The translations under genes and the position numbers were made by a program. Shown here piece after piece: positions 1-64,000 of a DNA stretch of 64,000 nucleotides. Each line of letters begins with the position of its first letter. Positions within the stretch are counted from its first letter, which is position 1. A model generated the notes under the pieces. The model had not been told where the DNA came from. It ran no database searches and saw only the letters and a list, made by a program, of their open reading frames with translations. This DNA comes from Squalus acanthias (lineage: Eukaryota): the NCBI GenBank assembly GCA_030390025.1, contig CM059432.1:40612001-40676000 (forward strand). The letters run 5' to 3'.

Positions 1-880
1 AAACACTGACAATTCATCTGTCAAAAAATTTGCGACAGATGAAGCGTCATACGCTGATGTCATCTGTCACTGGCTTTCCATTGAGAAAATCCAGCCCTAT
101 GACTCTATAAAGGCTAAGTGCCAAATCTTCGAAACCTTTAGATCTCTTTCAAGTTCAGCCTGAGCTATTTAAGACGACTCTTGTATTATGTATAACAACA
201 ATTTTTTCTTCCTATTTTCAACATTTTACCCTTGTGCATACTAAATTTCATCTACCACTGCTCCGCCCACATACACATGTTACCTAACTCATTCTATAGG
301 TCCCTGGCTGTCTCCTGAGATTCATCTGACCACCCGCCCCCCTCCCCCTCGCCACTCCCATATTGTTTATGAATATGGCCAGTTGCACTGAGCCTCTGAC
401 TCCAAATCTACTTCCATACTTGTGCTTGTTTAGATCAGATTCTGGGCAAGTAGTGCCGCTGAACCAGCCCCTACATTTAAACTACTAAATCTGATTACTA
501 ATTCTGGAAACATAATCATAGGTACACAAAAAACTAGGTCCATGATTCTGCATCTGGGTTAAGGGATTAAATGGTGTAAATTGGGGGAGAGGATTGGTCT
601 CTTAGAATCCAACCGAAATAAGAGCCAATATCAAAGCATCTCGAGTCATTAATGCAAGAAGTGGGAGTCCCTGGAACACTACACTGAACATTTCCTTCCC
701 CTCATCCAACACTTGCTTAACTGCTTTCTACCCTTCAACCAGTTTCTTATCCAATCCTATTTTCTTCAAGTTTAACTAAATGTTTATTGTGTGAAATTTT
801 GTCAAAAGCTTTTTGGAAGTCAAGGTCCACTGGGTTGTCACTTCCTCAAGAATCAAGACTGATCATGTAGGGTCTTCCTC

Positions 881-1264
881 TTTTTTCTTATTCATTCCTG
901 GGATGTGGGCATCCAGCATTTATTGCCCTTGAGAAGGTGGTGGTGAGTGGCTCGCTAGGCCATTTTGGAGGGCAATTAAGAGTCAATCACATTGCTGTGG
1001 GTCAGGAGTCACATATAAGCCAGACCAGGTAAGGATGGCAGAGTTCCTTCCCTAAAGGAAGTTAGTGAACCAGATGGGTTTATTACGACAATCGGTAGTT
1101 TTATGGTCACCATGACTGATACTAGCTTTGATTCCAGATTTATTTAATTAACTGAATTTAAATTCAACAGCTGCCATGGTGGGATTTGAACTCATATCTC
1201 TGGATCATTTGCCAGGCCTCTGGATTACTAGTCCAGTAACATAACCACTGTGCTACCATACCCC
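881..1264 (-). mobile_element. tRNA-derived SINE sharing head and tail with the 8653-11605 LINE
   Basis: Same A/B boxes, body and 3' tail. Confidence 0.85.
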
Positions 1265-1539
1265 CTTGTTGGCTGCTATTTACTATGTTATTACCGCATA
1301 GGAAAGCCTCATTTTTACTTCAAATAATCGATTCCACTACAGATGTAAAACTGATGAGTCTGTAGCTACCTGGATCTGCTTCTCCCCAAGACTCTTAGGT
1401 TTCCTATTTGGCTTGGCAGAGGTTTCACCACCTCAATAACTATTAACATTTCTGTCGCTAAAATCTATAGATAACAAAACTTCTAAATATAGAGAAACCT
1501 TTTTTTTCCCCCGGTTCACTTTCATTGCGCCTGTTCTGA

Positions 1540-3613
1540 ATTTCACTATAAATTCCAAGCATCAAATATAAGGAACTGATGGCAGAAAACAAAAGGAAGC
1601 CAATTAAAAAGCTACATTTCAAACAAGTCAATTTTAAAAGGCATGAGAGAATGCATGGGAATAGTAAAATGGGTTGCGATACTGGAAGGAAAAGATGGGG
1701 AAGGAAAGTGGCATAGTTTCAAAGGGATAGTTTTTAAAGATACAAAAAGAATGTATCCCTGGACTAGGTCAGGGGCAGAATAAAAGAGTGAGACTAGTTT
1801 GGCTTGCTAACAATGTTGTGAAAGGCATTAGGGAGAAAGAGAAACCATACAAAATGTTTTAATGTTCAGGAAAGTAACAGCAGAGGGAGATCTATAAAGG
1901 TAGGCTGGGGAATGCCAAGAAACTGATAAGGGCTGCAATCGTAGCTGGAAACATAATGCAGAACAGTAAAGAATTCTTCAAGTATGTCAGGAGTAAACAA
2001 AGGGTGCAAAGAGGGGTTGGTCTACTAAAAAGTGACAATAGGGAAGTGAAGTCCAAAAATAAACTGCTGAAGTATTTTTCAACAGTGTTCACAAAAGAAA
2101 TGGGGGGTTAATGCCAGAATTGGAGTACACTTTGAAGTTGAATGTAGACTATTTTTTTTAAATCACAAGAGAGAACAAATTAAGGAGATTGTTAAAGCTG
2201 AATGTAGTTAAGGCTCCTGGCTCTGACAACCTTCATTCAAGGTTCTGAAGGAATTGGCTCAAACAATTGAGAGCCCTCTTGCGGATATTTTTCTGTGTTT
2301 ACTGGACTTAAGACAAACCCCAGAGGATTGGAAAATGGCAAATGTGGCTCCCATCTTCCAAAAAAGGGGCGAGGGATGAACCATCAAATTATAAGCCTGT
2401 GAGCCTGATTTCCACTGTTTCAAAGTATTATGAGGATTAACTAATTTGAGGAGATAACAGGCCTAATTGACAGGGGAGAGACAGTGGATGTTATCCACCT
2501 GGATTTCAGGAAAGCATTTTACGCTGTCCCACATAATAGCCTACTACATAAGATCCAAGCCCATGGAATGGATGGGAATGTATTAAAATGGATAAGCAAA
2601 TGGTTGGTTGGTAGACAACAACAAGTAGTAGTGGCTGGGCAGGTATCTGGTTGGCAGCTAGTTACCAGTGGAATGTCACAAGGTTCGGCATCAGGGCCGT
2701 TTTGTTTATCATTTTTATAAATGATTTAGAGGAAGGAATTGTGTCCAAAATGTCCAAATTTGCAGACGGTAACAAATTGGGAGCAGTGGCAAATGATGGA
2801 TATCAATACACACAAATTCAAGAGGAATCTGACAAGCTCGCTCAGTGGCCCGAGAAATGGCAGATGCAATTTAATATAATGAAATGTAATGTTATGAGAT
2901 TTGGCAGAGGGAAGGTTGATATGGATTATGTACTAAATGGGAATGTACTTGAGGTATCGAAGCAGGAGAGAGCTCTTTGGGTTTTAGTGGAAAAAAAAGC
3001 AAACAGAATGTTGGGGTGCACAGCAAGGTGTAGAACATACAAATCAAGAGAGGTCATTTTAAAACTGGTTTTGGCCCTGGTGAGACCACATTTGGAGCAT
3101 TGCGTGCATTTTTGGTCTCCCTATTTTATAAAGGATATTCAGTTGCTAGTGGGCGTACAGAGAAGGGCTACACGGTTGATCCCAGAACTTAAGGGAATGA
3201 TTTATGAGGAAAGATCACTTAGCCTGGGTCTTTTCTCTCTTGAAAAAGACCGAGAGGACATATAATAGAAGTGTTTAAAATTATAAAAGGTTTGAACAAA
3301 TGGATCCAAGTAAATTTTTCTGCCATGTGCAGAATTTAACCACAAGGGGACATAGTTACAAATTAAGGATAACAAAAGAAAATAGGAAATGTAAAACGAC
3401 CTTTTTTTTTAAATCAAAAGGGTGGTAAGTATGTAGAACAGATTACCGGCACGGGTGGTAGAACAAGAAATTTTAATGGGTTTCAAGAAGTAATTAGACA
3501 GATTCTCATCATCAAATGGGATTCAGGGTTATTAAAAATCCACCAAGGGAATACTGTGGATAGGTGGATAGACCGAAGGTCTTCTCTTGCCTGAAACTGT
3601 TACTAAGTTACTA
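1540..3613 (+). mobile_element. Degraded CR1 LINE ORF2 and 3' end
   Basis: LDFRKAF, QGS, KFADG and LVRPHLE motifs with frameshifts. Confidence 0.85.
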
Positions 3614-3742
3614 CAATTCAGACTGTTAGGTACACTATAATATGTGCATTTAACTTTTACTGTACTAATGTATTTAAGATGAACAATATTCGATTTAATT
3701 GCAATTGGAAATAACCATTTTATTACACAGCACAGACACTAT

Positions 3743-4612
3743 GGGGGAAATTTTAACCCCAAAAAACAGGTGGGTTGTGGTCAGGTAGAAGGTTAAAGAG
3801 TTAAAAAACTGAATCCCGACCCCAACCCGCCCACTTCCAGTTTTAAAGGAGGCGGTACAGAGGGGCGGTCAGCCAACCTGCTCCCAGGAGGCGGGTCGCC
3901 CATTTAAATATTATAACGAGGCTGGCATACCTCAGGGTGATCCACCATTACAAATTTATCTCTGGCTGGTCAGGTTTCCCAGGCTCGGGGAACCCACCAA
4001 CTAAAGGCCTTTCCACTTACCTCCTGGATTCAGCGTTCCTGCCTCGCCATCTCCCTCCCCGCCTCGCCATCTCCCTCCCCCGAAGCCTCCGAATTGGACC
4101 CCCCGGCATCCGATCCCCCCCACGAGGCCTCCGATCTCCTCCTGACCTCCCCTTCCTGAAGCCTCCAATCACCCCATGAGGTTACCTATCTCTCCCCAAC
4201 CACCGTCCCCACAACCCTCCAGTCCCAATGCTCCTCCGGCCACCATCCACCCACCCCCCGCCGATGCTGCTCCAGCCTCCCCACAATGGTTCCGATCATC
4301 CTCCGGCTCCACGCACCCCCCACCCACACCAATGCTTCTCCGACACCCAATCCTCCTCTGGCCCCGATCAACCCCCCCACACCCCCGATCCCTGTCTCCT
4401 TCCTCTCTGCAGCCGAGTGCCGCAGGCCTACCTGCCCGCAGCCAGCCAGCCTCCATCTGCCTGGCTGCAGGTGGGAATCGGTACTTTGAAATGCTAATCA
4501 GGCCCTGCCGTTATATTCGGCAAGGCCTATGGGGAAACCCGTTCTCCCGGGTTTCCCGACCGCTTTCTAGCTCCCCCGCTACCGGCCCGCCTCCAGATTA
4601 AAATTACAGCCC
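3743..4612. mobile_element. GC-rich Harbinger-type non-autonomous element with degenerate TIRs and C-rich core
   Basis: GGGGGAAATTTTAA ... TTAAAATTACAGCCC termini; CpG-rich island in AT-rich intron. Confidence 0.55.
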
Positions 4613-5297
4613 ATGTTGCCAAATCAAAACCGTAAATGGGTTCTTGTCAGACAGCAGGCTGAACAATGTAATTTCAAAGTAAAAGAGTGAAAGCCCATCC
4701 AGCAGGGCTGTTCCTGCTCAAAGTATGGCCTGACAACAGGGTCAAAGGTCATGGCATGCTCTGGTTTCCTTGTAGCACCATGTTGTTAGAAACCATATGT
4801 AAAAGCAGTGCCGATGCGCTTTGATGCTGCAGTCCAGACTGTAGCTCAGCCTGATCCGCTTACAGAAAAGAATCATTTTTACAAAAAGAGCTTGTTAAAG
4901 GCTAGTGATTAGTGAGCTAGGTCTTTGCATATCTCCTAACATATGAATTAGATGGACAGTATGATTGTTGTATAAAGGTTCGGTGAGTGAAGGGTCCTTG
5001 ATTAAACACAGATGCAATTTCACAGAATTCTTATCTCTTGGAGTGTTAAAAAGTTTACATGAAATTGCAGGGTTGATTTTTTTGGTACTAATGGCGAGTG
5101 CAATCTACAGAGAACACATATCTCAATCCGTTTTTAGAGTCCTCAGTGATACTGGACGGGCTTACTCTGAGGTTTTTTCCTATTTAAGTAAGGAATCCCC
5201 TCCTCCATCCCACATTTCAGGTTCCTGTCCCAATGTACCAAAGTACCCAAGAGAGCAGACAGCCATTCCACTCACAGGCTTCTGCCAATGTCACTCT

Positions 5298-7450
5298 GGC
5301 CCGGATTTTGCGGTCAGCGGCGAAGTGACGGCGCTCGCCGCTGACCTCGAAGAAAGCTGCCCACAAAGATCTAGCGAGCTCTGTGGTGTGGATTTCACCT
5401 TTCTCGATGTTAATTTCATTCTGGCATCACCTATAGGGGATCTCCGGCTTCCAGCAACAGTGATGTTATCAAGCAGGCTAAGCAGCCAATCACAATGTAG
5501 AATTCTCACAGACAGCAAACCAGGAAGTAAAAAGTACTGATTATGCTTCACTTTTTAATCATTTTACAGAGAGCGAAATAAAGATTGGGACAGGGATTAA
5601 GGTAAAAGCTGAAATATCATAAACAAACTTTAAAAATAAAAGTATTTTTTATTATTTTAAAAATCTAGGAATTTTATCAATAGAGAAATGACATTCCACA
5701 AATAAAAAAATCGTTTCAGTGGACGCATTGGTTGTCATCGTCCAAAATTCTATAGATTCTGGAATGGATTTGGGAAAATGCTGGAATCTATTATAAAGGA
5801 TGCAATAACTGGGCACTTAATGATAAGATTGGGCAGCGTCAACATGGATTTATGAAAGGGAAATCCTGTTTGACAAACCTATTGGAGTTGTTTGAGGATG
5901 TAACTAGTGGAGTAGACAATGGGGAACCGGTAGATGTGATGTACCTGGATTTTTAGAAGGCCTTTGATAAGATCCCACACAAGAGATTGCTGAACAAAAT
6001 GAGGGCACCTGGAATTGGGGGTAATATACTAGCATGGATTGAGAATTGGTTAACAGACAGAAAACAAAGAGTAGAGATAAACGGGTCTTTTTCAGGATGG
6101 CAGGCTGTGATTAGTGGGGTACCGCAAGGATCGGTGCTTGGGCCCCAGCTATTCACAATCTATATCAATGATTTGGATGAGGGACTAAATGTAACATCTC
6201 CAAATTTGCTGATGATACAAAGCTAGCTGGTAGTGTCAGTTGTGAAGAGGATGTGAAGAGGCTTCAAGGGGATCTCGACAGGCTCAGTGAGTGGGCGAGA
6301 ACATGGCAGATGGAATATAATGTGGATAAATGTGAAGTTATCCACTTTGGTAGAAAAAACAGAAAGGCAGAGTATTTCCTAAATGGTGAAAGATTGGGGA
6401 ATGCAGATGCTCAAAGGGACCTGTACATGAGTCACTGAAAGTGAATGTGCAGGTGCAGCAAGCCATTAGGAAGGCAAATGGTATGCTGGCCTTCATTACA
6501 AGAGGATGTGAGTACAGGAGTAAAGAAGTCTTACTACAATTATATAGGGCCTTGGTGAGACCACACCTGGGGTACTGTGTACAATTTTGGTCTCCTTACC
6601 TAAGGAAGGATATACTTGCCATAGAGGGAGTGCAACGAAGGTTCACGAGATTGATTCCTGGGATGGCGGGACTGTCGTATGAGAAGAGATTGAGTAAACT
6701 AGGCCTGTATTCTCTTGAATTCAGAAGAATGAGAGGGGATCTCATTGAAGCATACAAAATTATTACAGGGCTTGATAGGGTGAATGCTGGGAGAATGTTT
6801 CCCTTGGCTGGGGAGTCTAGAACCAGGGGCCAGCACCTCAGGATAAAGGGTAGGCCATTCAGGACTGAGATGAGAAGAAATTTCTTCACACAAAGGGTGG
6901 TGAATCTTTGGAATTCTCTACCCCAGAGGGCTGTGGAGGCTCAGTCATTGGGTATATTCAAAACAGAAGTCGATAGATTTCTGACTAGTAAGGGCATCAA
7001 GGGATATGGCGATAGGGCCGGTGAATGGAGTTGAGGCAGAAGATCAGCTATGATCTCATTGAATGGCGGAGCAGGCTCGAAGGGCCGAATGGCCTACTCC
7101 TGCTCCTATTTCTTATGTTCTTATGTGCCAGAGAGGTTGCTCAGCAGTAATTATGACTTAGTACGCTGTTAAAAAATCAGTTACTCTTCATTCAACAAGG
7201 CATAACTTTTTTTTTTTTTAAAGGGGTTTTACAGCATGAATAGTGTGTAAAAAGTTCACATCAATTCAGTGATTTTAATTGATTTCCATCTGTGAGGACT
7301 GCAACAGCGCACCCTGTGGAGGAGCAGGATATCACTGACAGCAACTTCAGGATTTCCATGTTTAAATACTCCAGATGTTGCTGTCAGTTTTACAGAGTAT
7401 TCTTTGTAATTCTATGTATTTATATGTAACAACCAGCAGAAAAGCACAAA
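5298..7450. mobile_element. Harbinger-type MITE interrupted by CR1
   Basis: Starts GGCCCGGATTTT, like the 54369 TIR; right end not clearly found. Confidence 0.4.
5722..7125 (+). mobile_element. HER1-like CR1 LINE 3' part, inserted in a MITE
   Basis: [22 protein letters not shown]; tail ...TTCTTATGTTCTTATGT. Confidence 0.92.
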
Positions 7451-8652
7451 CCCTCAATAAATTATACCGTAGGTAAGAATAAAATATCGGCTTCCACCAC
7501 AGTTTGCCGTGGGTTTTGACAGCGGCAGTCCTGTATTCCAGGGTGAAGGCTGGGTATTATTTCTCAGAAGAACCTATCAGCTGATGCCCCCATCCCCTCC
7601 CCCTCCACATTACACCCTTAGGGTAATGTTAGAGAGAGTGAGGGTTTACAGCATTGTGGAGCTTGCATGGAAAACGTTCGTAATTGTAATGATACTCGTG
7701 ACAGAAAATCACAAAGATCGAGTGGTAAAACTCGAATAGTGAAACTTTGAAAAGTTGAACAATGCAAAACTTTGTAAAATTTCTAACAGAACAAATAGTC
7801 TTTGGGAATGTGTTCACTGCAGTAACACAATTTCATGCTTTAAGCAACAATCATAACCCACTCAAGCTTTACGCTGCAATTTATCATATCTGAGGCCCTA
7901 CATTGTATTACTTACTTGTACCACTCTCTGAAGCATCCTTCTCTATGTAACAAGTTACAGTTTCAGCACTAGATGCTCTGTTGCAATGATTGACTAGAAG
8001 AGCACTGCAAGCTTGGCAGAGGATGTATTTTATAAGAATATCTGTGAAATGTACATGCTGTCAGCCACAGACAATTCCCAATGCTGGGTGAGAAACAGAA
8101 AGAATACAAAATAATTCCTTTAAATATGTAATTATAGTAATGGTAATCACCTTGTTTTATCTGCATTGTATTGATGAATAAACCTGGTGAGTTCAAGCTA
8201 TTATTGGTTTTAATTATCTGACTCTCTTACACTTTCACACATTCTGATAATGAAATACTGTACCCTCTATGGACAGGGTATTCACACATCAAATCACATA
8301 GCTAATTGACCTTTTTGCTCAACAAATTGAACAGATGACACGAGAGACAATCTAAGTGGTTTTGTGTTTGGTTCCTAACACAACTAAGACTATGGAACAG
8401 CACTCGTTCTTAACCTTTACACTGCCACGTGCAAGTTTACTCATCTGGGCATGCTACTGATTTGCAGGCCACTAATGACTTTAGTTGCCTGTCAGTAGCC
8501 TGTTACAGTTCCAATTCGTAAAAAATGGTTAGAGATTGATAGGTGGTTCAGTTTTGTTCAGGCTGTGAATAGATCAGCCACATATATCAGGAGGGTTGCT
8601 AGCTTCATTCCTAATCTGTACTGATTTAGCAGCTCTAAATTGGAGCAGCTAT

Positions 8653-11605
8653 ATTTTTTTGGTTCATGGGATGTGGGCCTCGCCAGCAAGGCCAGCATTT
8701 ATTGCCCATCCCTAGTTGCCCTTGAGAAGGTGGTGGTGAGCCACCTTCTTCAACCGCTGCAGTCCGTGTGGTGAAGGTACTCCCACAGTGTTGTTAGGGA
8801 GGGAGTTCCAGGATTTTGACCCAGCGGCGATGAAGGAACGGCGATATATTTCCAAGTCAGGATGGTGTGTGACTTGGAGGGGAACTTGGAGGTGATGGTG
8901 TTCCCATGCGCCTGCTGCCCTTGTCCTTCTCGATGGTAGAGGTCGCGGGTTTAGGAGGTGCTGCCGAAGAAGCCTTGGCGAGTTGCTGCAGTGCATCTTG
9001 TAGATGGTACACACTGCAGCCACGGTACACCGGTGGTGGAGGGAGTGAATGTTTAAGGCGGTGGATGGGGTGTCAATTAAGGGGGCTGCTTTGTCTTGGA
9101 TGGTGTTGAGCTTCTTGAGTGTTGTTGGAGCTGCACTCATCCAGGCAAGCGGAGAGTATTCCATCACACTCCTGACTTGTGCCTTGTAGATGTTGGAAAG
9201 GCTTTGAGGAGTCAGGAGGTAAGACACTCGCTGCAGAATACCCAGCCTCTGATCTGCTCTTGTTGCCACAATATTTATGTGGCTGGTCCAGTTAAGTTTC
9301 TGGTCAATGGTGACCCCCAGGATGTTGATGGTGGGGGATTCGGCGATGGTAATGCCATTGAATGTCAAGGGGCGGTGGTTAGACTCTCGCTTGTTGGAGA
9401 TAGTCATTGTCTGGCACTTCTGTTGCGTGAATGTTACCTGCCACTTATCAGCCCAAGCCTGAATGTCGTCCAGGTCTTTATTATCTGAGGAGTTGCGGAT
9501 GGCACTGAACACTGTGCAGTCATCAGCGAACATCACCACTTCTGACCTTATGATGGAGGGAAGGCCACTGATGAAGCAGCTGAAGATGGTTGGGCCTAGG
9601 ACACTGCCCTGAGGAACTCCTGCAGCGATTTCCTAGGGTTGTGATGATTGACCTCCAACCACCACAACCATCTACCTTTGTGCTCGGTATGACTTGAGCC
9701 AGTGGAGAGTTTTCCCCCCCGATTCCCATTGACTTCAGTTTTACTAGGGCTCCTTGATGCCTCCTCGGTCAAATGCTGTCTTGATGGCAAGGGCAGTCAC
9801 TCTCACCTCACCTCTGGACCAAGGCTGTAATGAGGGCGGGAGCCGAGTGGTTCTGGCAGAACCCAAACTGGGCATCAGCGAGCAGGTTATTGGTGAGTAA
9901 ATGCTGCTTGATGGCACTGTTGATGACACCTTCCATCTCTTTACTGAGGATTGAGAGTAGATTGAAGGGGCGGTAATTGGCTGGATTGGATTTGTCCTGC
10001 TTTTTGTGGACAGGACATACCTGGGCAGTTTTCCACATTGTCGGATATATGGCAGTGTTATAGCTGTACTGGAACAGCTTGGCTAGAGGCACGGCTAATT
10101 CTGGAGCACAAGTCTTCAGCATGACAGCTGGGATGTTGTCGAAGCCCACAGCCTTTGCTGTATCCAGTGCGCTCAGTCGTTTCTTGATATCACGTGGAGT
10201 GAATCGAATTGGCTGAAGACTGGCTTCTGCGGTGGGGGAGACCTCAGGAGGAGACCGATATGGATCATCCACTCGGTGCTTCTGGCTGAAGATGGTTGCA
10301 AATGCTTCAGCTTTGTCTTTTGCACTCATGTGCTGGGTTCCACCATCATTGAGGATGGGGATATTCATGGAGCCTCCTCCTCCCATTAGTTGTTTAATGG
10401 TCCAACCACCATTCACAACTGGATGTGGCAGGAGTGCAGAGCTTTGATCTGATCCATTGATTATGGGATCGCTTGCCTGGTGCTGCTCCTGGCATGCTCT
10501 TCTACACTCCTCATTGAACCAGGGTTGGTCCCCTGGCTTGGTGGTAATGGTAGAGTGAGGGATATGCCAGGCCATGAGGTTACAGATTGTGGTGGAATAC
10601 AATTCTGCTGGCCCACATGGATGTCCAGTTTTGACATCTGTTCTGAATCTATCCCATTTAGCACAGTGGTAGTGCCACACGACACGATGGAGGGTGTCCT
10701 CAGTGCGAAGACGAGATTTTGTCTCCGCAATGACTGCGGTGGTCACTGTCATGGACAGATGCATCTGCGACAGGTAGATTGGCGAGGACGAGGTCAAATA
10801 GGTTTTTCCCCTCGTGTTGGTTCTCTCACCACCTGTCGCAGGCCCAGACTGGCAGTTATGTCCTTCAGGACTCAGCCAGCTTCGGTGCTACCGAGCCACC
10901 CTTGGTGATGGATATTGAAGTCCTCCACCTAGAGTACATTCTGTGCCCTTGCTACTCAGTGCTCCTTCCAAGTGGTGTTCAACATGGAGGAGTACTGATT
11001 CATCAGCTGAGGGAGGGCGGTAGGTGGTAATCAGCAGGAGGTTTCCTTGCCCATGCTTGACCTGAAGCCATGAGACTTCATGGGGTCCAGAGTCAATGTT
11101 GAGGACTCCCGAATGTATACCACTGTGCCGCCACCGGTGGGACAGGACTTATCCAGGGATGGTGTATGATTCTGTGAGTATGACTATGTCGGGCTGTTGC
11201 TTGACTCGTCTGTGGGACAGCTCTCCCAATTTTGACACAAGTCCCCAGATGTTGGTGAGGAGGACTTTGCAGGTGCTGAGGTCATCCGGTTTTATTCTTA
11301 TTCGTAGCAGTTTTTTACAACTGAGTGGCTTGCTAGGCATTTCAGGGGGCAGTTAAGAGTCAAACATATTGCTGTGACTCGAGTCAAATATAGGTCAGAC
11401 AACAGATTTCCTTCCATAAAGAACATTAGTGAACCAGACGGGTTTTTATGACAATCTGATAGTTTCATGGTCACCATTACTGATACTAGCTTTTTATTCC
11501 AGGTTTTATTTATGCCGCGGTGGGATTTGAACTCTTGTCTCCGGATCATTAGGCCAGGCCTCTGGATTACTAGTCCAGTAACATAACCACTATACTACTG
11601 TTCCC
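8653..11605 (-). mobile_element. Near full-length decayed CR1/L2-group LINE with tRNA-like 5' head, APE endonuclease and RT, no ORF1
   Basis: A box, anticodon arm and B box at 11522-11597; endonuclease N-terminus KVLLTNIWGL..QQPDIVILTES at ~11170-11268; RT motifs ([18 protein letters not shown]); ORF stop at 8712; A-rich tail; interrupts a Deu-SINE. Confidence 0.85.
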
Positions 11606-14600
11606 ATAGAGTACAATTGGTCTCAGCTCTCCTGAGATACAAAAGGCAAAAATCATCTGACGTTCTCACTCTTGATTGCCACCCAGTCATCCTTGCTAAA
11701 TTCCTGTGCATAGACTTTTGGTGAGAACAGGATTGTGATGCCTCCTCAGATCAAATATCCTGTCAACATTCACTTTTTGGGTTCACACCTGGAGAATGGC
11801 TATTTGGGAAAGGTACCCAAGGCACTCAGTGCTTGAGAAACTATACCCCAGCCAGGGGTGAATGCCTTCAGGAGAGGAGGGAAGAAGAAAAGAAATTTAG
11901 CTGGTCACATCTCTGTGTCACAGGGCAGTCTCCTTAAGATGGCTGTCACTTCGAAAGCCCTCGGCAAAAATGTACATGAGGGGGGATCAGCTGACCTTTT
12001 GTTTGCGATCCCACTGCCTGCCCCCAGAGATTGTACATTGCCAGGTTAGTCTCCTCCCCAAATTTAAAATTAAACAGGAGGCTTGGAGAGTGTTCTTGGC
12101 ATCAAGTTCATCATACCAAAATCAATGGGCTGCCCCAGAATCAGAGACAGAGCTCCTGTCGAAAAATAGAAGTCAGGAGAGCATAACTCCTCCCCCTCCA
12201 CCACCACCCCCCTCCACTTTCCACAATTCCATCTCCCACTCTGAGCTTTAACAACAGGTTTTCCTATGCTAAAATAGTGGAGGCACATGGCTGGAGAATA
12301 TAAAAAGAGTCCAGTGCACAGAGTACGAGTCTTTTTGCTCGGCCAGTTGTCAGCTGAGTTATAATCCCATGAATTCAGGACTACCCATTTGATGCAGATT
12401 ATCATACAAGGTATAGAGATGCATCAGGGAAGGCTGCAGACTACAGCAGATTTTCACCAGGATGGCCAATTCAGCAGAACAAGGTTGCAGTTGGCTTGCT
12501 CCTTTGCACTGGTCATGCCCTAGTACTGCTGTTCAGATAGAGACCAGTGCTTTGGCATAAAAGGTTGTGTACTAGGTCGTATTGTGCTGTGCAGGTTGTG
12601 TAGTGGTCAGGAGAATGTGATGTCAGATGATGAGGGAAGTTCCTCCATGGCACAGAACCAATAAAGAGCCCAAATGTTTCTACAACTATTTCCACAGCTT
12701 CGGTTTATGATTGCTTAAAGCTCCTGTGAAGCACCTTGGGATGTTTTACTATATTAAAGGCTCTATGTAAATGCAAGTTGTTCATTGACTAAACAATCGG
12801 CCTTTGGAGCCAATTTTTATCCAATCAAAAAACATGTTTTAGCAAGTTTTCCCAATACCAAAGTAGATAGTGAAAGCCAGGAGGAAGAGAAAAGGGAATC
12901 TTTTTTTTTCTTCATTTTTTAGAAAAATAAGCTATAGAAATGATACATTAGATGGAAAAATAAAGTAAATGTAGACCAGAGAGTGTGGGAAGAAAGAAAG
13001 ACTAGGGCAGGAATGACATTGAGCAAAACTAAAATGTTATTTTTTCAATTAAAATTGTATTTCTTGGAGTTTAATTTTGAAGTCCAGGGTTAACATTATC
13101 GTAATTAAGCGACTGCTGATATCCAAATCACTTTATTAGTGCTCACTTCAGGTCACAGTGCAGGAGCTAAAAACTCACAAAGCTAGCCAGTGAGACAGTC
13201 ATTTCCTGTCAGCGGTCAGAGAGTTAATTACAGAATATCGATTACCTTACTTTTCATCATTTGAGAGTCAAAGGACCAGAACCAGAAACTGGAGAAGAAT
13301 AAAAATGTGAGTAATGTTAAACTATAATCATTCCTCATCACAAGACAAACATCTAACTTTTGTTTTTGCAAAGGATTTTTTTTTTTTTTTAAGACCCTGG
13401 TAATGGTTGCTGTGCTCAGAGAGTAACCAGACAATGACCACCTGTGAGCCTGTCAGGACAGCATTAAGGAGCTCTGCAATGATCTTGCTTTAGTCAATCG
13501 CTGTGAAATGTCTCCTGTGGGTCTTTTCTGTTACATGTTTGCTCTTTTGTTAAAAGGGATAATTATAGATGGCAGCACTGTGAGAAAGAGTGATTAAAAT
13601 GGCCGACTGAAGATTCTTTGCTGTGAGATACACTCCCTGCCTTCGCCTCAGCTTCGTATGTTGCTCCAGATAACAACAAAATGCAAGTTCATTGCCACAT
13701 CTTCAATTGACCAAGATAGCTGAATAGATCAGAATTGTGCAACCAGATCTCCATTTGGTACATTCCAAAGTATTTTATGTTTTTCCAAACTGAAACTTGT
13801 GGACTAAAAGGTCACAGGTTCGATCCCCAGTCTGTGCTGAACTAACTCAGCCAGGGGAGTCATTGGTGCACTATAACTCAGGGCCCATGTACTAGGAAGG
13901 CAAAAACAGTGGCTTTGAGGTGACTTCTGTTGGAAAGAGAGAACGTCGAGCTGATGTACAAGTCCAGCCATGATCATATTGAATGGCGGAGCAGGCTCGA
14001 TCGGCCGTATGGCCTACTCCTGCTCCTATTTCTTATGTTCTCATGAAAGTGTGATTGTGTAGGTGATGGGCGAGTACAGCATTCGGCCCTAGGTGTGATG
14101 CCTTACATGATTGAATAGTTTGTGTTTCACTCACTGTCTAGGTTCACATAAAGGTGCCGAGTGAGAGCACAAATGTTCCCCCAATATTAATATTGAGTGT
14201 GGAATCTGAATAACTGACCTTTGCCTCATTCACAGCTGACTCCTCCTGGCAGCGCCCTCTGTGGGGCTTGCAGGAGTCAATTTGTGCTTATATCCTTAAG
14301 CCTCTGGGACTAACTGAATTTGCCAGGCTTGAGTTTGGAAATATCTGTGCTCAATGGTGAATTTAGGATTTACCCACCAATGGGAGGAGGGCTGAGAACA
14401 GATGTTTCAAACCGCTAGGCCCGTCAAATTCTGTATTAATTATTCATGTGTGAACCCGGATAGTGAGCACTAACAGGTTATTTGAACATTTGGCCTTCTA
14501 TTTGCAGAAAACAATCCCTCTGGGCCATCTGGAAACTTTAAAAATGGAAAGTGGTTGATTTTCAAAATTGAGGCTGAAGGGCAGCCCCAATAACTGAACG

Positions 14601-17600
14601 TGTTTTGCTAAGGACAGGATGGGGCTTGGCTGCAATGACCCCTCTCCCTGCTGAACGGTTGGTCGGCCTGCCAGCGCTCACCATCAACGTTAACACATGA
14701 ATAATTGGACAGTTGCATGAAGTACTAGAGGGCACCCTGCACACGTGGAACTGTACTCCAGCAAGGAACCAACAACTCAGCAGAGAAAAGGAAAGGAGAA
14801 AATTGGAGAGAAAAGAAAAAAAAATCCCATTACAAAAATTGAAGGCTTGCTGTCCTTTTACTTCTGTGTCTTCTGATATGGATGTATCAGTTATTAAAGT
14901 TTTCAATGTTTTTTCAGCTCCAACAAGCATCGATCCCAACCCCACCGTCCACTCCATTTCAGCCCCAGTTCAGTTTTGGACTTGGCAAAAGGTGGCAAAA
15001 CCTACCTACCCACCAGTTAGAGAGTGCAGGATGAAAGAAAATATAAAATATTTTGCAAATCCATGCACCATCTTAGTTCCTGATTTATCTGGTCTCCCCT
15101 GTCCCCAAACCTCTGCAATTGCAAGATAGAGAGAGAGCCTGAGGAGGACTTTTCCTCTCATTCTCACACATGTGAGAAAGCCTTTGGTCGTTCTTTGGCT
15201 CCTCACCATGGTCTCCTGCACTATGGGCCTCAGTCCTCATGTTTGGTCTCTTAACTTAAAATAAATGCCACAAATTGACTTCCTTGCATAGCATAAAGAC
15301 TCAAATGTTAGAGGTGAGTTTTATAATTAGCAAAAGAGAAACAGATTATAATTCTTTTAAAAACATAGAGCAATGGATATTTAGCAGCCAAAACCTGTTA
15401 AATGGGACATTCTGTTGGCAATATGGTTATCACAAATATTAGCTTCCATTCATTAGGTAAACTCAATCAGCATTGATCCAACTGCAAAGAGCAGCTAATG
15501 CTGCAGAGAAAATATCCTCTATTTCCCATCTGACGAAGCAGCCATGGAACAATGGAAGCCTAGAACATTTTACAAGTGGGCAGAACTATGAAAATAAAAT
15601 TCAACATAGATAAGTGCAAGGTGTTAACATTAGAAGAAAAATGGTGTAACTACTTTCTCAATGAATGGTGTTGAACTGGCTGTGGCAGGGGTTAAAAGTA
15701 GGAGTGATAGTAGACTCAGCACTTACTTTGTCCAGTCATTGCAGAGTAGCAAACAACGAAGCAAAGAGAATGCTTAACTATGCTCCAAAAACAGTAGAGC
15801 TTAAGCCTGAGGTTATCATGCTGAAGCTAGATAGCGCTGTGATCTGCCTGCACCTTGAGTACTGCTTTCAGTTCATGAGGCTTGTTGAGTTTCTGGATCT
15901 TTGCCAATTAACCCTTTCACTCCTAAGTTCCAAAAGATTCGACTTGACTCATATTGGTGACAGTAATTATATTTTATTCAGTGTAAGTGAGACTTGATAC
16001 ATTACAGCATCTGAGCAGTAGCTAAACAAGGCGCAATCAAGATTTATATTACCCGTTATGCCCTGAGTAGAAGACGCGATCTCCACGAGTCCACCCCCAT
16101 CGGCCCTGGCCTCTAGGCTCACTTGTCCACCTGGTGTGACACGTGTGGGTCCTCCGCCAACCCGAATCACTTCTCTGTTCGTCTGGTGGATGTTCCCAAG
16201 CTTTTTGCTGAATGCCTCTACAACCTAAGTGTCTGAGAGACCCCTTCTTATACCCTTACTCTCATTCAAAACCTATGGAATCCTCCTGAACCAATCGTTG
16301 GCCGACACCCCAAACCCAAAATCTAATCATAAAGATGCCACGTCCACAGCATCTTGGCTTACGCAGGTTCTAGTCTTATGACACCCTTGCATCATCTGTT
16401 TTTGACCATCAAGACTCATATCTGAGGTAGTTATGGAATACAAAAGCAACATGTCTCCATAGTGTCCTTGCTGTTCACTGTGAGAGGCCGATATTTTTAA
16501 TTCACCACAGATATCATAACATTCCAACACAGTGGAATTAATGCTTATAAGATATCAAAACAAGTATTCTAAAACTCAACTAACCATGATAATCTTACAG
16601 TCCCTCTGCCTCTTTTCTCAGTCTCTGGAATTCCATTAATTCTTCTAGTTCTGTTCCTACATTACAACAGTGACCACACTTCAAAAGTACTTCATTGGCT
16701 GTAAAGCGCTTTGAGACGTTCGGTGGTCGTGAAAGGTGCTATATAAATGCAAGTCTTTCTTTCTTTCAGTGGCAGCTACCCCTGACCTTGCTTCGCAGGC
16801 TAACTGCCCTCTATTTGACCATGGCAATTCTCTTTCGCACCCCAGGCCGTCTGGTTACAGCTTACTCACAGATTTTTATAAGCAAAAGGGTTACATGTCA
16901 TGTATAATTCAGGTTATCATTGCATACAATTGATGATGACAGACTTTTACATTTAATTCTGGCACATGATTATAAATGCCTTACTGATCATTAGAAGATA
17001 TTAATGCTTAAGATATCAAAACAAGTACTCTAAAAATCAACCAACCATGATAATCTTACAGTCCCTCTGCCTCTTATTTCAGTCTCTGGAATTCCATTAA
17101 TTCTTCTAGTTCTGTTCCCACAGACAAGCTGTCTGTTTTATTCTGCTAGGGAAGCATCTTTAATTTAGCCAAGTAAGGCCCAGCGCCTTGGTTTCTTCCA
17201 TTTAAAAGCTAATCAGGTCCACCCAGGGCATATTACAACAGGGTTTACATGTATGATTATAAGTGCAGAGAAACATTCAAGCCCTGGAGGTGGTGTAGGA
17301 GAGAGTGACAAGGCTGATCCCTCCCCTCCAGCCCTATGTCCCTGTGAGTTGGTTGGAGGGGGAGAGCGGAGTTGGTGCTGGAGTACTCAATGGACTTCGA
17401 GGGAGTAATGGCCAAGTACATGGATAAAATGCTATTGGGATGGATTCATGGAAAGAGGATCAAGGATCTATCAAGTAGGCCAAAATGGGCTGAAATTTTC
17501 TTCCAACAATCTAATTAGACTATGGTGTCACAAGCATGGACCAATGTTGAGATCTGATTGATTGGTGCTGCCACATGTTTAGCATAGCCCAATCAGTATC

Positions 17601-18524
17601 ATTAGAGGCTCACTACAGTAAGACAATCATGCAACATTATAGACACAAGCTTTTTGGGGATTTGGGACATTTTTCTATGTTAAAAGGGGCTACATAAATG
17701 CAAGGTTTTGTTGTTATAACATAGATGTTTGAATACTGTATTAATTAAGAACCCATTAGTATTCAAAATTTGAAAGGGATGTTGCTATGTGAGGGATTTA
17801 CTTTAATCATTTGGTTTTTGAATATGTATTTGATGAGCATCTCATCAGCATGCTATCCACAATTGTTTCCCACATCACACAGTGACAATTACTGATGCAC
17901 AAAAAGTCAGATATTTGTGGCACTGTGTTCCCTCCTACACAAAAAATGAAATTCATAGCATTGATTTATTATTTATGTGTAAAGATGTGGGAATACTGTG
18001 GAAACATTTTCTCTCATCAGATGTTTTGTGTGTTCATTGTTAGATCTAAGATTTTGAAACTAGCAACTCACCTTACAATTTCCAAGAGTTCAGTATTGGA
18101 TCCAGTAGCCTAGATGTTCTGATCAGATGCAAGCCAGACCGGATGTAGGCTGGTGCGAGAAGTGCATCTGCCTAACCCACAGTGCACTGACCGTTCTTCT
18201 ATTTCCAAGATCAATGTAATTTGCACAATGGCAGCCCGTACCCGGAGTGAAAGACATGTCACTGGGAGCTTGCTCGTTGGTGGACGGGAAATCAGAAGCT
18301 GCTGTAGGATAGAATGGTTTTCAACAATTTAAAGGGGCAGTCCTGACAGCTTCTGACTTCGAGTCAGCAAGCTTCTTTTGTCGTTCACAATATCTGAATC
18401 GAGGACTGATGCAAAGAGAAAAGCCCATTTTTCAGGAAGAAGTGAGCTCTGTTTGGAATGGAGCATCGTAGGACCCACATCTGTAATGTGGGAAACAATT
18501 GTGGATAGCATGCTAATAATAGAA

Positions 18525-19168
18525 GGCATATGAGATAATTTCCTTTATTAGCTGAGGAATAGAATACAAGGGCAGGGAGATTATGCTTGAACTGTATAAA
18601 ACACTAGTTAGGCCACAGCTAAAGTACTCCATACAGTTCTGGTCACCACATTACAGGAAAGATGTAATTGCACTAGAGAGGGTACAGAGGAGATTTACGA
18701 GAATGTTGCCAGGACTCGAGAATTTTAGCTATGAGGAAAGATTGGATAGGCTGGGGTTGTTTTATTTGGAACAGAGGAGGCTGAGGGGAGGCTTAATTGA
18801 GGTGTATAAAATTATGAGGGGCCTAGATAGAGTGAATAGGAAGGACCTATTTCCCTTAGCAGAGAGGTCAATAACCAAGGGCATAGATTTAAAGTAATTG
18901 GTAGAAGGATTAAAGAGGAGTTGAGGAGAAATTTTTTCACCCAGAGGGTGGTGGGGGTCTGGAACTCACTGCTTGAAAGGGTGGTAGAGGCAGAAACCCT
19001 CATCACATGTAAAAAGTACTTGGATATGCACTTGAAGTGTCGTAACCTAGAAGGCTACGGAGCAAGAGCTGGAAAGTAGGATTAGGCTGGCTAGCTCTTT
19101 TTCGGCTGGCACAAACATGATGGGCCGAATGGCCTGCTTCTGTGCCATAAATTTCTATGATTCTATGA
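18525..19168 (+). mobile_element. CR1 LINE 3' fragment
   Basis: ORF 18583-18897; TTCTATGA repeat tail. Confidence 0.88.
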
Positions 19169-19320
19169 CCCCAGGTGAGTTACCCAACAAGAATGGCAGG
19201 AGGTGGCCATCAGCTCTGAGCACCATGTCACACACCTGCAGGCAATGCTGGAACAAGTTTAATGACTTTACCAGGCTGGGCAAGGCAAAAAAAACACTGT
19301 TGCCTTCCATTAATTCAGTA

Positions 19321-20381
19321 ATGAGAAGTCGCACAACACCAGGTTATAGTCCAACAGTTTTATTTGAAATTACGAGCTTTCGGAGCTCTGCTCCTTCTTC
19401 AGGTACAGTGAGGGAATACAAATCGATTACACAGTATATATAGACAGAGAACAATGTGTCTGCAGAGATACAATCCGTCAGGGAGGCATTACATCAAAGA
19501 CACAGCAGGGTACAGCTAAGACAATGAGGTGGGTCACAGGGGGTCCAACGTGTCAAATGCTGCAGACTGCAGTTAAACTTTTTTTTTAAACTGGAAAATC
19601 AGACAACGATGTCGAGTCACGTTCTGTAACGTGACATGAAACCGAGATCCCGGTTGAGGCCGTCCTCATGGGTGCAGAACTTGGCTATCAGTTTCTGCTC
19701 GATGATTTTGCGTTGTCGTGTGTCTCGAAGGACGCCTTGGAGAACGCTAACCCGCAGATCCGAGGCTGAATGTCCTTGACTGCTGAAGTGTTCCCCGACT
19801 GGGGAACGTATGAACGGACACTGCGCAACAATCGCCAGGCAGGATTGTTACCTCCCAGTCGGGGAACACTTCAGCAGTCAAGGACATTCAGCCTCGGATC
19901 TGCGGGTTCGCATTCTCCAAGGCGGCCTTCGAGACGCACGACAACGCAAAATCATCGAGCAGAAACTGATAGCCAAGTTCCGCACCCATGAGGACGGCCT
20001 CAACCGGGATCTCGGTTTCATGTCACGTTACAGAACGTGACTCGACATCGTTGTCTGGTTTTCCAGTTTTTTAAAAAAAGTTAAAAGCTTAACTGCAGAC
20101 TGCAGCATTTGACACGTTGGACCCCCTGTGACCCACCTCATTGTCTTAGCTGTACCCTGCTGTGTCTTTGATGTAATGCCTCCCTGACGGATTGTATCTC
20201 TGCAGACACATTGTTCTATGTCTATACATACTGTGTAATCGATTTGTATTCCCTCACTGTACCTGAAGAAGGAGCAGAGCTCCGAAAGCTCGTAATTTCA
20301 AATAAAACTGTTGGACTATAACCTGGTGTTGTGCAACTTCTCATTTTTGTCCACCCCAGTCCAACACCAGCATCTCCGCAT
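19321..20381. mobile_element. Palindromic 5'-truncated Penelope-like element (inverted arm plus sense arm with 3' tail)
   Basis: Arms 19321-19803 and 19854-20344 are reverse complements; GIY-YIG C-terminal ORF 19810-20040; TSD CATTAATTCAGTA at 19308-19320 and 20382-20394. Confidence 0.9.
20260..20294 (+). ncRNA. Minimal type I hammerhead ribozyme motif (mirror copy 19371-19405 on minus)
   Basis: TAC-CTGAAGA-A-GGAGC aga GCTCC-GAAA-GC-TC-GTA. Confidence 0.85.
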
Positions 20382-23300
20382 CATTAATTCAGTATACTAA
20401 GCATCCACGTCATTTACAATTACCTTCCCTTCACACTTGCACTTCCAATGCTGACCATGGGCGCGATTGTGCAGAAGGTTCACTTAGCACTATAAGTCTT
20501 CCATGGAACCGTTACTTCACTCACACTTTGCATGCAGTCAGTCAAAAATATTCTTCCAATAGTGCCAGAGCATATTATCCTTCATGGGCTGCATCTGACA
20601 CTTGGGTATCACTGCATATCATCAAGACAATGACAACCTCCCAGTTCTACCTTGAATGCAGGACAGCTCATAAGTAAAGAGAGCGACCAGACACAGGAGG
20701 ATGACCCCCTAATATTTCTCCTGTTACCCCATATAAGGAAGAAGCCTTACAAAACTTGGGGCTAGGGGGCTGGATACAGTGATGTGGAAACTCACAGTTT
20801 GTTGCAATCTTCTGCTATTTTATCTCATCCTATTCTCTCATTCAATCATTGGTGACAAAAAATATACCGAAGAACTTTACTATGTCAATCTTTCTACTGC
20901 AAACAGTAAATGAAGGATGTTCAAAAGGACACTATAGGAACCTCTGTTCTTTTTCTGTTTCTCCAGGTGTTTCATAGGGAGCTGAGCCAGGACTCATTAC
21001 ATCTGCAAGCCAGCCCTTCTTATGATTCACTATAATTCCTTGCAACCGCCAGCTTAGATACAACTACCATGGGGATATTTAGATAGTGACTGCACTGGGC
21101 AAAATACAGAGCATACATGAGCAAGAGGTGATGGTGGCAAATGAGCAGGAGGAACATGCTGCCTGGAGGATCAGGTTGCATCTCACTCATCTATCAAAAC
21201 TAGAGACCTGGGGCTTTTGGACCTGTATTTAAAATAAAAATTCACTTTGTGTACCAAGTGCGTTATCCCTAGGGACTATCTCACGCAGCATACTGCGGAT
21301 AACAATTTCGGTAGAGTTCTCTAGCAGCATGTATGCAGCCTTTCACGATGGTTTCACAGAACTGAGCATATGGAAATTCTACGGACATCTGCAGCAGAAC
21401 CCCCCATAGCAGAGGACCAAAGTCTAGTTGGTGCTTCTGTAATGGATGTTCAGACTGCTACTATAAAGGCTAGTGTTCTAGAGTGGAATGGGCTATGAGA
21501 AAACAATGGTGGAGGAATGATACTCTTTCCTTGGGTGTCTTTAGCATACCCTGCAAATATGATGCAAGTTCAGTACTCTCACGCTCCCAGCAGGGAAATT
21601 GCACTCGAAGGGAGCACAGGTCAGAAATAGGGCTACAGAAATACCCTTGGGGCATTCCTCCCACTGGACCACAGAATTGGTGAATTTACCCGACATTATT
21701 TTCTGAATGTGCTGGCAAATACGTTGTGGCAGAATGTTTACACAGCGTTGTTTATGTTTATTGCACTATATTGACAAGCCTTTCAATTTGGACACCGTTG
21801 GTCATTTTGATGGTTTCCAAAAGAAATATGAACCCATCCACTGAATGGCCAGATATAACATTGCAGGCATATGCACCATATACACATCTGGAAGATTATT
21901 GCTGCTTAACTATTTCCTACAGTTGTGCCAGTCAATGTCCTTCATCTCTAAAGAGCCAGATTGAAAGCTGGCCCAGAAAAAGAGACTGCAGGTTTCTGCT
22001 GGTGGCAATTGAGAGACAAAGGCCAAGCTAAATTCTGTCAATCTCACAGCAATCAATAAGTATGGGTCTGAAAACACAAATCACCCAGATGCAACATTTC
22101 ATTGTGAATAAAATTTCAACTCTAAAGAGTCTAGAATGGATAGTGTAAAGCCCATTAATAGTTGATTGATGCAAAGGGACACTCTTGGAGGATTGCGTGA
22201 TCAAAGAATTACAGCAATTTTATCTAATCTGTAAAAAGATTTTCAAAACTGGACTAGATTAGCGTAGACTAAAGAAGAAAAAAAACTTGCTTCAGTTTCA
22301 GCCTTGAATTTAATTGAAGTTGGATTCATTCAAATGCTGTGACCTCAATAGTAGGGCCAGCAGTGAGAGGATTGCAAGATTTCATTAGTACTAAAACTAA
22401 AATTGCTAATTAGCTTGCCCGGAGTCAGCATACCTAGCCGAACATTGCATTCTCCAGTAATGGGTGAATTACCAAGGCACGAACTTCAATTGAAAAGTTA
22501 AGGAATGAAATACATTTAACTCACAATAAAAATTAACAGTGAGTGCAACAAAAGGCTGTTGTTTACAAAAAGGCAAGATCTGCTTTGATACAAGATTTTT
22601 TTTTATTGGATTTGAGGAACGAAGATAAAAGACGTGTCTAATAAATTGTCTAATGCGATGAGACTCCAAGGTTGTACATAAATTAAATAAAAAACAGATG
22701 CTGGAAAAATCTAAGGATATCGTTGGAAAATCATAAATAACTGAAAGTTTTTGTTAAATCTCTTAAATTATTTCTTAAAATGAAGTCCAAGAAAGAAACT
22801 TGGAAGGGACAGAAGAGAGGATCAGCCCTAAAAAGTCAACAGGAATCCCTTTAAAAAAAATGGAGACAAGGCAGAGGTAGTCTGTGCCTCCACCAGCTAA
22901 TCTCTTCTTTGAAGGAGGACGGTTTTATTCAGATGCCTGCAACTAGTTAGAGTCTGTCCTTTAAATATATATACATATTTTTAAATTCTCATATGTTCAG
23001 AGATTTTACCATGAATAAAATAATCAGTTGGATTCCAGCTGCTTGCTTTTGTACTGATATGAGAGTGTTGCCCTAATCCTGCAAACATACCTTGAATTAT
23101 TTATTAGGAGAGAATGGATTGAAGTGAATAATAAGCCTGTTGGGTGAGAACTGCTAGTTAAATCAGCAGAACTTGCAATACTCAAAATTACTAGTTAACT
23201 CTTGTAAACATATGCAATGGACGCCGTCTTCGTGGACAAATGTTTGGTAAACTATTTTTAGAGAGAGAGAGTGAAAAAAGTCACACTCCCTTTTTGTCAC

Positions 23301-23479
23301 AAAGACATCATGCATAAATGATGTGATGATGCATTTCAATGCAGTTAACATCATTATAAACGAATGAATAAAGACTTGCCAAACATTTTCTTTACTTTTC
23401 CCCCCTTTTTGGACCAATTTTCCAACTCTCCTTTCCTGAAGTTATTGACTCCTTACTGGACTATGGTTCCATGGGCACC

Positions 23480-23782
23480 AGACCCACAACATCTACCATC
23501 TAGAAGGACAAAGGCAGCAGGTGCATGGGAACACCACCACCTCCAAGTTCCCCTCCAAGTCACATCATCCGGATTTGGAAATATATCGCCGTTCCTTCAT
23601 CGTCGCCGAGTCAAAATCCTGGAAATCCCTCCCTAACGGCACATTGGGAGTACCTCCACCGCATGGACTGCAGCAGTTCAAGAAGGCGGCTCACCACCAC
23701 CTTCTTGAGGGCAATTAGGGATGGGCAATAAATGCTGGCCTTGCCAGCGACGCCCACATCCCAGGAATTAATATATAAAAAA
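23480..23782 (+). mobile_element. 3' fragment of the same LINE family
   Basis: HHHLLEGN ORF end plus shared tail. Confidence 0.85.
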
Positions 23783-23989
23783 GGTGTCCTCGTCAAAGCG
23801 ACCATTCTTCACAAGTGAGACTTAACAATGAGCGTCAACAGGCTTTCAACCGTAATCCTAACAACTGACATAAGCATAACAACTAAAGCTGATCCTAACC
23901 TAGCCTGAGATCCTTATAACAGAGCTCAATCGATCCTGCTCAGGAGTAGGAACCATGCTTCATTTTCCCCTCGCTAATTTAAGGGTACT

Positions 23990-24321
23990 TTCTTTCTATT
24001 CGCTCATGGGATGTGGGCGTTCATGGCAAGGCCAGCATTTACTGGCCATCCCTAATTGCCCTTGAGAAGGTGGTGGTGAGCCGCCTTCTTGAACCGCTGC
24101 AGTCCATGTGGTGAAGGTACTCCCACAGTGCTGTTAGAGAGGGAGTTCCAGGATTTTGACCCAGCGACGATAAAGGAACGGAGATATATTTCCAAGTCAG
24201 GATGGTGTGCGACTTGCAGGTGGTGGTGTTCCCAAGCGCCTGCTGCCCTTGTCCTTCTAGATGGAAGAGGTCGCGGGTTTGGGAGGTGCTGCCGAAGAAG
24301 CCTTGGCGAGTTGCTGCAGTG
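23990..24321 (-). mobile_element. 3' fragment of the same LINE family, inside a degraded Deu-SINE
   Basis: ORF 24052-24372 matches the LINE C-terminus. Confidence 0.85.
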
Positions 24322-24456
24322 TAACTGATGCCAATTGAGGCGGAATTGCCAGCCTGACTGAGAGCAGCTCATTCAGTATAGGTCGGTATCCACCCAGGGA
24401 CCTTCCTGGTCTATGTAGCTCACTACTCACTGGATATTGTTTTCATTAAAACAGTG

Positions 24457-24576
24457 GGGGTAATTTTCCGAGTATATGGTGTCAGCGCATATCGGTAAAT
24501 TGCAGGCAGCGTGCCCGTCACATTGCTGGGAGGCAAAGTTCCTCGCCGCCAGCCCATGCTCGGGAAATCACTCCCA
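24457..24576. mobile_element. 120-bp MITE
   Basis: GGGGTAATTTTCCGAG ... CTCGGGAAATCACTCCC imperfect TIR. Confidence 0.5.
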
Positions 24577-27122
24577 ATATCCCTTTCAATTCTAATCCCA
24601 TGGCGGGCTGAATTTCAATTGATTCCATTGGGACTTTAAAGCATTTTCAACGTAATCGTGTGTTTCAAAGATAAGTGCAGACGGCAAAATGTAACCATGT
24701 TTGTTTATTCCGCTATTTCTCTGCACGATGTCACTAAACAACACAGTAGTTCCCTCTTAGGGCAATATTTGCTTAGCGGAGCGTGTGAAAATGCTAATAT
24801 TTAGTTGGTGATTAAAAACCAACAGGATGATTTAATCTGAAGTGTGTCTGTTCGCTTGCAGTATGTTTGTGAATTCAGCCGAGTGTTTGGAAATCTGTTG
24901 TGGATAGAGATGAAATAACAGCGGCAGAGTCAACAGAGAGGGGAAAGTGCATTCCTACATAACAGTAATGTAAAAAAAATCTATTTCAAGACCAGTCTTA
25001 CGAAACATTGATGAAGGCCAATCTGATAGGATTTTTTTTTGGAAAAATCGGAAATCGACAGCAGTTCTTTAAATTAGTGCAAAGTAAATCTGTTTATTTT
25101 TATTGTCAAAAGTCAACACAGACTCTCCATGCACATGTCCTGGGTGTTCAGTGTAAAAACACCACGCTTTCATTAGCACAGTCCCTGCTGTCCAGCCTCC
25201 CCAATAAAACTCGGATTAAGAAAGGCTCACATTCTGCTTTAATTAAGTGGAGATCTGTCTCTTTCTTCCTGGCCAGTTGACAATCTAAAGGTTATTGTTC
25301 CACAAATATACACAAGGGAATTGAATCAGTTCGCGTGTAATTATAAAATGATTTCATTAATTTCCCAAAGACACGCTGGGTCATCCTCGCACGATTTCTC
25401 ACCGGGTTCCGTCCCAACCCTGAACACACCCCATCACAGTGAATGGTGTTTTTGTTTTAAAAGCAAATAGGTTGACAGCAGCTCTTTATTCTTTTGCGCT
25501 ATTAAATACCAGCGTCGATCTAAACCAACAAGATCCTACTCCTGGCTATTGCAGCTCATTCTCCCGTAAAGTATAATAGACAGAGCGCAAACGGACAACT
25601 TGAGCCCGCATGTATCGCTGGGATCCTTGAACAGCGAAACACACCCACCGAGCCCCCTCCATTACAGCTTGAGTGTGTATACTGCAATTTCAAACAGATT
25701 GAAAATAAAATTGAACAACAAATACGTAAATACTGGAGCTGATGAGGTAACAGAGAGGGTTGATGAGGGCAATGTGGTGTACATGGACTTCCAAAAGGCG
25801 TTGGATAAAGTGCCACATAATAGGCTTGCCAGCAAAGTTAAAGCCCATGGAATAAAAGGGACAGTGGCAGCACAGATACGAAATTGGCTAAGTGACAGGA
25901 AACAGAGAGTAGTGGTGAATGGTTGTTCATCGGACTGCAGGAAGCTACACAGTGGTGTTCCCCAGGGGTCGGTACTAGGACCACTGCTTTTCTTGATATA
26001 TATTAATGACTTAGACTTGGGTGTACAGGGCATAATTTCAAAATTTGCAAATGACACAAAACTTGGAAGTATAGTGAACAGTGAGGAGGATAGTGATAGA
26101 CTTCAAGAAGACATAGACAGGCTGGTGGAATGGGCGGACACGTGGGAGATTAAATTTAATGCAGAAAAGTGCGAAGTGATACATTTTGGTAGGAAGAAAG
26201 AGGAGAGGTAATCTAAACTAAAGGGTACAATTCTAAAGCAGGTGCATGAACAAAGAGACCTGGGGGTATATGTGCACAAATCATTGAAGGTGGCAGGGCA
26301 GGTTAAGAAAGCGGTTAAAAAAGCATATGGGATCCTGGGCTTCATAAATAGAGGTCATGATGCGGAGATGCCGGTGTTGGACTGGGGTGGACAAAATTGA
26401 GAGGTCGCACATCACCAGGTTATAGTCCAACAGTTTTATTTGAAATCACAAGCTTTCGGAGCTATCGCTCCTTCCTCAGGTGAAGTAAATTGGATACAGA
26501 ATCGCCAGAGCATATATAGATGGAAAAAAAAGCATGTGTACTTTACAATTGCAGACCAATAAATTAAATCATCCTGACTATCTGCCGAGGTGTGATAAAG
26601 TTAATTAAGTCAGCCAGGAAGGTACCACATCAAAAGACATAGCAAGATACAACTGAGACAATGAGGTGAAGTCGCAGGGGTTCTAACGTGTCAAAAGCTG
26701 CCGTCTGTATGTAAAACGAAAAGCTTTAAAAAAAATTTACTTTTTTACTGGGAAAATTTTTACTTTTTTACTGGGAATCACATCTGTGAACAAGCTAACG
26801 ACGACTCGAGTCCGGATCACGTCATGTATCGTGACATAAACCCAAGATCCCGATTGAGACCGTCTTCATGAGTGCGGAACTTGGCTATCAGTTTCTGCTC
26901 GATGATTTTGCATTGTCGTGTGTTTCTAAGGTTGCCTTGGAGAACGCTTACCCGCAGATCCGAGGCTGAATGTCCTTGACTGCTGAAGTGTTCCCCGACT
27001 GGGAGGTAACAATCCTGCCTGGCGATTGTTGTGTCGTGTGTTTCTAAGGTTGCCTTGGAGAACGCTTACCCGCAGATCCGAGGCTGAATGTCCTTGACTG
27101 CTGAAGTGTTCCCCGACTGGCG

Positions 27123-27524
27123 ACATGCCAGATCATCAACACAGATACCACCATCACACGTGAGGACACTACCCACCAGGTACATGGTACATACTCATGT
27201 GACTCGGCCAACGTTGTCTACCTCATACGTTGCAGGAAAGAATGCACCGCGGCATGGTACATCGGCGAGACCATGCAGACACTGAGACAACGTATGAACG
27301 AGCACCGCGCAACAATCGCCAGGCAGGATTGTTACCTCCCAGTCGGGGAACACTTCAGCAGTCAAGGACATTCAGCCTCGGATCTGCGGGTAAGCGTTCT
27401 CCAAGGCAACCTTAGAAACACACGACAACGCAAAATCATCGAGCAGAAACTGATAGCCAAGTTCCGCACTCATGAAGACGGTCTCAATCGGGATCTTGGG
27501 TTTATGTCACGATACATGACGTGA
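27123..27524 (+). pseudogene. Uninterrupted GIY-YIG endonuclease domain of the PLE ORF (5' truncated, RT absent)
   Basis: Translates TCQII...YSCDSANVVYLIRCRKECTAAWYIGETMQTLRQRMNEH...EQKLIAKF...GLNRD. Confidence 0.9.
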
Positions 27525-27857
27525 TCCGGACTCGAGTCGTCGTTAGCTTGTTCACAGATGTGATTCCCAGTAAAAAAGTAAAAATTTTCCCAGTAAAAAA
27601 GTAAATTTTTTTTAAAGCTTTTCGTTTTACATACAGACGGCAGCTTTTGACACGTTAGAACCCCTGCGACTTCACCTCATTGTCTCAGTTGTATCTTGCT
27701 ATGTCTTTTGATGTGGTACCTTCCTGGCTGACTTAATTAACTTTATCACACCTCGGCAGATAGTCAGGATGATTTAATTTATTGGTCTGCAATTGTAAAG
27801 TACACATGCTTTTTTTTCCATCTATATATGCTCTGGCGATTCTGTATCCAATTTACT

Positions 27858-27895
27858 TCACCTGAGGAAGGAGCGATAGCTCCGAAAGCTTGTGA
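27858..27895 (+). ncRNA. Minimal type I hammerhead ribozyme motif (mirror copy 26446-26483 on minus)
   Basis: TCAC-CTGAGGA-A-GGAGC gata GCTCC-GAAA-GC-TT-GTGA. Confidence 0.82.
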
Positions 27896-28719
27896 TTTCA
27901 AATAAAACTGTTGGACTATAACCTGGTGTTGTGCGACCTCTCAATTTCATAAATAGAGGCATAGAGTACAAAAGCAAGGAAGTTATGATGAATCTTTATA
28001 AAACACTGGTTCGGCCTCAACTGGAGTATTGTGTCCAATTCTGGGCACCACACTTTAGGAAGAATGTGAAAGCCTTAGAGAGGGTGCAGAAAAGATTTAT
28101 GAGAATGGTCCAGGGATAAGGGACTTCAGTTATGTGGATAGACTGGAGAAGCTGGGGTTGTTCTCCTTAGAGCAGAGAAGGTTAAGAGGAGATTTGATAG
28201 AGGTGTTCAAAATCATGAGGGGTCTAGACAGAGTAGATAGAGAGAAACTGTTCCCATTGGCAGAAGGGTCAAGAACCAGAGGACACAGACTTAAGGTGAT
28301 TGGCAGAAGAACCAAAGGCGACATGAGGAAAAACTTTTTTATGCAGCGAGTGGTTAGGATCTGGAATGCACTGCCTGAAAGGGTGGTGGAGGCAGATTCA
28401 ATCATGGCTTTCAAAAGGGAATTGGTTAAGTACCTGAAGGAAAAAAAATTGCAAGGCTATGGAGAAAGAGCGGGCGAGTGGGACTAACTGAAGTGCTCTT
28501 GCAGAGAGCCAGCACTGGCTCGACAGGCCGAATGGCCTCCTTCTGTGCTGTAACCATTCTATGATTAATCAGATGGTATTTTCCCTTTAGTCCGAGTTGA
28601 ATTCCACAGATTGTCAAATTATTGGGCAAGTTATTAGTGGACCAAACCGCAACCCCTTCCTCACCCCATAGAAGAGTTCATGTGTTAGATGCTAAAATGA
28701 CTGTAGGTTAGCAGACTTT

Positions 28720-29590
28720 TGTGGGGATGTTCGCTGATGACTGCACAGTGTTCAGCACCATTCACAACTCCTTAGATAATGAAGCAGTCCATGCCCGCAT
28801 GCAACAAGACCTGGACGACGTTCAGTGCCAGGCAATGACTATCTCCAACAAGCGAGAGTCTAACCACCTCCCCTTGACATTCAATGGTATTACCATCGCT
28901 GAATCCCCCACCATCAATATCCTGGGGGTCACCATTGACCAGAAACTTAACTGGACCAGCCAAATAAATACTGTTACAACAAGAGCAGGTCAGAGGCTGG
29001 GTATTCTGCGGCGAGTGTCTCACCTCCTGACTCCCCAAAGCCTTTCCACCATCTACAAGGCACAAGTAAGGAGTGTGATGGAATACTCTCCACTTGCCAG
29101 GATGAGTGCAGCTCCAACAATACTCAAGAAGCTCGGCACCATCCAGGACAAAGCAGCCCGCTTGATTGGCATTCCATCTACCACCTTAAACATTCACTGT
29201 CTCCACCACCGGCGTACCGTGGCTGCAGTGTGTACCATCTACAAAATGCACAGCAGCAACTCGCCAAGGCTTCCTTCGGCAGCATCTCCCAAACCTGCGA
29301 CCTCTTCCACCTAGAAGGACAAGGGCAGCAGGCGTATGGGAACACCACCTCCTCCAAGTTCCCCTCCATTCACACACCATCCTGACTTAGAAGTATATCG
29401 CCGATCCTTCATCGTCGCTGGGTCAAAATCCTGGAACTCCCTCCCTAACAGCACTGTGGGAGTACCTTTACCACACGGACTGCAGCAGTTCAAGAAGGCA
29501 GCTCACCACCACCTTCTCGAGGGCAATTAGTGATGGGCAATAAATGCTGGCCTTGCCAGCGATGCCCACATCCCATAAATGAATTAAAAA
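28720..29590 (+). mobile_element. 5'-truncated copy of the tRNA-headed LINE family
   Basis: RT C-terminus nearly identical to ORF 8712-9539; same tail. Confidence 0.9.
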
Positions 29591-31169
29591 TAACTGTTAA
29601 GTGTTATACACCTGTAAGATCAGGTATGTGGCATTTTCAATGTGAGCAGTGTAAAAAAAATTAAGAGTCACCATAGCCTTTTGTTTACAAGGGGAAGGGG
29701 TTAAGACAAATTGGGAGAGGAAAGTGAACAGTTTAGATACTTCTTTACACAGAGGACAGTGAATATATAGAACAGACTGACCATGAAATAGTGGAGTTAG
29801 ACATTTTCAGTAAATTCAAGAGTAAATGCTTGGCAGAGAAATCGATTAAGGGGTATAAGAGATTAATACTTTTTAATGAATATACATTATAATTTAGTTC
29901 TAAACTTTCAAACCATTATGATTTAGCTTCCAAATCCATGGGGTCCTAAATAACAATGAAAGTCTACTTATTTTATTTTAAGTAAACAAAATGTACAACA
30001 AACCATATCCATCAGTTTAAAGCTGTTTAATCCAGTCATTCCAATGTTACCAATCTACCAGCAAGGGAAAGTATGTGTGTCTGGTTAGAACAAAAATAGC
30101 TGGATATAATGTGCCCATAATATAGTGAGCAAGAGTTCCTCTTCCTCCATTTTCATGAATATGCCTATAAAGTGAGTAGTAGGCATTACTATTGAAGATC
30201 ATTGAATAGAAAAGAATACAAGAAATACAAACCTTACTTCTTGTCGTCATGTTTTTGTCACACTTTTGTGTCATATTTATCCATTATAAATTCCTGTCCA
30301 CATTTATAATGGAAACTACCTATGTAAACTTGTCACACTGTAATTTTACCCTCCTACCAATGGTGGCACTTTAGCAACTGTTTGTATCTCCCAGCTCCAC
30401 AGCCACCGCAGGAGAGAATAATAATATAAAATCAAAGTATTATATAAAAATATGTACAAAACATAGGGTTTTAAAATGGAGATGGAATTATATATTATTC
30501 CCTACATTTTAACAGTGACGACAATTGTGTACAGAAGATCAACTAGCGTATGATTAAATAAAGGGTGCACAATAGGGATACAGAGTTCATTTCACAATGA
30601 AGTGCTGTTAACAAAACCAAGTGAATAGGGCAGCAGTGAATTAGAAAGATCTTTCTCAGTCGCATCAATTGTTCCCTTATGCGTATTCTGCTTATACACA
30701 GCTATAGGGATAGCTTTGTTTTAAGTGAGATAATTAAAGTAAGTTTATTTTTATTGAGTTTTAAGACCTTAATACTGTACATAGTGCTAGATCTATCCAT
30801 GTGGTGAATGGATGGTTTGACATTCCAATGAGACACCAAAGAAAGGCTTAAAGGCTGCCAAATCAGCAGCTTGTCAATGTAACAAAACATAAGGATTGCA
30901 GCATTGGTGCCATCTACTGCTGTGTAGAGTATTAAAAAATCCTTGGTGCTGATAATAATCTCCATTAATATGTCCAATTAAAATGATTCGTTACTTCAAT
31001 ACACAAAGTTGTTCTGGTATTAAATGTTACTAGAACAGCTGGTAAATATATTTACAATGTACAATAAAGACATAATAGTATAGTGTATCATTGGCACTCT
31101 CACCTTTTCTCCAAATCCAAAAATAGGTTCTGAAAATCAGGCATGGAAGTCAGAACACCATTTTTTCCA

Positions 31170-31556
31170 CTCAGGACATCCCAAAGCACTTTACAGCCAA
31201 TGTAGTACTTTTCTTGAAGTGTCGTCACTGTGGTATTGTAGGAAATGTGACAGCCAAGGAAGGTCCCACAAACAGCAATGTGATAATAACCAGATTATCT
31301 GTTTTTTAGTGATGTTGATTGAGTGATAAATATTGGCCAGCAAATTCCCTGCTCTTCTTCTTTTACGTCCACCTGAGATGGCAGACGGAGCCTCGGTTTA
31401 ACGTCTCACCCAAAATATGGCACCTCCAACAGTGCAGCACCCACAACAGTGCTGCACTGGAGTGTCAGTCTAGATTTTGTGCTCAAGTCACTGGAGTGAA
31501 CCCACAGCCTTCTGGCTCAGAGGCGACAGCGCTACCAACAGAGCCATGGCTGACTT
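31170..31556 (-). mobile_element. tRNA-derived SINE with L2-type 3' end
   Basis: Head GTCAGCCATGGCTCTGTTGGTAGC; 3' part GGCTGTAAAGTGCTTTGGGATGTCC shared with 16658-16768. Confidence 0.6.
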
Positions 31557-32919
31557 ACACTAAGGTATGATTCCGCTGGTGCCAAGCATCAACCAGTACT
31601 TCACTCAAAGTGACCATTCTTTATGTGAACCTTGATACTGACTGTCAGCAGGCTATTTGACACTGGAGGCAATGTATATATCTGAAGTCCACATATGCAA
31701 AAATTACAGGATAGTAATTAGGAGTGAGACTCCGAATTATTCTCCCCCACCCCTCTTCCTAGCTCAGTAATGCGGAGACCATTTGTAGCTCCCTCCATGG
31801 CTGCACAGACCAGGAAATGAAACTGGAACCTGCTGGTCTGTATGGTTCACTACCACAATGGCCAATGCCATTAACCACCAATCTCTAGAATAGACTCTAA
31901 TCAAAGAATCAGACTGTACATCTTGAGTTGATGCAATGTGGTTTTTGTATCACACTGAGACAAAAAGAGCAGTGAAACTGCAGCTTAGGTTTAATGAAGA
32001 GTGAGATTCGGATTTTTAGTAGTAGTACCATACCACCTGGAGGAGATGGTGTCTCACTGCTTCCTTCTTCACCCCAGTTGCAGTATAATTGCTACTCAAT
32101 GCATAGGTAAATTTTGAGGCTTTTCGGATGGGCTTTTGATCCACTTTAAATTTATTGTTAAAAAAAAGAGCAAATGGGATAGTCAGATCTTTTTTAACTT
32201 TAAAAAATGGTCACTACAGTTGCAGACTGATGAGCAGAGCTCTCCTTTGCCTGTTTAGAATGTGTGGCTCTCTGGTATCCACCACACTCTGGTATCCCTG
32301 GAAAATTGCCAGAATTCTCGATCCGCTATTATCTAAACATGTTACATTCTGTGCTCTGCCTCTTGCCTAACTCCAGGTGCAACTGACTATCTTCTAAATG
32401 GAGATTTGAATCCATTGAGCTGACAATGCCTTCACGACTAAATCACAAAATGTTTGTGGCTATTTAACACATTATTTCCTGCTCAGATCCTTCAGCCATC
32501 TAGGTCCCACTTTCTGGAATTCGCTCCCTCAATTTTTCCATCTCCCTTTTCTCCTTTGATCCCCTCCGTAAAACCCACCTGTTTGAGCAAGCTTGTGGCC
32601 ACCCCGCCCAATATCTTAAATAAAAACAAAAAATGCTGGAAATACTCAGCAGGTCAGGCAGCATCTGCGGAGAGAGAAACACCCAATATCTTCTTTGGCT
32701 GAAGGTCCATTTTTCTCGGGCCTCTGGCGAGGTGCCTAGGGACATTTGCTCATTAAATGTAAATTACCCTTGTTGGACTGGAATTGAGTTTTGCCAATAG
32801 TGAGGGAGGAATCGTTCTGTTCGCACGGTGATAAATGTCACATGTCTCTGGAGAGCGACACAATCTTCACGAAGATATCGGCCAATAGGTAAAGTAGGAG
32901 GATGCCGAGGGCCGCTTAC

Positions 32920-33925
32920 CTTTCTCACTGTTGACTTTGACCGTTATCTGGATGGCCGATTTGCCGCGAAGTCTCTTCGATAAATAAACTTTGCCGGAGT
33001 CCCTCTCTATCTGCACGGGGGCATCCGCCGGGGCGATCACTTCAAACCACCGTCCTTCAAACTCCCAGTCGGGGATTGTGTAAATGACATTTCCCACCTT
33101 GTCCTCCTCGGACACAGTCACCGAGTGAAACATCTGGTCCGGCACTGACCGAGCTGCTCTCCTGCCTTCAGGAAGTCCCAGAGCCCTGGGTTTTACGTTG
33201 ACCAGGACTGTCAGAGGGTCAGTGACCTGGGCGACCAGACCTTTATCCCGGCCATAAACTGACAGGTGGAGGGGCTCCATCCCCATCAGAGAGCCCACCA
33301 CCAGGATTTGGCCAGTCCGTGGAACCACGAACAGCTGAGGGACCTCCGGGAAGGGGCGATAGCTGATTTCAGCATTCCTCCCTTCATCGTGATCCGTGGC
33401 GGTCACTCGGGCGATCTCGGATCCCACAGCAATCATTTCGTCCACGTCCACCCTCGTCGCTTGCTCCGAACCGAACAGCGGTCTGTTGTCGTTCACATCG
33501 CGGACCCGAACTTTAACCAAAGCAGCGGTGCAGTTGGACCTGTCGGGGCAGCTGGGCGCCGAGAAGCAGCGGAGCGTCAGGACGTAGAGCGATCTCCCCT
33601 CCCGGTCCAAAGGTGCTGCGGTTCTCAGCAGGACGTTGCCCTCGCCGTGGTGATGGTAGAGCTGGAAAACCGAGCCTCCTCCGTCCCCGCCGAGCTCAAC
33701 CTGGAGCCTGGCCCCGGCAGGGTGCAGCGGGCAGACCCTGCGGCCAGGGAGGCTGACGCCGCTGACTTTGGTGCCAGGTGAAGAGCTTTCAGAGACGTGG
33801 CCGTAAAACACCGGTGTGGCGGCAGAGGAGCCGGAGTCCCGGAGAGCCAGAGAGAGCAGCCACAGAGAGTGAAAGAGGAACGAAGGGCCCCCGAGACAGT
33901 GGCGGCTCTCAGGGAGGAGCTGCAT
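32920..33925 (-). CDS. First coding exon of a large cadherin, probably DN-cadherin/type III ('neural-cadherin-like'): signal peptide, two cadherin repeats, RAAR site, further atypical repeat
   Basis: ATG at 33925; hydrophobic leader; LDRE, DVNDNRPLF and ATDHDEG calcium-binding motifs; G|GTAAG donor at 32920/32919 (phase 1). Confidence 0.85.
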
Positions 33926-33959
33926 GACCGGCACCCCAGAGGTTGCAAACTAAAGATGC

Positions 33960-34430
33960 AGAAATGACTTTAATTCTTATTAACGGATAAGAGCCTTGAG
34001 GCAGTAAATTCAAAAGTGTTATGTACCATAAAATAATTTCAAAACACTGAGGGCGACTGTTTTAAGAACAGCAGCAGCTCTTTCTGTCGTTTGTATCAAA
34101 GGCTTCGGACGCTCCTGTTTGCGCCTCCCGCTCCCTGGGCTGTAACCGAAGCAGAAGGTTTGGAGAAAGCCCACAGACTAGACCCGCTCCAACTTTCATT
34201 CAATCAGCGCCAACCCCACCCGGGCCGCGCCCATTCGCGCCTTCAACCAACCGGAGCGCCGCGGGGGCGGGACTACAGCGACATGGACCCCGCCCACTCG
34301 GAAAGCTCTCCAATCAGAGATCCGGTGAAGAGTGCACGGCCCCGCTTTTGGGCTTTGGCGAGGTGAAAGTAACATGGTCCGGGGTGACTGCTCCAGCCGG
34401 CCGCACGATTTCTGCTCCAGCCACGCGAAT
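33960..34430 (-). promoter_or_regulatory. CpG-island promoter region of the cadherin gene
   Basis: CpG-rich in an otherwise CpG-poor window; GC box GGGGGCGGGA at 34263-34272; CCAAT at 34310-34314. Confidence 0.65.
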
Positions 34431-34677
34431 ATACAGACTGTTGGGGTTTTGATCCCCATGTTGTTTTAAATCGCATTTGTAAAGCGTTTCAACAATAAAC
34501 TATGAAATATAATAAATATTTGTAAATTATATATAGACAAGCAAAAGTTGGAAACTATGTTCTTCATTATTTTATTTATAATTTAAAAACATCAACCTGT
34601 AGATAATCATAAGCGAAGATTACAGTTCCGCAATGCCACCGATTCTACTAAATGACTGTCGTGCCTACAATGGTCAC

Positions 34678-34767
34678 AAATGAGAAGTCGCACAACACCA
34701 GGTTATAGTCCAACAGTTTTATTTGAAATCAGAGCTTTCGGAGCGCTGCTCCTTCGTCAGGTAAAGT
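34678..34767 (-). mobile_element. 90-bp PLE mini-insertion (hammerhead plus pLTR end)
   Basis: Matches the arm terminus of the element at 19321; CTGACGA...GAAA core; flanked by CA(A/T)TGGTCAC direct repeat. Confidence 0.8.
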
Positions 34768-37187
34768 CATTGGTCACGGCATCGCTCGAGTCCAGTGGAA
34801 ATACTGAATGGCTATTACCTATTGAAATTGTATTGGGTAGATTATCTTCGTATCCATGAGAATTGGTCACTACAATACAGACAGACTATCGCTCATATTA
34901 ACTGGCCACTAATCTATTAAGAGTGCAGCTTCCATGGTCAGTAACTTTAAATGACTCTTTGTAATGGTCAGTAATGAACAGCAAACTGGCAGCACAGGAT
35001 TTTAGAGAGACAGACTGAGATATTTTGAGCTGTTTTGCCAGCAAGATGTTCAAACAGTTGGTAGATATCATGGTATCTGAGTCCTAGACTTTTTCTGAAG
35101 GTAATTTGCAAGTCTACAAGTAAAACCGAAACAATTTTCAGCGAATGCAATTTCATGTTTGGAACGCTCCAACTGTGTCTTTGTTGAAAAGTGCAACGCT
35201 GTGATTTAATTTGCAGCAAGAATAAACCTAATTACGTTTCGTGCGTTGCATGTAACCTTATTCTGACAAAATAATATTTTCTCCCCTCAGTGACCAAGAC
35301 CTCCATTCATGGGAAGGAAGGAAGAGGAGAGAAAAACATTATTTACCAATTTAGGTGGAAGAGGACATTATAACACGACCTGGTCTCCTTTCATTTAATT
35401 TAAACTCCGAGCTATCCTTCACAGGATCAAGTCTCACACAGATTTAATGTGCTCTGGCGGAAGCCGACAGAACAACCCCTCAAACCTACTACAAAAACAA
35501 TCAGAAGACCTGGCAAGGTCCCATTTTCATTTTTGAGAAAAAAAAGACAACATTTTTACCGTCAGCTGAACTAATCTCGAGTTACATGAGCTGTGATATT
35601 CTGTTTTTACACCGCATGCTATTTTGGTTATGGATGAAAAATAATAGCTGTTGCAAATCGTTTCTGTGAAGCGTCAAAATTGCACACGCAACAACCTCTC
35701 TACATAAGCAAAACTCAACCAACCTATCGAAATGCTGGAGGTTTGTAAGAACTTTACAGTCATGACAGTCTTACCGAAAGGTGCCCAGTTTTGCAAAACG
35801 CCGCATTAAAAGTAAAGACTTTTATGAAGGAATTTATTCCTCTACCTCCATCCCTCCATCATGTGTTTAAATTACGGATTGCAAAAAGCGCAAAAAATGA
35901 ACGCTTCACTACGGCAGTGAAGAAGTCTGTTAAATACACATCACAGATAAATTTGCAGCAAGTAAACCCGAACAATAATTATTTTCCGTTGAAGTAGATC
36001 ATGGATAAATAAATTAGAAGCCTGTAATCTAATTTAATAAACAGTAAAGCCTAATGATACTCAAACAACGAACATAATTGAAGTTCGCTTACGAAGTATC
36101 TAACGTTGATTATACACTGTTAATACGGATAAATCTTCCTCTTGCAACACAGCCAAATTGTTTGATATGCAAGTTTTTCAAATACCGTGATAGTGATACA
36201 AAGTGAAGAGCATTTCCACATGTTGAGGACTGGAGTTTGGAACGGAATGACCTGACAGGGTCTGTAGTATTCATAACTATTAAATAGATTACAGGAAAAA
36301 TATATATACACACTAGTCGCATGGTAAGTTGCAGCCAGAGGAAGGATGAAGGAACGGAGAAGGGTAAGGGAGGAACAATAGAGATGATGAGAGAGGAGAG
36401 GGGGAAGGAAGGGGAGGAGGAGGGCGAGCAGGGGCGAAAGGGGAGAGGAAGGGGAGGCAGAAGAGGGAAAATGAGGCCAGCTTACAGTATGGGCTAAAAA
36501 TTCGGGGGCTTTATGCCACCTGTTACCGCCAAAAAATCGCAAAAAGAGGGCAGCAGCCACTCTTTCACCAGCTGGTGGCGGATAGGATGGGATATGTTAG
36601 GGGGAATTAAATACGTGGGGTTACGGGGGTAGGGTGGGATATGTGTACTGTGGGGATTAAAGCAGGGACAGGGTACTGGACTTGGATGATCAGCCATGAT
36701 CGTATTGAATGGTGGAGCAGGCTCGACGGGCCGAATGGCCTACTCCTGCTCCTAGATTCTATGTTTCTATGTTTCTATCCCGCAGCACCCTCCATTTTCC
36801 TAGGCCCAGCAGCACTGCCAGTAAGATCCATCGCTCTGCAAAGTAAAATGAGGGAGCAGTGATGTCAGTCGGCGTACAATGCCAACTTAACGTCACCACG
36901 GCGAACTTAGATCTTTGCGCTCAGTTCAGCGCTTGGTCCTACACTCGCCATGTAAACCCAGCATGCAAGCAGACTCACAGAGGCACTGTCAGCACCTCTT
37001 AAATATCACACACACATCTTTCAGTTAAGTTTGCATTTAAGCTATTGGACTGGGCTTTTTTGATTTTACTGAAGTAGTGGCTTGCTGCAATAGATGTTAA
37101 AAGTTTTTTAAGTGTGTAGGGTGTGCTGCTGGATGCTTGCAAGGCCTCGGATGGTAAAGGAAGGCCTCTGAGCAGTCAGAAAAAGCC

Positions 37188-37318
37188 GCAAATACTCAGC
37201 AAGTTAGGCAACATCCGTGGAGAGAGAAAGAGAGTTCACATCTCAGGTCAAGATGCTGTCTGACCTGCTGAGTATTTCCAGCATTTTATGCTGTCACTTC
37301 AGATTTACAGCATCCGCT
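37188..37318. mobile_element. Small palindromic repeat, probably a second PLE-derived family (related fragments at ~32625-32680 and ~57410-57500)
   Basis: Arms AAATACTCAGCAAGTTAGGCAACATC and GATGCTGTCTGACCTGCTGAGTATTT plus a one-sided tail. Confidence 0.5.
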
Positions 37319-37898
37319 CGCAAAGGGAAAAGAAAGATGCTGAAGAGGAAGATGCCTTTTAACAATCGTACATTTGCAGATTTTACACTAGTAGATAGTA
37401 TTTAGTGTCATTGTCTAGTAAATATAGAGACCCCAAATCAAACCAAAAATTCCCTTCCCAACCTCAAAAAATGGGAAAAGTACTTCAGTACTAACACAAA
37501 TGGCTAAGCAAGCCAGGGAAGAGGCACCCAGGGTCTCGCATGCAGCACTCCAGCTTTGTGTGGGGTCAACACTGCAAGAGAGGTCCTCTACCCACTGGAC
37601 CAGGAGGCCCTCCAGAAAGAACAATGTGGGACCACACCACCAAGGCCGTCACTGCCAGCAGTGCCGCCCCCACCACCTGGCTCCATGCCCAGAGAAGCTT
37701 AATGACCTTAGACCACTGGACAAGGTCAGTGAATGCATCTTTAAAAGCCATCTCCTACTAACTGCAGCACTAGCCTCAGACAGTACTCAATGCAGGACTC
37801 CCCCTGCCTCTCCACCCCGATCACTTACCTACCAACAATCTGTACCAATCACGAGACACATCTCCCATTCCTAACCTTACCTCACCCCCTTGGAGGCA

Positions 37899-39344
37899 TT
37901 TAGAAAAACGTACTGCAGTCAAACAGAGTCAGCATGGTTTTAGGAAAGGGAAATCATGTTTAACAAATTTGCTGGAGTTCTTTGAGGATGTAACAAGCAG
38001 GGTGGAGAAGGGTGGGCCAGTGAATGTGGTGTATTTGGATTTCCAGAAGGCATTCGATAAGGTGTCACATAAAAGGTTACTGCATAAGATAAGAGCTCAC
38101 GGAGTTGGGCATAATATGTTAGCATGGATAGAGAATTGGTTAACTAACAGAAAGCAGAGTCGGGATAAATGGGTCATTTTCTGGTTGGCAAATGGTAACT
38201 AGTGGTGTGCCACAAGGATCGGTGCTGGGGCCCCAACTATTTACAATCTATATTAATGACTTGGATGAAGGGATCAAGTGTAATGTAGCCAAGTTTGCGT
38301 ATGATACAAAGATGGGTGGGAAAGCAAGTTGTGCAGAGGACTCAAAGAATCTGCAAAGGGATATAGACAGGCTAAGTGAGTGGGCAAACATTTGGCAGAT
38401 GGAGTATAATGTGGGAAAGTGCGAGGTTATCCACTTTAGCAGGAAAAATAAAAAAGCAAACTATTATTTAAATGGAGAGAGATTACAGAATGCTACAGTT
38501 CAGAGGGACTTGGGGGTCCTTGTGCATGAAACACAAAAAGTTAGCATGCAGGCACAGCAAGTAATCAAAAAGGCAAATGGAATGTTGGCCTTTATTTCAA
38601 GGGGGTTGGAGTATAAAAGCAGGGAAGTCCTGCTACAACTGTACAAGGTATTGGTGAGACCACACCTTGAGTACTGTGTACAGTTTTGGTCTCCTTATTT
38701 AAGGAAGGATATACTTGCATTGGAGGCAGTTCAGAGACGATTCACTAGGTTAATTCCAGAGATGAGGGGGTTGACTTATGAGGAAAGGTTGAGCAGGCTG
38801 GGCCTATACTCACTGGAATTTAGAAGAATGAGAGGTGATCTTATTGAAACATATAAGATACTGAGGGGGCTCGACAGGGTAGATGCAGAGAGGATGTTTC
38901 CCCTCGTGGGGAAATCTAGAATTTGGGGGCACAGTCTCATCATAAAGGGTCGCCCTTTTACAACCGAAATGAGAAGTCGCACAACACCAGGTTATAGTCC
39001 AACAGATTTATTTAAAATTACAAGCTGTCGGAGCTGTCGCCCCTTCGTCAGGTAAAGGTACAATCTCCGCATCATGACTTTTACAATCGAGATGAGGAGG
39101 AACTTCTTCTCTCAGAGGGTCGTAAATTTGTAGAATTCTCTGCCCCAGAGAGCTGTGGAGGCTGGGTCATTAAATACATTTAAAGTGGAGATAGACAAAT
39201 TTTTGCAAGATAAGGGAGTGAAGGGTTATGGGGAGCGGGTTGGGAAGTGGCTTTGAGCCCTAGATTAGCCATGATCTTATTGAATGGCGGAGCAGGCTCG
39301 AGGGGCCAAGTGACCTATTCCTGCTCCTATTTCTTATGTTCTTA
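37899..39344 (+). mobile_element. HER1-like CR1 LINE 3' part containing a mini-PLE
   Basis: ORF 38192-39055 RT; TTCTTATG tail. Confidence 0.92.
38968..39077. mobile_element. 110-bp PLE mini-insertion in CR1: inverted hammerhead arm plus 15 nt of sense tail
   Basis: TSD CTTTTACAA(C/T)CGA at 38955-38967 and 39078-39090; tail ATCTCCGCATCATGA at 39063-39077. Confidence 0.85.
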
Positions 39345-39374
39345 TTTACAGCATCCGCTCGCAGAGGGAACAGG

Positions 39375-39486
39375 AAGACACAGAAGAGGAAGAAGCCGAA
39401 GAGGAGGAAACAGAGGAGGAAGCCAAAAAGGAGGAAACAGAAGAGGGGGAAACAGAGAAGGAGAAAGCCGAAGAGGAGGAGCAGAT
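39375..39486 (+). repeat. 15-bp purine-rich tandem repeat (GAGGAGGAAACAGAA / GAGGAAGAAGCCGAA)
   Basis: About seven degenerate units visible. Confidence 0.75.
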
Positions 39487-40163
39487 GAAGGGTACAATCC
39501 AGACAGCCTCTTTCTGGCCGGGACATCCGAGATGGAATCATCCACCTGCGGTCCCAGTGACCACAACCTCAATACCCCTTTCAACATTAGTCCCGCACCT
39601 TACCTACCCTCTGTTACTGACCATCATAGCATCCTCTTGGCCACGATGCTGAAATAAAAGCCACCACAAAGCAAACTTTCCAGTCCAACTTTATACATCT
39701 ATCTATCCAATATGACATCAAGAAGTCAACTCATTACCCTTATGCAATCTCTTAGTGACTGTCTTGTGTGTGCCTTTGCCTATCCACTGCTGTCACACAG
39801 CGCTACCCCAGTGGCTGCAGCATGGCTGGTGGAAAGCTGCTGACTTTCAGTGGGGGACACTGCAGATGGCCTTGCTGTTCGACCTTGAGGAGCTGATGGC
39901 TGGGAGTGTCAAATCAAGTGACCATGTTTCTTCTTCTTCACTCTCCTCTCCCTCTTCTTGGCCAACTATTGGCTGAATATTTCCTGGGTGTGTGAAATGA
40001 GGAAGGCCCAAGGATGGAGTTGTGGTGAGGGGAGGGCAGGAAAGCAAGAGGTGCATGCCAGAAGGAGGAAAATGTGTGAGGTTACCAGCATCTTGTATCC
40101 TTTCAGCCCCGCCACTGGCCAAGGGTTCAGCCATGACCCTGCCAAGAATGGCCTGCACTGCCT

Positions 40164-40708
40164 CCTCCAAGGGGGTGAGGTAAGGCTAGGAATGGGAGAT
40201 GTGTCTCGTGATTGGTATAGATTGTTGGTAGGTAAGTGATCGGGGTGGGGAGGCAGGGGGAGTCCTGCATTGAGTACTGTCTGAGGCTAGTGGTGCAGTT
40301 AGTAGGAGACGGCTTTTGAAGATGCATTCACTGACCTTGACCAGTGGTCTAAGGTCATTAAGCTTCTCTGGGCATGGAGCCAGGTGGTGGGGGCGGCACT
40401 GCTGGCAGTGACGGCCTTGGTGACGTGGTCCCACATTGTTCTTTCTGGAGGGCCTCCTGGTCCAGTGCGTAGAGGACCTCTCTTGCAGTGTTGACCCCAC
40501 ACAAAGCTGGAGTGCTGCATGCGAGACCCTGGGTGCCTCTGCCCTGGCTTGCTGCGCCATTTGTGTTAGTACTGAAGCGCTTTTCCCATTTTTTGAGGTT
40601 GGGAAGGGAATTTTTGGTTTGATTTGGGGTCTCTATATTTACTAGACAATGATACTAAATACTACCTACTGGTGTCAAATCCGCAAATGTACGATTGTTA
40701 AAAGGCAT
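40164..40708 (-). pseudogene. Harbinger-derived Myb/SANT-like gene relic (inverted duplicate at 37352-37896; related relic at ~19170-19290)
   Basis: MAQQARAEAPRVSHAAL...W...TW..C..KLNDL pattern; 19117 ORF contains QCWNKFNDF. Confidence 0.55.
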
Positions 40709-40899
40709 GTTTGCAATAGGTAATGTAAACATAGTTTACAAAATGATAAGCAATAGATAACACAAGAGTAAATAAAATTGAATGGTGTTTTCAAGACCTT
40801 TCTAATCAATGTTATTTCAGACTGTAGAAGGGGGAGAAGGCAAGTGCTAAGGTCGGAGCCCACGTCAGGTTGCTGTGTGTCCCCTGGATTATGATTCTT

Positions 40900-41160
40900 A
40901 TCACCCACTCACTGACTCAAACTCTCTGCTACTCTCCTATATACTTACTTTCTCAGTCTCTCACTCGCTCAGTCTTATACTCAATCTGACACTCTCTCTA
41001 CCTCATTCGCACACTCACTAATTCACTTGCTCACTTCACTCAGTAACTCACCCATTTTACTCTCATTCTTTCATATTTCTTACTTACTCTGATATTCACT
41101 CTCACTTTGTTCACACACTCACTGCATCTTCTGCTCTCTCAGTAACTCACCCACTTTACC
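40900..41160. repeat. Low-complexity ACTC/TCTC tract
   Basis: G-depleted, repeated CACTC motifs. Confidence 0.7.
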
Positions 41161-41489
41161 CGAGGGGAGAGGGAACTGTAAAATCATAGAATCTTACAGC
41201 ACAGACCATTCAGCCCATCGTACCTGTGCTGACTCTTTGAGAGGGCTATCCAATTAGTCACACTCCCCTTCTTTCCCCATAGCCCTGCAACTTTTTCCTT
41301 TTCAAGTATATATCCATTTCCTTTTGAAAATTACAATTGAATCTGCTTGCACCACCCTTTCAGATGCATCCAGATCGTAACAACTCGCTGCGTCATGTTC
41401 CCAGTGAGAAAGCAATATACTCCGAATTCAGGGTGCAAGAGGACTGTACTCCTTTTTATTTTCTCTCTTTCTCTGACCTGACAATCTGA

Positions 41490-42235
41490 TTCCACTACAT
41501 CCTCGCCCCTTCATTCTTTGGCACTGCAGACAGACCCCTACAACCTTGGTGTTGTATTTGACCCAGAGATGAGCTTCCGCCCACATATCATCAAGATTGC
41601 CTACTTCCACCTCCGTAACATCGCCCAACTCCAACCCTGCCTCAGCTCATCTGCTGCTGAAACCCTCATGCATGCCTTTTTTACCTCTACACTTAAATAC
41701 TCTCCTGCCCAGCCTCCCATCTCCCACCCTACATAAACTTGAGCTAATCCAAAAGTCTGCTGCCCGTATCCTAACTTGCACCAAGTCTCGTTCACCCATC
41801 ACCCCTGTGCTCGCTGACCTGCATTGGCTCCCGGTTGAACACCTCGATTTAAAAATTTTCATCCTTGTTTTCAAATCCCTCCATAGTTTCGCCTCTCCCT
41901 ATTTCTGTAACCTCCTCCAGCCCTACAACCCTTTGAGATCTCAGCGCTCCTCCAATTCTGGCCTCTTACGCATCCCCGGTTTTAATAGCTCTACCATTGG
42001 CGGCCATGTTTTCAGCTGCCTTGGCCCAAAGCTCTGGATTTCTCTCCCTAAACCTCTCCGTCTCTCTCTCTCTCTCATCCTTTAAGACGCTCCTTAAAAC
42101 CTACCTCTTGACCAAGCTATTGGTCAGTTGTCCTGTTTATTCTCATGTGGCTTGGTGTCAAATTTTGTTTGAAAATGCCCTGGGACATTTTACTATGTGA
42201 AATGCGCTTTATATAAATGCAAGTTGTTGTGGCTG
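41490..42235 (+). mobile_element. L2-clade LINE 3' fragment
   Basis: NLGVVFD, AARILT, ITPVLADLHWLP motifs; TATATAAATGCAAGTTGTTG tail. Confidence 0.85.
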
Positions 42236-45200
42236 TTGATTAGGGAGAGAAACCACCCGTCTCCTTGTTGAAACGCAGCCGCCTTATACTGCTCCTGTGA
42301 GGTTCAGGCACCATATTCTGTTCCTGAATACCCATGTTCTGTAATGCTTCTGACGCTCTTTCCCCCTTCCGCATCTTCTTGCAGCCTGTGCAGGTCATTT
42401 CTAGCTTCCTCGCTGCTGCTGCTTCTCCTCCTGATTTGGGAGCGTTGATGGTAAGCCCAGCAGAATTCCCATGTTCAATAATTCAGAGCAAGCAAATTCT
42501 GTGAAACAGTTATTGCCCTCCACAAACTCCAGCTGCAACAGTATTAAACAGAGAAACACTTGCCAAAACAGCCAAAAAGCTGTCCCAAAGCTCCTTAAAA
42601 ATGACAAACCAGAGACTTATCTTGATGGCGGTGAAGATCACTTTAAATACTACTTGTGAAAGCTGCTTACCGATTTGGACCCCGAAAACATGCGAGAGAC
42701 ATTGCAATTTGTCCCCCAATGTATTATTCTACTGCTAAAGTGTAAGTGTGTATCCCTTTTTGCTACAAAGTTTAATGAACAAGTACACACCAAATGAGTT
42801 CATTCTAAGGTTAATTGTTATTCAGGCTGGAGATCGGAACCCTGATTTTGTGGAAAGGTAATGAAAAGCCTGCAGCCATTGTGACTCGAGTACTTTGCGA
42901 TCTTGAGGTTATCTATACATTTTAAATAAATAAATGCCTCTATTTCTTTACTCTTTTACTTCAAAAAATGTTACAAAATTTTCCATTAGACAGTTTGCTA
43001 TGGATAGCATGTGTGCACATAAAATTATTATATAGCTGGGTATGGATTAAACCCAACCAGGCCTGTGTGAATAGTTAAGATAGCACTTTAGTTCACAGGA
43101 ATAGCTAAACTTACATCATTCGATATGTACAGTTATTGGCAGACTCTCACATAATCATCAACTCATTAGACTACCTAATGAAATATCTCAAAAGTTTACA
43201 TCCCTGACATCTCGTCAAATATAACGTGCTACGTTAGCTTCTTTAACCTATAAATGTCAACACAATCTTAAGGAGGAATGGCACTACTTGGAGAATTTTA
43301 TAATTAAAATTATTTTTCTGGAAAACATAAATAGATCTCAGTACAAAGTTAATTTTCCACAACTTTTATTTGCACCAGCACTTGTGTGAAGATTATACTG
43401 TGTATACTCAACATTTCCAAAGCAAAACATCTTTTAAAATAAAATTACAAAAACATACACATGGATAACGCATGATCAAGTATGGGCTATTCAGCAATAG
43501 ACGGTAACTTGGATTCCATTTTATGGTAAAAAGTACCTAGTTTTGTTGGGGTGCTGATTGAATATAACTGAAGGTCTCTGAAGTTGATGATACAAGACCC
43601 TAGATCACTAATATGAATTGGATAGTTATACACTTAAAAAAAAAACTTCCCTTTAATTTTCTCCCCCTCACCCCTCCTCTCCTGAATACGACAACTCACA
43701 TTGGAATACTGTTCTGGCTGTTTGGTATAACACTCAAGTGATCATTCGATATGTAAAAGTCTGGACAATTAGTCTTGATTGGTTATTCAAGCATGGGGGG
43801 TCACCATAGCTAAATCCTCAGCTTGTTCTCACATACACCTTTCCAGCACAAATCAGTTGATAGCAATCAAGAGCAAGAACCTTGGAAGCTCCCCTTCCAA
43901 TACAGGATTGCTGGAGCTAATGGAACCCTGCCATTCCAACTGACTCAGCATGGACCAAGGGATATCAAACTTGGGGCTTTCACGACCTGTACATCTCAAT
44001 TCCATACCAGGTGGTGCATTTACTAAGTGCTTGAGGGGAGGAGAACCTTTCTCTATCTTTTAAGTAGCACCACAATTTAATTTACACAGCAGCATTTTAA
44101 TGGCAAAGTTTCAACAAGTTCTGTGCAATTCAGAAGGGGTAGCATCAGAAAATACATTTCGTGAAGTACCAACATTAAAGTTTCCCTTTGGTATTTTAAT
44201 CATAAAAAAATGTGTGATAGTACAAGTTAGAGAAATACAGCAAATAACAAAATATAAGAATCTGACACTCTGAATAGCATTCATTGAATAGGTCAGGTCT
44301 TGAAGCTGCTGAAGCTTTGCAACACAAAATTACAACAATTCATACTTAATCACTCCACTGGACATTGTTGGGCAAGTCAGCAGAAGTGAGTATCTATGCT
44401 AAAAATTCAAAATTCATTAAGCAAAAAATATAGAATTTAAGGACGAGTGGCATTCGGCTCAATCTGGTATTTGTGAGTTATGCACGTATGCCATTCCTGA
44501 AATGTTCTTTGTTCCCTACAGATCTCACAATGTTCCCTACAGATCTCAGAGCACAAAAGGTAAAATGGTGCTCATACCAGTCTTGTCATACTTCATTTAT
44601 GCAGGAGATAAGCAAATATATGGAGAAGAAAATATGTCAGAACATTGTGGCAAAGGCATTTTTAATAACACAGAATGTGGAGATATACAACAAGAACGAC
44701 AAAGAACAAGCCTCTGGAGGTTGTGCTGGGACTTTACTTAAGTGTGGTCTGACCAGTGCATTGTACTGTGTTCAATTATGGTCATTACCATTACTAAAAA
44801 GCTCCACATGAATTGGAGAAAGTAGAGAAAACAGCAAGATGATTGATCCAAATCTAAAAGAAAATATTATGAGGAAAGACTGGAAAATCTCAAGCTCTAT
44901 AGTCTCAAAAGAAAGTGGTTATGGGAGTCTTCACAGAGTTAGATAAACATTGTATAGTATAGATAAGGTAATTCAAGATTAGGAATTCTAATTAAGATAG
45001 AAAGATCAGAGTTCACAAGTTGAACATTGTGAAAATTTAAAACAAATATTAGTAAGAGCTTCTTAACACAAGGAGTGAAATATTTGGAATAATATGCCAG
45101 GTCAGTAGTGGGGGCAAGAAGATTAAAGGGATTTAAAATGCAGATGGGTGCTATTCTGGGAAAGACTTTGGGTACTAATAAATGATGGCCAAATAGCTTC

Positions 45201-47029
45201 TTTTTGTCCTTGGCTTTACTTTTGTTTTCAAAAAGCCATTCTGTTCATCATGTTTGCATCTTCCAGTGGGCATTTAGAAATGACATGGTCATTGACTATC
45301 CATTTATTTCATTTCCTCACAAAGGTGAATGACTACAGATAACATTTTCTTTCATTTCTCCTGCAAATCCCAAAGATAATCCAGTTAACCTGAACCACAT
45401 CAAACATTACATTAGTAGCGAGATGTACAGCACTTTTACCGATACTGGACGATGGAAAAATCTACCCCCTCACCAATGTAGCTCCTATCTTTTCAGTGTT
45501 GGTACTGAGTATACAAAGCACTCAGTGTACAGTCACCGACAGATGCACTAGCTGTACTGCATCAGACACACGCAAGAGTTTACCTTTTACCCATTGAGTA
45601 CTGCATATGTATCTTGTGTCATATCTTATAGTTATGCATGACTTATGGTCAATAGCACTACTGAACATGGGAAATGGGTTTTCAGGCTCACAATACAGCA
45701 CTGCACTATACTGTATGGTTTTAACCAGCAAGTATCCAGATTTTATAAAGTTTAAAAAGTGACTATTTATTTCTTCACATGGAGTGCAAACTTTTTAATT
45801 CTATAGTCTAAGTTTCTAACAGCTACACCACCCAGATGCACTAAAAGCAAATAGTGATTTTTTCTTTTCAAAATCTTACACTTTGAAGAAAAATTAACAG
45901 GAATTAGAAATTAGTTACAATATTTGATACCTCATTTAAACAACTGTTGTCTGCAAACATCTTGTGGTTATACAGCGTAGCAGGTGGACTTGCATTCTTG
46001 TGATACCAAGGCTTCAATTACAAAGCTTGAATCAAATTCCTAATAGTTTTCTCAAACATAACTACCATTAGGCGGGATGCTGAATTTTGGGAATGTTTAT
46101 ATAGACCAAAATGAAGATAAGATAAAGAAATAGGTTAGAACAAATTACAATGGATGGGAGACTCTAGTGAAAATGCTTCTCAACAGTAAAGCTTTGGTCT
46201 TTACAGATAGTAGTCCCATAGAGATTTAAGTATAATGAATGGATGGGTCAGATTGGCATAGATGGTCTCAGGTAAGACAGGTGATCTCTAAGTTAATATA
46301 GGTTTCACTATATATTAGCATCTTGCTACCAAGATCATGCTACATATGTAGGAACTGTTTCTGCAAAAGAATTCTAAACTTTTCAGGGCAGCCTAGCAGC
46401 TGCAGTGACACAATGTTAGACATCTGTATGGGGTAAAAGGGGTGGGATCATAGTGACAAATAGCATTGGAACTTAACTAGTGACCAGATCACTAGATATG
46501 CCAGAGAAAGCTATCTTGTCCTGTAATAAGTACCTCTCATTAATCAATAAAAGCAACACTGATGGTGGTCATGAAAATATAATAGGCTACACCATCCCAC
46601 CTATAGGAGGGCTCAAAGTACCACAACAGCAGAAATAATAGAACACTGGGGAGGGAGACAATATAATACTGGGAGGGAGAAAGATAGCAAAAGTGTTATA
46701 TGCAATTTATAAAAGACCAAAAAGAATCACAAGCTTCATGTCAAGATGATTGGGACCCTAGCAATGTATTTCAGTTAGAATGGAATTCTATATACAGTAC
46801 AACCCCCCCTCCCCACCCCACACAAATCTACAATCCTACAGGAACCATGTACCTTTTGCAAGGCACAACATTTAAGAGGGTATGTAACTTATGCAGAATT
46901 ACATAGCATATGGTTATGATGCACTCAAATGATCCCAATTCCCCTCCTTTTGTTCTTCTTAACCATTCCCACCTAAAGCCAACATTTACTAATCTGGATC
47001 ATAATGTTGGATTTTCCCCCAAAAATGGT

Positions 47030-48560
47030 CCAGCCCAAGATAGACAAATCTCCAGGACCTGATGGTTCCCACCCAAGATTATTAAAAGAAATGGGTGAAG
47101 AAATTGCAGATACATTAGTCATCATTTTACAAAGCTCTCTAGATTCAGGAACTGTGCATTTGGATTGGAAAACTGCAAATATCGCTCCATTATTTAAGAA
47201 GGAAGGGAGAAACCAGGCAACTGCAGACCCATCAGTTTAACATCAGTTGTGGGGAAGTTACTGGAATCTATCAAAGACAGAGTGACTGAGTACTTGGACA
47301 AAAACAAAAGCTGATCAAAGAGAGTCAGCATGGATTTGTAAAGGGTGGGTCATATCTGATTAATCTAGTTGCATTTTTTGATGAGGCCACTAGCATGGTG
47401 GATAGGGGAGTGTCTATAGATATTGTCTATAGGAATTCCAGAAGGCATTTGATAAGATTCTGCACAAGAGATTATTAGCAAAAAGGAAAGCGCATGGAAT
47501 TGGAGGTAACCTTGTGACATGGGTCGATAATTGGTTGGGAGGTAGGACACAGAGAGTGAGGACAAAGGGAATGTTCTCTGATTGGCAGAATGTGACAAGT
47601 AGTGTTCCCCAGGGATCTGCACTGGGGCCTCAATTTTTTAATCATAGAAATTAATGACTTGGATTAAGGAAGAGAGAGTTATATATCCAAGTTTTCAAAT
47701 AACACTAAGTTACGAGGCACAGTAAGTTGTGTAGATGGGAGCAGGAAGTTACAAAGGGACTAAATGAGTGAGCTAAACTGCGGTGAAGTATGGGATCATT
47801 CACTTAGAATCCAAGAAAGATAAACTGGAACATTTTCTTAATGGGGAGACACTCGGAGCTGTGGAGGGGCAAATAGATTTAGGTGTCCATATAAACAAAT
47901 CACTAAAAGCTAGTGCAGAGGTAGAAAAAGTAATCAAAAAGGCTAACGGAATGTTGTCTTTATCTCAAGGGGCTGGGATACAAAGGGGGAGGAAGTGATG
48001 CTCCAGTTGTACAAAGTCTTGGTCAGACCCCATCTGGAATACTGTATTCAGTTTTGGACTTTGCACCTCAGGAAAGATATATTGGCTTTGGAAAGGGTAC
48101 ATTGAAGATTCACCAGAATTATATCAGGGCTTAAAGAGTTAAATTGTGAAGACAGGTTGCATAAACTTGGCTTGTATTTCCTTGAGTTTAGAAGGTTAAT
48201 GGGTGATCTAATTGAGGTGTTTAAAATGGTAAAGGGATTTGATAGGGCAGATAAGGAAACTATGGGGGAATCCAGAACAAGCGGGCATAATCTTAAAATT
48301 AGAGCTAGGCTATTTAGGAGTGAACTCATGAAGCAATTTTTCCACACAAAGGGTAGTGGAAATTTTGGAACTCTATCCTCCAAAAGGCTATGGATACTGG
48401 GTCAATAGAAATTTTCAAAATATTTGTTAGGTAAGGGGGTCAAGGCATATAGAGCAAAAGGTGGGTAAATTTAGTTGAAGTACAAAACAACTATGATGTT
48501 GTAATTGAATGGCAGAACAGACGCGAGAGGATGAATAGCCTACTCCTGTCCCAGTTTTTG
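47030..48560 (+). mobile_element. Degraded CR1 LINE
   Basis: KSPGPDG, PLFKK and RT remnants, CR1 tail. Confidence 0.85.
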
Positions 48561-50192
48561 TCGCACAACTTAACTGTTGAGATATTTTTCTGCTCATCAA
48601 GGTGAGGAATGCTGCGTTGGGGAATGGAATGCTTTCCATTTGAGGCAGCCAGTGTTAGCATCAAGTATTCCCGGGTAAGGCATAGCACAGCCAGATGCAG
48701 AGTAAAGCTGCCTCTACTCTGTTTCAACTGCAAGAGAGTACTCTCTACTCCACCAGCGTGACACTTTTCCTCCGTTATCCACACCAGGAGTCCTGTGGCT
48801 TTTCTGAGAGATTACCAATTAGTGCCAAACTAACTTTGAGTTGTAGGCCACGCCCACCAGGAACTGGATTGAGACTGCTCAAACTCATTTACATTGCACC
48901 ATTACAGCTAGGAGACAGCGACATTCATCCCTTCAGTCTGGGCTGGATTGGAACACAGATCCAAGAGGTGAAAGACTAGTGTCTAACCAACTGCAGCACC
49001 TCGTTCCACTCCAAGAGTTATTTTCTTTTTGAAAGTGAATTTGTTGTTTCCCCTCCCTATTTTCCACAGCTTCATCTTTCTATTGTCAATAAAGGTGCTG
49101 GTGCCTTGAAATGGCAAAGCCGAGTCACTTGCTCCCATCTTTGTGACTATGATGGTAATCTTCCCAAAAGTTGAGTTATAAGCTAGGCCACAAACAAGGG
49201 CATCAATGAGCAGCAAAATATATCACCAGACTGGCCTGAATAACCTTGAAGTGCAGATGTCTCCTACTAGCTCATCTACAGGGTAGCGCTCGGTCTTTTT
49301 CCTCACCCGATGTTCTGGAAGATGGCTCATGGCAGCAGAAGCAGGAGGCTAAAAAAATACTTTTTTCCAAAATAAAATAAATAGAAGAACAATCTTTCAC
49401 CTTCTTATATCACTCTTTAGAAATCAACTTCAAATTAAAAATATGTGGTGCCTAATAATTCAATACAAAATGATTCATTAGTAATATACTGTACCATACA
49501 AGGTGAAAGAAGTTAGTTTACTGTACATGTGCATTGCATGGATGTTTAAACCAGACTGTTCTAAAAGATGTTCCTGTTTCAACTTACGAAGCCGGTAATT
49601 AAAAAAACAGCACCATCTCCTAGTCTCACACAGTACCAATTTTTAGTAAGGCCTCAAGGACTCAGCACAATGATCCTGTTCTCTGTGTGTCTGTAACCGT
49701 AACAGTGAAGTAAATTACCTACAGTAATACTTAAAAAAAAAGTTTTCTACTGACATAAAAGTCGCTGAGCTTTGGGCAGAGCTTAGGCATGCAGACTGCG
49801 TGCACACAATGGCCGAGTGTTCTTAAGTTCCACCCAGAGTGCAGTGGTTTTTGAGACCATGTGCAGCTCAGTAGGGTCTGTTCCTTATCCAAACAGTTAA
49901 ATACAGTACTCTTCTGCAGCTGAATTAACGGATATGCATTAACTTATTTCAACCTGACAAAAATTTTTGTTTTAGACCTCCATTCTGAATAACACCGTAG
50001 GCTGATCTCAGGGAAAAAAAATTAGCGCTCTTTTCATTTCAGGCTAATTTGTAAAAAATAAGTTAAAAAATGAATGCTTTTTAAAAAGTCCATTTTAAAA
50101 AGTCCATATGCAAAATGAGACATTACTTCAACACAAAAATTAAATATATGCAACACCAATGTGGATGGCGGTTAGAAAGGCTTCAATCTTCA

Positions 50193-50366
50193 TTAGTACT
50201 GAAACGATATCAGTGTGTTGACTTTGTACACACGATATGACCTATTCCAGTAGACACGGGTGAAATAGTTGACGTAAGGAGAATAGTCCAGCTTAATCTC
50301 ATGGCAAAATCGTCCATATAGCGAAAACGCATAGTTTGCGTCACTGTCTCCTTCACTATAAAGTAT
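50193..50366 (-). CDS. DPY19L4: DPY19L4 last coding exon (ILYSEGD...[41 protein letters not shown])
   Basis: polypyrimidine tract plus cag acceptor, 174 nt ending in TAA; C-terminus matches recalled vertebrate DPY19L4. Confidence 0.95.
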
Positions 50367-50649
50367 CTGGAAAAGGAAAAGACACAAAAAACTAAAATTG
50401 CAGTTACCAACATTGAACTGAGGGAGAACACATTCACATCAAAACAGCCAGAAACACAGTGGCCTTCACATGCACAAGCACAGGAGTTTATTAAAGCGTT
50501 TCACTTGCATATTATTTACAGGACAGAAACAGACATTAAATCCACTGAAGTCTGCACCAGTGTTTTTTCTCTACGAGCCAAATCTAATTCCACTCCCCTG
50601 CTCACTCCTCATGCCATTTATGGTGAAGGGCAATTTCATTTCAAACAAT

Positions 50650-51420
50650 TATTTAATTCACTTTTAAAAGTACAATGAACTCTGTTCCAACAATTTGTGG
50701 CAGAGAATTCCACATTCTAATCACCCTCTGTGTAAATATTTTTGTTTCTAACCCCTTTAATTGTTTGTGATTATCTTAAGTTTGTGCCCTTTCATTACTG
50801 TGTCAACTACTACTGGAAACAATCCATCACTATTCACCTTATTGTAACTCTTCATAATCTTGACGGCCTCTTTCTGGTCAGCACTTAACCTTCTCAGCTA
50901 AAGTGAAAAAGTGCTAACTTCTCAAGTTTCTTTTCATAACTGTAACCCATCATCCCAGGTAATATTCTAGTGAAGCTATGAGTACATTTTCCATTGTTTC
51001 TTATAATAGGGTATCTAAAACGGTACACAATACTCCAACCAAAGTCCAACTAAGTTCTTGTACAAGATTAACATTACCTCCTTTCTTTTGTCCTCTATGC
51101 CTCGAGCGACAAAGTTAAAGATTCCATTTGGCTTTTTTGGCCATGTCTACTTATGCTGCCATTTTAATGACCTGTGTATCTGCACACCTAGGTCCCTCTA
51201 TGCCTTTACTCCACTTAAGATCTTGCCATTTAAGCTGTATTTACTTCACATTTCTATACAGTGAAATGTACCTACAACCTATCTGCCCATCCTCCTAGCC
51301 TATTTATGTCATCTTGAAATCTTTCAGTCTTGTCATAATTTGCCCTACTCATCAATTCGGTGTCATCAGAAAATGTTGACATTGATCACTCAATTCTTCA
51401 TCCCTGTGGAACACCACTCA
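50650..51420 (-). mobile_element. Old CR1 fragment
   Basis: Reverse-strand similarity to the CR1 3' copies. Confidence 0.6.
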
Positions 51421-51789
51421 TCACATATTTCCAGTCCGAGAAATTTCCCATACCTTTTGCTTTCCGCCCTCCAACCAATTGGTACCTTTGGGCAATACTG
51501 CCCATTTACACAGAAAATAGACCTTATTTTTTGCAACTGCTGATTAGACTCACTTTGAAAACATTGGCTCCAGATTTACAATCCTTCCCATGCAATAGAA
51601 GGTTTAAATTATACATATTACTTGTCAGAAATACTACAGAACAAATGCAATGCTACTTTCAGATAGCAGGAATGTGCAGATTTACCTTCTCTTCCTCTTC
51701 TAAAAGAAAAGGGAATATACATTCAATGCTAAAAGGGACATTATAGGTTTAGTCTTTATTGGTGTTTAAAATGTGGGACCTCAAAAAAT

Positions 51790-52395
51790 TAGCAAAGCAA
51801 TTAAAAATGCTAACAAAGCACAGGGATTTATTTCTAGGGGTATAGAATTCAAAGTAGTGAAGTTATATTAAACTTGTATAGGACCCCTGGTCAGACCGCA
51901 CTTACAGTACTGTGCACAGTTCTGGTCTCCATACTATAAAAAGGACATTGAAGCACTGGAGAAAGTACAAAAAAGATTTTCAATGATGGTACCAGAATTG
52001 AGAGATTACAGCTATTGGGAAAGATTAAACAGGTTGGGGCTTTTTTTCCTTTAGAAAAGAGATTTCCAGAGGTGGAGAGAATATTTCCATTTGTGGGAGA
52101 ATCCAAAACTAGGGGCCATAAATACAAGATAGTTACTAATAAATCCAATCGGGAAATAAAGAGAAATTTCTTTACTCAGAGAGAGTGAAACGTGCTGCCA
52201 CAGGAAGTGGTTGAGGCAAATAGCTTAGATACTTTCAAAAAGGAAACTAGATGAGTACATGAGAGAAAGGGAATAGAAAGATATGCTGAAAGGTTGAGAT
52301 GAGGCAGTTGAATGGGAGGAGACTCGTGTGGAGTATAAACACTAGCACAGACTAGTCGGGCTGAATGGCCCATTTCTGTGCTGTATATTCTATGT
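51790..52395 (+). mobile_element. CR1 3' fragment
   Basis: LVRPH..YCAQFWSP-like coding remnant and tail. Confidence 0.8.
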
Positions 52396-53627
52396 ACACA
52401 TTAATAATAGATACATAAAAGACATGTGATTGCAGTGACTCAAGGCAACATAAAAAAGCTTTTAATATCCATCGTGTGACTGTTAGCATTATTGTATTTG
52501 CTTAACCTACAAAGGCTTCTAATATCTTTTGACTAATGTGATCTGGCACATGAACTGAAGACTATGAAGAATGGTGAATCACTGGATTTTCTGCCACACA
52601 AGTTTCAGTTAATATAGGTATTGTAAATTCAGTATATTGTAAAATAAATTCTGTGGGATTATATTCTTGTGCAATGGAAGTTGAAAGCAGAACTGAAACT
52701 ATTTTCCACCATATTTTAAATCACTCCATTAGAATAAATTGTAACATAGACCAACTTGGTCTACTTACATTTCAAAATTATCTTGTGTATCATTGATGCA
52801 ACTACTAATTCAATAAAACTTTAAATATACATGATGCTGGAGAAGATTTTAATGATGAACTTTTAACGTTTGAACAAGAAAACTATAGCACAGTATTTCA
52901 GTTGAGCACTTGTAAACAGCAATTGACCTTAAGAATGATTTTATGTGATTCAATGGTCAATAGCATTATATAGTGGCTTACTACAACACTGAATATGCTG
53001 CAGAATATGTTTTTTTTTAAATCAGTTATCCAAGTGATTAAAATATTTGTGTTGAAACAAGGGTACTATGCTCACAGAAGCTTGTAAACTTCAGCTACGT
53101 TTAAAAGTATTGAACTCTGCTCGCCCACCATCTTGAAGCATCAGTAAGCAGTGTAACTGGTCTTAAACTTTAAAAAATCTCAGGCTTACACATCAGTACT
53201 GTAGGTATGAAGAGAAAACAAAAACAAAAGTGGCCTTACTGCTCAAAGATAGAGTTATTTTAAAATATGCTACAAAGATAAAATAGCTACTCATATCAGG
53301 TTTCAGTAAGTCAATTCAACTGTATTATCTGATATGTCTAAAGTCAACGAATGGGGGGAAAAAAACACAAAGGCTGAAACTCCCTCCCCAATCACTGAGG
53401 CAAATTCCAACTTATGTTTAAAATGCTCGTCCCTACAATATACCCACAGAACCTAGCATTAGGTAAATGAAAATTGAGCAGCAAATAGAAGCCAGGACAC
53501 ACAACGAAAAGGAACAATTACTGTCCTTTCCTTACCATGTACAGTTTCAACGTAACCAAACACCATCTCGGTCCTCCTGCTAAATCAATGCATGACTACT
53601 TGGAAAATAGATCTTTAATAAACTTAC

Positions 53628-53786
53628 ATGGCCATTTGCAACATCCAGCAAGTCTTTTACTCGGCAGCCTTTCACTGGTCCCATGTCGTTACAAATTCCC
53701 TCTTCAATTATGACATAATCGGCTTTGTATGACATGAGAATCATATAAATATCTTCTGCAGATCTCCTAGAATAGACCTGGTAGAT
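53628..53786 (-). CDS. DPY19L4: DPY19L4 penultimate coding exon ([14 protein letters not shown]...[14 protein letters not shown])
   Basis: cag/GTAAGT boundaries, 159 nt; sequence characteristic of DPY19L4. Confidence 0.94.
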
Positions 53787-54368
53787 CTGGTGACAAAACA
53801 AAGCAGCAAATTGGGTAGAACAAACGTCTCAATCCATGGATTTGCAACTCTACGAAAAGAAACATTCCTGCTTTCGCCTGTCATTCTAAAATTTCTGCAT
53901 TTAAAGTTACTCTGGTAGTAGCATTAACCTTTAGAACAAAAATATAACCTTTCTGCCTTCTATGCAGACAGTGCTAATTCAGGAGGGGAGATGATTCCAA
54001 AGGCACTGGCCCTTCAGTATTTTACCCAACTGGCCATTATTCACGTATGAGCAAAGAAAGAGTGCTAACATACTATTGAGCTGTGTGAGCATCATAGCAG
54101 ATCATGATCATCATCTAATAGCCAGCCAGACTCACTGTTCAGTAGGTTTCACTAGATCATAATCAGGAGCAGTCAGTGACCAACTCTCCACTTCCTAAAC
54201 TAGGGCGTGAAGACCAACTGTAGCATCCCTACTGCTGGATCCCAGTTGAGCCAAGTTAACTGAGCACACAAACCTGGGTACTTGCTGGTCTGTTCCACAA
54301 TGCACGTTGCATTTACCAATGGAACCATTGGGAAAGTCCATACAGTGGCAAAACCCAAAACATACAGT

Positions 54369-55085
54369 GGCCCGTATTTTCCGATCGGAGGCTTCCTGCG
54401 TGCGGAGGCCTCCGATCTGGAAAAAATCTACACCCTTACCTGAGGTCCGGACATTTTCGCTCCTGGGCCTCTGCTCTACGAAATGCACAGGGCCCAGGTA
54501 TCCCAGGGGCGCATGTGGATTGCAAGCGTCCCTGGGATCACGTGGGCCATGGCGAACCAATGAAAGAAGGGAATCCCCCTTCATACTTTTGACAGGTTTC
54601 TCAGCTTAGACCCGTCAAAAGTATGAATGGAGATCACTCCAAAAACACATCAAAACATTAAATACATTTTTTTTTAAAATCACATTTTTAAAATTAGTTA
54701 AAATTACATTAAATTAAATATTTTAAACAAAAATTTAATTTTTTGAAAAAAAATTAAAGTTTTTTACGGGGCTAAAAATAAACTTATCTTTTTTTAAAGT
54801 ATTTTTAAATTATAAATGAGTGATAAATTTTTTTTAACTTTTTTAAACTTTATGCTGGTAAAAGCAGGCCTTACGCCTGCTTTTACCAGGCGTACGATTT
54901 TTAAAGGATTTCAGCAGGCGGAGATTCTGCAGAAAGCGGAACTCTCCGCCCGCAGAGGCCCTTCTCCAGGGCAGGCGTACGATCTGTCAAGAGGATTCTT
55001 TGCATGCCTGAAACCGGCACTTGCGAGGTCCCTACGGGTGTGTAAACAGCTCGTACACACCCGTAGGCATCGGAAAATACGGGCC
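54369..55085. mobile_element. PIF/Harbinger-type MITE with perfect 17-bp TIRs
   Basis: GGCCCGTATTTTCCGAT at 54369-54385 and ATCGGAAAATACGGGCC at 55069-55085; flanks AGT/AAT. Confidence 0.8.
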
Positions 55086-55190
55086 AATGATTCATGTCAG
55101 TGGTTCAATGACAAAGTAATACAATGCCACTCCAGTACAACCAGTGTGTGTCATGATGTGCAGCCTCTTAAGCCAATGAGAAGTGCTCAC

Positions 55191-55323
55191 CTCCTCCGTC
55201 CGTTTTCTTAGATCCCTATCTGAATAGAGTGGATGGGTGGTCACTGTTCGGCCAGTACAGAGTTTCACAGTTCCCATAAGTTGCATGCTTCCAGCAAACA
55301 CAGCAGCAGTAGGGGTTTGTCTT
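55191..55323 (-). CDS. DPY19L4: DPY19L4 exon ([44 protein letters not shown])
   Basis: ctag/GTGAG boundaries, 133 nt, phase-compatible; [15 protein letters not shown] motif. Confidence 0.94.
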
Positions 55324-55875
55324 CTAGGAGACAAGAGCAATAAAAATTTTAAAATTTTAGAATTTAAAGTACAGAACTGACTGATGTGTTTAAAAATAAA
55401 GGTGAAAGCACTAATAATCTGGCTCACTGGTATACAAAAGGAAGTTTACACAAAACTGTAAGCTTCTCAAACAAGACAGTCAGTTGGGGAGGAAATAAAA
55501 AAGAACCTCATACCTTTAAGCAAAGAATGAGCGAACGAACTTGCATTGAAAGAGCTCCTTATCACTTCGCTCAGGATGTCCTAAAGTGCTTCACATACAA
55601 TGAAGTGCAACGTAACAAATCAGCCAATCCCTTGCCCATCCTCTCAAATGGTAAAATGATATATGGTACACGTGAATGAGGGAGCGAGGGCAAGAGCAGC
55701 CATTTAGTATTTTAAAAATGATAGGGTTTCCTTTTGTTGGCATGAAGATGAAAATAAACTAAATTCTTATTTAAGAATGTCAGCCCACTGATAGATCCTA
55801 ACTTTTTTTTAAAATAAATATTATGGCAGAGGACTTGCACCATAAAAAAATCAATCCAATAACAGCGCAACATAT

Positions 55876-56329
55876 GGGGTACGGTAGCATAGTGGTTATG
55901 TTACTGGACTAGTAATCCTGGACTATTGATCCGGGGACACAAGTTCAAATCCCACCACAGCAGCTGTGGAATTTAAATTCAGTTAATTAAATAAATCTGG
56001 AATAAAAAAAGCTAGCATTAGTCATGGTGACCATGAAACAACCGGATTGTTGTAAAAACCCATCTGGTTCACTAATGTCCTTAGGGAAGGAAATCTGCCG
56101 TCTTTACCCGGTCTGGCCTATATGTGACTCCAGACCCACAGCAATGTGGTTGACTCTTACCTGCCCTCTGAAATGGCCTAACAAGCCACTCAGTTGTACC
56201 AAACCACTACACGGACTGCAGCGGTTCAAGGCGGCGGCTCACCACCACCTTCTGAAGGGCAATTAGGGATGGGCAATAAATGCTGGCCTTGCCAGCGACA
56301 TCCACATCCCATGAACGAATAAAAAAAAA
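55876..56329 (+). mobile_element. tRNA-derived SINE sharing head and tail with the 8653-11605 LINE
   Basis: TAGCATAGTGG A box, GTTCAAATCCC B box; tail encodes HGLQRFKAAAHHHLLKGN as in the LINE ORF end. Confidence 0.9.
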
Positions 56330-57842
56330 TCCCTTATGTAAATGTGTTCTGCAATGGCGCTATAAGATAGAGAATGCCAATGTAAATAACAAACTCTCTA
56401 AAATTAAATCAGAAACATTGATAGAAAACAGTTTTGAGGATTAAAAATATTTTGAAATAAATGGCTTTCAATAGTCCCTGCAAATTGCTTTAGCTATCTA
56501 CATTAACATTACAGTACCAGACAAGAGAAAAGATGATTGTGAACTACAACAGAGACTACAGTGACTGGGGTTGAAAACTTTTCTCCTCCCGGCCCTGACC
56601 TGTCCAGCTGTTACTAGGTACTGTAGTACGAAAATGCAATTATTTTGCCTCTTAGACATAGTTTGAGGCGTGATAATGTGTTTTGAAGGTTCACTGATGT
56701 GTAGCTTCCGTAACAAAGTAGAATGCCAGGCAGCAAATTAAAATGCTACTATGCATGAAGCTGGAGTATTCAACTAAAGTTGTCTGGCTCAGCTGTATGC
56801 AGAGTAGGATCTGCTGAAGAGGCTCAATTGTGCATATTGGTGAGACTGCTTCTAGCATGGCACGTGCCACACTGTACTGATAGATAATCCGTTTTCTGCC
56901 TCAACAAACTGCTGTCGCTTTGTCCAACCATGTTCAGTTCTCCATCTGAATTTGGTAACAAATGGAAGGTTATGGTCTGCCCTGAGAGGATTGGGTTAAA
57001 ACCGTGAGTCCCCAGTTACATTCAAAAGCTGGTAATTAAAAGCACATTAGTAGTAAAAGCTGATTCAAATTAGCACTTCTATTGAGTTGAATTGACTGCA
57101 TTTGGTTCACATACCATTGTGCATATATAGCCTAAAGACTTCACACTGTATGTGGTAAAATATTGTTGCATTACAGAAATTATTCCTTAAAAGTGTGGAT
57201 TGGTGATTTTTTTTCTCCCATAGGGGGAGAGATATTAATTCTGAGAAATGAAATATTTTCCCATTTCAGCCATTTAACCATATTGTTTTCCATTTAAACA
57301 CTTTATGGGCCATTCAAATCCCTCTCTCATATGCCTGTGCATATTTTTTTCTCTCTTCCCCCCATCTTTTTGTTCTGTTCCTTTTTAAATGCTGTTTATC
57401 TGTAATTTTTTTCCAGTTCTAAATCATTAAGTTTAATGTTCTCTCCACAGATGCTAACTGACATGCTGACTGTTTCAGGCGTCGTCAGTTTTTATGTTGG
57501 GATTTAAATACCATTGGATTGGAGTGTTCCTCTCCGGGCTCCACAGTAATAGCCCAGGCCTCGCTCCCCTCCGCCCCCTCCCAGGAAGTACCCGTGGGCT
57601 GGCCTCTGTGTCGGAACTGGCTGAATTAACTAGGACGCTGACCAGCGAGCTGCATCGGGAGGCCCGATTGGCACCAGCAGCTCGCCGGTGGTATCATGTA
57701 GATCAGGTCTGAGGTAGAATTTCCAGTGAGCCTTGGGTCTTCATCGTCAGACGCAGCGGCCCACTTCACGCCGATTTCCAGCATGAGACCAATTTTCCAG
57801 CCACTGACTTTAATAAAGAATACACACCAAGTTACAACTTAC

Positions 57843-57925
57843 TTGATCCAGTTCATCAGCTCTACTGTATCAGAATCATAAAATTCCTGAAGTTCAGAGA
57901 GTTCGGCCATTACATCTGGAAAGAA
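57843..57925 (-). CDS. DPY19L4: DPY19L4 exon ([28 protein letters not shown])
   Basis: cag/GTAAGT boundaries, 83 nt; EFYD.DTVELM.WI family motif. Confidence 0.93.
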
Positions 57926-58249
57926 CTGATGTACAACAAGTACTTTAAGTTAAATGCATAATGCTCAGCAAAACTAACATAAACAAGTCAAAATGCACTA
58001 TTACAACAGAACTTGCCTTGTCCCTTCTCCTGAAGGCAATGGCATACTAGAGTACAGATCCAGTCACCAACCATCCTTCAGCACCTCACTGAAGTGGCCA
58101 TTCCTCAAGCATAAACCCAGACAGTGAGTGTTAGTTGGTTATTCAACTGTGGGAGGCATTACAGCTGAGCAGCAGAGGATTTTGAGATTGGTGGGGAGAA
58201 ACATTACAGAGGCAGATTAGAGGGGCCTCTATTCTGTAATTAGCTGTGC

Positions 58250-59330
58250 TACAGTTGACTTGGGACAGCTCAGTGCTTGGTACAAGTTTTCTTGTAATCT
58301 TCTGCATTCTTCCTCAGTTTCCCAACCCTTAGTTTCAGCAAACTTCAATATGATCCCCCTTGTGCTAGTCAAAATCATTAATGAAAAACAAAAGAGATCC
58401 CAGCACAGACCCCTGGACCACACCACTACCCCATCAAACTAATCTCAAAAACAATCAATCAATTAATCCCTGCTCTTTGCTTTCCAGCCTCAACCGATCA
58501 CTTTATCCACGTGGCTACATTTCCTTTGATACCATGTGCCTTAATTTACAGCAAGTCTCTTGAGCAGCACCTTATAAAACACTTCTAAACATATCCACCA
58601 CATTCCCTTTATCTAGATCCTCTGTGATTTTCTCAAAAAAATCAATTAGGTTTGTCAAGTATGACCTGCTCTTTACAAATCCTTGATCAGTCTGTGTCTT
58701 GCTATGTGCTCACTAATTTCTTCCTGTATTGTGGGTCCTAGAAGTTTTCTCACAACCAAGGTAAGATTATTTAATGACTCAGAATTTCCTGGCTAATTGA
58801 TTTTCCTTTTTTTTTTGGAACAGGGTAACATTTACCACCCTCCAGTCTTTTGCTGTAATTCCCATTGCCAAAGATATTTGAGAATGATGGTTAGTGCCTC
58901 TGCTATCTTCTCCCCAATCTCAAGAATTCTGGGATGAATCCTATCTGGACCTTGTGATTTTTTTTTACGTTTAGAACCATTACTATTTAAAAAATTTAAA
59001 TAGTGTCCTTTTCAATATTTATGTTCAGTAGTTTCTCTTCCACACCTTCCTCGGGTATTCCTACAGTCCTATTTCACTATTCACTCTAAAAGCTTATGCC
59101 AAATACTTAAACATTTCCACATTCCTTCATTCGCAAGCACAAGACGCCCCCCTTCATCTTTAAGTGGTCCCACGCCTTCCTTGACTATTCTTTTACTTCT
59201 TCTGCACTTATAAAAGCTCTTGCCACTCCTCTGTATATTGATTGTCAGTCTTTCATACTTTCCCTTGGCCTTCCTAATCTCCCTTTTTACTTCCTTTCTG
59301 TACCTTTTATATTTCTTATAGTTCCTCAAC
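58250..59330 (-). mobile_element. Degraded CR1 ORF2 fragment
   Basis: KREIRKAK..GVGPLKDE linker and RT remnants. Confidence 0.7.
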
Positions 59331-59603
59331 CATGAGACATTGGACTAATCCTTGGCCCTCAACTATCCTACTTCACAAGCAAGAAGGAGCCACATTTAAG
59401 TGAACTAAGCCAGATTATATTATCAACTTGGCCAAGAATAGAAAACAGTCACCACCTGCCCAGATATGCCCTGCCCTGTCCATATCTTCCCACTCTCTGA
59501 ATTACCCAGCCATAAGTGATTTCAAAAACACATCTGATTAACAAATGTATTTGTCAACATAACATATCACAGTACTGAAACAGAAGTTTGCAAATGTACT
59601 CAC

Positions 59604-59660
59604 ATCCTTCCACATGCTGAACCCAATTATTGTTGGAACTGCAGTACTTAACATAAGAGC
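59604..59660 (-). CDS. DPY19L4: DPY19L4 57-nt exon (ALMLSTAVPTIIGFSMWKD)
   Basis: ttag acceptor, GTGAGT donor, phase 0-0; follows a 96-bp intron. Confidence 0.9.
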
Positions 59661-59756
59661 CTAAATTAAAAAAAATACAAATAATATTACTCCGTAGAAG
59701 AAAATTAATAAAAAGCTTGTGGCCTTCAATGATCTAAAGGAGTATTCTGAACTCAC

Positions 59757-59877
59757 CAGAAGCACTGGAGGCACTGTTCTTAGTCGCAACCACTTAAACA
59801 CAGTCATCCAGATCTCAGGAGAGCAAACGCCAAATGCAGTGAACATACAGGCATAAGGCGTCCATAAATACTTCAAG
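59757..59877 (-). CDS. DPY19L4: DPY19L4 exon ([40 protein letters not shown])
   Basis: cag acceptor, GTGAGT donor, 121 nt; LKY-W-PY..FGVCSPE.W motif. Confidence 0.93.
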
Positions 59878-60164
59878 CTGTGAAGGTACAATGTGCAGTA
59901 AGAGTTATTACAGGTAATCCTTTAAGTTTTTCTAACAAGCATCACTAACAGAAATTACAGATGTAAACTTGTCAGGGAATTCCCACTACGGTCAACAAAA
60001 TTCTGCAATTACATAGAGGAAGCTAAACAGCACCACCATCTGGGTACTGACTAGAATAACTCCATCCTTCACAACCCAGGAAGGATAAACAATGGCAAAA
60101 TCCCTTATATAATCCAAAAGTATAACAATGCACTTGGTTCCTACAAACTAACCACATATTATTT

Positions 60165-60942
60165 ATATTTATCCACTTTGGTAGGAAAAATAGAATAGGA
60201 AATGGTGAGAGATTGGGAAATGTTGGTGTTCAGAGGGACCTGGGTGTCTTTGTACACGAATCACTGAAAGTTAACATGCAGGTACAACAAGCAATTAGGA
60301 AAGCAAATGGTATGTTGGCCTTTATTACAAGAGGATTTGAGTGTAAGAGTAAAGACGTCTTACTGCAATTATATAGGGCCCTGCTGAGACCACACCTGGA
60401 GTATCGTATAGTTTTGGTCTCCTTACCTAAGGAAGGATATACTTGCCATAGAGGGAGTGCAACAAAGGTTCACCAGACTGGTTCCTGGGATGGGGGGATT
60501 GTCCTCTGAGGACAGATTGAGTAGACTAGGCCTATATTCTCTAGAGTTTAGAAGAATGAGAGGTGATCTCATTGAAACATACAAAATGCTTGACAGGGTA
60601 GATGCAGGGTGGATGTTTCCCCTGGCTGGGGAGTCTAGAACCAGGGGTCACAGTCTCAGAATAAGGGGTCGGCCATTTAGGACAGATGAGGAGAAATTTC
60701 TTCACTCAGAGGTGGTCAATCTTTGGAATTCTCTACCCTAGAGGGCTGCGAAGGCTCAGTCGTTGAGTATATTCAAGACGGAGATCGATAGATTTTTGAA
60801 TATTAAGGGAATCAAGGAATATGGGGATAGTGCAGGAAAGTGGAGATGAGGTAGAAGATCAGCCATGATCTTATTGAATGGCGGAGCAGGCTCGAAGGAC
60901 CAAATGACCTACTCCTGCTCCTATTTCTTATGTTCTTATATT
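60165..60942 (+). mobile_element. HER1-like CR1 3' fragment in a DPY19L4 intron
   Basis: Near-identical to 6340-7125. Confidence 0.9.
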
Positions 60943-61069
60943 CTGATCTGCCACTATTACAAGATAATAAAAATTTGCGTGAAATAACATTTACAGCCCT
61001 ACTGCATTGTGGCCATTAATAGACACCATGGCACCAACTAATCTCACGCACACAACTGTATCTCTTAGA

Positions 61070-61340
61070 ACTCGATGGCTCAGTGAGGAAATCACTGCTT
61101 GGTGTCGGACTGAGCCACACAGATTAGGAAGGTCCCAGCTTCAATCTTGGTCTGTGCCAAGTTAACGGATCTCAACTAGGGTAGCAACTGGAGTTCTACA
61201 ACTGATCATACTGGCCTGGGCAAGGACAGGAGGGAAGCCATGCTTCCTGCTGTGGATTGTAATCCACGGACTACCGCAGGAAAGTGCCCATGTGGATGTC
61301 AGGTGACGACAGGACCAGATTCGTTGTTATGTCTTTCTCC
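61070..61340 (+). mobile_element. Ancient Deu-domain SINE (SacSINE1/AmnSINE-like); other degraded copies at ~8545-8652 plus 11606-11880, 13805-14160, 31560-31870, 43680-44030, 53970-54310, 58020-58170
   Basis: Mutually similar diverged copies; recalled Deu-domain motifs (GGAAAGTG..TGTGGA.GTC.GGTGA.GACAGGA). Confidence 0.55.
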
Positions 61341-61749
61341 CCGACACACACGCACAAAAATTACTGTTATCCTTTACAGATTTCACAAAATTAAGATGCC
61401 ATCATTTTAAAGCCCATCAGTGTAGAAACAATTAGTGATTTACTTTTTTTTTTTAAAAACATGCTAATAAGTTTACAAAAAAAATTAACTTCTTTGCCCT
61501 ACTCAACAATGATGAGTATTTAACTGAGACAATATTACCCAGGAAGAATAAGTTACTGAATTTTACTCCTATATCTGCAGTTCTCATTAGCTACGGAATT
61601 TTTTTTAAACATGTGTAATAAGGCCAGTAATGAACTACTAGAATTCCTCCATCTATTTCATAACACTCCGCCGGTTCCAAGAGCTTGAGTTCTCATTACT
61701 GTGCATCACTTTAAAAAGGTGCCCACAGGATCTCCATAAACACACTTAC

Positions 61750-61869
61750 CCTTGGAACATCAATGCCAGTGAACCAAAGAGCACCATGTGCAACATGTGG
61801 TAAACCACCTCCGGCCTCTCACCGATCGCCATGTTCTCCAGCGAACCGTCATTTTTTTGAGGCACATCG
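61750..61869 (-). CDS. DPY19L4: DPY19L4 internal coding exon (DVPQKNDGSLENMAIGERPEVVYHMLHMVLFGSLALMFQG)
   Basis: tttag acceptor and GTAAGT donor; 120 nt, phase 1+117+2, fits the next exon; IGERPE motif of the DPY19 C-mannosyltransferase family. Confidence 0.9.
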
Positions 61870-62283
61870 CTAAAGCAAAATAAACAAACTTAAATTGCCA
61901 CATTAAAATTTTCACGACTTCAGTAAAAGTAACTACGGAATATTCTGGAACACGGAGTCTACAGTTTATCAAAGCTGTAATATTGGAGAATAATGTCCTC
62001 ATTTACTAATTTTAGATACCATGAAGAATTCTTCCTCCCGCTTTGCCAAAAAGTGCAATGTCTGTCAATGTATAGCTGTACCACAGAAGGAAAAACACAA
62101 ATGTTACTTATACATTGTATGTCTACAATATAGGTTCTACCTATATATCCTTGAAATGTAAAAAAAAATTAGAATACAATGTTACATTTCACCCATTTTT
62201 CTGCATCACAAATTGCTTACTATCCCAGTACAGTCTGTATACGGGCTGCATGAGGAGAGGGATGAGCTAGTACAAGATGATGA

Positions 62284-62598
62284 AGGAAGTGCAGTGGTTA
62301 CATTACTGGACGAGTAATCCAGAGGCCTAGAATAATAATCCAGCAAATGTTAGTTCAAATTCCATCACGGCAGTTGGAAAATTTGAATTCAGTTCTTTAA
62401 AAATCTGGAAATAAAAGAGCTGGTATCAGCAAAAGTGACCATGAAGCTGTTGGAGTCTCGTAAAAACCCAACAGCATTGTGGGACCATCTTCACCATTCG
62501 GAATACAGTGATTCAAGAAGGCCCACCACCACTTTGTCAAGATAACTAGGGATGGGCATTAAATGTGGCAGCGATGCCCACGTCCCATGAACAAATTA
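62284..62598 (+). mobile_element. Older copy of the same SINE superfamily
   Basis: Diverged head, shorter body, longer LINE-derived tail. Confidence 0.75.
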
Positions 62599-62599
62599 A

Positions 62600-63302
62600 G
62601 GGAACGGTAGCATAGTGGTAATGTTACTGGACTAGTAATCCAGAGGCCTGGACTAATAATCCAGAGACAAGAGTTCAAATCCCACCACGGCAGCTGGGGA
62701 ATTTAAATTCAGTTAATTAAATAAATTTGGAATAAAAGGCTAGTACCAGTAATAGTGACCATGAAACTACCGGATTGTCATTAAAAACCCATCTGGTTCA
62801 CTAATGGCAACACGGTGGCATAGTGGTTAGCACTGTTGCCTCACAGCGCCAGGGACCCGGGTTCGAATCCGGCCTCGGGTGACTGTCTGTGTGGAGTTTG
62901 CACATTCTCCCAGTGTCTGCGTGGGTTTCCTCCAGGTGCTCCGGTTTCCTCCCACAGTCCAAAGATGTGCGGGTTAGGTTGATTTGGCTATGATAAATTG
63001 ACCCTTAGTGTTAGGGGGATTAAATACGTGGGGTTACGGGGAATGGGTGGGATATGTGTCGGTGCAGGCTCGATGGGCCAAAATGGCCTCTATCTGCACT
63101 GTGGGGATTCTGTGATTCTGTGACTAATGTCCTTTAGGGCAGGAAATCTGGCGTCCTTACCCGGTCTGCCCTACAGCAATGTGGTTGACTCTTAACTGCC
63201 CCCTGAAATGGCTTAGTAAGCCATTCAAGGGCAAATAGGGATGGGCAATAAATGCTGGTCTTGCCAGCGACGCCCACATCCCGTGAACGAATAAAATAAA
63301 AA
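62600..63302 (+). mobile_element. Same SINE family, interrupted by an HE1-like SINE
   Basis: Head at 62600; body resumes at 63123; tail to ~63300. Confidence 0.85.
62807..63122 (+). mobile_element. HE1-like V-SINE
   Basis: tRNA head GGTGGCATAGTGG...GGTTCGAATCC; V-domain-like GTCTGCGTGGGTTTCCTCC..GGTTTCCTCCCACA; CR1-type tail; TSD ACTAATG at 62800-62806 and 63123-63129. Confidence 0.8.
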
Positions 63303-64000
63303 TCCGGAGAATGAATTAAAAAGTATAATGATATCTGCAAGAGTATTCTCACACCTACATTAGAAAAGCTTGAAGTTTTTTTTAAATGTACTATTTAGCC
63401 CTTTATTAAATCCATCAGTCAAAGAATAGGTATAAACACAGAACAATTTACATTATGTGTTGTATTGAAGCTTGCAACTACCAATGCTGGTAGTCAGCAG
63501 GCTGTTATTATATTGCTGATAAATATAAAAGAATGTAAGCATTTGTACAGCAATGATTTCATCTTATTTCAAATTGATTAATACTATTGTCTTCACTGCA
63601 AGTTATTGTCTAAAGCTAAAACAGATGTCTCATGGTGTAATTTCTGTCCTTTAGCAGCCTTTCAAATACTAAGCTATCTTAATGCATCATAAATGCTCTA
63701 TTTTTACAAAAGTTTACAATTGTAGATTGAATTGAATTTTGTTAGATTTAAAGATCAATACATTGCTATAATGAGCCATTCAGAGCTGGTGATGTCGGTA
63801 ACAGTGAATTTTAAACATCATTATGCCCTTTCTCGACTGCTTTGCTGTGTTGCAGCAGTGCTCGAATGCTCTGATTCACCTTTGAAGGTGGAAGCACCCC
63901 AGCGGCACCCATTGAAAATGATACACTAATTCAGTATGTAGTCCTCGCAAATGCACAGCTCTCGGAATTGTTGAGCTTTGTCACAGTTTATACGCGTCAC

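Follow-up and report, generated by a model that had tools for sequence, protein, structure and literature searches.

A tRNA-derived head at the 5' end of a coding LINE family in Squalus acanthias: a candidate for transcription by Pol III

Introduction

LINEs are coding elements that are transcribed by Pol II from a promoter in their own 5' UTR, and SINEs are non-coding elements that combine a small-RNA head of the Pol III type with a tail borrowed from a LINE. In the stretch of Squalus acanthias DNA analyzed here (64,000 nucleotides of contig CM059432.1, hereafter the window), a tRNA-like head and a SINE-like body lead directly into the endonuclease and reverse transcriptase of a LINE. The locus thus raises the question of whether such a junction is an accident of one insertion or the regular 5' end of a family and, in the latter case, how the RNA of such a family would be made.

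The element in the window

The element occupies the minus strand from 11605 down to about 8654, a length of 2,953 bp. Its parts, together with the upstream flank, are as follows:

11606..11880, minus strand: upstream flank, an older unrelated interspersed repeat outside the element (genome search; paralogues L071 and L072)
11513..11605, minus strand: tRNA-derived head, beginning with the first nucleotide of the element, with A box, anticodon-like arm, second partial copy of the arm and B box (sequence)
11318..11512, minus strand: SINE-like body, i.e., the 5' leader of the LINE, which recurs as the body of the window's SINE copies (alignment of 18 copies)
11272..11317, minus strand: A-rich junction, with the TAA (11317-11315) that closes the endonuclease frame upstream and an ATA (11295-11293)
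10600..11271 (end approximate), minus strand: apurinic/apyrimidinic-type endonuclease domain, broken by frameshifts (KVLLTNIWGL...DIVILTES; Pfam on the homologous frame of copy L059)
9306..10002, minus strand: reverse transcriptase domain, spread over two frame pieces (Pfam RVT_1, E 3.1e-4 and 4.4e-15; 119 bits on L059)
8712..9305, minus strand: C-terminal portion of the ORF, whose stop codon is at 8714-8712; from about 8763 on, the final ~50 nt of coding sequence are common to the SINE tail
8654..8760, minus strand: 3' tail common to the SINE, with two hairpins and a short A run at 8660-8654 (folding; SINE copies)

Within the head, the A box TAGTATAGTGG lies at 11597-11587, the anticodon-like arm CTGGA-CTAGTAA-TCCAG at 11578-11562 and the B box GTTCAAATCCC at 11532-11522, all on the minus strand. 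The endonuclease motif KVLLTNIWGL...DIVILTES falls within an open stretch at 11352-11149, matches to RVT_1 (Pfam) are found in the stretches 10887-9808 and 9632-8712, and the A run at 8660-8654 closes the element. A preliminary description of the sequence had placed the boxes and the arm at the same minus-strand positions and had named the endonuclease motif, the reverse transcriptase and an A-rich tail as following them.

This copy is heavily decayed, its reading frame being split into at least five pieces. About 90 bp present in other copies are missing at element position 1131/1132, ~25 nt following the head are absent compared with the other copies in the 18-copy alignment, and the junction carries a deletion, which has removed a hexamer-repeat stretch seen in other copies. 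No clear target-site duplication was evident at the element, and 14 copies of the family showed no consistent flush one. The non-LTR retrotransposon family to which this dead copy belongs is very abundant; a first look by endonuclease search returned 123,496 candidates in the genome.

The preliminary description had regarded the two flanks as likely consecutive halves of one old Deu-SINE and had inferred from this that head and LINE arrived together. The flanks do not bear this out. The repeat of the upstream flank was recovered at 39 other scored places (68-92% identity), and the sole genome match of the downstream flank (8400-8652) is its own locus. The two paralogues compared, L071 and L072, which reach the end of the old repeat, stop where the element begins, and their continuation is unlike the downstream flank.

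A 5' end common to the family

Genome-wide searches covered one genome, the window's own, of 3.7 Gb. The junction between head/body and endonuclease was spanned at 37 of 39 other scored places. Among 20 fetched loci, 18 have their first nucleotide no more than 12 nt from tRNA position +1 and nine continue over ~3.0-3.4 kb through to the 3' tail, which, with its A run, is common to all. The upstream flanks, 26 in number, were mutually unrelated and therefore mark independent insertions. Full-length copies measure ~3.1 kb and carry a single endonuclease-reverse-transcriptase ORF of ~975 codons, with ORF1 absent. The remark in the preliminary description that there is no room for an ORF1 applies throughout the family, in which the endonuclease motif follows the SINE-like body at a distance of about 110 nt.

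A second sample of 30 copies was selected by the endonuclease protein alone. All 30 were colinear with the head/body leader; eight of them reach the head, while the other 22 are truncated at scattered points (nt 28 to 381) that fall in the head, the body or the junction. The scatter of these truncation points shows that head and ORF travelled on one RNA. None of the 30 has a different 5' UTR or contains an ORF1.

The head-to-endonuclease junction is therefore a trait of the family, and not an accident of this locus. The preliminary description had itself named, as the outcomes that would speak against it, a junction unique to the locus or members with a different 5' UTR or ORF1, and neither was encountered in these samples. 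Since the junction is common to dozens of independent insertions, and no alternative 5' end was sampled, a LINE with a tRNA-derived head, the two arriving as one insertion, is supported. Adjacency by chance, a single chimera produced by template switching and site-specific insertion of a LINE into a SINE are refuted, and we accord them virtually no probability: the same junction stands at dozens of loci with unrelated flanks, a second tail downstream of the LINE was seen in 0 of 18 downstream flanks, and the SINE part has no tail of its own at the junction, unlike what template switching to a SINE RNA would leave. In mammals, tRNA/LINE-1 and Alu/LINE-1 chimeras are known as one-off events (bioRxiv 10.1101/2025.02.02.635956).

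The companion SINE and the shared tail

The window contains further members of the family, identified by sequence comparison:

55877..56324, plus strand: SINE copy consisting of head, body and the last ~110 nt of the LINE
944..1256, minus strand: second SINE copy, with a shortened tail
62600..63297, plus strand: third SINE copy, split by a different tRNA-type SINE at about 62807-63122
28721..29591, plus strand: 5'-truncated copy of the window LINE, comprising its last ~890 nt (87.6% identity)

The SINE of this family is the LINE with its ORF removed, the first ~365 nt being joined to the last ~110 nt. The body-to-tail junction of the copy at 55877..56324 recurs at all 39 other scored places. 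The ORF-deleted form in the window, at ~450 bp, is short and non-coding, as in SINE2 elements, and its last ~110 nt are alike in SINE and LINE copies, in keeping with the 3' tail that a SINE2 shares with its partner LINE. The window LINE itself (2,953 bp) and its coding relatives of ~3.1 kb fall outside the SINE2 definition of about 100-700 bp and non-coding. LINE and SINE begin at the same nucleotide of the head. The tail, which contains AATAAA motifs, folds into two hairpins, with z scores of -2.6 in the window copy and, for the two further LINE copies folded, -3.95 and -3.43. The very existence of the SINE indicates that recognition of the tail in trans works in this family.

The ORF and its beginning

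The long form is organized as an APE-type non-LTR element: a single ORF encodes Exo_endo_phos followed by reverse transcriptase, and the dispersed copies agree at the 3' end and are truncated to varying extents at the 5' end. Surviving open frames extend up to 844 codons, and no complete intact ORF was present among the four best copies fetched. In the 844-codon frame of L059, Pfam recognized Exo_endo_phos (residues 41-241), Exo_endo_phos_2 (135-244) and RVT_1 (523-769; 119 bits). The atlas neighbours of the ORF protein are APE+RT proteins of 940-990 aa. The single-ORF layout and the structured 3' tail with its short A run give the LINE a CR1/L2-like look, and we use the label as a provisional one.

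Selection was examined at non-CpG sites of 33 ORF copies. Clustering of the 33 sequences failed to give two groups for a subfamily dN/dS (32 versus 1), and variants shared by at least three copies were compared with singletons instead. The ratio of nonsynonymous to synonymous changes was 50/42 among shared variants versus 733/295 among singletons (Fisher p 0.0012), which shows that purifying selection acted on the ORF in the master lineages and that the ORF was functional there.

An ATA in the junction had been proposed as a decayed start codon. Its site in the window copy (11295-11293) is indeed the site of an ATG in the family (27 ATG and 11 ATA among 39 recognizable copies), but in only one of the 27 ATG-bearing copies does this ATG stand in the frame of the endonuclease ORF. 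The family ATG opens a frame of 48 codons, and inspection by eye from this ATG to the end of that frame revealed no -1 frameshift heptamer of the form X XXY YYZ. An in-frame AUG is missing near the 5' start of the ORF, and translation would therefore begin in an unconventional manner. The accompanying suggestion of an IRES-like leader finds no support in folding energy, the 352-nt leader having a z score of 0.17 relative to shuffled sequences.

The tRNA-like head and its boxes

ARAGORN detected no tRNA in the head of the window copy, and the Rfam tRNA model scored it at 17 bits (E 0.92). Two better copies gave 26.0 and 25.4 bits, below the gathering score of 29; their matches consist of a D arm, an AGU anticodon arm, a 22-nt insert in which that arm recurs, and a T arm. 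An acceptor stem is absent, the 5' GGGAACG lacking a complementary 3' partner after the T arm. The tRNA likeness of the head, as judged from these matches, appears to be real but weak.

The A box consensus is TRGCNNAGTGG, and the majority A box of the family, TAGCATAGTGG, agrees with this consensus at 11 of 11 positions; the majority B box, GAGTTCAAATCC, is close to consensus. The two boxes occupy nt 9-19 and 72-83 of the majority head, a spacing workable for a type 2 Pol III unit. Across 29 heads, shared variants enter the boxes only at one degenerate position of the A box (1 observed versus about 4 expected, a small count).

Runs of T on the sense strand

Across the ORF region, for which 33 copies were used, and across the first 600 nt, for which 18 were, the majority sequence contains no runs of four or more T. 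Those that do occur in the family are private, each confined to one or two copies, and over about 3.1 kb no such run on the sense strand is ancestral. One other LINE family of the same genome, used as a control (8 copies), carries 8-10 of these runs per 2.3 kb (~4 per kb), at sites common to up to 8 of 8 copies. Dinucleotide shuffles of the sequence predict 1.4-2.2 runs (P 0.11-0.22) and synonymous-codon shuffles about 2 (P 0.07-0.10 in three copies and 0.67 in a fourth). The number of T runs is thus not significantly below the composition-matched expectation (P 0.07-0.22), and T-poor, C-rich codon usage largely explains their absence.

Transcription: a proposed mechanism and its alternatives

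A head that has been added to an element would persist over rounds of copying only if transcription started at or before it, and a type 2 promoter fits this demand. The reading that we lean towards, at somewhat less than an even chance, is that of a head-first family in which Pol III starts at the head and the full-length template is recognized via its 3' tail. The internal A and B boxes of the head would recruit the Pol III machinery, which would start a few nt 5' of the A box, so that each new copy would inherit its own promoter. With no terminator of four or more T on the sense strand, Pol III could run to the 3' end and yield a full-length template, which the reverse transcriptase of the family would recognize by its tail, as it would the RNA of the SINE. 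The protein might alternatively come from rarer capped read-through transcripts, the Pol III products serving as templates.

Use of Pol III, as first proposed for this locus, is favored by the intact boxes, the common first nucleotide of LINE and SINE and the lack of an ancestral T run, but the last of these loses weight in that only about two runs are expected from composition; Pol III transcription of the LINE is consistent with the data and unproven. Among the sequencing runs listed for a well-kept copy, none recorded as RNA contains the element. In Logan contigs from four runs, the kind of which is assumed, all 30 bins were covered and joints of the SINE form were present; the junction from leader to ORF is crossed by none of the pieces listed, and starts, ends and strand are invisible in contigs. 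We consider doubtful the stronger version, in which an autonomous coding LINE would use the tRNA-derived Pol III promoter, its ORF would be read from an mRNA that is uncapped or unusual in some other way, and the SINE, possibly the classical elasmobranch V-SINE, would be its ORF-deleted form. We know of no precedent for an uncapped coding transcript of 3.1 kb. According to Kojima 2024 (PMC10886601), neither Pol III transcripts nor retroelements of the Pol III type are known to exceed about 1.3 kb.

Transcription might instead be due to Pol II, starting at the first nucleotide from an internal promoter in the head or leader; the head would then be a fossil, or an element that binds TFIIIC or counters silencing, and the SINE a bipartite non-autonomous LINE, whether transcribed by Pol III or not. 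Such a promoter would suit the length and coding capacity of the element, the AATAAA motifs of its tail, the absence of T runs within the prediction from composition, and the degraded tRNA fold with neither an acceptor stem nor a supra-threshold Rfam score. Its start, however, would have to coincide exactly with tRNA +1 in both LINE and SINE, and both boxes keep their canonical form in the majority sequence while neighboring positions of the head carry shared variants. The lack of an in-frame AUG near the 5' end of the ORF would also be odd for a capped, scanning-dependent mRNA, a feature that is nonetheless shared by ORF2 of two-ORF LINEs. On balance, Pol II seems to us rather unlikely, even though it transcribes every known LINE that has a promoter, and bipartite deletion derivatives are thought to be no exception (Kojima 2018, PMC5786205).

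Two further explanations appear improbable, to a similar degree. In one of them the long RNA has no promoter of its own and derives from co-transcription with host or neighboring sequences, the head acting as a 5' processing signal (an RNase P-like cut at +1). A precise 5' end at tRNA +1 would then arise without a long Pol III transcript, and the ORF without a conventional AUG would have its counterpart in R2, whose ORF likewise lacks one. RNase P substrates, however, need an acceptor stem, and none forms here, on which ground we judge such processing unlikely; the abundance seen in the first look would also be hard to sustain via chance read-through. LINEs that cut themselves out of co-transcripts are known (Kojima 2018, PMC5786205, citing Eickbush and Ruminski), and the cut would be akin to the 5' self-cleaving ribozymes of R2, RTE and L1Tc, ribozyme use by LINEs being named in the same source. 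In the other, the long head-bearing copies are non-autonomous passengers, in effect a long SINE, and the protein comes from a separate autonomous LINE that has the same tail but no head. The window-type subgroup, with its ATA and deleted junction, still made copies of ~3 kb, tail recognition in trans clearly works, given the SINE, and the four best copies fetched contained no complete intact ORF. Against passengers speak the purifying selection on inherited variants in the ORF of head-bearing copies, and the absence of any different 5' end among the 30 endonuclease-selected copies.

Comparison with known systems

The family comprises coding and non-coding forms that share head, leader and tail. 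If the Pol III reading is true, the conserved "body" of the SINE would be the 5' leader of a LINE, and the boundary between SINE and LINE would amount to one internal deletion; were Pol II responsible, this would still be an unusual LINE with a tRNA-derived heritable 5' end. The family provides a concrete case in which to ask whether a 3-kb coding template for retrotransposition can be a Pol III product, and how such an RNA would be translated. It also offers an example of the origin of a SINE body, here the leader of a CR1/L2-like-looking LINE, and of a simple route to the birth of a SINE, in which a head-bearing LINE would lose its interior and head and tail need not be captured separately. 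We found no description in print of a LINE with a tRNA-derived head, although a curated Repbase or Dfam consensus may already show this 5' end; a 35-nt string spanning the junction had no match in metagenome contigs.

UnaL2 and ZfL2-2, of the single-ORF L2 clade, are about 3-3.6 kb long, lack an ORF1 and rely on stringent recognition of a 3' stem-loop that they share with SINEs. The present family resembles them in size, in its single endonuclease-RT ORF without ORF1 and in tail sharing, and differs in its tRNA-derived 5' end, of which we know no example among LINEs of that type. R2 lacks its own promoter and relies on the rDNA into which it inserts, its RNA being produced by Pol I co-transcription. 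It combines, like the element proposed here, a non-Pol II RNA with the lack of a conventional capped AUG context, whereas our element is dispersed and bears an internal promoter-like head.

The tail and body presumably resemble those of the HE1/HER1 pair and the V domain. HE1 (SINE) and HER1 (LINE) of sharks and rays, which belong to the V-SINE superfamily, likewise unite a tRNA-derived elasmobranch SINE with a CR1-like LINE that has the same 3' tail; a table in Ohshima 2013 (PMC3747384) lists the pair for this tail sharing, while here the LINE also bears the head and body of the SINE at its 5' end. In the pairs RIME/ingi, NARTc/L1Tc, WALLSI3/RTE, and Bov-A and Bov-tA/BovB, the short element similarly combines 5' and 3' parts of a LINE via internal deletion, but a small-RNA head is found there only on the SINE and never on the autonomous LINE, unlike here (Kojima 2018, PMC5786205). 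The same paper reports only the RTE and Vingi clades as donors of 5' parts to SINEs, leaves the conserved body domains without a source, and holds that SINEs cannot encode protein.

The TRIMp3 elements Cassandra, Helenus and Ajax likewise have, within the mobile unit, a Pol III promoter that derives from a tRNA or from 5S. Unlike the present family, they are LTR-type, non-coding and under about 1.3 kb, a shortness that the author ties to Pol III processivity (Kojima 2024, PMC10886601). In tRNA/LINE-1, U6/LINE-1 and Alu/LINE-1 chimeras a small Pol III RNA has been joined 5' of a LINE by template switching, and a fusion of this kind is a plausible origin for the head described here. As characterized in bioRxiv 10.1101/2025.02.02.635956, those chimeras are single, non-propagating events, the tRNA ones at no more than 21 loci and mostly consisting of antisense half-tRNAs on truncated LINE-1, whereas in Squalus acanthias the fusion is the heritable 5' end of the family.

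A tRNA-like 5' end as a family trait

It is established with high confidence for this genome, the only one examined, that an abundant single-ORF LINE has a tRNA-like SINE head and leader as its heritable 5' end, and that the SINE is the ORF-deleted form of this LINE. The motif positions given for the window copy in the preliminary description (A box, anticodon-like arm, B box and ATA) were borne out when the minus strand was read.

Features of the window
11605-8654, minus: the element, from G11605 to an A run at 8660-8654 (sequence read)
11597-11587, minus: A box TAGTATAGTGG (sequence read)
11578-11562, minus: arm CTGGA-CTAGTAA-TCCAG (sequence read)
11532-11522, minus: B box GTTCAAATCCC (sequence read)
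11352-11149, minus: open stretch with the endonuclease N-terminus KVLLTNIWGL...DIVILTES (translation)
11295-11293, minus: ATA (sequence read)
38144-39052, plus, also 2615-3262 and 6390-7031: fragments of the control LINE, a different and T-richer family

The window copy is dead. Its frame is split into at least five pieces, with a Pfam RVT_1 match in two later ones, and it is missing ~90 bp of its relatives at element position 1131/1132 and most of the hexamer-repeat stretch of the junction. ARAGORN called no tRNA in its head, which bears a weak likeness to the Rfam tRNA model (17 bits, E 0.92). Two ~300-nt fragments of the LINE 3' part, at 23482-23767 (plus) and 24004-24321 (minus), lie inverted and ~240 bp apart in the window.

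The 3.7-Gb assembly containing the window was searched with a 201-nt junction probe (4,870 first-look candidates, 40 scored). The whole head-to-endonuclease junction, whose uniqueness to this locus had been considered at the outset, was found in one piece at 37 of the 39 scored places outside the window and split at the other two. Four of the places cluster on a single contig and include at least one segmentally duplicated pair (loci L011 and L015, flanks 98% alike). Among 20 loci fetched, a sample selected by the junction itself, 18 start no more than 12 nt from the first base (GGGAACGGTAGCATAGTGG...) and are preceded by unrelated DNA, and two are 5' truncated; nine reach a common end, ...CCCACATCCCATGAACGAATAAAA, at 3.0-3.4 kb, the others carrying internal deletions of varied sizes.

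A second sample, free of this bias, was drawn with 220 endonuclease residues only as the query (123,496 first-look candidates; 150 scored, all of at least 90% identity; 30 loci returned, the query's own place included), and 5' ends were measured against the first 560 nt of L043, a real full-length copy. Over the part that each retains, all 30 copies align colinearly with head, body and junction: eight reach nt 14 of the head or less, and 22 break off at points scattered from nt 28 to 381. No other upstream sequence is shared among the 30, hence no alternative 5' UTR and no ORF1; full-length members with a different 5' UTR or an ORF1, the other possibility envisaged in the preliminary description, number 0 of 30. 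Copies whose truncation point falls in the head or body nevertheless run into the ORF, so one RNA molecule held both. Two of the loci, L037 and L053, probably represent a single locus that was duplicated.

In three of the 30 copies (L041, L057 and L051) the A-rich junction holds an unrelated 0.6-0.8-kb insert. The inserts are alike, have inverted-repeat-like ends, occupy the same AAT/AAG spot and lie in opposite orientation in L041 and L057; they resemble a small DNA transposon whose target is of the TAA type.

Upstream flanks were compared for 27 copies that reach the head. L011 and L015 form the sole pair related by duplication of the locus (one further pair has an unrelated repeat in common), and the insertions thus number 26 independent events. 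A second tail was found in 0 of 18 downstream flanks, which excludes a LINE that inserts inside a SINE.

The SINE is the LINE minus its ORF. Three SINE copies in the window consist of element nt 1 to ~365 (through ...GTTGTAACAAACCGCTAC) and the last ~110 nt, and all 39 further places scored (4,377 first-look candidates) showed this body-to-tail joint, which was also present in contigs of four public runs. Longer deletion forms are also present, such as locus L009, in which nt 1-418 are joined to nt 2628-2951. A second, unrelated tRNA-type SINE (GGCAACACGGTGGCATAGTGGTTAGCACTG...) sits inside a copy of the family's SINE at ~62807-63122 (plus) of the window.

The suggestion that the flanks of the window element are two halves of one old SINE is unsupported. 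Upstream, the flank (11606-11880) consists of an old interspersed repeat, for which 39 further places were scored; the downstream flank (8400-8652) is single-copy at the search sensitivity used. Two paralogues reach the end of the old repeat; both stop where the element begins, and nothing like the downstream flank continues either. In one of these two paralogues, L071 (G000:C12:31402250-31402620), the interval ~225-371 holds an older head and body of this type of SINE, ~21 nt past the old repeat's end; the head is diverged and more tRNA-like, with a single anticodon arm. Such a head therefore adjoins the old repeat's end in both the window and L071, which may point to preferential landing there or to an ancient composite element.

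Anatomy and coding capacity of the full-length element

The majority head (29 copies) begins GGGAACGGTAGCATAGTGG.... Two better-kept heads scored 26.0 and 25.4 bits against the Rfam tRNA model, just below its gathering score of 29; the alignment has D, anticodon (AGU) and T arms and no acceptor stem, and a 22-nt insert in it duplicates the anticodon arm. The head is followed by a well-conserved leader of ~250 nt, of unexceptional folding stability (z 0.17), and by an A-rich stretch with a TAA, ~30 nt beyond which stands the family's only nearby ATG. The longest open frame seen, in locus L059, has 844 codons, with Exo_endo_phos at residues 41-241 and RVT_1 at 523-769; in other copies the ORF runs ~130 codons further, into the SINE-shared part, giving a total of ~975 codons. 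The last ~105 nt fold as two hairpins (two LINE copies, z -3.95 and -3.43; window copy, -2.6; one SINE of the window, -1.95). In stringent-type LINE/SINE pairs the reverse transcriptase recognises the tail, and the two-hairpin fold fits such recognition.

Selection was assessed on 33 aligned copies (844 codons, mean pairwise mismatch ~6%) by comparing private with shared non-CpG substitutions. The nonsynonymous/synonymous count was 733/295 (ratio 2.48) for private, post-insertion substitutions and 50/42 (1.19) for variants common to at least three copies, which were inherited from masters (Fisher p 0.0012). The lower shared ratio indicates purifying selection on the ORF during diversification of the family. 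A complete ORF is absent from all four of the best fetched copies, which are not an exhaustive census.

Among 39 copies with a recognisable start site (both duplicate pairs counted in), the site reads ATG in 27, ATA in 11 (the window-type group) and AAG in one. The window's ATA, proposed earlier as a decayed start codon, is indeed homologous to the family ATG, which however matches the endonuclease frame in one of 27 copies and is out of frame in the other 26 (offset 2 in 24, offset 1 in two), so that it cannot simply open the ORF. The distance from the ATG to TGC-AAA-GTC of the endonuclease frame is 80 nt in 21 copies and 74, 68 or 56 nt in five more. The frame of the ATG runs for ~48 codons and closes in the interval from endonuclease motif I to motif II, and the endonuclease frame stays open upstream as far as the TAA without an ATG. 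GGC-based hexamer repeats (GGCACC GGCTAC GGACAC GGCAAC GGCACA) lie downstream of the family ATG and ahead of the endonuclease (for example at 1416-1500 in both L040 and L058); read in the endonuclease frame they give an arginine-rich stretch, and copies vary by 6-nt steps, which follow from the repeat and are uninformative on selection. No canonical -1 slippery heptamer was seen at the ORF start. The ORF could instead be translated by non-AUG initiation or by frameshifting out of an ORF1 remnant, or its protein could be supplied from other transcripts.

Transcription of the long form

The A-box consensus is TRGCNNAGTGG, which the majority A box TAGCATAGTGG matches at every position; the majority B box is GAGTTCAAATCC. 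Full-length LINE copies and SINE copies have the same first nucleotide. In the first 125 nt, 22 positions carry variants common to at least three copies, and one of these, a degenerate position, falls within the 23 box positions (~4 expected), a weak signal.

Sense-strand runs of four or more T are absent from seven of 13 long copies, and the other six have one or two at differing places; in the majority sequence no such run occurs across the ORF region (33 copies) or within the 5' 600 nt (18 copies). For G, of similar frequency, each copy has 5-15 runs of at least four. The control LINE, more abundant still (1,000,320 first-look candidates), has 8-10 such T runs per 2.3 kb in copies sharing ~2.3 kb, at places common to up to eight of eight copies. 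Polymerase III would need a template free of such runs, which the element thus offers and an ordinary LINE does not. Composition accounts for most of this: shuffles that preserve dinucleotides predict only 1.4-2.2 T runs (P 0.11-0.22) and synonymous-codon shuffles ~2 (P 0.07-0.10 for three copies, 0.67 for a fourth). Phenylalanine is encoded by TTC 12 and TTT 4 times here, versus 3 and 17 in the control LINE; this T-poor codon choice could be a trace of selection against T runs or plain bias.

We tentatively rank first, at somewhat below an even chance, the explanation that the long form would be transcribed by polymerase III from the type-2 internal promoter of the head. The strongest argument for it is a logical one, the heritability of the head: a tRNA fused before a LINE is inherited only if transcription begins at or before it, which a type-2 internal promoter suits by design. 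Against polymerase III stand the translation problem of an uncapped message and the length of the element, since the products of this polymerase and the retroelements of its type are short, and lengths below ~1.3 kb are tied to processivity by Kojima (2024, PMC10886601). Polymerase II acting from an internal start is a possible but less likely second; if the ancestral LINE had an internal polymerase II promoter, RNA from it would begin beyond the head, which would be lost. Processing of co-transcripts is improbable, and we regard as similarly doubtful a passenger model for the head-bearing copies.

Comparison with known elements

A full-text literature search found no description of a LINE with a tRNA-derived 5' end; a Repbase/Dfam consensus might exist unremarked. 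The tail and body of the present family may resemble the HE1/HER1 pair. V-SINE HE1, a tRNA-derived element of sharks and rays, is paired with the CR1-like LINE HER1 via a common tail in a review table (PMC3747384). According to Kojima (2018, PMC5786205), SINE bodies derived from LINE 5' parts are limited to RTE and Vingi, the head joins an already deleted, bipartite LINE, SINEs lack the ability to encode protein, and the conserved SINE body domains had not been traced to any source. Kojima (2024, PMC10886601) restates that non-LTR elements use polymerase II and SINEs polymerase III. A one-off chimera of the tRNA/LINE-1 type would be a plausible origin of the head. The tRNA/LINE-1 and Alu/LINE-1 chimeras on record (bioRxiv 10.1101/2025.02.02.635956) are one-off events; such chimeras do not propagate, whereas the head of the present family is a heritable 5' end.

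Follow-up and report, generated by a model that had tools for sequence, protein, structure and literature searches.

Long interspersed elements (LINEs) are taken to be transcripts of RNA polymerase II (Pol II) and short interspersed elements (SINEs) transcripts of Pol III (PMC5786205), a division that counts against the reading we arrive at here. The closest described relatives of our element are the Zenon LINEs of sharks, rays, coelacanth and hagfish, reported as ORF1-less and poly(A)-tailed (Stuart et al. 2026, PMC13343379). The elasmobranch Zenon-1 entries of that catalogue (SquAca, CarCar, RhiTyp, ScyCan and HypSab) have no ORF1, an endonuclease–reverse transcriptase (RT) frame, an A tail and a length of about 3.3 kb, all as in the element described below; in the main text of the catalogue tRNA and polymerase III are not mentioned, and SINE occurs once, in a reference. 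In Lepidoptera, a Zenon LINE of about 3.3 kb is accompanied by Persaeus, a short derivative of its 5′ and 3′ ends which is said to have neither tRNA homology nor a Pol III promoter (PMC6740152), and in bivalves Zenon is the partner of Deu SINEs (PMC11481361). The SacSINE1 / Deu tRNA SINEs of sharks, chimaera and coelacanth (PMC5499810) unite a tRNA-related head, a body and a LINE-type tail in at most about 460 bp; SacSINE1 is non-coding, its tail is tied to L2-2_CM, and the cited parts of that paper report no LINE bearing the head. Bov-tA and SINE2-1_ACar (PMC4494074, PMC5786205) carry a tRNA head on LINE-derived 5′ and 3′ parts, hence on a non-autonomous, deleted LINE. A further precedent is given by R2, L1Tc and RTE with HDV-like ribozymes (PMC6765202), which lack ORF1. 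Their RNA frees itself by self-cleavage out of co-transcripts of Pol I or Pol II, and its translation without a cap is proposed to depend on a structured 5′ end. A coding LINE that is tRNA-headed or driven by Pol III was not found in the open-access PMC and bioRxiv literature.

The window, a stretch of 64,000 nt from the genome of Squalus acanthias, contains at 8654–11605 on the minus strand a decayed, near full-length copy of an abundant elasmobranch CR1-Zenon LINE of about 3.3 kb, which differs from the family majority by 5.6% substitutions. This copy, its parts and its relatives in the window are the following:

8654–11605, minus strand: copy of the tRNA-headed CR1-Zenon LINE, with 15 deletions of 7–91 nt, stops and frameshifts
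11517–11605, minus strand: tRNA-like head, whose first base is the 5′ end of the family
11587–11597, minus strand: A box (family positions 9–19) of a putative type-2 Pol III promoter, kept in copies
11523–11532, minus strand: B box (family positions 74–83) of the putative type-2 Pol III promoter, the same 12-mer in 20 of 24 copies
11316–11516, minus strand: non-coding body, common to the short SINE copies of the genome
8712–11315, minus strand: broken single long frame with an Arg-rich lead, AP endonuclease (from about 11271) and reverse transcriptase
8662–8711, minus strand: 3′ UTR with AATAAA at 8698–8703, common to the SINE copies
8654–8660, minus strand: A7 tail, read from the sequence
28721–29579, plus strand: sister copy, 5′-truncated, 88% identical, free of runs of four T (T4)
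24004–24321, minus strand: 3′ fragment of the CR1-Zenon family
23482–23767, plus strand: 3′ fragment of the CR1-Zenon family
55877–56316, plus strand: short SINE form, head and body of the LINE running directly into its 3′ tail, non-coding
923–1262, minus strand: SINE-form copy, its head called tRNA-Thr(AGT) by ARAGORN at 1172–1262
62284–63288, plus strand: cluster of SINE-form heads and tails

The A and B boxes were assigned with the general box consensus, and we take the body at 11316–11516 and the short SINE copies to be Deu-type. The match of the head to the Rfam tRNA model is weak and far below threshold (17 bits, E 1.3, 11542–11604). In the family majority the body contains several ATGs, which open short or out-of-frame frames, and two AATAAA. 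Elsewhere in the window we observed a GC-rich island (60% GC) holding an open frame of 360 codons for two cadherin domains (32867–33949, minus strand), likely an exon of the host gene, and a GIY-YIG frame fragment (27105–27524, plus strand), which is presumably Penelope-like.

The family itself is already catalogued. By eye, the first 400 nt of SquAca_Zenon-1 are almost letter-identical to our family majority, which makes them the same family; the Zenon assignment rests on this near-identity and not on the RT tree. Within these first 400 nt the consensus rows of the five elasmobranchs (3,244–3,314 characters) all open with the same head and show no TTTT by eye; the head is missing from the rows of hagfish and coelacanth, which do contain T4 runs. 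Head, boxes and terminator deficit go unremarked in the main text of PMC13343379. Our tree of 149 RT sequences, with no named Zenon among them, placed the family apart from the CR1 of the same genome and beside A-tailed relatives with weak support (0.52–0.82). The neighbours are proteins from metagenomes, about 935 residues long, whose identity to the element is 44% at most across near full length. A canonical vertebrate CR1 has a long 5′ region with ORF1 and no poly(A), and the Zenon family departs from this build: just 434 nt lie ahead of the endonuclease, the longest ATG frame there has 76 codons, no ORF1 is present, and A-rich tails were seen on nearly all of the 101 family 3′ ends listed. 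The CR1 control from the same genome reaches 4 kb upstream of its ORF2, which the Zenon family does not.

Copies were collected from the 3.7-Gb genome with a DNA search using the 5′ kilobase (best 40 of 14,397 candidates scored) and with an RT-peptide search (best 150 of 227,358 candidates scored), figures that are not copy numbers. The copy set comprises the window copy and the 34 contiguous ones of 39 others, the fragmentary L049, L050, L059, L062 and L066 being left out. The column majority of these 35 copies, from which they differ by 2.4–10.5%, is 3,292 nt long and has one open frame of 970 codons (stop to stop). Pfam Exo_endo_phos and RVT_1 were above cut-off in the natural copies L063 and L071. 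The tRNA-like head belongs to the element itself. Among 41 pieces running from the head into the frame 20 begin at base 1, and the upstream flanks of 24 pieces starting within 8 nt of the 5′ end have nothing in common. The first copy set was found using the head and is therefore biased towards it; among 20 copies chosen by RT similarity alone (the longest open frames of the 150), 6 carry the head from base 1–4 and the rest begin further in. Variants shared between copies are 47 synonymous to 34 non-synonymous, compared to 736 to 1,822 for rare ones, which indicates that the source elements coded and that their frame was under purifying selection.

A candidate older, independent subfamily, sought through two diverged fragments, was dropped, since the 10 of 81 hits that were fetched all belong to the same family, with long pieces 88–98% identical. 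One further subfamily search returned old scattered pieces of another LINE only. Three side observations concern sequences met in these searches. A stretch of the shark protein P0118, whose annotation reads aldo-keto reductase, is 71% identical to the family frame, probably because the gene model runs into a copy. Intact animal-type LINE frames lie in many bacterial and archaeal genome bins (L220–L299), likely as host contamination. Finally, L075 contains at 2754–2946 a long near-perfect inverted repeat that scores 46 bits, below threshold, with a plant miRNA model and is probably the remnant of a small DNA transposon.

Because the minus strand is the sense strand of the copy at 8654–11605, the absence of AAAA on the plus strand is an absence of sense TTTT. 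The preliminary description had counted by eye no such run over 8661–11605, about nine AAA and about fifteen opposite T runs; these counts are exact, with 0 AAAA, 9 AAA and 15 runs of T4 or longer in the 2,945 nt of the plus strand. The AAAA-free span (8526–11640, 3,115 nt) is the longest in the window, the runner-up measuring 1,032 nt. Base shuffles of the same copy yield 4.6 T4 (P = 0.0095). The sister copy (28721–29590 for this count) does lack TTTT, as had been noted, and still carries little weight as support, given that only 1.3 are expected (P = 0.27) and that a sequence 88% identical to the LINE copy is no independent witness. The CR1 at 5722–7125, said to have several sense TTTT, has 3 (4.3 expected).

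The shortage of T4 is an inherited family trait. The 35 copies (106,202 nt) contain 15 sense runs of T4 or longer and 470 of A4 or longer, and 23 of them have no T4 at all; in a second set of 20 copies, selected for the similarity of their RT (49,240 nt), the corresponding numbers are 1 and 210, which gives 16 T4 against 680 A4 in all 55 copies. Taken alone, however, the TTTT count fails as a proof of selection by Pol III. The column majority of 3,292 nt is free of T4, as the proposal of such selection anticipates, compared to 3.9 expected after base shuffling (P = 0.02), 1.4 after dinucleotide shuffling (P = 0.23) and 1.9 when the 935 codons that start with the endonuclease are shuffled synonymously (P = 0.11). 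The claimed depletion is hence not significant against codon or dinucleotide shuffles (P 0.11–0.24), as T makes up 19.6% of the majority and few TTTT are to be expected; for this statistic, that is the outcome which the preliminary description had named as its own refutation. Phe codon usage was likewise not telling, with 3 TTT among 18 codons, the other 15 being TTC (P = 0.14), and 6 TTT to 18 TTC in an RTE-like LINE of the same genome, which we name so from a motif. The contrast with other LINEs held for the CR1 of the genome, which is rich in T4 (166 in 45,850 nt, 20 of 150 hits), and not for the RTE-like family, where 22 T4 in 42,928 nt (20 of 40 hits, 5′ end missing) leave just 1 in a majority of 2,569 nt.

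These numbers are what one would see if the lack of T runs came from a T-poor, C-rich coding strand and chance, the element being made by Pol II from its own or a host promoter and the head being either a SINE passenger or a signal for a cleavage that frees the 5′ end. With 19.6% T and a low frequency of TT, only 1.4–3.9 TTTT are expected, and T4 is as scarce in the majority of the RTE-like LINE (1) and in L221 (1), L166 (0) and L273 (0). Precise 5′ ends suit any internal promoter or cleavage, and other ORF1-less LINEs are indeed freed from co-transcripts by ribozymes (PMC6765202). Unlike R2, L1Tc and RTE, the shark family gave neither a ribozyme match nor a fold signal: Rfam found no ribozyme in the full-length copy L075, and shuffled sequences fold as well as the first 432 nt of the family do (z −0.56). 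The 5′ ends of L110, L220 and L200 gave no ribozyme in Rfam either, although those of the two relatives L110 (1–1075) and L220 (1–1213) contain stretches which we take to resemble the 5′ UTRs of ribozyme-bearing RTE elements. A capped Pol II message would moreover be ill served by the nine ATGs ahead of the frame and the two AATAAA, all within the first 360 nt. The compositional account is further weakened by the wider class of Pol III stops considered below, and we regard it as unlikely.

Human Pol III in vitro stops not only at strong terminators but also at T3VT2, T2VT3, T3VT, TVT3 and T2VT2, while isolated T3 and T2GT2 cause hardly any stop (Orioli et al., PMC3141230). The majority contains 7 TTT against 19.8 after base shuffling (P = 0.0004), 5 against 11.3 after codon shuffling (P = 0.004), and a single five-nucleotide window with four T against 10.1 expected. 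All seven TTT in its 3,292 nt are isolated, hence of the inactive kind, and are joined by one weak TTCTT. For the active motifs, strong and weak together, this amounts to 1 observed against 11.0 (base shuffle, P = 0.0003) and 5.8 (dinucleotide shuffle, P = 0.0135), and within the frame to 1 against 5.3 (synonymous shuffle, P = 0.0105). The inactive classes are not depleted (7 observed, 11.0 and 6.3 expected), and the A, C and G analogues of the active motifs occur about as often as expected (35/35.2, 47/40.9 and 20/21.2). The same holds for the controls, with observed to expected numbers of 6/5.1 for the RTE-like LINE, 25/17.9 for CR1 and 8/10.5 for L221, an A-tailed relative with 20.1% T and a missing 5′ end that serves as composition-matched control; compared directly, the family differs from the RTE-like LINE with P = 0.005 and from L221 with P = 0.017. 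In 141 outside LINE frames (those of 160 loci that are free of N and at least 380 codons long) the ratio falls no lower than 0.58 and has a median of 1.12, compared to 0.09 for the Zenon family, although few of the controls match its 19.6% T and most have 22–37%.

The natural copies follow the majority. Their active-motif ratio is 0.23 (35 copies), against 1.18 and 1.50 in the controls (20 copies each). The window copy has 5 active motifs where 12.7 are expected (P = 0.006). Taken singly, L071, a natural copy with an intact frame, is not significant (4 against 8.1, P = 0.07), and L074 is. Judged from sequence, the terminator deficit shows up for T alone and in the Zenon family alone and survives three nulls, with terminator classes that are those of human Pol III in vitro applied to a shark element, and in a test that was not blind, the T3 and four-of-five deficits being known before the classes were consulted. 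It is evidence from one lineage, as the family copies and the elements of other sharks share ancestry. The earlier proposal of selection for Pol III read-through on a coding frame thus stands in its direction and loses its TTTT statistic, the combined deficit of strong and weak terminators taking its place. This deficit, which persists under dinucleotide and codon shuffles, spares the inactive TTT and is absent for A, C and G and in composition-matched controls, speaks against composition and chance.

U tracts could also be selected against for other reasons: in a Pol II transcript they might act as splice acceptors or as downstream elements of poly(A) sites, or they might make the RT slip. 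Each of these causes would yield a deficit specific to T and to one strand, the inactive motifs are somewhat low in the natural copies too (0.65, compared to 0.80 and 0.95 in the controls), and Phe is rare (1.9% against a median of 3.3% in 97 homologues). However, CR1, the RTE-like LINE and the 141 outside frames face the same hazards without a deficit, and all 7 TTT of the family are isolated, compared to 24 of 60 in the pooled controls (P = 0.003). We therefore hold such causes to be very improbable.

The variants and tails of the copies were examined as well. Changes that create T4 are fewer than expected (16 against 27.6), which we rejected as a signal of selection, as changes creating C4 show the same deficit (45 against 82). 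Avoidance of T3 and T4 does not differ between shared and rare variants at the given sample size (1 of 33 and 83 of 946, P = 0.35). A T4 lies within 22 nt of the tail in 20 of 101 tails, against a background of 13%, and the length of T correlates negatively with that of A (rho −0.44). A built-in terminator in the tail was also set aside as less likely than decay of the A tail, since T trades against A length and TnAn is common across loci. The A tails of the family have often become palindromes of a T run and an A run of nearly constant length, as in L053, L057, L077 and L084. TnAn outnumbers AnTn by 300 to 78 in 921 kb, which hints at a mutation process by template switching.

Among outside sequences, a metagenome scan for headed relatives was empty, the head profile was unmatched in 161 outside loci, and ARAGORN found no tRNA in 60 of 80 metagenome loci. 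Many of the outside contigs lack 5′ ends, so that a missing head there is no proof of its absence. Contigs from four runs cover 30 of 30 bins of one copy; they carry neither start, strand nor cap.

How the frame would be translated is the weakest part of the picture. In general, RNAs made by Pol III are short, carry no cap and are translated poorly, which counts against our reading. None of the nine ATGs in the first 360 nt of the majority opens the long frame, and the first in-frame ATG of that frame lies at 1179, past the endonuclease. The frame begins with an Arg-rich lead of 35 residues as found at the N-termini of several homologues, a likeness suggesting that the lead is translated. From the last upstream ATG, at 358, runs a 48-codon frame (358–501) in another phase, which overlaps the start of the endonuclease. 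This ATG is lost in 9 of 38 copies, the window copy included, and these share linked variants (12 synonymous and 7 non-synonymous in the frame). Its context is present in the published rows of five species, as far as their first part shows. Frameshifting from the 48-codon frame was considered and rejected, because no plain slippery site was seen by eye and the subfamily does without its ATG. With no in-frame AUG before the endonuclease and a dispensable ATG 358, we infer a non-AUG start. For R2 an uncapped RNA is thought to be translated via its 5′ structure, according to a review (PMC6765202).

Alternatively, Pol III might make only the RNA that is copied, while a second transcript, capped and made by Pol II at this locus or a different one, encodes the protein, and the element would then be a very long SINE-like template. 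This would explain the loss of terminators without translation of an uncapped RNA, and a non-coding SINE form driven by the same head does exist. On the other hand, purifying selection on the frame (47:34 against 736:1,822) is simplest to understand if the protein copies its own RNA, and even a capped message would still be without an in-frame AUG. We judge this option improbable, even more so than the compositional one.

The short copies in the window fit the build of SacSINE1 and the Deu-domain SINEs; they are named here by build, and were compared by description. They share with SacSINE1 the succession of tRNA-related head, body and LINE-type tail, and they alone are SINE2 elements in the sense of being short and non-coding, which the 3.3-kb coding element is not. 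Contigs of four runs contain joints of body and tail that skip 2,810–2,863 nt. As a side observation, the SINE-form heads probably give rise to spurious tRNA predictions when shark genomes are annotated. The pairing of a 3.3-kb LINE with a short derivative of its two ends is that of Zenon and Persaeus in Lepidoptera, but the 5′ end shared in the shark is a tRNA-type head. Likewise, the head that Bov-tA and SINE2-1_ACar carry on a deleted LINE sits in the shark on a full coding element. Either the LINE took its head from a SINE or the SINE is a deleted LINE. Since the coelacanth has related SINEs and no head visible on its Zenon row in the part compared, the evidence leans to capture in the shark lineage.

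Taken together, we propose that the family is a Pol III-transcribed coding LINE, a reading that sequence evidence from one lineage supports with a probability of roughly 0.6. Transcription by Pol III from end to end would explain the loss of oligo-T stops from the sense strand. With slightly less assurance, at a little better than even odds, we suggest in full that a 3.3-kb Pol III RNA is translated without cap and AUG, that its codons dodge strong and weak terminators, that this arrangement was kept across sharks and rays, and that the Deu-type SINE is its deleted form. In such a cycle, TFIIIC would bind the A and B boxes of the head, and Pol III would start at base 1, read 3.3 kb into the A tail and stop at a flanking T run. 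Once a source copy gained a terminator, its RNA would end early, lack the 3′ recognition tail and yield no new copies, so that such motifs would be purged. Translation of the uncapped RNA, for which R2 offers a proposed parallel, would begin at a codon other than AUG downstream of the 330-nt body, and is the weakest step. The protein may then copy its own RNA by target-primed reverse transcription, and the short SINE with the same head and tail would use the same enzyme.

Should the proposal be wrong, there remains a shark Zenon LINE that is in the catalogue already and whose SINE head had been overlooked. If it is right, a LINE that uses Pol III would break the textbook split into coding LINEs made by Pol II and non-coding SINEs made by Pol III. 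A Pol III RNA of 3.3 kb could then act as a message, a direct route would lead from LINE to SINE by deletion, and the conserved SINE body would gain a candidate role in the start of translation.

Follow-up and report, generated by a model that had tools for sequence, protein, structure and literature searches.

Hammerhead-like motif at 20260–20294 and its copies

The stretch analysed here (64,000 nucleotides of Squalus acanthias DNA, hereafter the window) carries at 20260–20294 a short sequence with the layout of a hammerhead ribozyme. Is this motif a genuine hammerhead, which kind of element does it belong to, and would the copies found here cut RNA?

As read directly, the motif opens with TAC, the 5′ arm of stem I, followed by the core CTGA-A-GA (20263–69) and one extra A at 20270. 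Stem II is composed of 20271–75 paired with 20279–83 (5 bp) and closed by an AGA loop. The 3′ side consists of GAAA (20284–87), GC, T20290, C20291 (position H17) and GTA (20292–94). A BLAST search of 20260–20294 against the window retrieved six full copies including the query, distributed in four insertions, A to D:

20260–20294, plus strand: motif A+; core intact, stem I of 3 bp, stem II of 5 bp, cut predicted after C20291
19371–19405, minus strand: motif A−, in the inverted arm of insertion A; identical to A+
27858–27895, plus strand: motif B+; core intact, stem I of 4 bp, H17 is T27891; the best-folding copy
26446–26483, minus strand: motif B−, the inverted second copy in insertion B; identical to B+
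34729–34764, minus strand: motif C; core intact, one base lost after H17, stem I of 0 bp
39018–39055, minus strand: motif D; C instead of A at core position 14 (39027), stem II with a single G-U pair

The core C3 U4 G5 A6 N7 G8 A9 / G12 A13 A14 A15.1 / U16.1 H17 is intact in five of the six copies, the exception being D with its C at position 14. All six carry an unpaired single base between 9 and 10.1 together with a G10.1-C11.1 pair, and all lack helix III, the 15.1–16.1 stretch reading as a palindromic AGCT. A short helix I is present in five copies (3 bp in A, 4 bp in B and D); in C the first stem I pair is gone. The cut site is spanned by every copy.

An earlier, sequence-only reading had proposed this motif as a minimal type I hammerhead in the pseudo-LTR (pLTR) of a Penelope element (PLE), and every statement it made on the sequence of 20260–20294 and the related copies was confirmed by re-reading. 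Position 7 is A, G, C and C in insertions A to D, the stem II loops differ (aga, gata, agc and gaca) and one G-U wobble is found in stem II. Stem I is TAC/GTA at 20260 versus TCAC/GTGA at 27858, and stem III is cut down to AGCT, for which pairing is possible only between two copies. The four insertions it counted were also found, with six copies in place of four, since A and B each hold an inverted second one. Anatomy and location (see below) support its proposal, and the sequence is best described as a genuine minimal type I hammerhead sequence, without helix III, in a PLE pLTR.

The match exceeds chance expectation

The resemblance could be a chance match that the repeat has multiplied. We ran the descriptor search suggested by the earlier reading, with a strict form comprising the core, a stem II of at least 4 bp and a stem I of at least 3 bp. 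Four matches were obtained in the window, corresponding to the A and B copies, against a mean of 0.013 in 300 dinucleotide shuffles (maximum 1; any match in 4/300). Relaxing the descriptor recovered C when the stem I requirement was removed and D when one change in GAAA was allowed, and no unrelated site was gained. The six copies share descent and are not independent trials: they represent four independent insertions and, with respect to chance, about one event. The excess therefore shows a real motif and not six independent events.

Rfam detected no hammerhead model in the whole window (E up to 5), where five weak matches belonged to other families, nor in the 201 bases 20200–20400 (E up to 10), with four such weak matches. 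We did not count this result against the motif, since it is expected in the absence of helix III. A proponent of chance could still invoke it, together with the near-single event that copies by descent represent and the 30/300 shuffles giving one match once stem I is dropped. However, only the above 4/300 gave a match with stem I required, and the motif sits exactly where PLE hammerheads are reported, with their four traits (PMC4209133). A chance origin is thus largely refuted, and we regard it as extremely unlikely.

The motif lies in the pLTR of truncated Penelope elements

The insertions and their main components are as follows:

19320–20384, unstranded: insertion A, head-to-head PLE 3′ ends; minus arm 19320–19803 with the short end, plus arm 19805–20384 with the tail
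26355–27945, unstranded: insertion B; minus arm with the tail 26355–27031, 89-nt re-copied piece 27032–27120, plus arm 27120–27945 with the short end
34679–34800, minus strand: insertion C, a solo pLTR piece
38968–39077, unstranded: insertion D; minus arm of about 95 nt and 15-nt inverted tail stub (39063–39077)
20346–20384, plus strand: tail extension of 39 nt, at a single end of the insertion; 41 nt in B−
27123–27524, plus strand: GIY-YIG endonuclease, C-terminal part of the PLE ORF, 133 aa, in B+

Inverted arms, a one-sided tail of 39–41 nt and target duplications were observed in three of the four insertions (A, B and D). The duplication measures 9–12 bp in A (core 19311–19 and 20385–93), 14 bp in B and 13 bp with 1 mismatch in D. 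Insertions B and D each lie inside a LINE; once either is excised together with one duplication copy, the LINE again aligns without gaps to further LINE copies of the window. For C, no tail was found; a 7-bp target duplication ending at 34771 was considered and dropped, as element-like sequence runs on to about 34800. The two arms of A show 11 differences per 484 aligned bases and those of B 2 per 638, indicating that B is younger than A.

Four arms stop 54 nt past H17 (53 in C, where a base is lost) and two stop 93–95 nt past it, the difference being the 39–41 nt tail. The long end is confirmed beyond the window, as judged by loose contig ends piling up at 20384 in three public runs. This long end (26355–26362 on the minus strand; 39070–39077) stops at an ATG, and no other ATG lies between it and the hammerhead. 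Public contigs go on with GAC after 20384, and a full-length relative, P0024, starts with Met-Thr; this ATG may be the start of the PLE ORF.

In A and B, the motif follows the end of the GIY-YIG ORF, and 54 nt separate it from the short end that the arms share. The GIY-YIG domain upstream of the repeat was recognized by Pfam PF01541 (E 9.7e-5, 23.0 bits for a cut-off of 22.6). The piece is 88% identical to P0001, a shark RT-EN protein (shark proteins rank first among 41 longer homologues taken from 122 candidates), in which an RT domain is present and a C-x4-C-x2-C linker precedes the endonuclease. A CX2-5CxxC linker is found in the relatives P0001, P0002, P0012, P0024, P0030, P0034 and P0037, and the window copy ends just before its last Cys. 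Such a linker between RT and EN marks Neptune and Nematis PLEs (PMC8557442). Within the window, no sequence from the RT part of the PLE was found. These features point to a 5′-truncated, endonuclease-bearing, Neptune-like Penelope element, the clade being read from the linker of its relatives.

No same-strand tandem motif pair exists in the window, where same-strand copies are 4–8 kb apart. Assignment to a non-LTR retrozyme, which calls for two or more successive tandem units on one strand with a hammerhead in each, was rejected, the copies being inverted or solo.

Some further observations concern the element and its relatives. Among the inner truncation points (19803–19805, 27031–27032 and 27120), 4/5 fall within 50 nt of each other in the endonuclease region, at B+ coordinates 27289–27339. 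Two independent points map to practically the same place (27338 and 27339), immediately 3′ of a hairpin of 7 bp located around 27311–27333. This region is a possible stop site for reverse transcription, the folding z-score being 0.09. Several annotated shark isoforms of host genes (septin 5a, XRCC5 and others) carry this endonuclease piece (P0011, P0017, P0018, P0023, P0026, P0027, P0036 and P0039), reflecting either exonisation or annotation error. Metagenome scans gave 0 matches with a 24-nt pLTR pattern, and 1/84 candidate stretches was confirmed, at 28% identity.

Surroundings of the insertions

On the minus strand, 32867–33949 is a 360-codon open frame with a signal-peptide-like start and cadherin repeats (Pfam PF00028), lying in a CpG-rich stretch; its best solved-structure match is CELSR1. 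By its sequence, this is probably a cadherin-family gene's first coding exon, and insertion C lies about 730 bp upstream of it. Two 548-nt inverted repeats (37349–37896 and 40164–40711; 96% complementary, 2267 nt apart) enclose the LINE that contains insertion D and are possibly another mobile element. The window also contains many LINE 3′ ends with RT frames (5834–7124, 37924–39345, 60169–60939, 8646–9539 and 28721–29596) and tRNA-like SINE copies (944–1280, 55858–56192 and 62600–62806).

Variation across the family

Covariation had been described as visible across the four insertions. Within the window, a change on both sides was found in 1 of 11 pairs, the stem I pair T-A that becomes C-G, with a T-G form in C; stem II shows the single G-U of D. 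The covariation score of the window copies was reached by 97/500 shuffles and is not significant, for six rows and only four independent insertions. Thus, one compensatory stem I pair stands, while statistical support for covariation within the window does not. Slid registers pair only 28–42% of cells, with the caveat that the structure was drawn from the same sequences.

To extend this sample we used contigs from 4 of 24 listed public runs, placed on 20190–20400 (1595, 1146, 22 and 33 contigs; their RNA label is a guess). Recurrent differences occurred at 6 of the 35 motif positions (20260–20294) in these 4 runs. Four of them are 20267 (position 7), 20276 and 20278 (loop II) and 20291 (H17); the other two, 20260 and 20294, face each other in one stem I pair, the covarying one. 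Four of the six variable positions fall among the 5 that the hammerhead model leaves free (hypergeometric P 0.0014). Position 20260 differs in no more than 12 contigs of one run and 1 of another, while the counts for 20294 are 66, 58, 5 and 4; coverage of the motif's 5′ half is thin, and these two stem I changes are unphased.

A related subfamily was noticed in runs X5 and X23, where loose contig ends occur before 20280; it carries a C at core position 4, in 3 and 1 contigs only. In one contig from X5/X23, the stem II pair that closes the loop is T-A rather than C-G.

These data bear on an explanation in which the motif descends from a hammerhead and is now kept as a cis-acting region of the pLTR (promoter or RT-EN binding site), cleavage being no part of the cycle. 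Consistent with this, the pLTR farther downstream varies about as little as the motif: 0/28 constrained motif positions are variable compared to 5/49 in the downstream pLTR, a difference that is not significant (Fisher P 0.15). Nevertheless, the variation is gathered at position 7, in loop II, at H17 and in a single compensatory pair, as expected under catalytic constraint.

Folding and expected activity of the copies

Copy 20260 had been put forward for a cleavage assay and turned out to be a poor choice. In A+, ViennaRNA predicts a competing 5-bp hairpin, 20277–81 with 20287–91, which covers H17. The AGA loop and C17 favour this hairpin over stem II, making A+ unsuitable as a test copy. Accordingly, the predicted probability of stem II was 0.05–0.10 for A in four contexts, compared to 0.99–1.00 for B. 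With predicted misfolding of this kind, a blank assay of copy 20260 would not refute the hammerhead family.

In cofolding, no copy had the double-hammerhead as its minimum-energy dimer (B, −24.9 versus −31.5 kcal/mol; A, −14.9 versus −24.7), in an energy model without terms for the tertiary contacts of the hammerhead core. Short windows on the six motifs gave weak folding z-scores (−2.18 to 0.06), which were not taken as support.

The last base of loop II together with the start of the stem II 3′ strand also reads AGCU in A, B and D, and AGCU-AGCU pairing within the molecule is dominant in A, by prediction. One could therefore imagine an off state built into the monomer: loop II AGCU would base-pair with the palindrome of helix III, masking the cut site until the element's protein or a second copy refolds the monomer, head-to-head insertion silencing the landed copies. 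We consider this highly improbable.

In whole-insertion folds of A and B, 38/38 motif bases paired with the far arm in 4/4 cases, whichever strand was folded. Since A and B are head-to-head, a read-through RNA makes the antisense copy first and the sense ribozyme would be buried in a long duplex. The two other insertions are affected differently. Published rules reject hammerhead matches with a core change or with mispairing beside the core, some core variants being still active (PMC3088659). Both C and D are disqualified by these rules, D by the core change at 14 and C by the lack of a pair beside the cut site. We found no direct measurement of an A14 change in the literature, the general core-change rule (PMC3088659) being the only statement obtained. 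The sequence-only reading had flagged as probably dead only the 39020-region copy with GACA (C at 39027). This is supported for D, but C is broken too, its stem I having 0 bp. Judging from these lesions, C is probably inactive, and so, probably, is D.

Alternatively, the genomic copies could be active in host RNA, same-strand copies lying kilobases apart or on separate transcripts pairing via AGCU and cutting pre-mRNA. The cores of A and B are perfect, and each of the four insertions has a sense copy on the minus strand, which also carries the cadherin-domain exon 32867–33949. However, the sense copies of A and B are fully paired to the antisense arm in the read-through folds and C and D fail the rejection criteria (PMC3088659). 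In addition, 4 bp make a weak helix between molecules, and even close dimers show low activity in published work (PMC4209133). Such activity in host RNA is very unlikely. The copies in the window are truncated remnants that probably do not cut RNA in place.

A probable ribozyme step in full-length copies elsewhere

We consider it probable that the motif is a slow ribozyme working in tandem transcripts of full-length copies elsewhere, through AGCU pairing and probably with the help of a protein, the window copies being passive. At the level of the family, this step is inferred from published PLE hammerheads. From that literature, master copies would be full-length and head-to-tail, so that two same-strand motifs could pair via AGCU and supply helix III. 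Cleavage of the paired motifs after H17 would then be slow and probably assisted by the protein of the element. The anatomy of the insertions suggests that the window copies were written from uncut RNA, with reverse transcription from two fixed sites, 54 and about 93–95 nt past H17. Once landed, they would be passive remnants: the sense ribozymes of A and B in duplex, C without stem I and D with its core change.

All six copies cross the cut site, implying that their templates were uncut or rejoined. This agrees with uncut RNA as the main template of an anole PLE (PMC11167929). The same observation can be turned in favour of the cis-acting role introduced above. In the anole element, hammerhead mutants left in vitro insertion unaffected and, according to the same report, no RNA-seq reads end at the cut site (PMC11167929). 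However, the anole motif does cut once protein is added and responds to C3/G8 mutations (PMC11167929). A role in cis without cleavage thus appears unlikely, and a slow ribozyme acting in full-length tandem copies is the reading we retain.

The significance beyond annotation is small, minimal hammerheads being already common in fish and amphibian PLEs, and the truncated window copies give no answer on the role of the ribozyme in the PLE cycle. The practical gain is in the choice of constructs, copy B being preferred over the headline copy A+. Moreover, a young Neptune-like family with two sharp 3′ ends would be usable as a second test system beside the anole Poseidon element.

Comparison with known systems

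Minimal hammerheads (min-HHR) were described in the pLTRs of metazoan PLEs, including Xena, Poseidon and Neptune of fish, by Cervera and de la Peña (2014; PMC4209133). Thousands occur in fish and amphibian PLEs; activity is low in dimers and none is seen in monomers, and pairs of motifs on opposite strands, 100–700 bp apart, were reported (PMC4209133). Dimer cleavage by Luense et al. is described in a review (PMC6765202). The motif resembles min-HHRs in its type I core, the lack of helix III, the extra base 9/10.1, the G10.1-C11.1 pair, the palindromic 15.2–16.2 and the short helix I (PMC4209133). The pLTR location, the opposite-strand pairs and the solo truncated copies are also shared (PMC4209133). 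By contrast, helix II has 5 bp here versus 7–8 bp in the Schistosoma families described there, helix I having 3–4 bp here (PMC4209133). The four traits listed for min-HHRs are present, the compensatory change weakly so. Sharks appear to go unnamed in the main text of that paper, whose supplements may list shark motifs (PMC4209133). We found no paper on the shark PLE hammerhead family in a weak search, with only general chondrichthyan papers among the matches listed (15 of 2,687).

The Poseidon-type PLE of Anolis carolinensis, PAc (Frangieh et al. 2024; PMC11167929), likewise has a pLTR hammerhead, a tail of 30–40 nt set by two fixed 3′ ends, and templates spanning the uncut ribozyme. There, the PLE tail is explained by two start sites of reverse transcription, and hammerhead cutting is protein-assisted and dispensable for insertion in vitro (PMC11167929). 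In contrast to our element, stem II is where the PAc ORF begins, and reverse transcription is initiated within the ORF (PMC11167929). In the window, the first ATG after the motif, the putative start codon, is at the long end, about 93 nt past H17, and the closest proteins carry the Neptune/Nematis-type Cys linker.

Animal non-LTR retrozymes share with the window copies a type I hammerhead derived from PLE pLTRs, and one chondrichthyan is among the genomes with hammerhead repeats (bioRxiv 10.64898/2026.07.22.740005). They are described as same-strand tandem repeats without coding sequence, whereas the window copies are inverted or solo, with endonuclease sequence in A and B (bioRxiv 10.64898/2026.07.22.740005).

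The complex insertions of EN+ PLEs (Arkhipova et al. 2013, PMC3846280; Craig et al. 2021, PMC8557442) show a similar head-to-head inverted 5′-truncated copy with a tail at one end only. Published target duplications are about 8–10 bp compared to 9–14 bp here, and the window differs from these insertions in having neither a full-length ORF nor a direct pLTR tandem (PMC3846280; PMC8557442). Taken together, the arrangement is of a kind published since 2014, and the window holds a further member of it.
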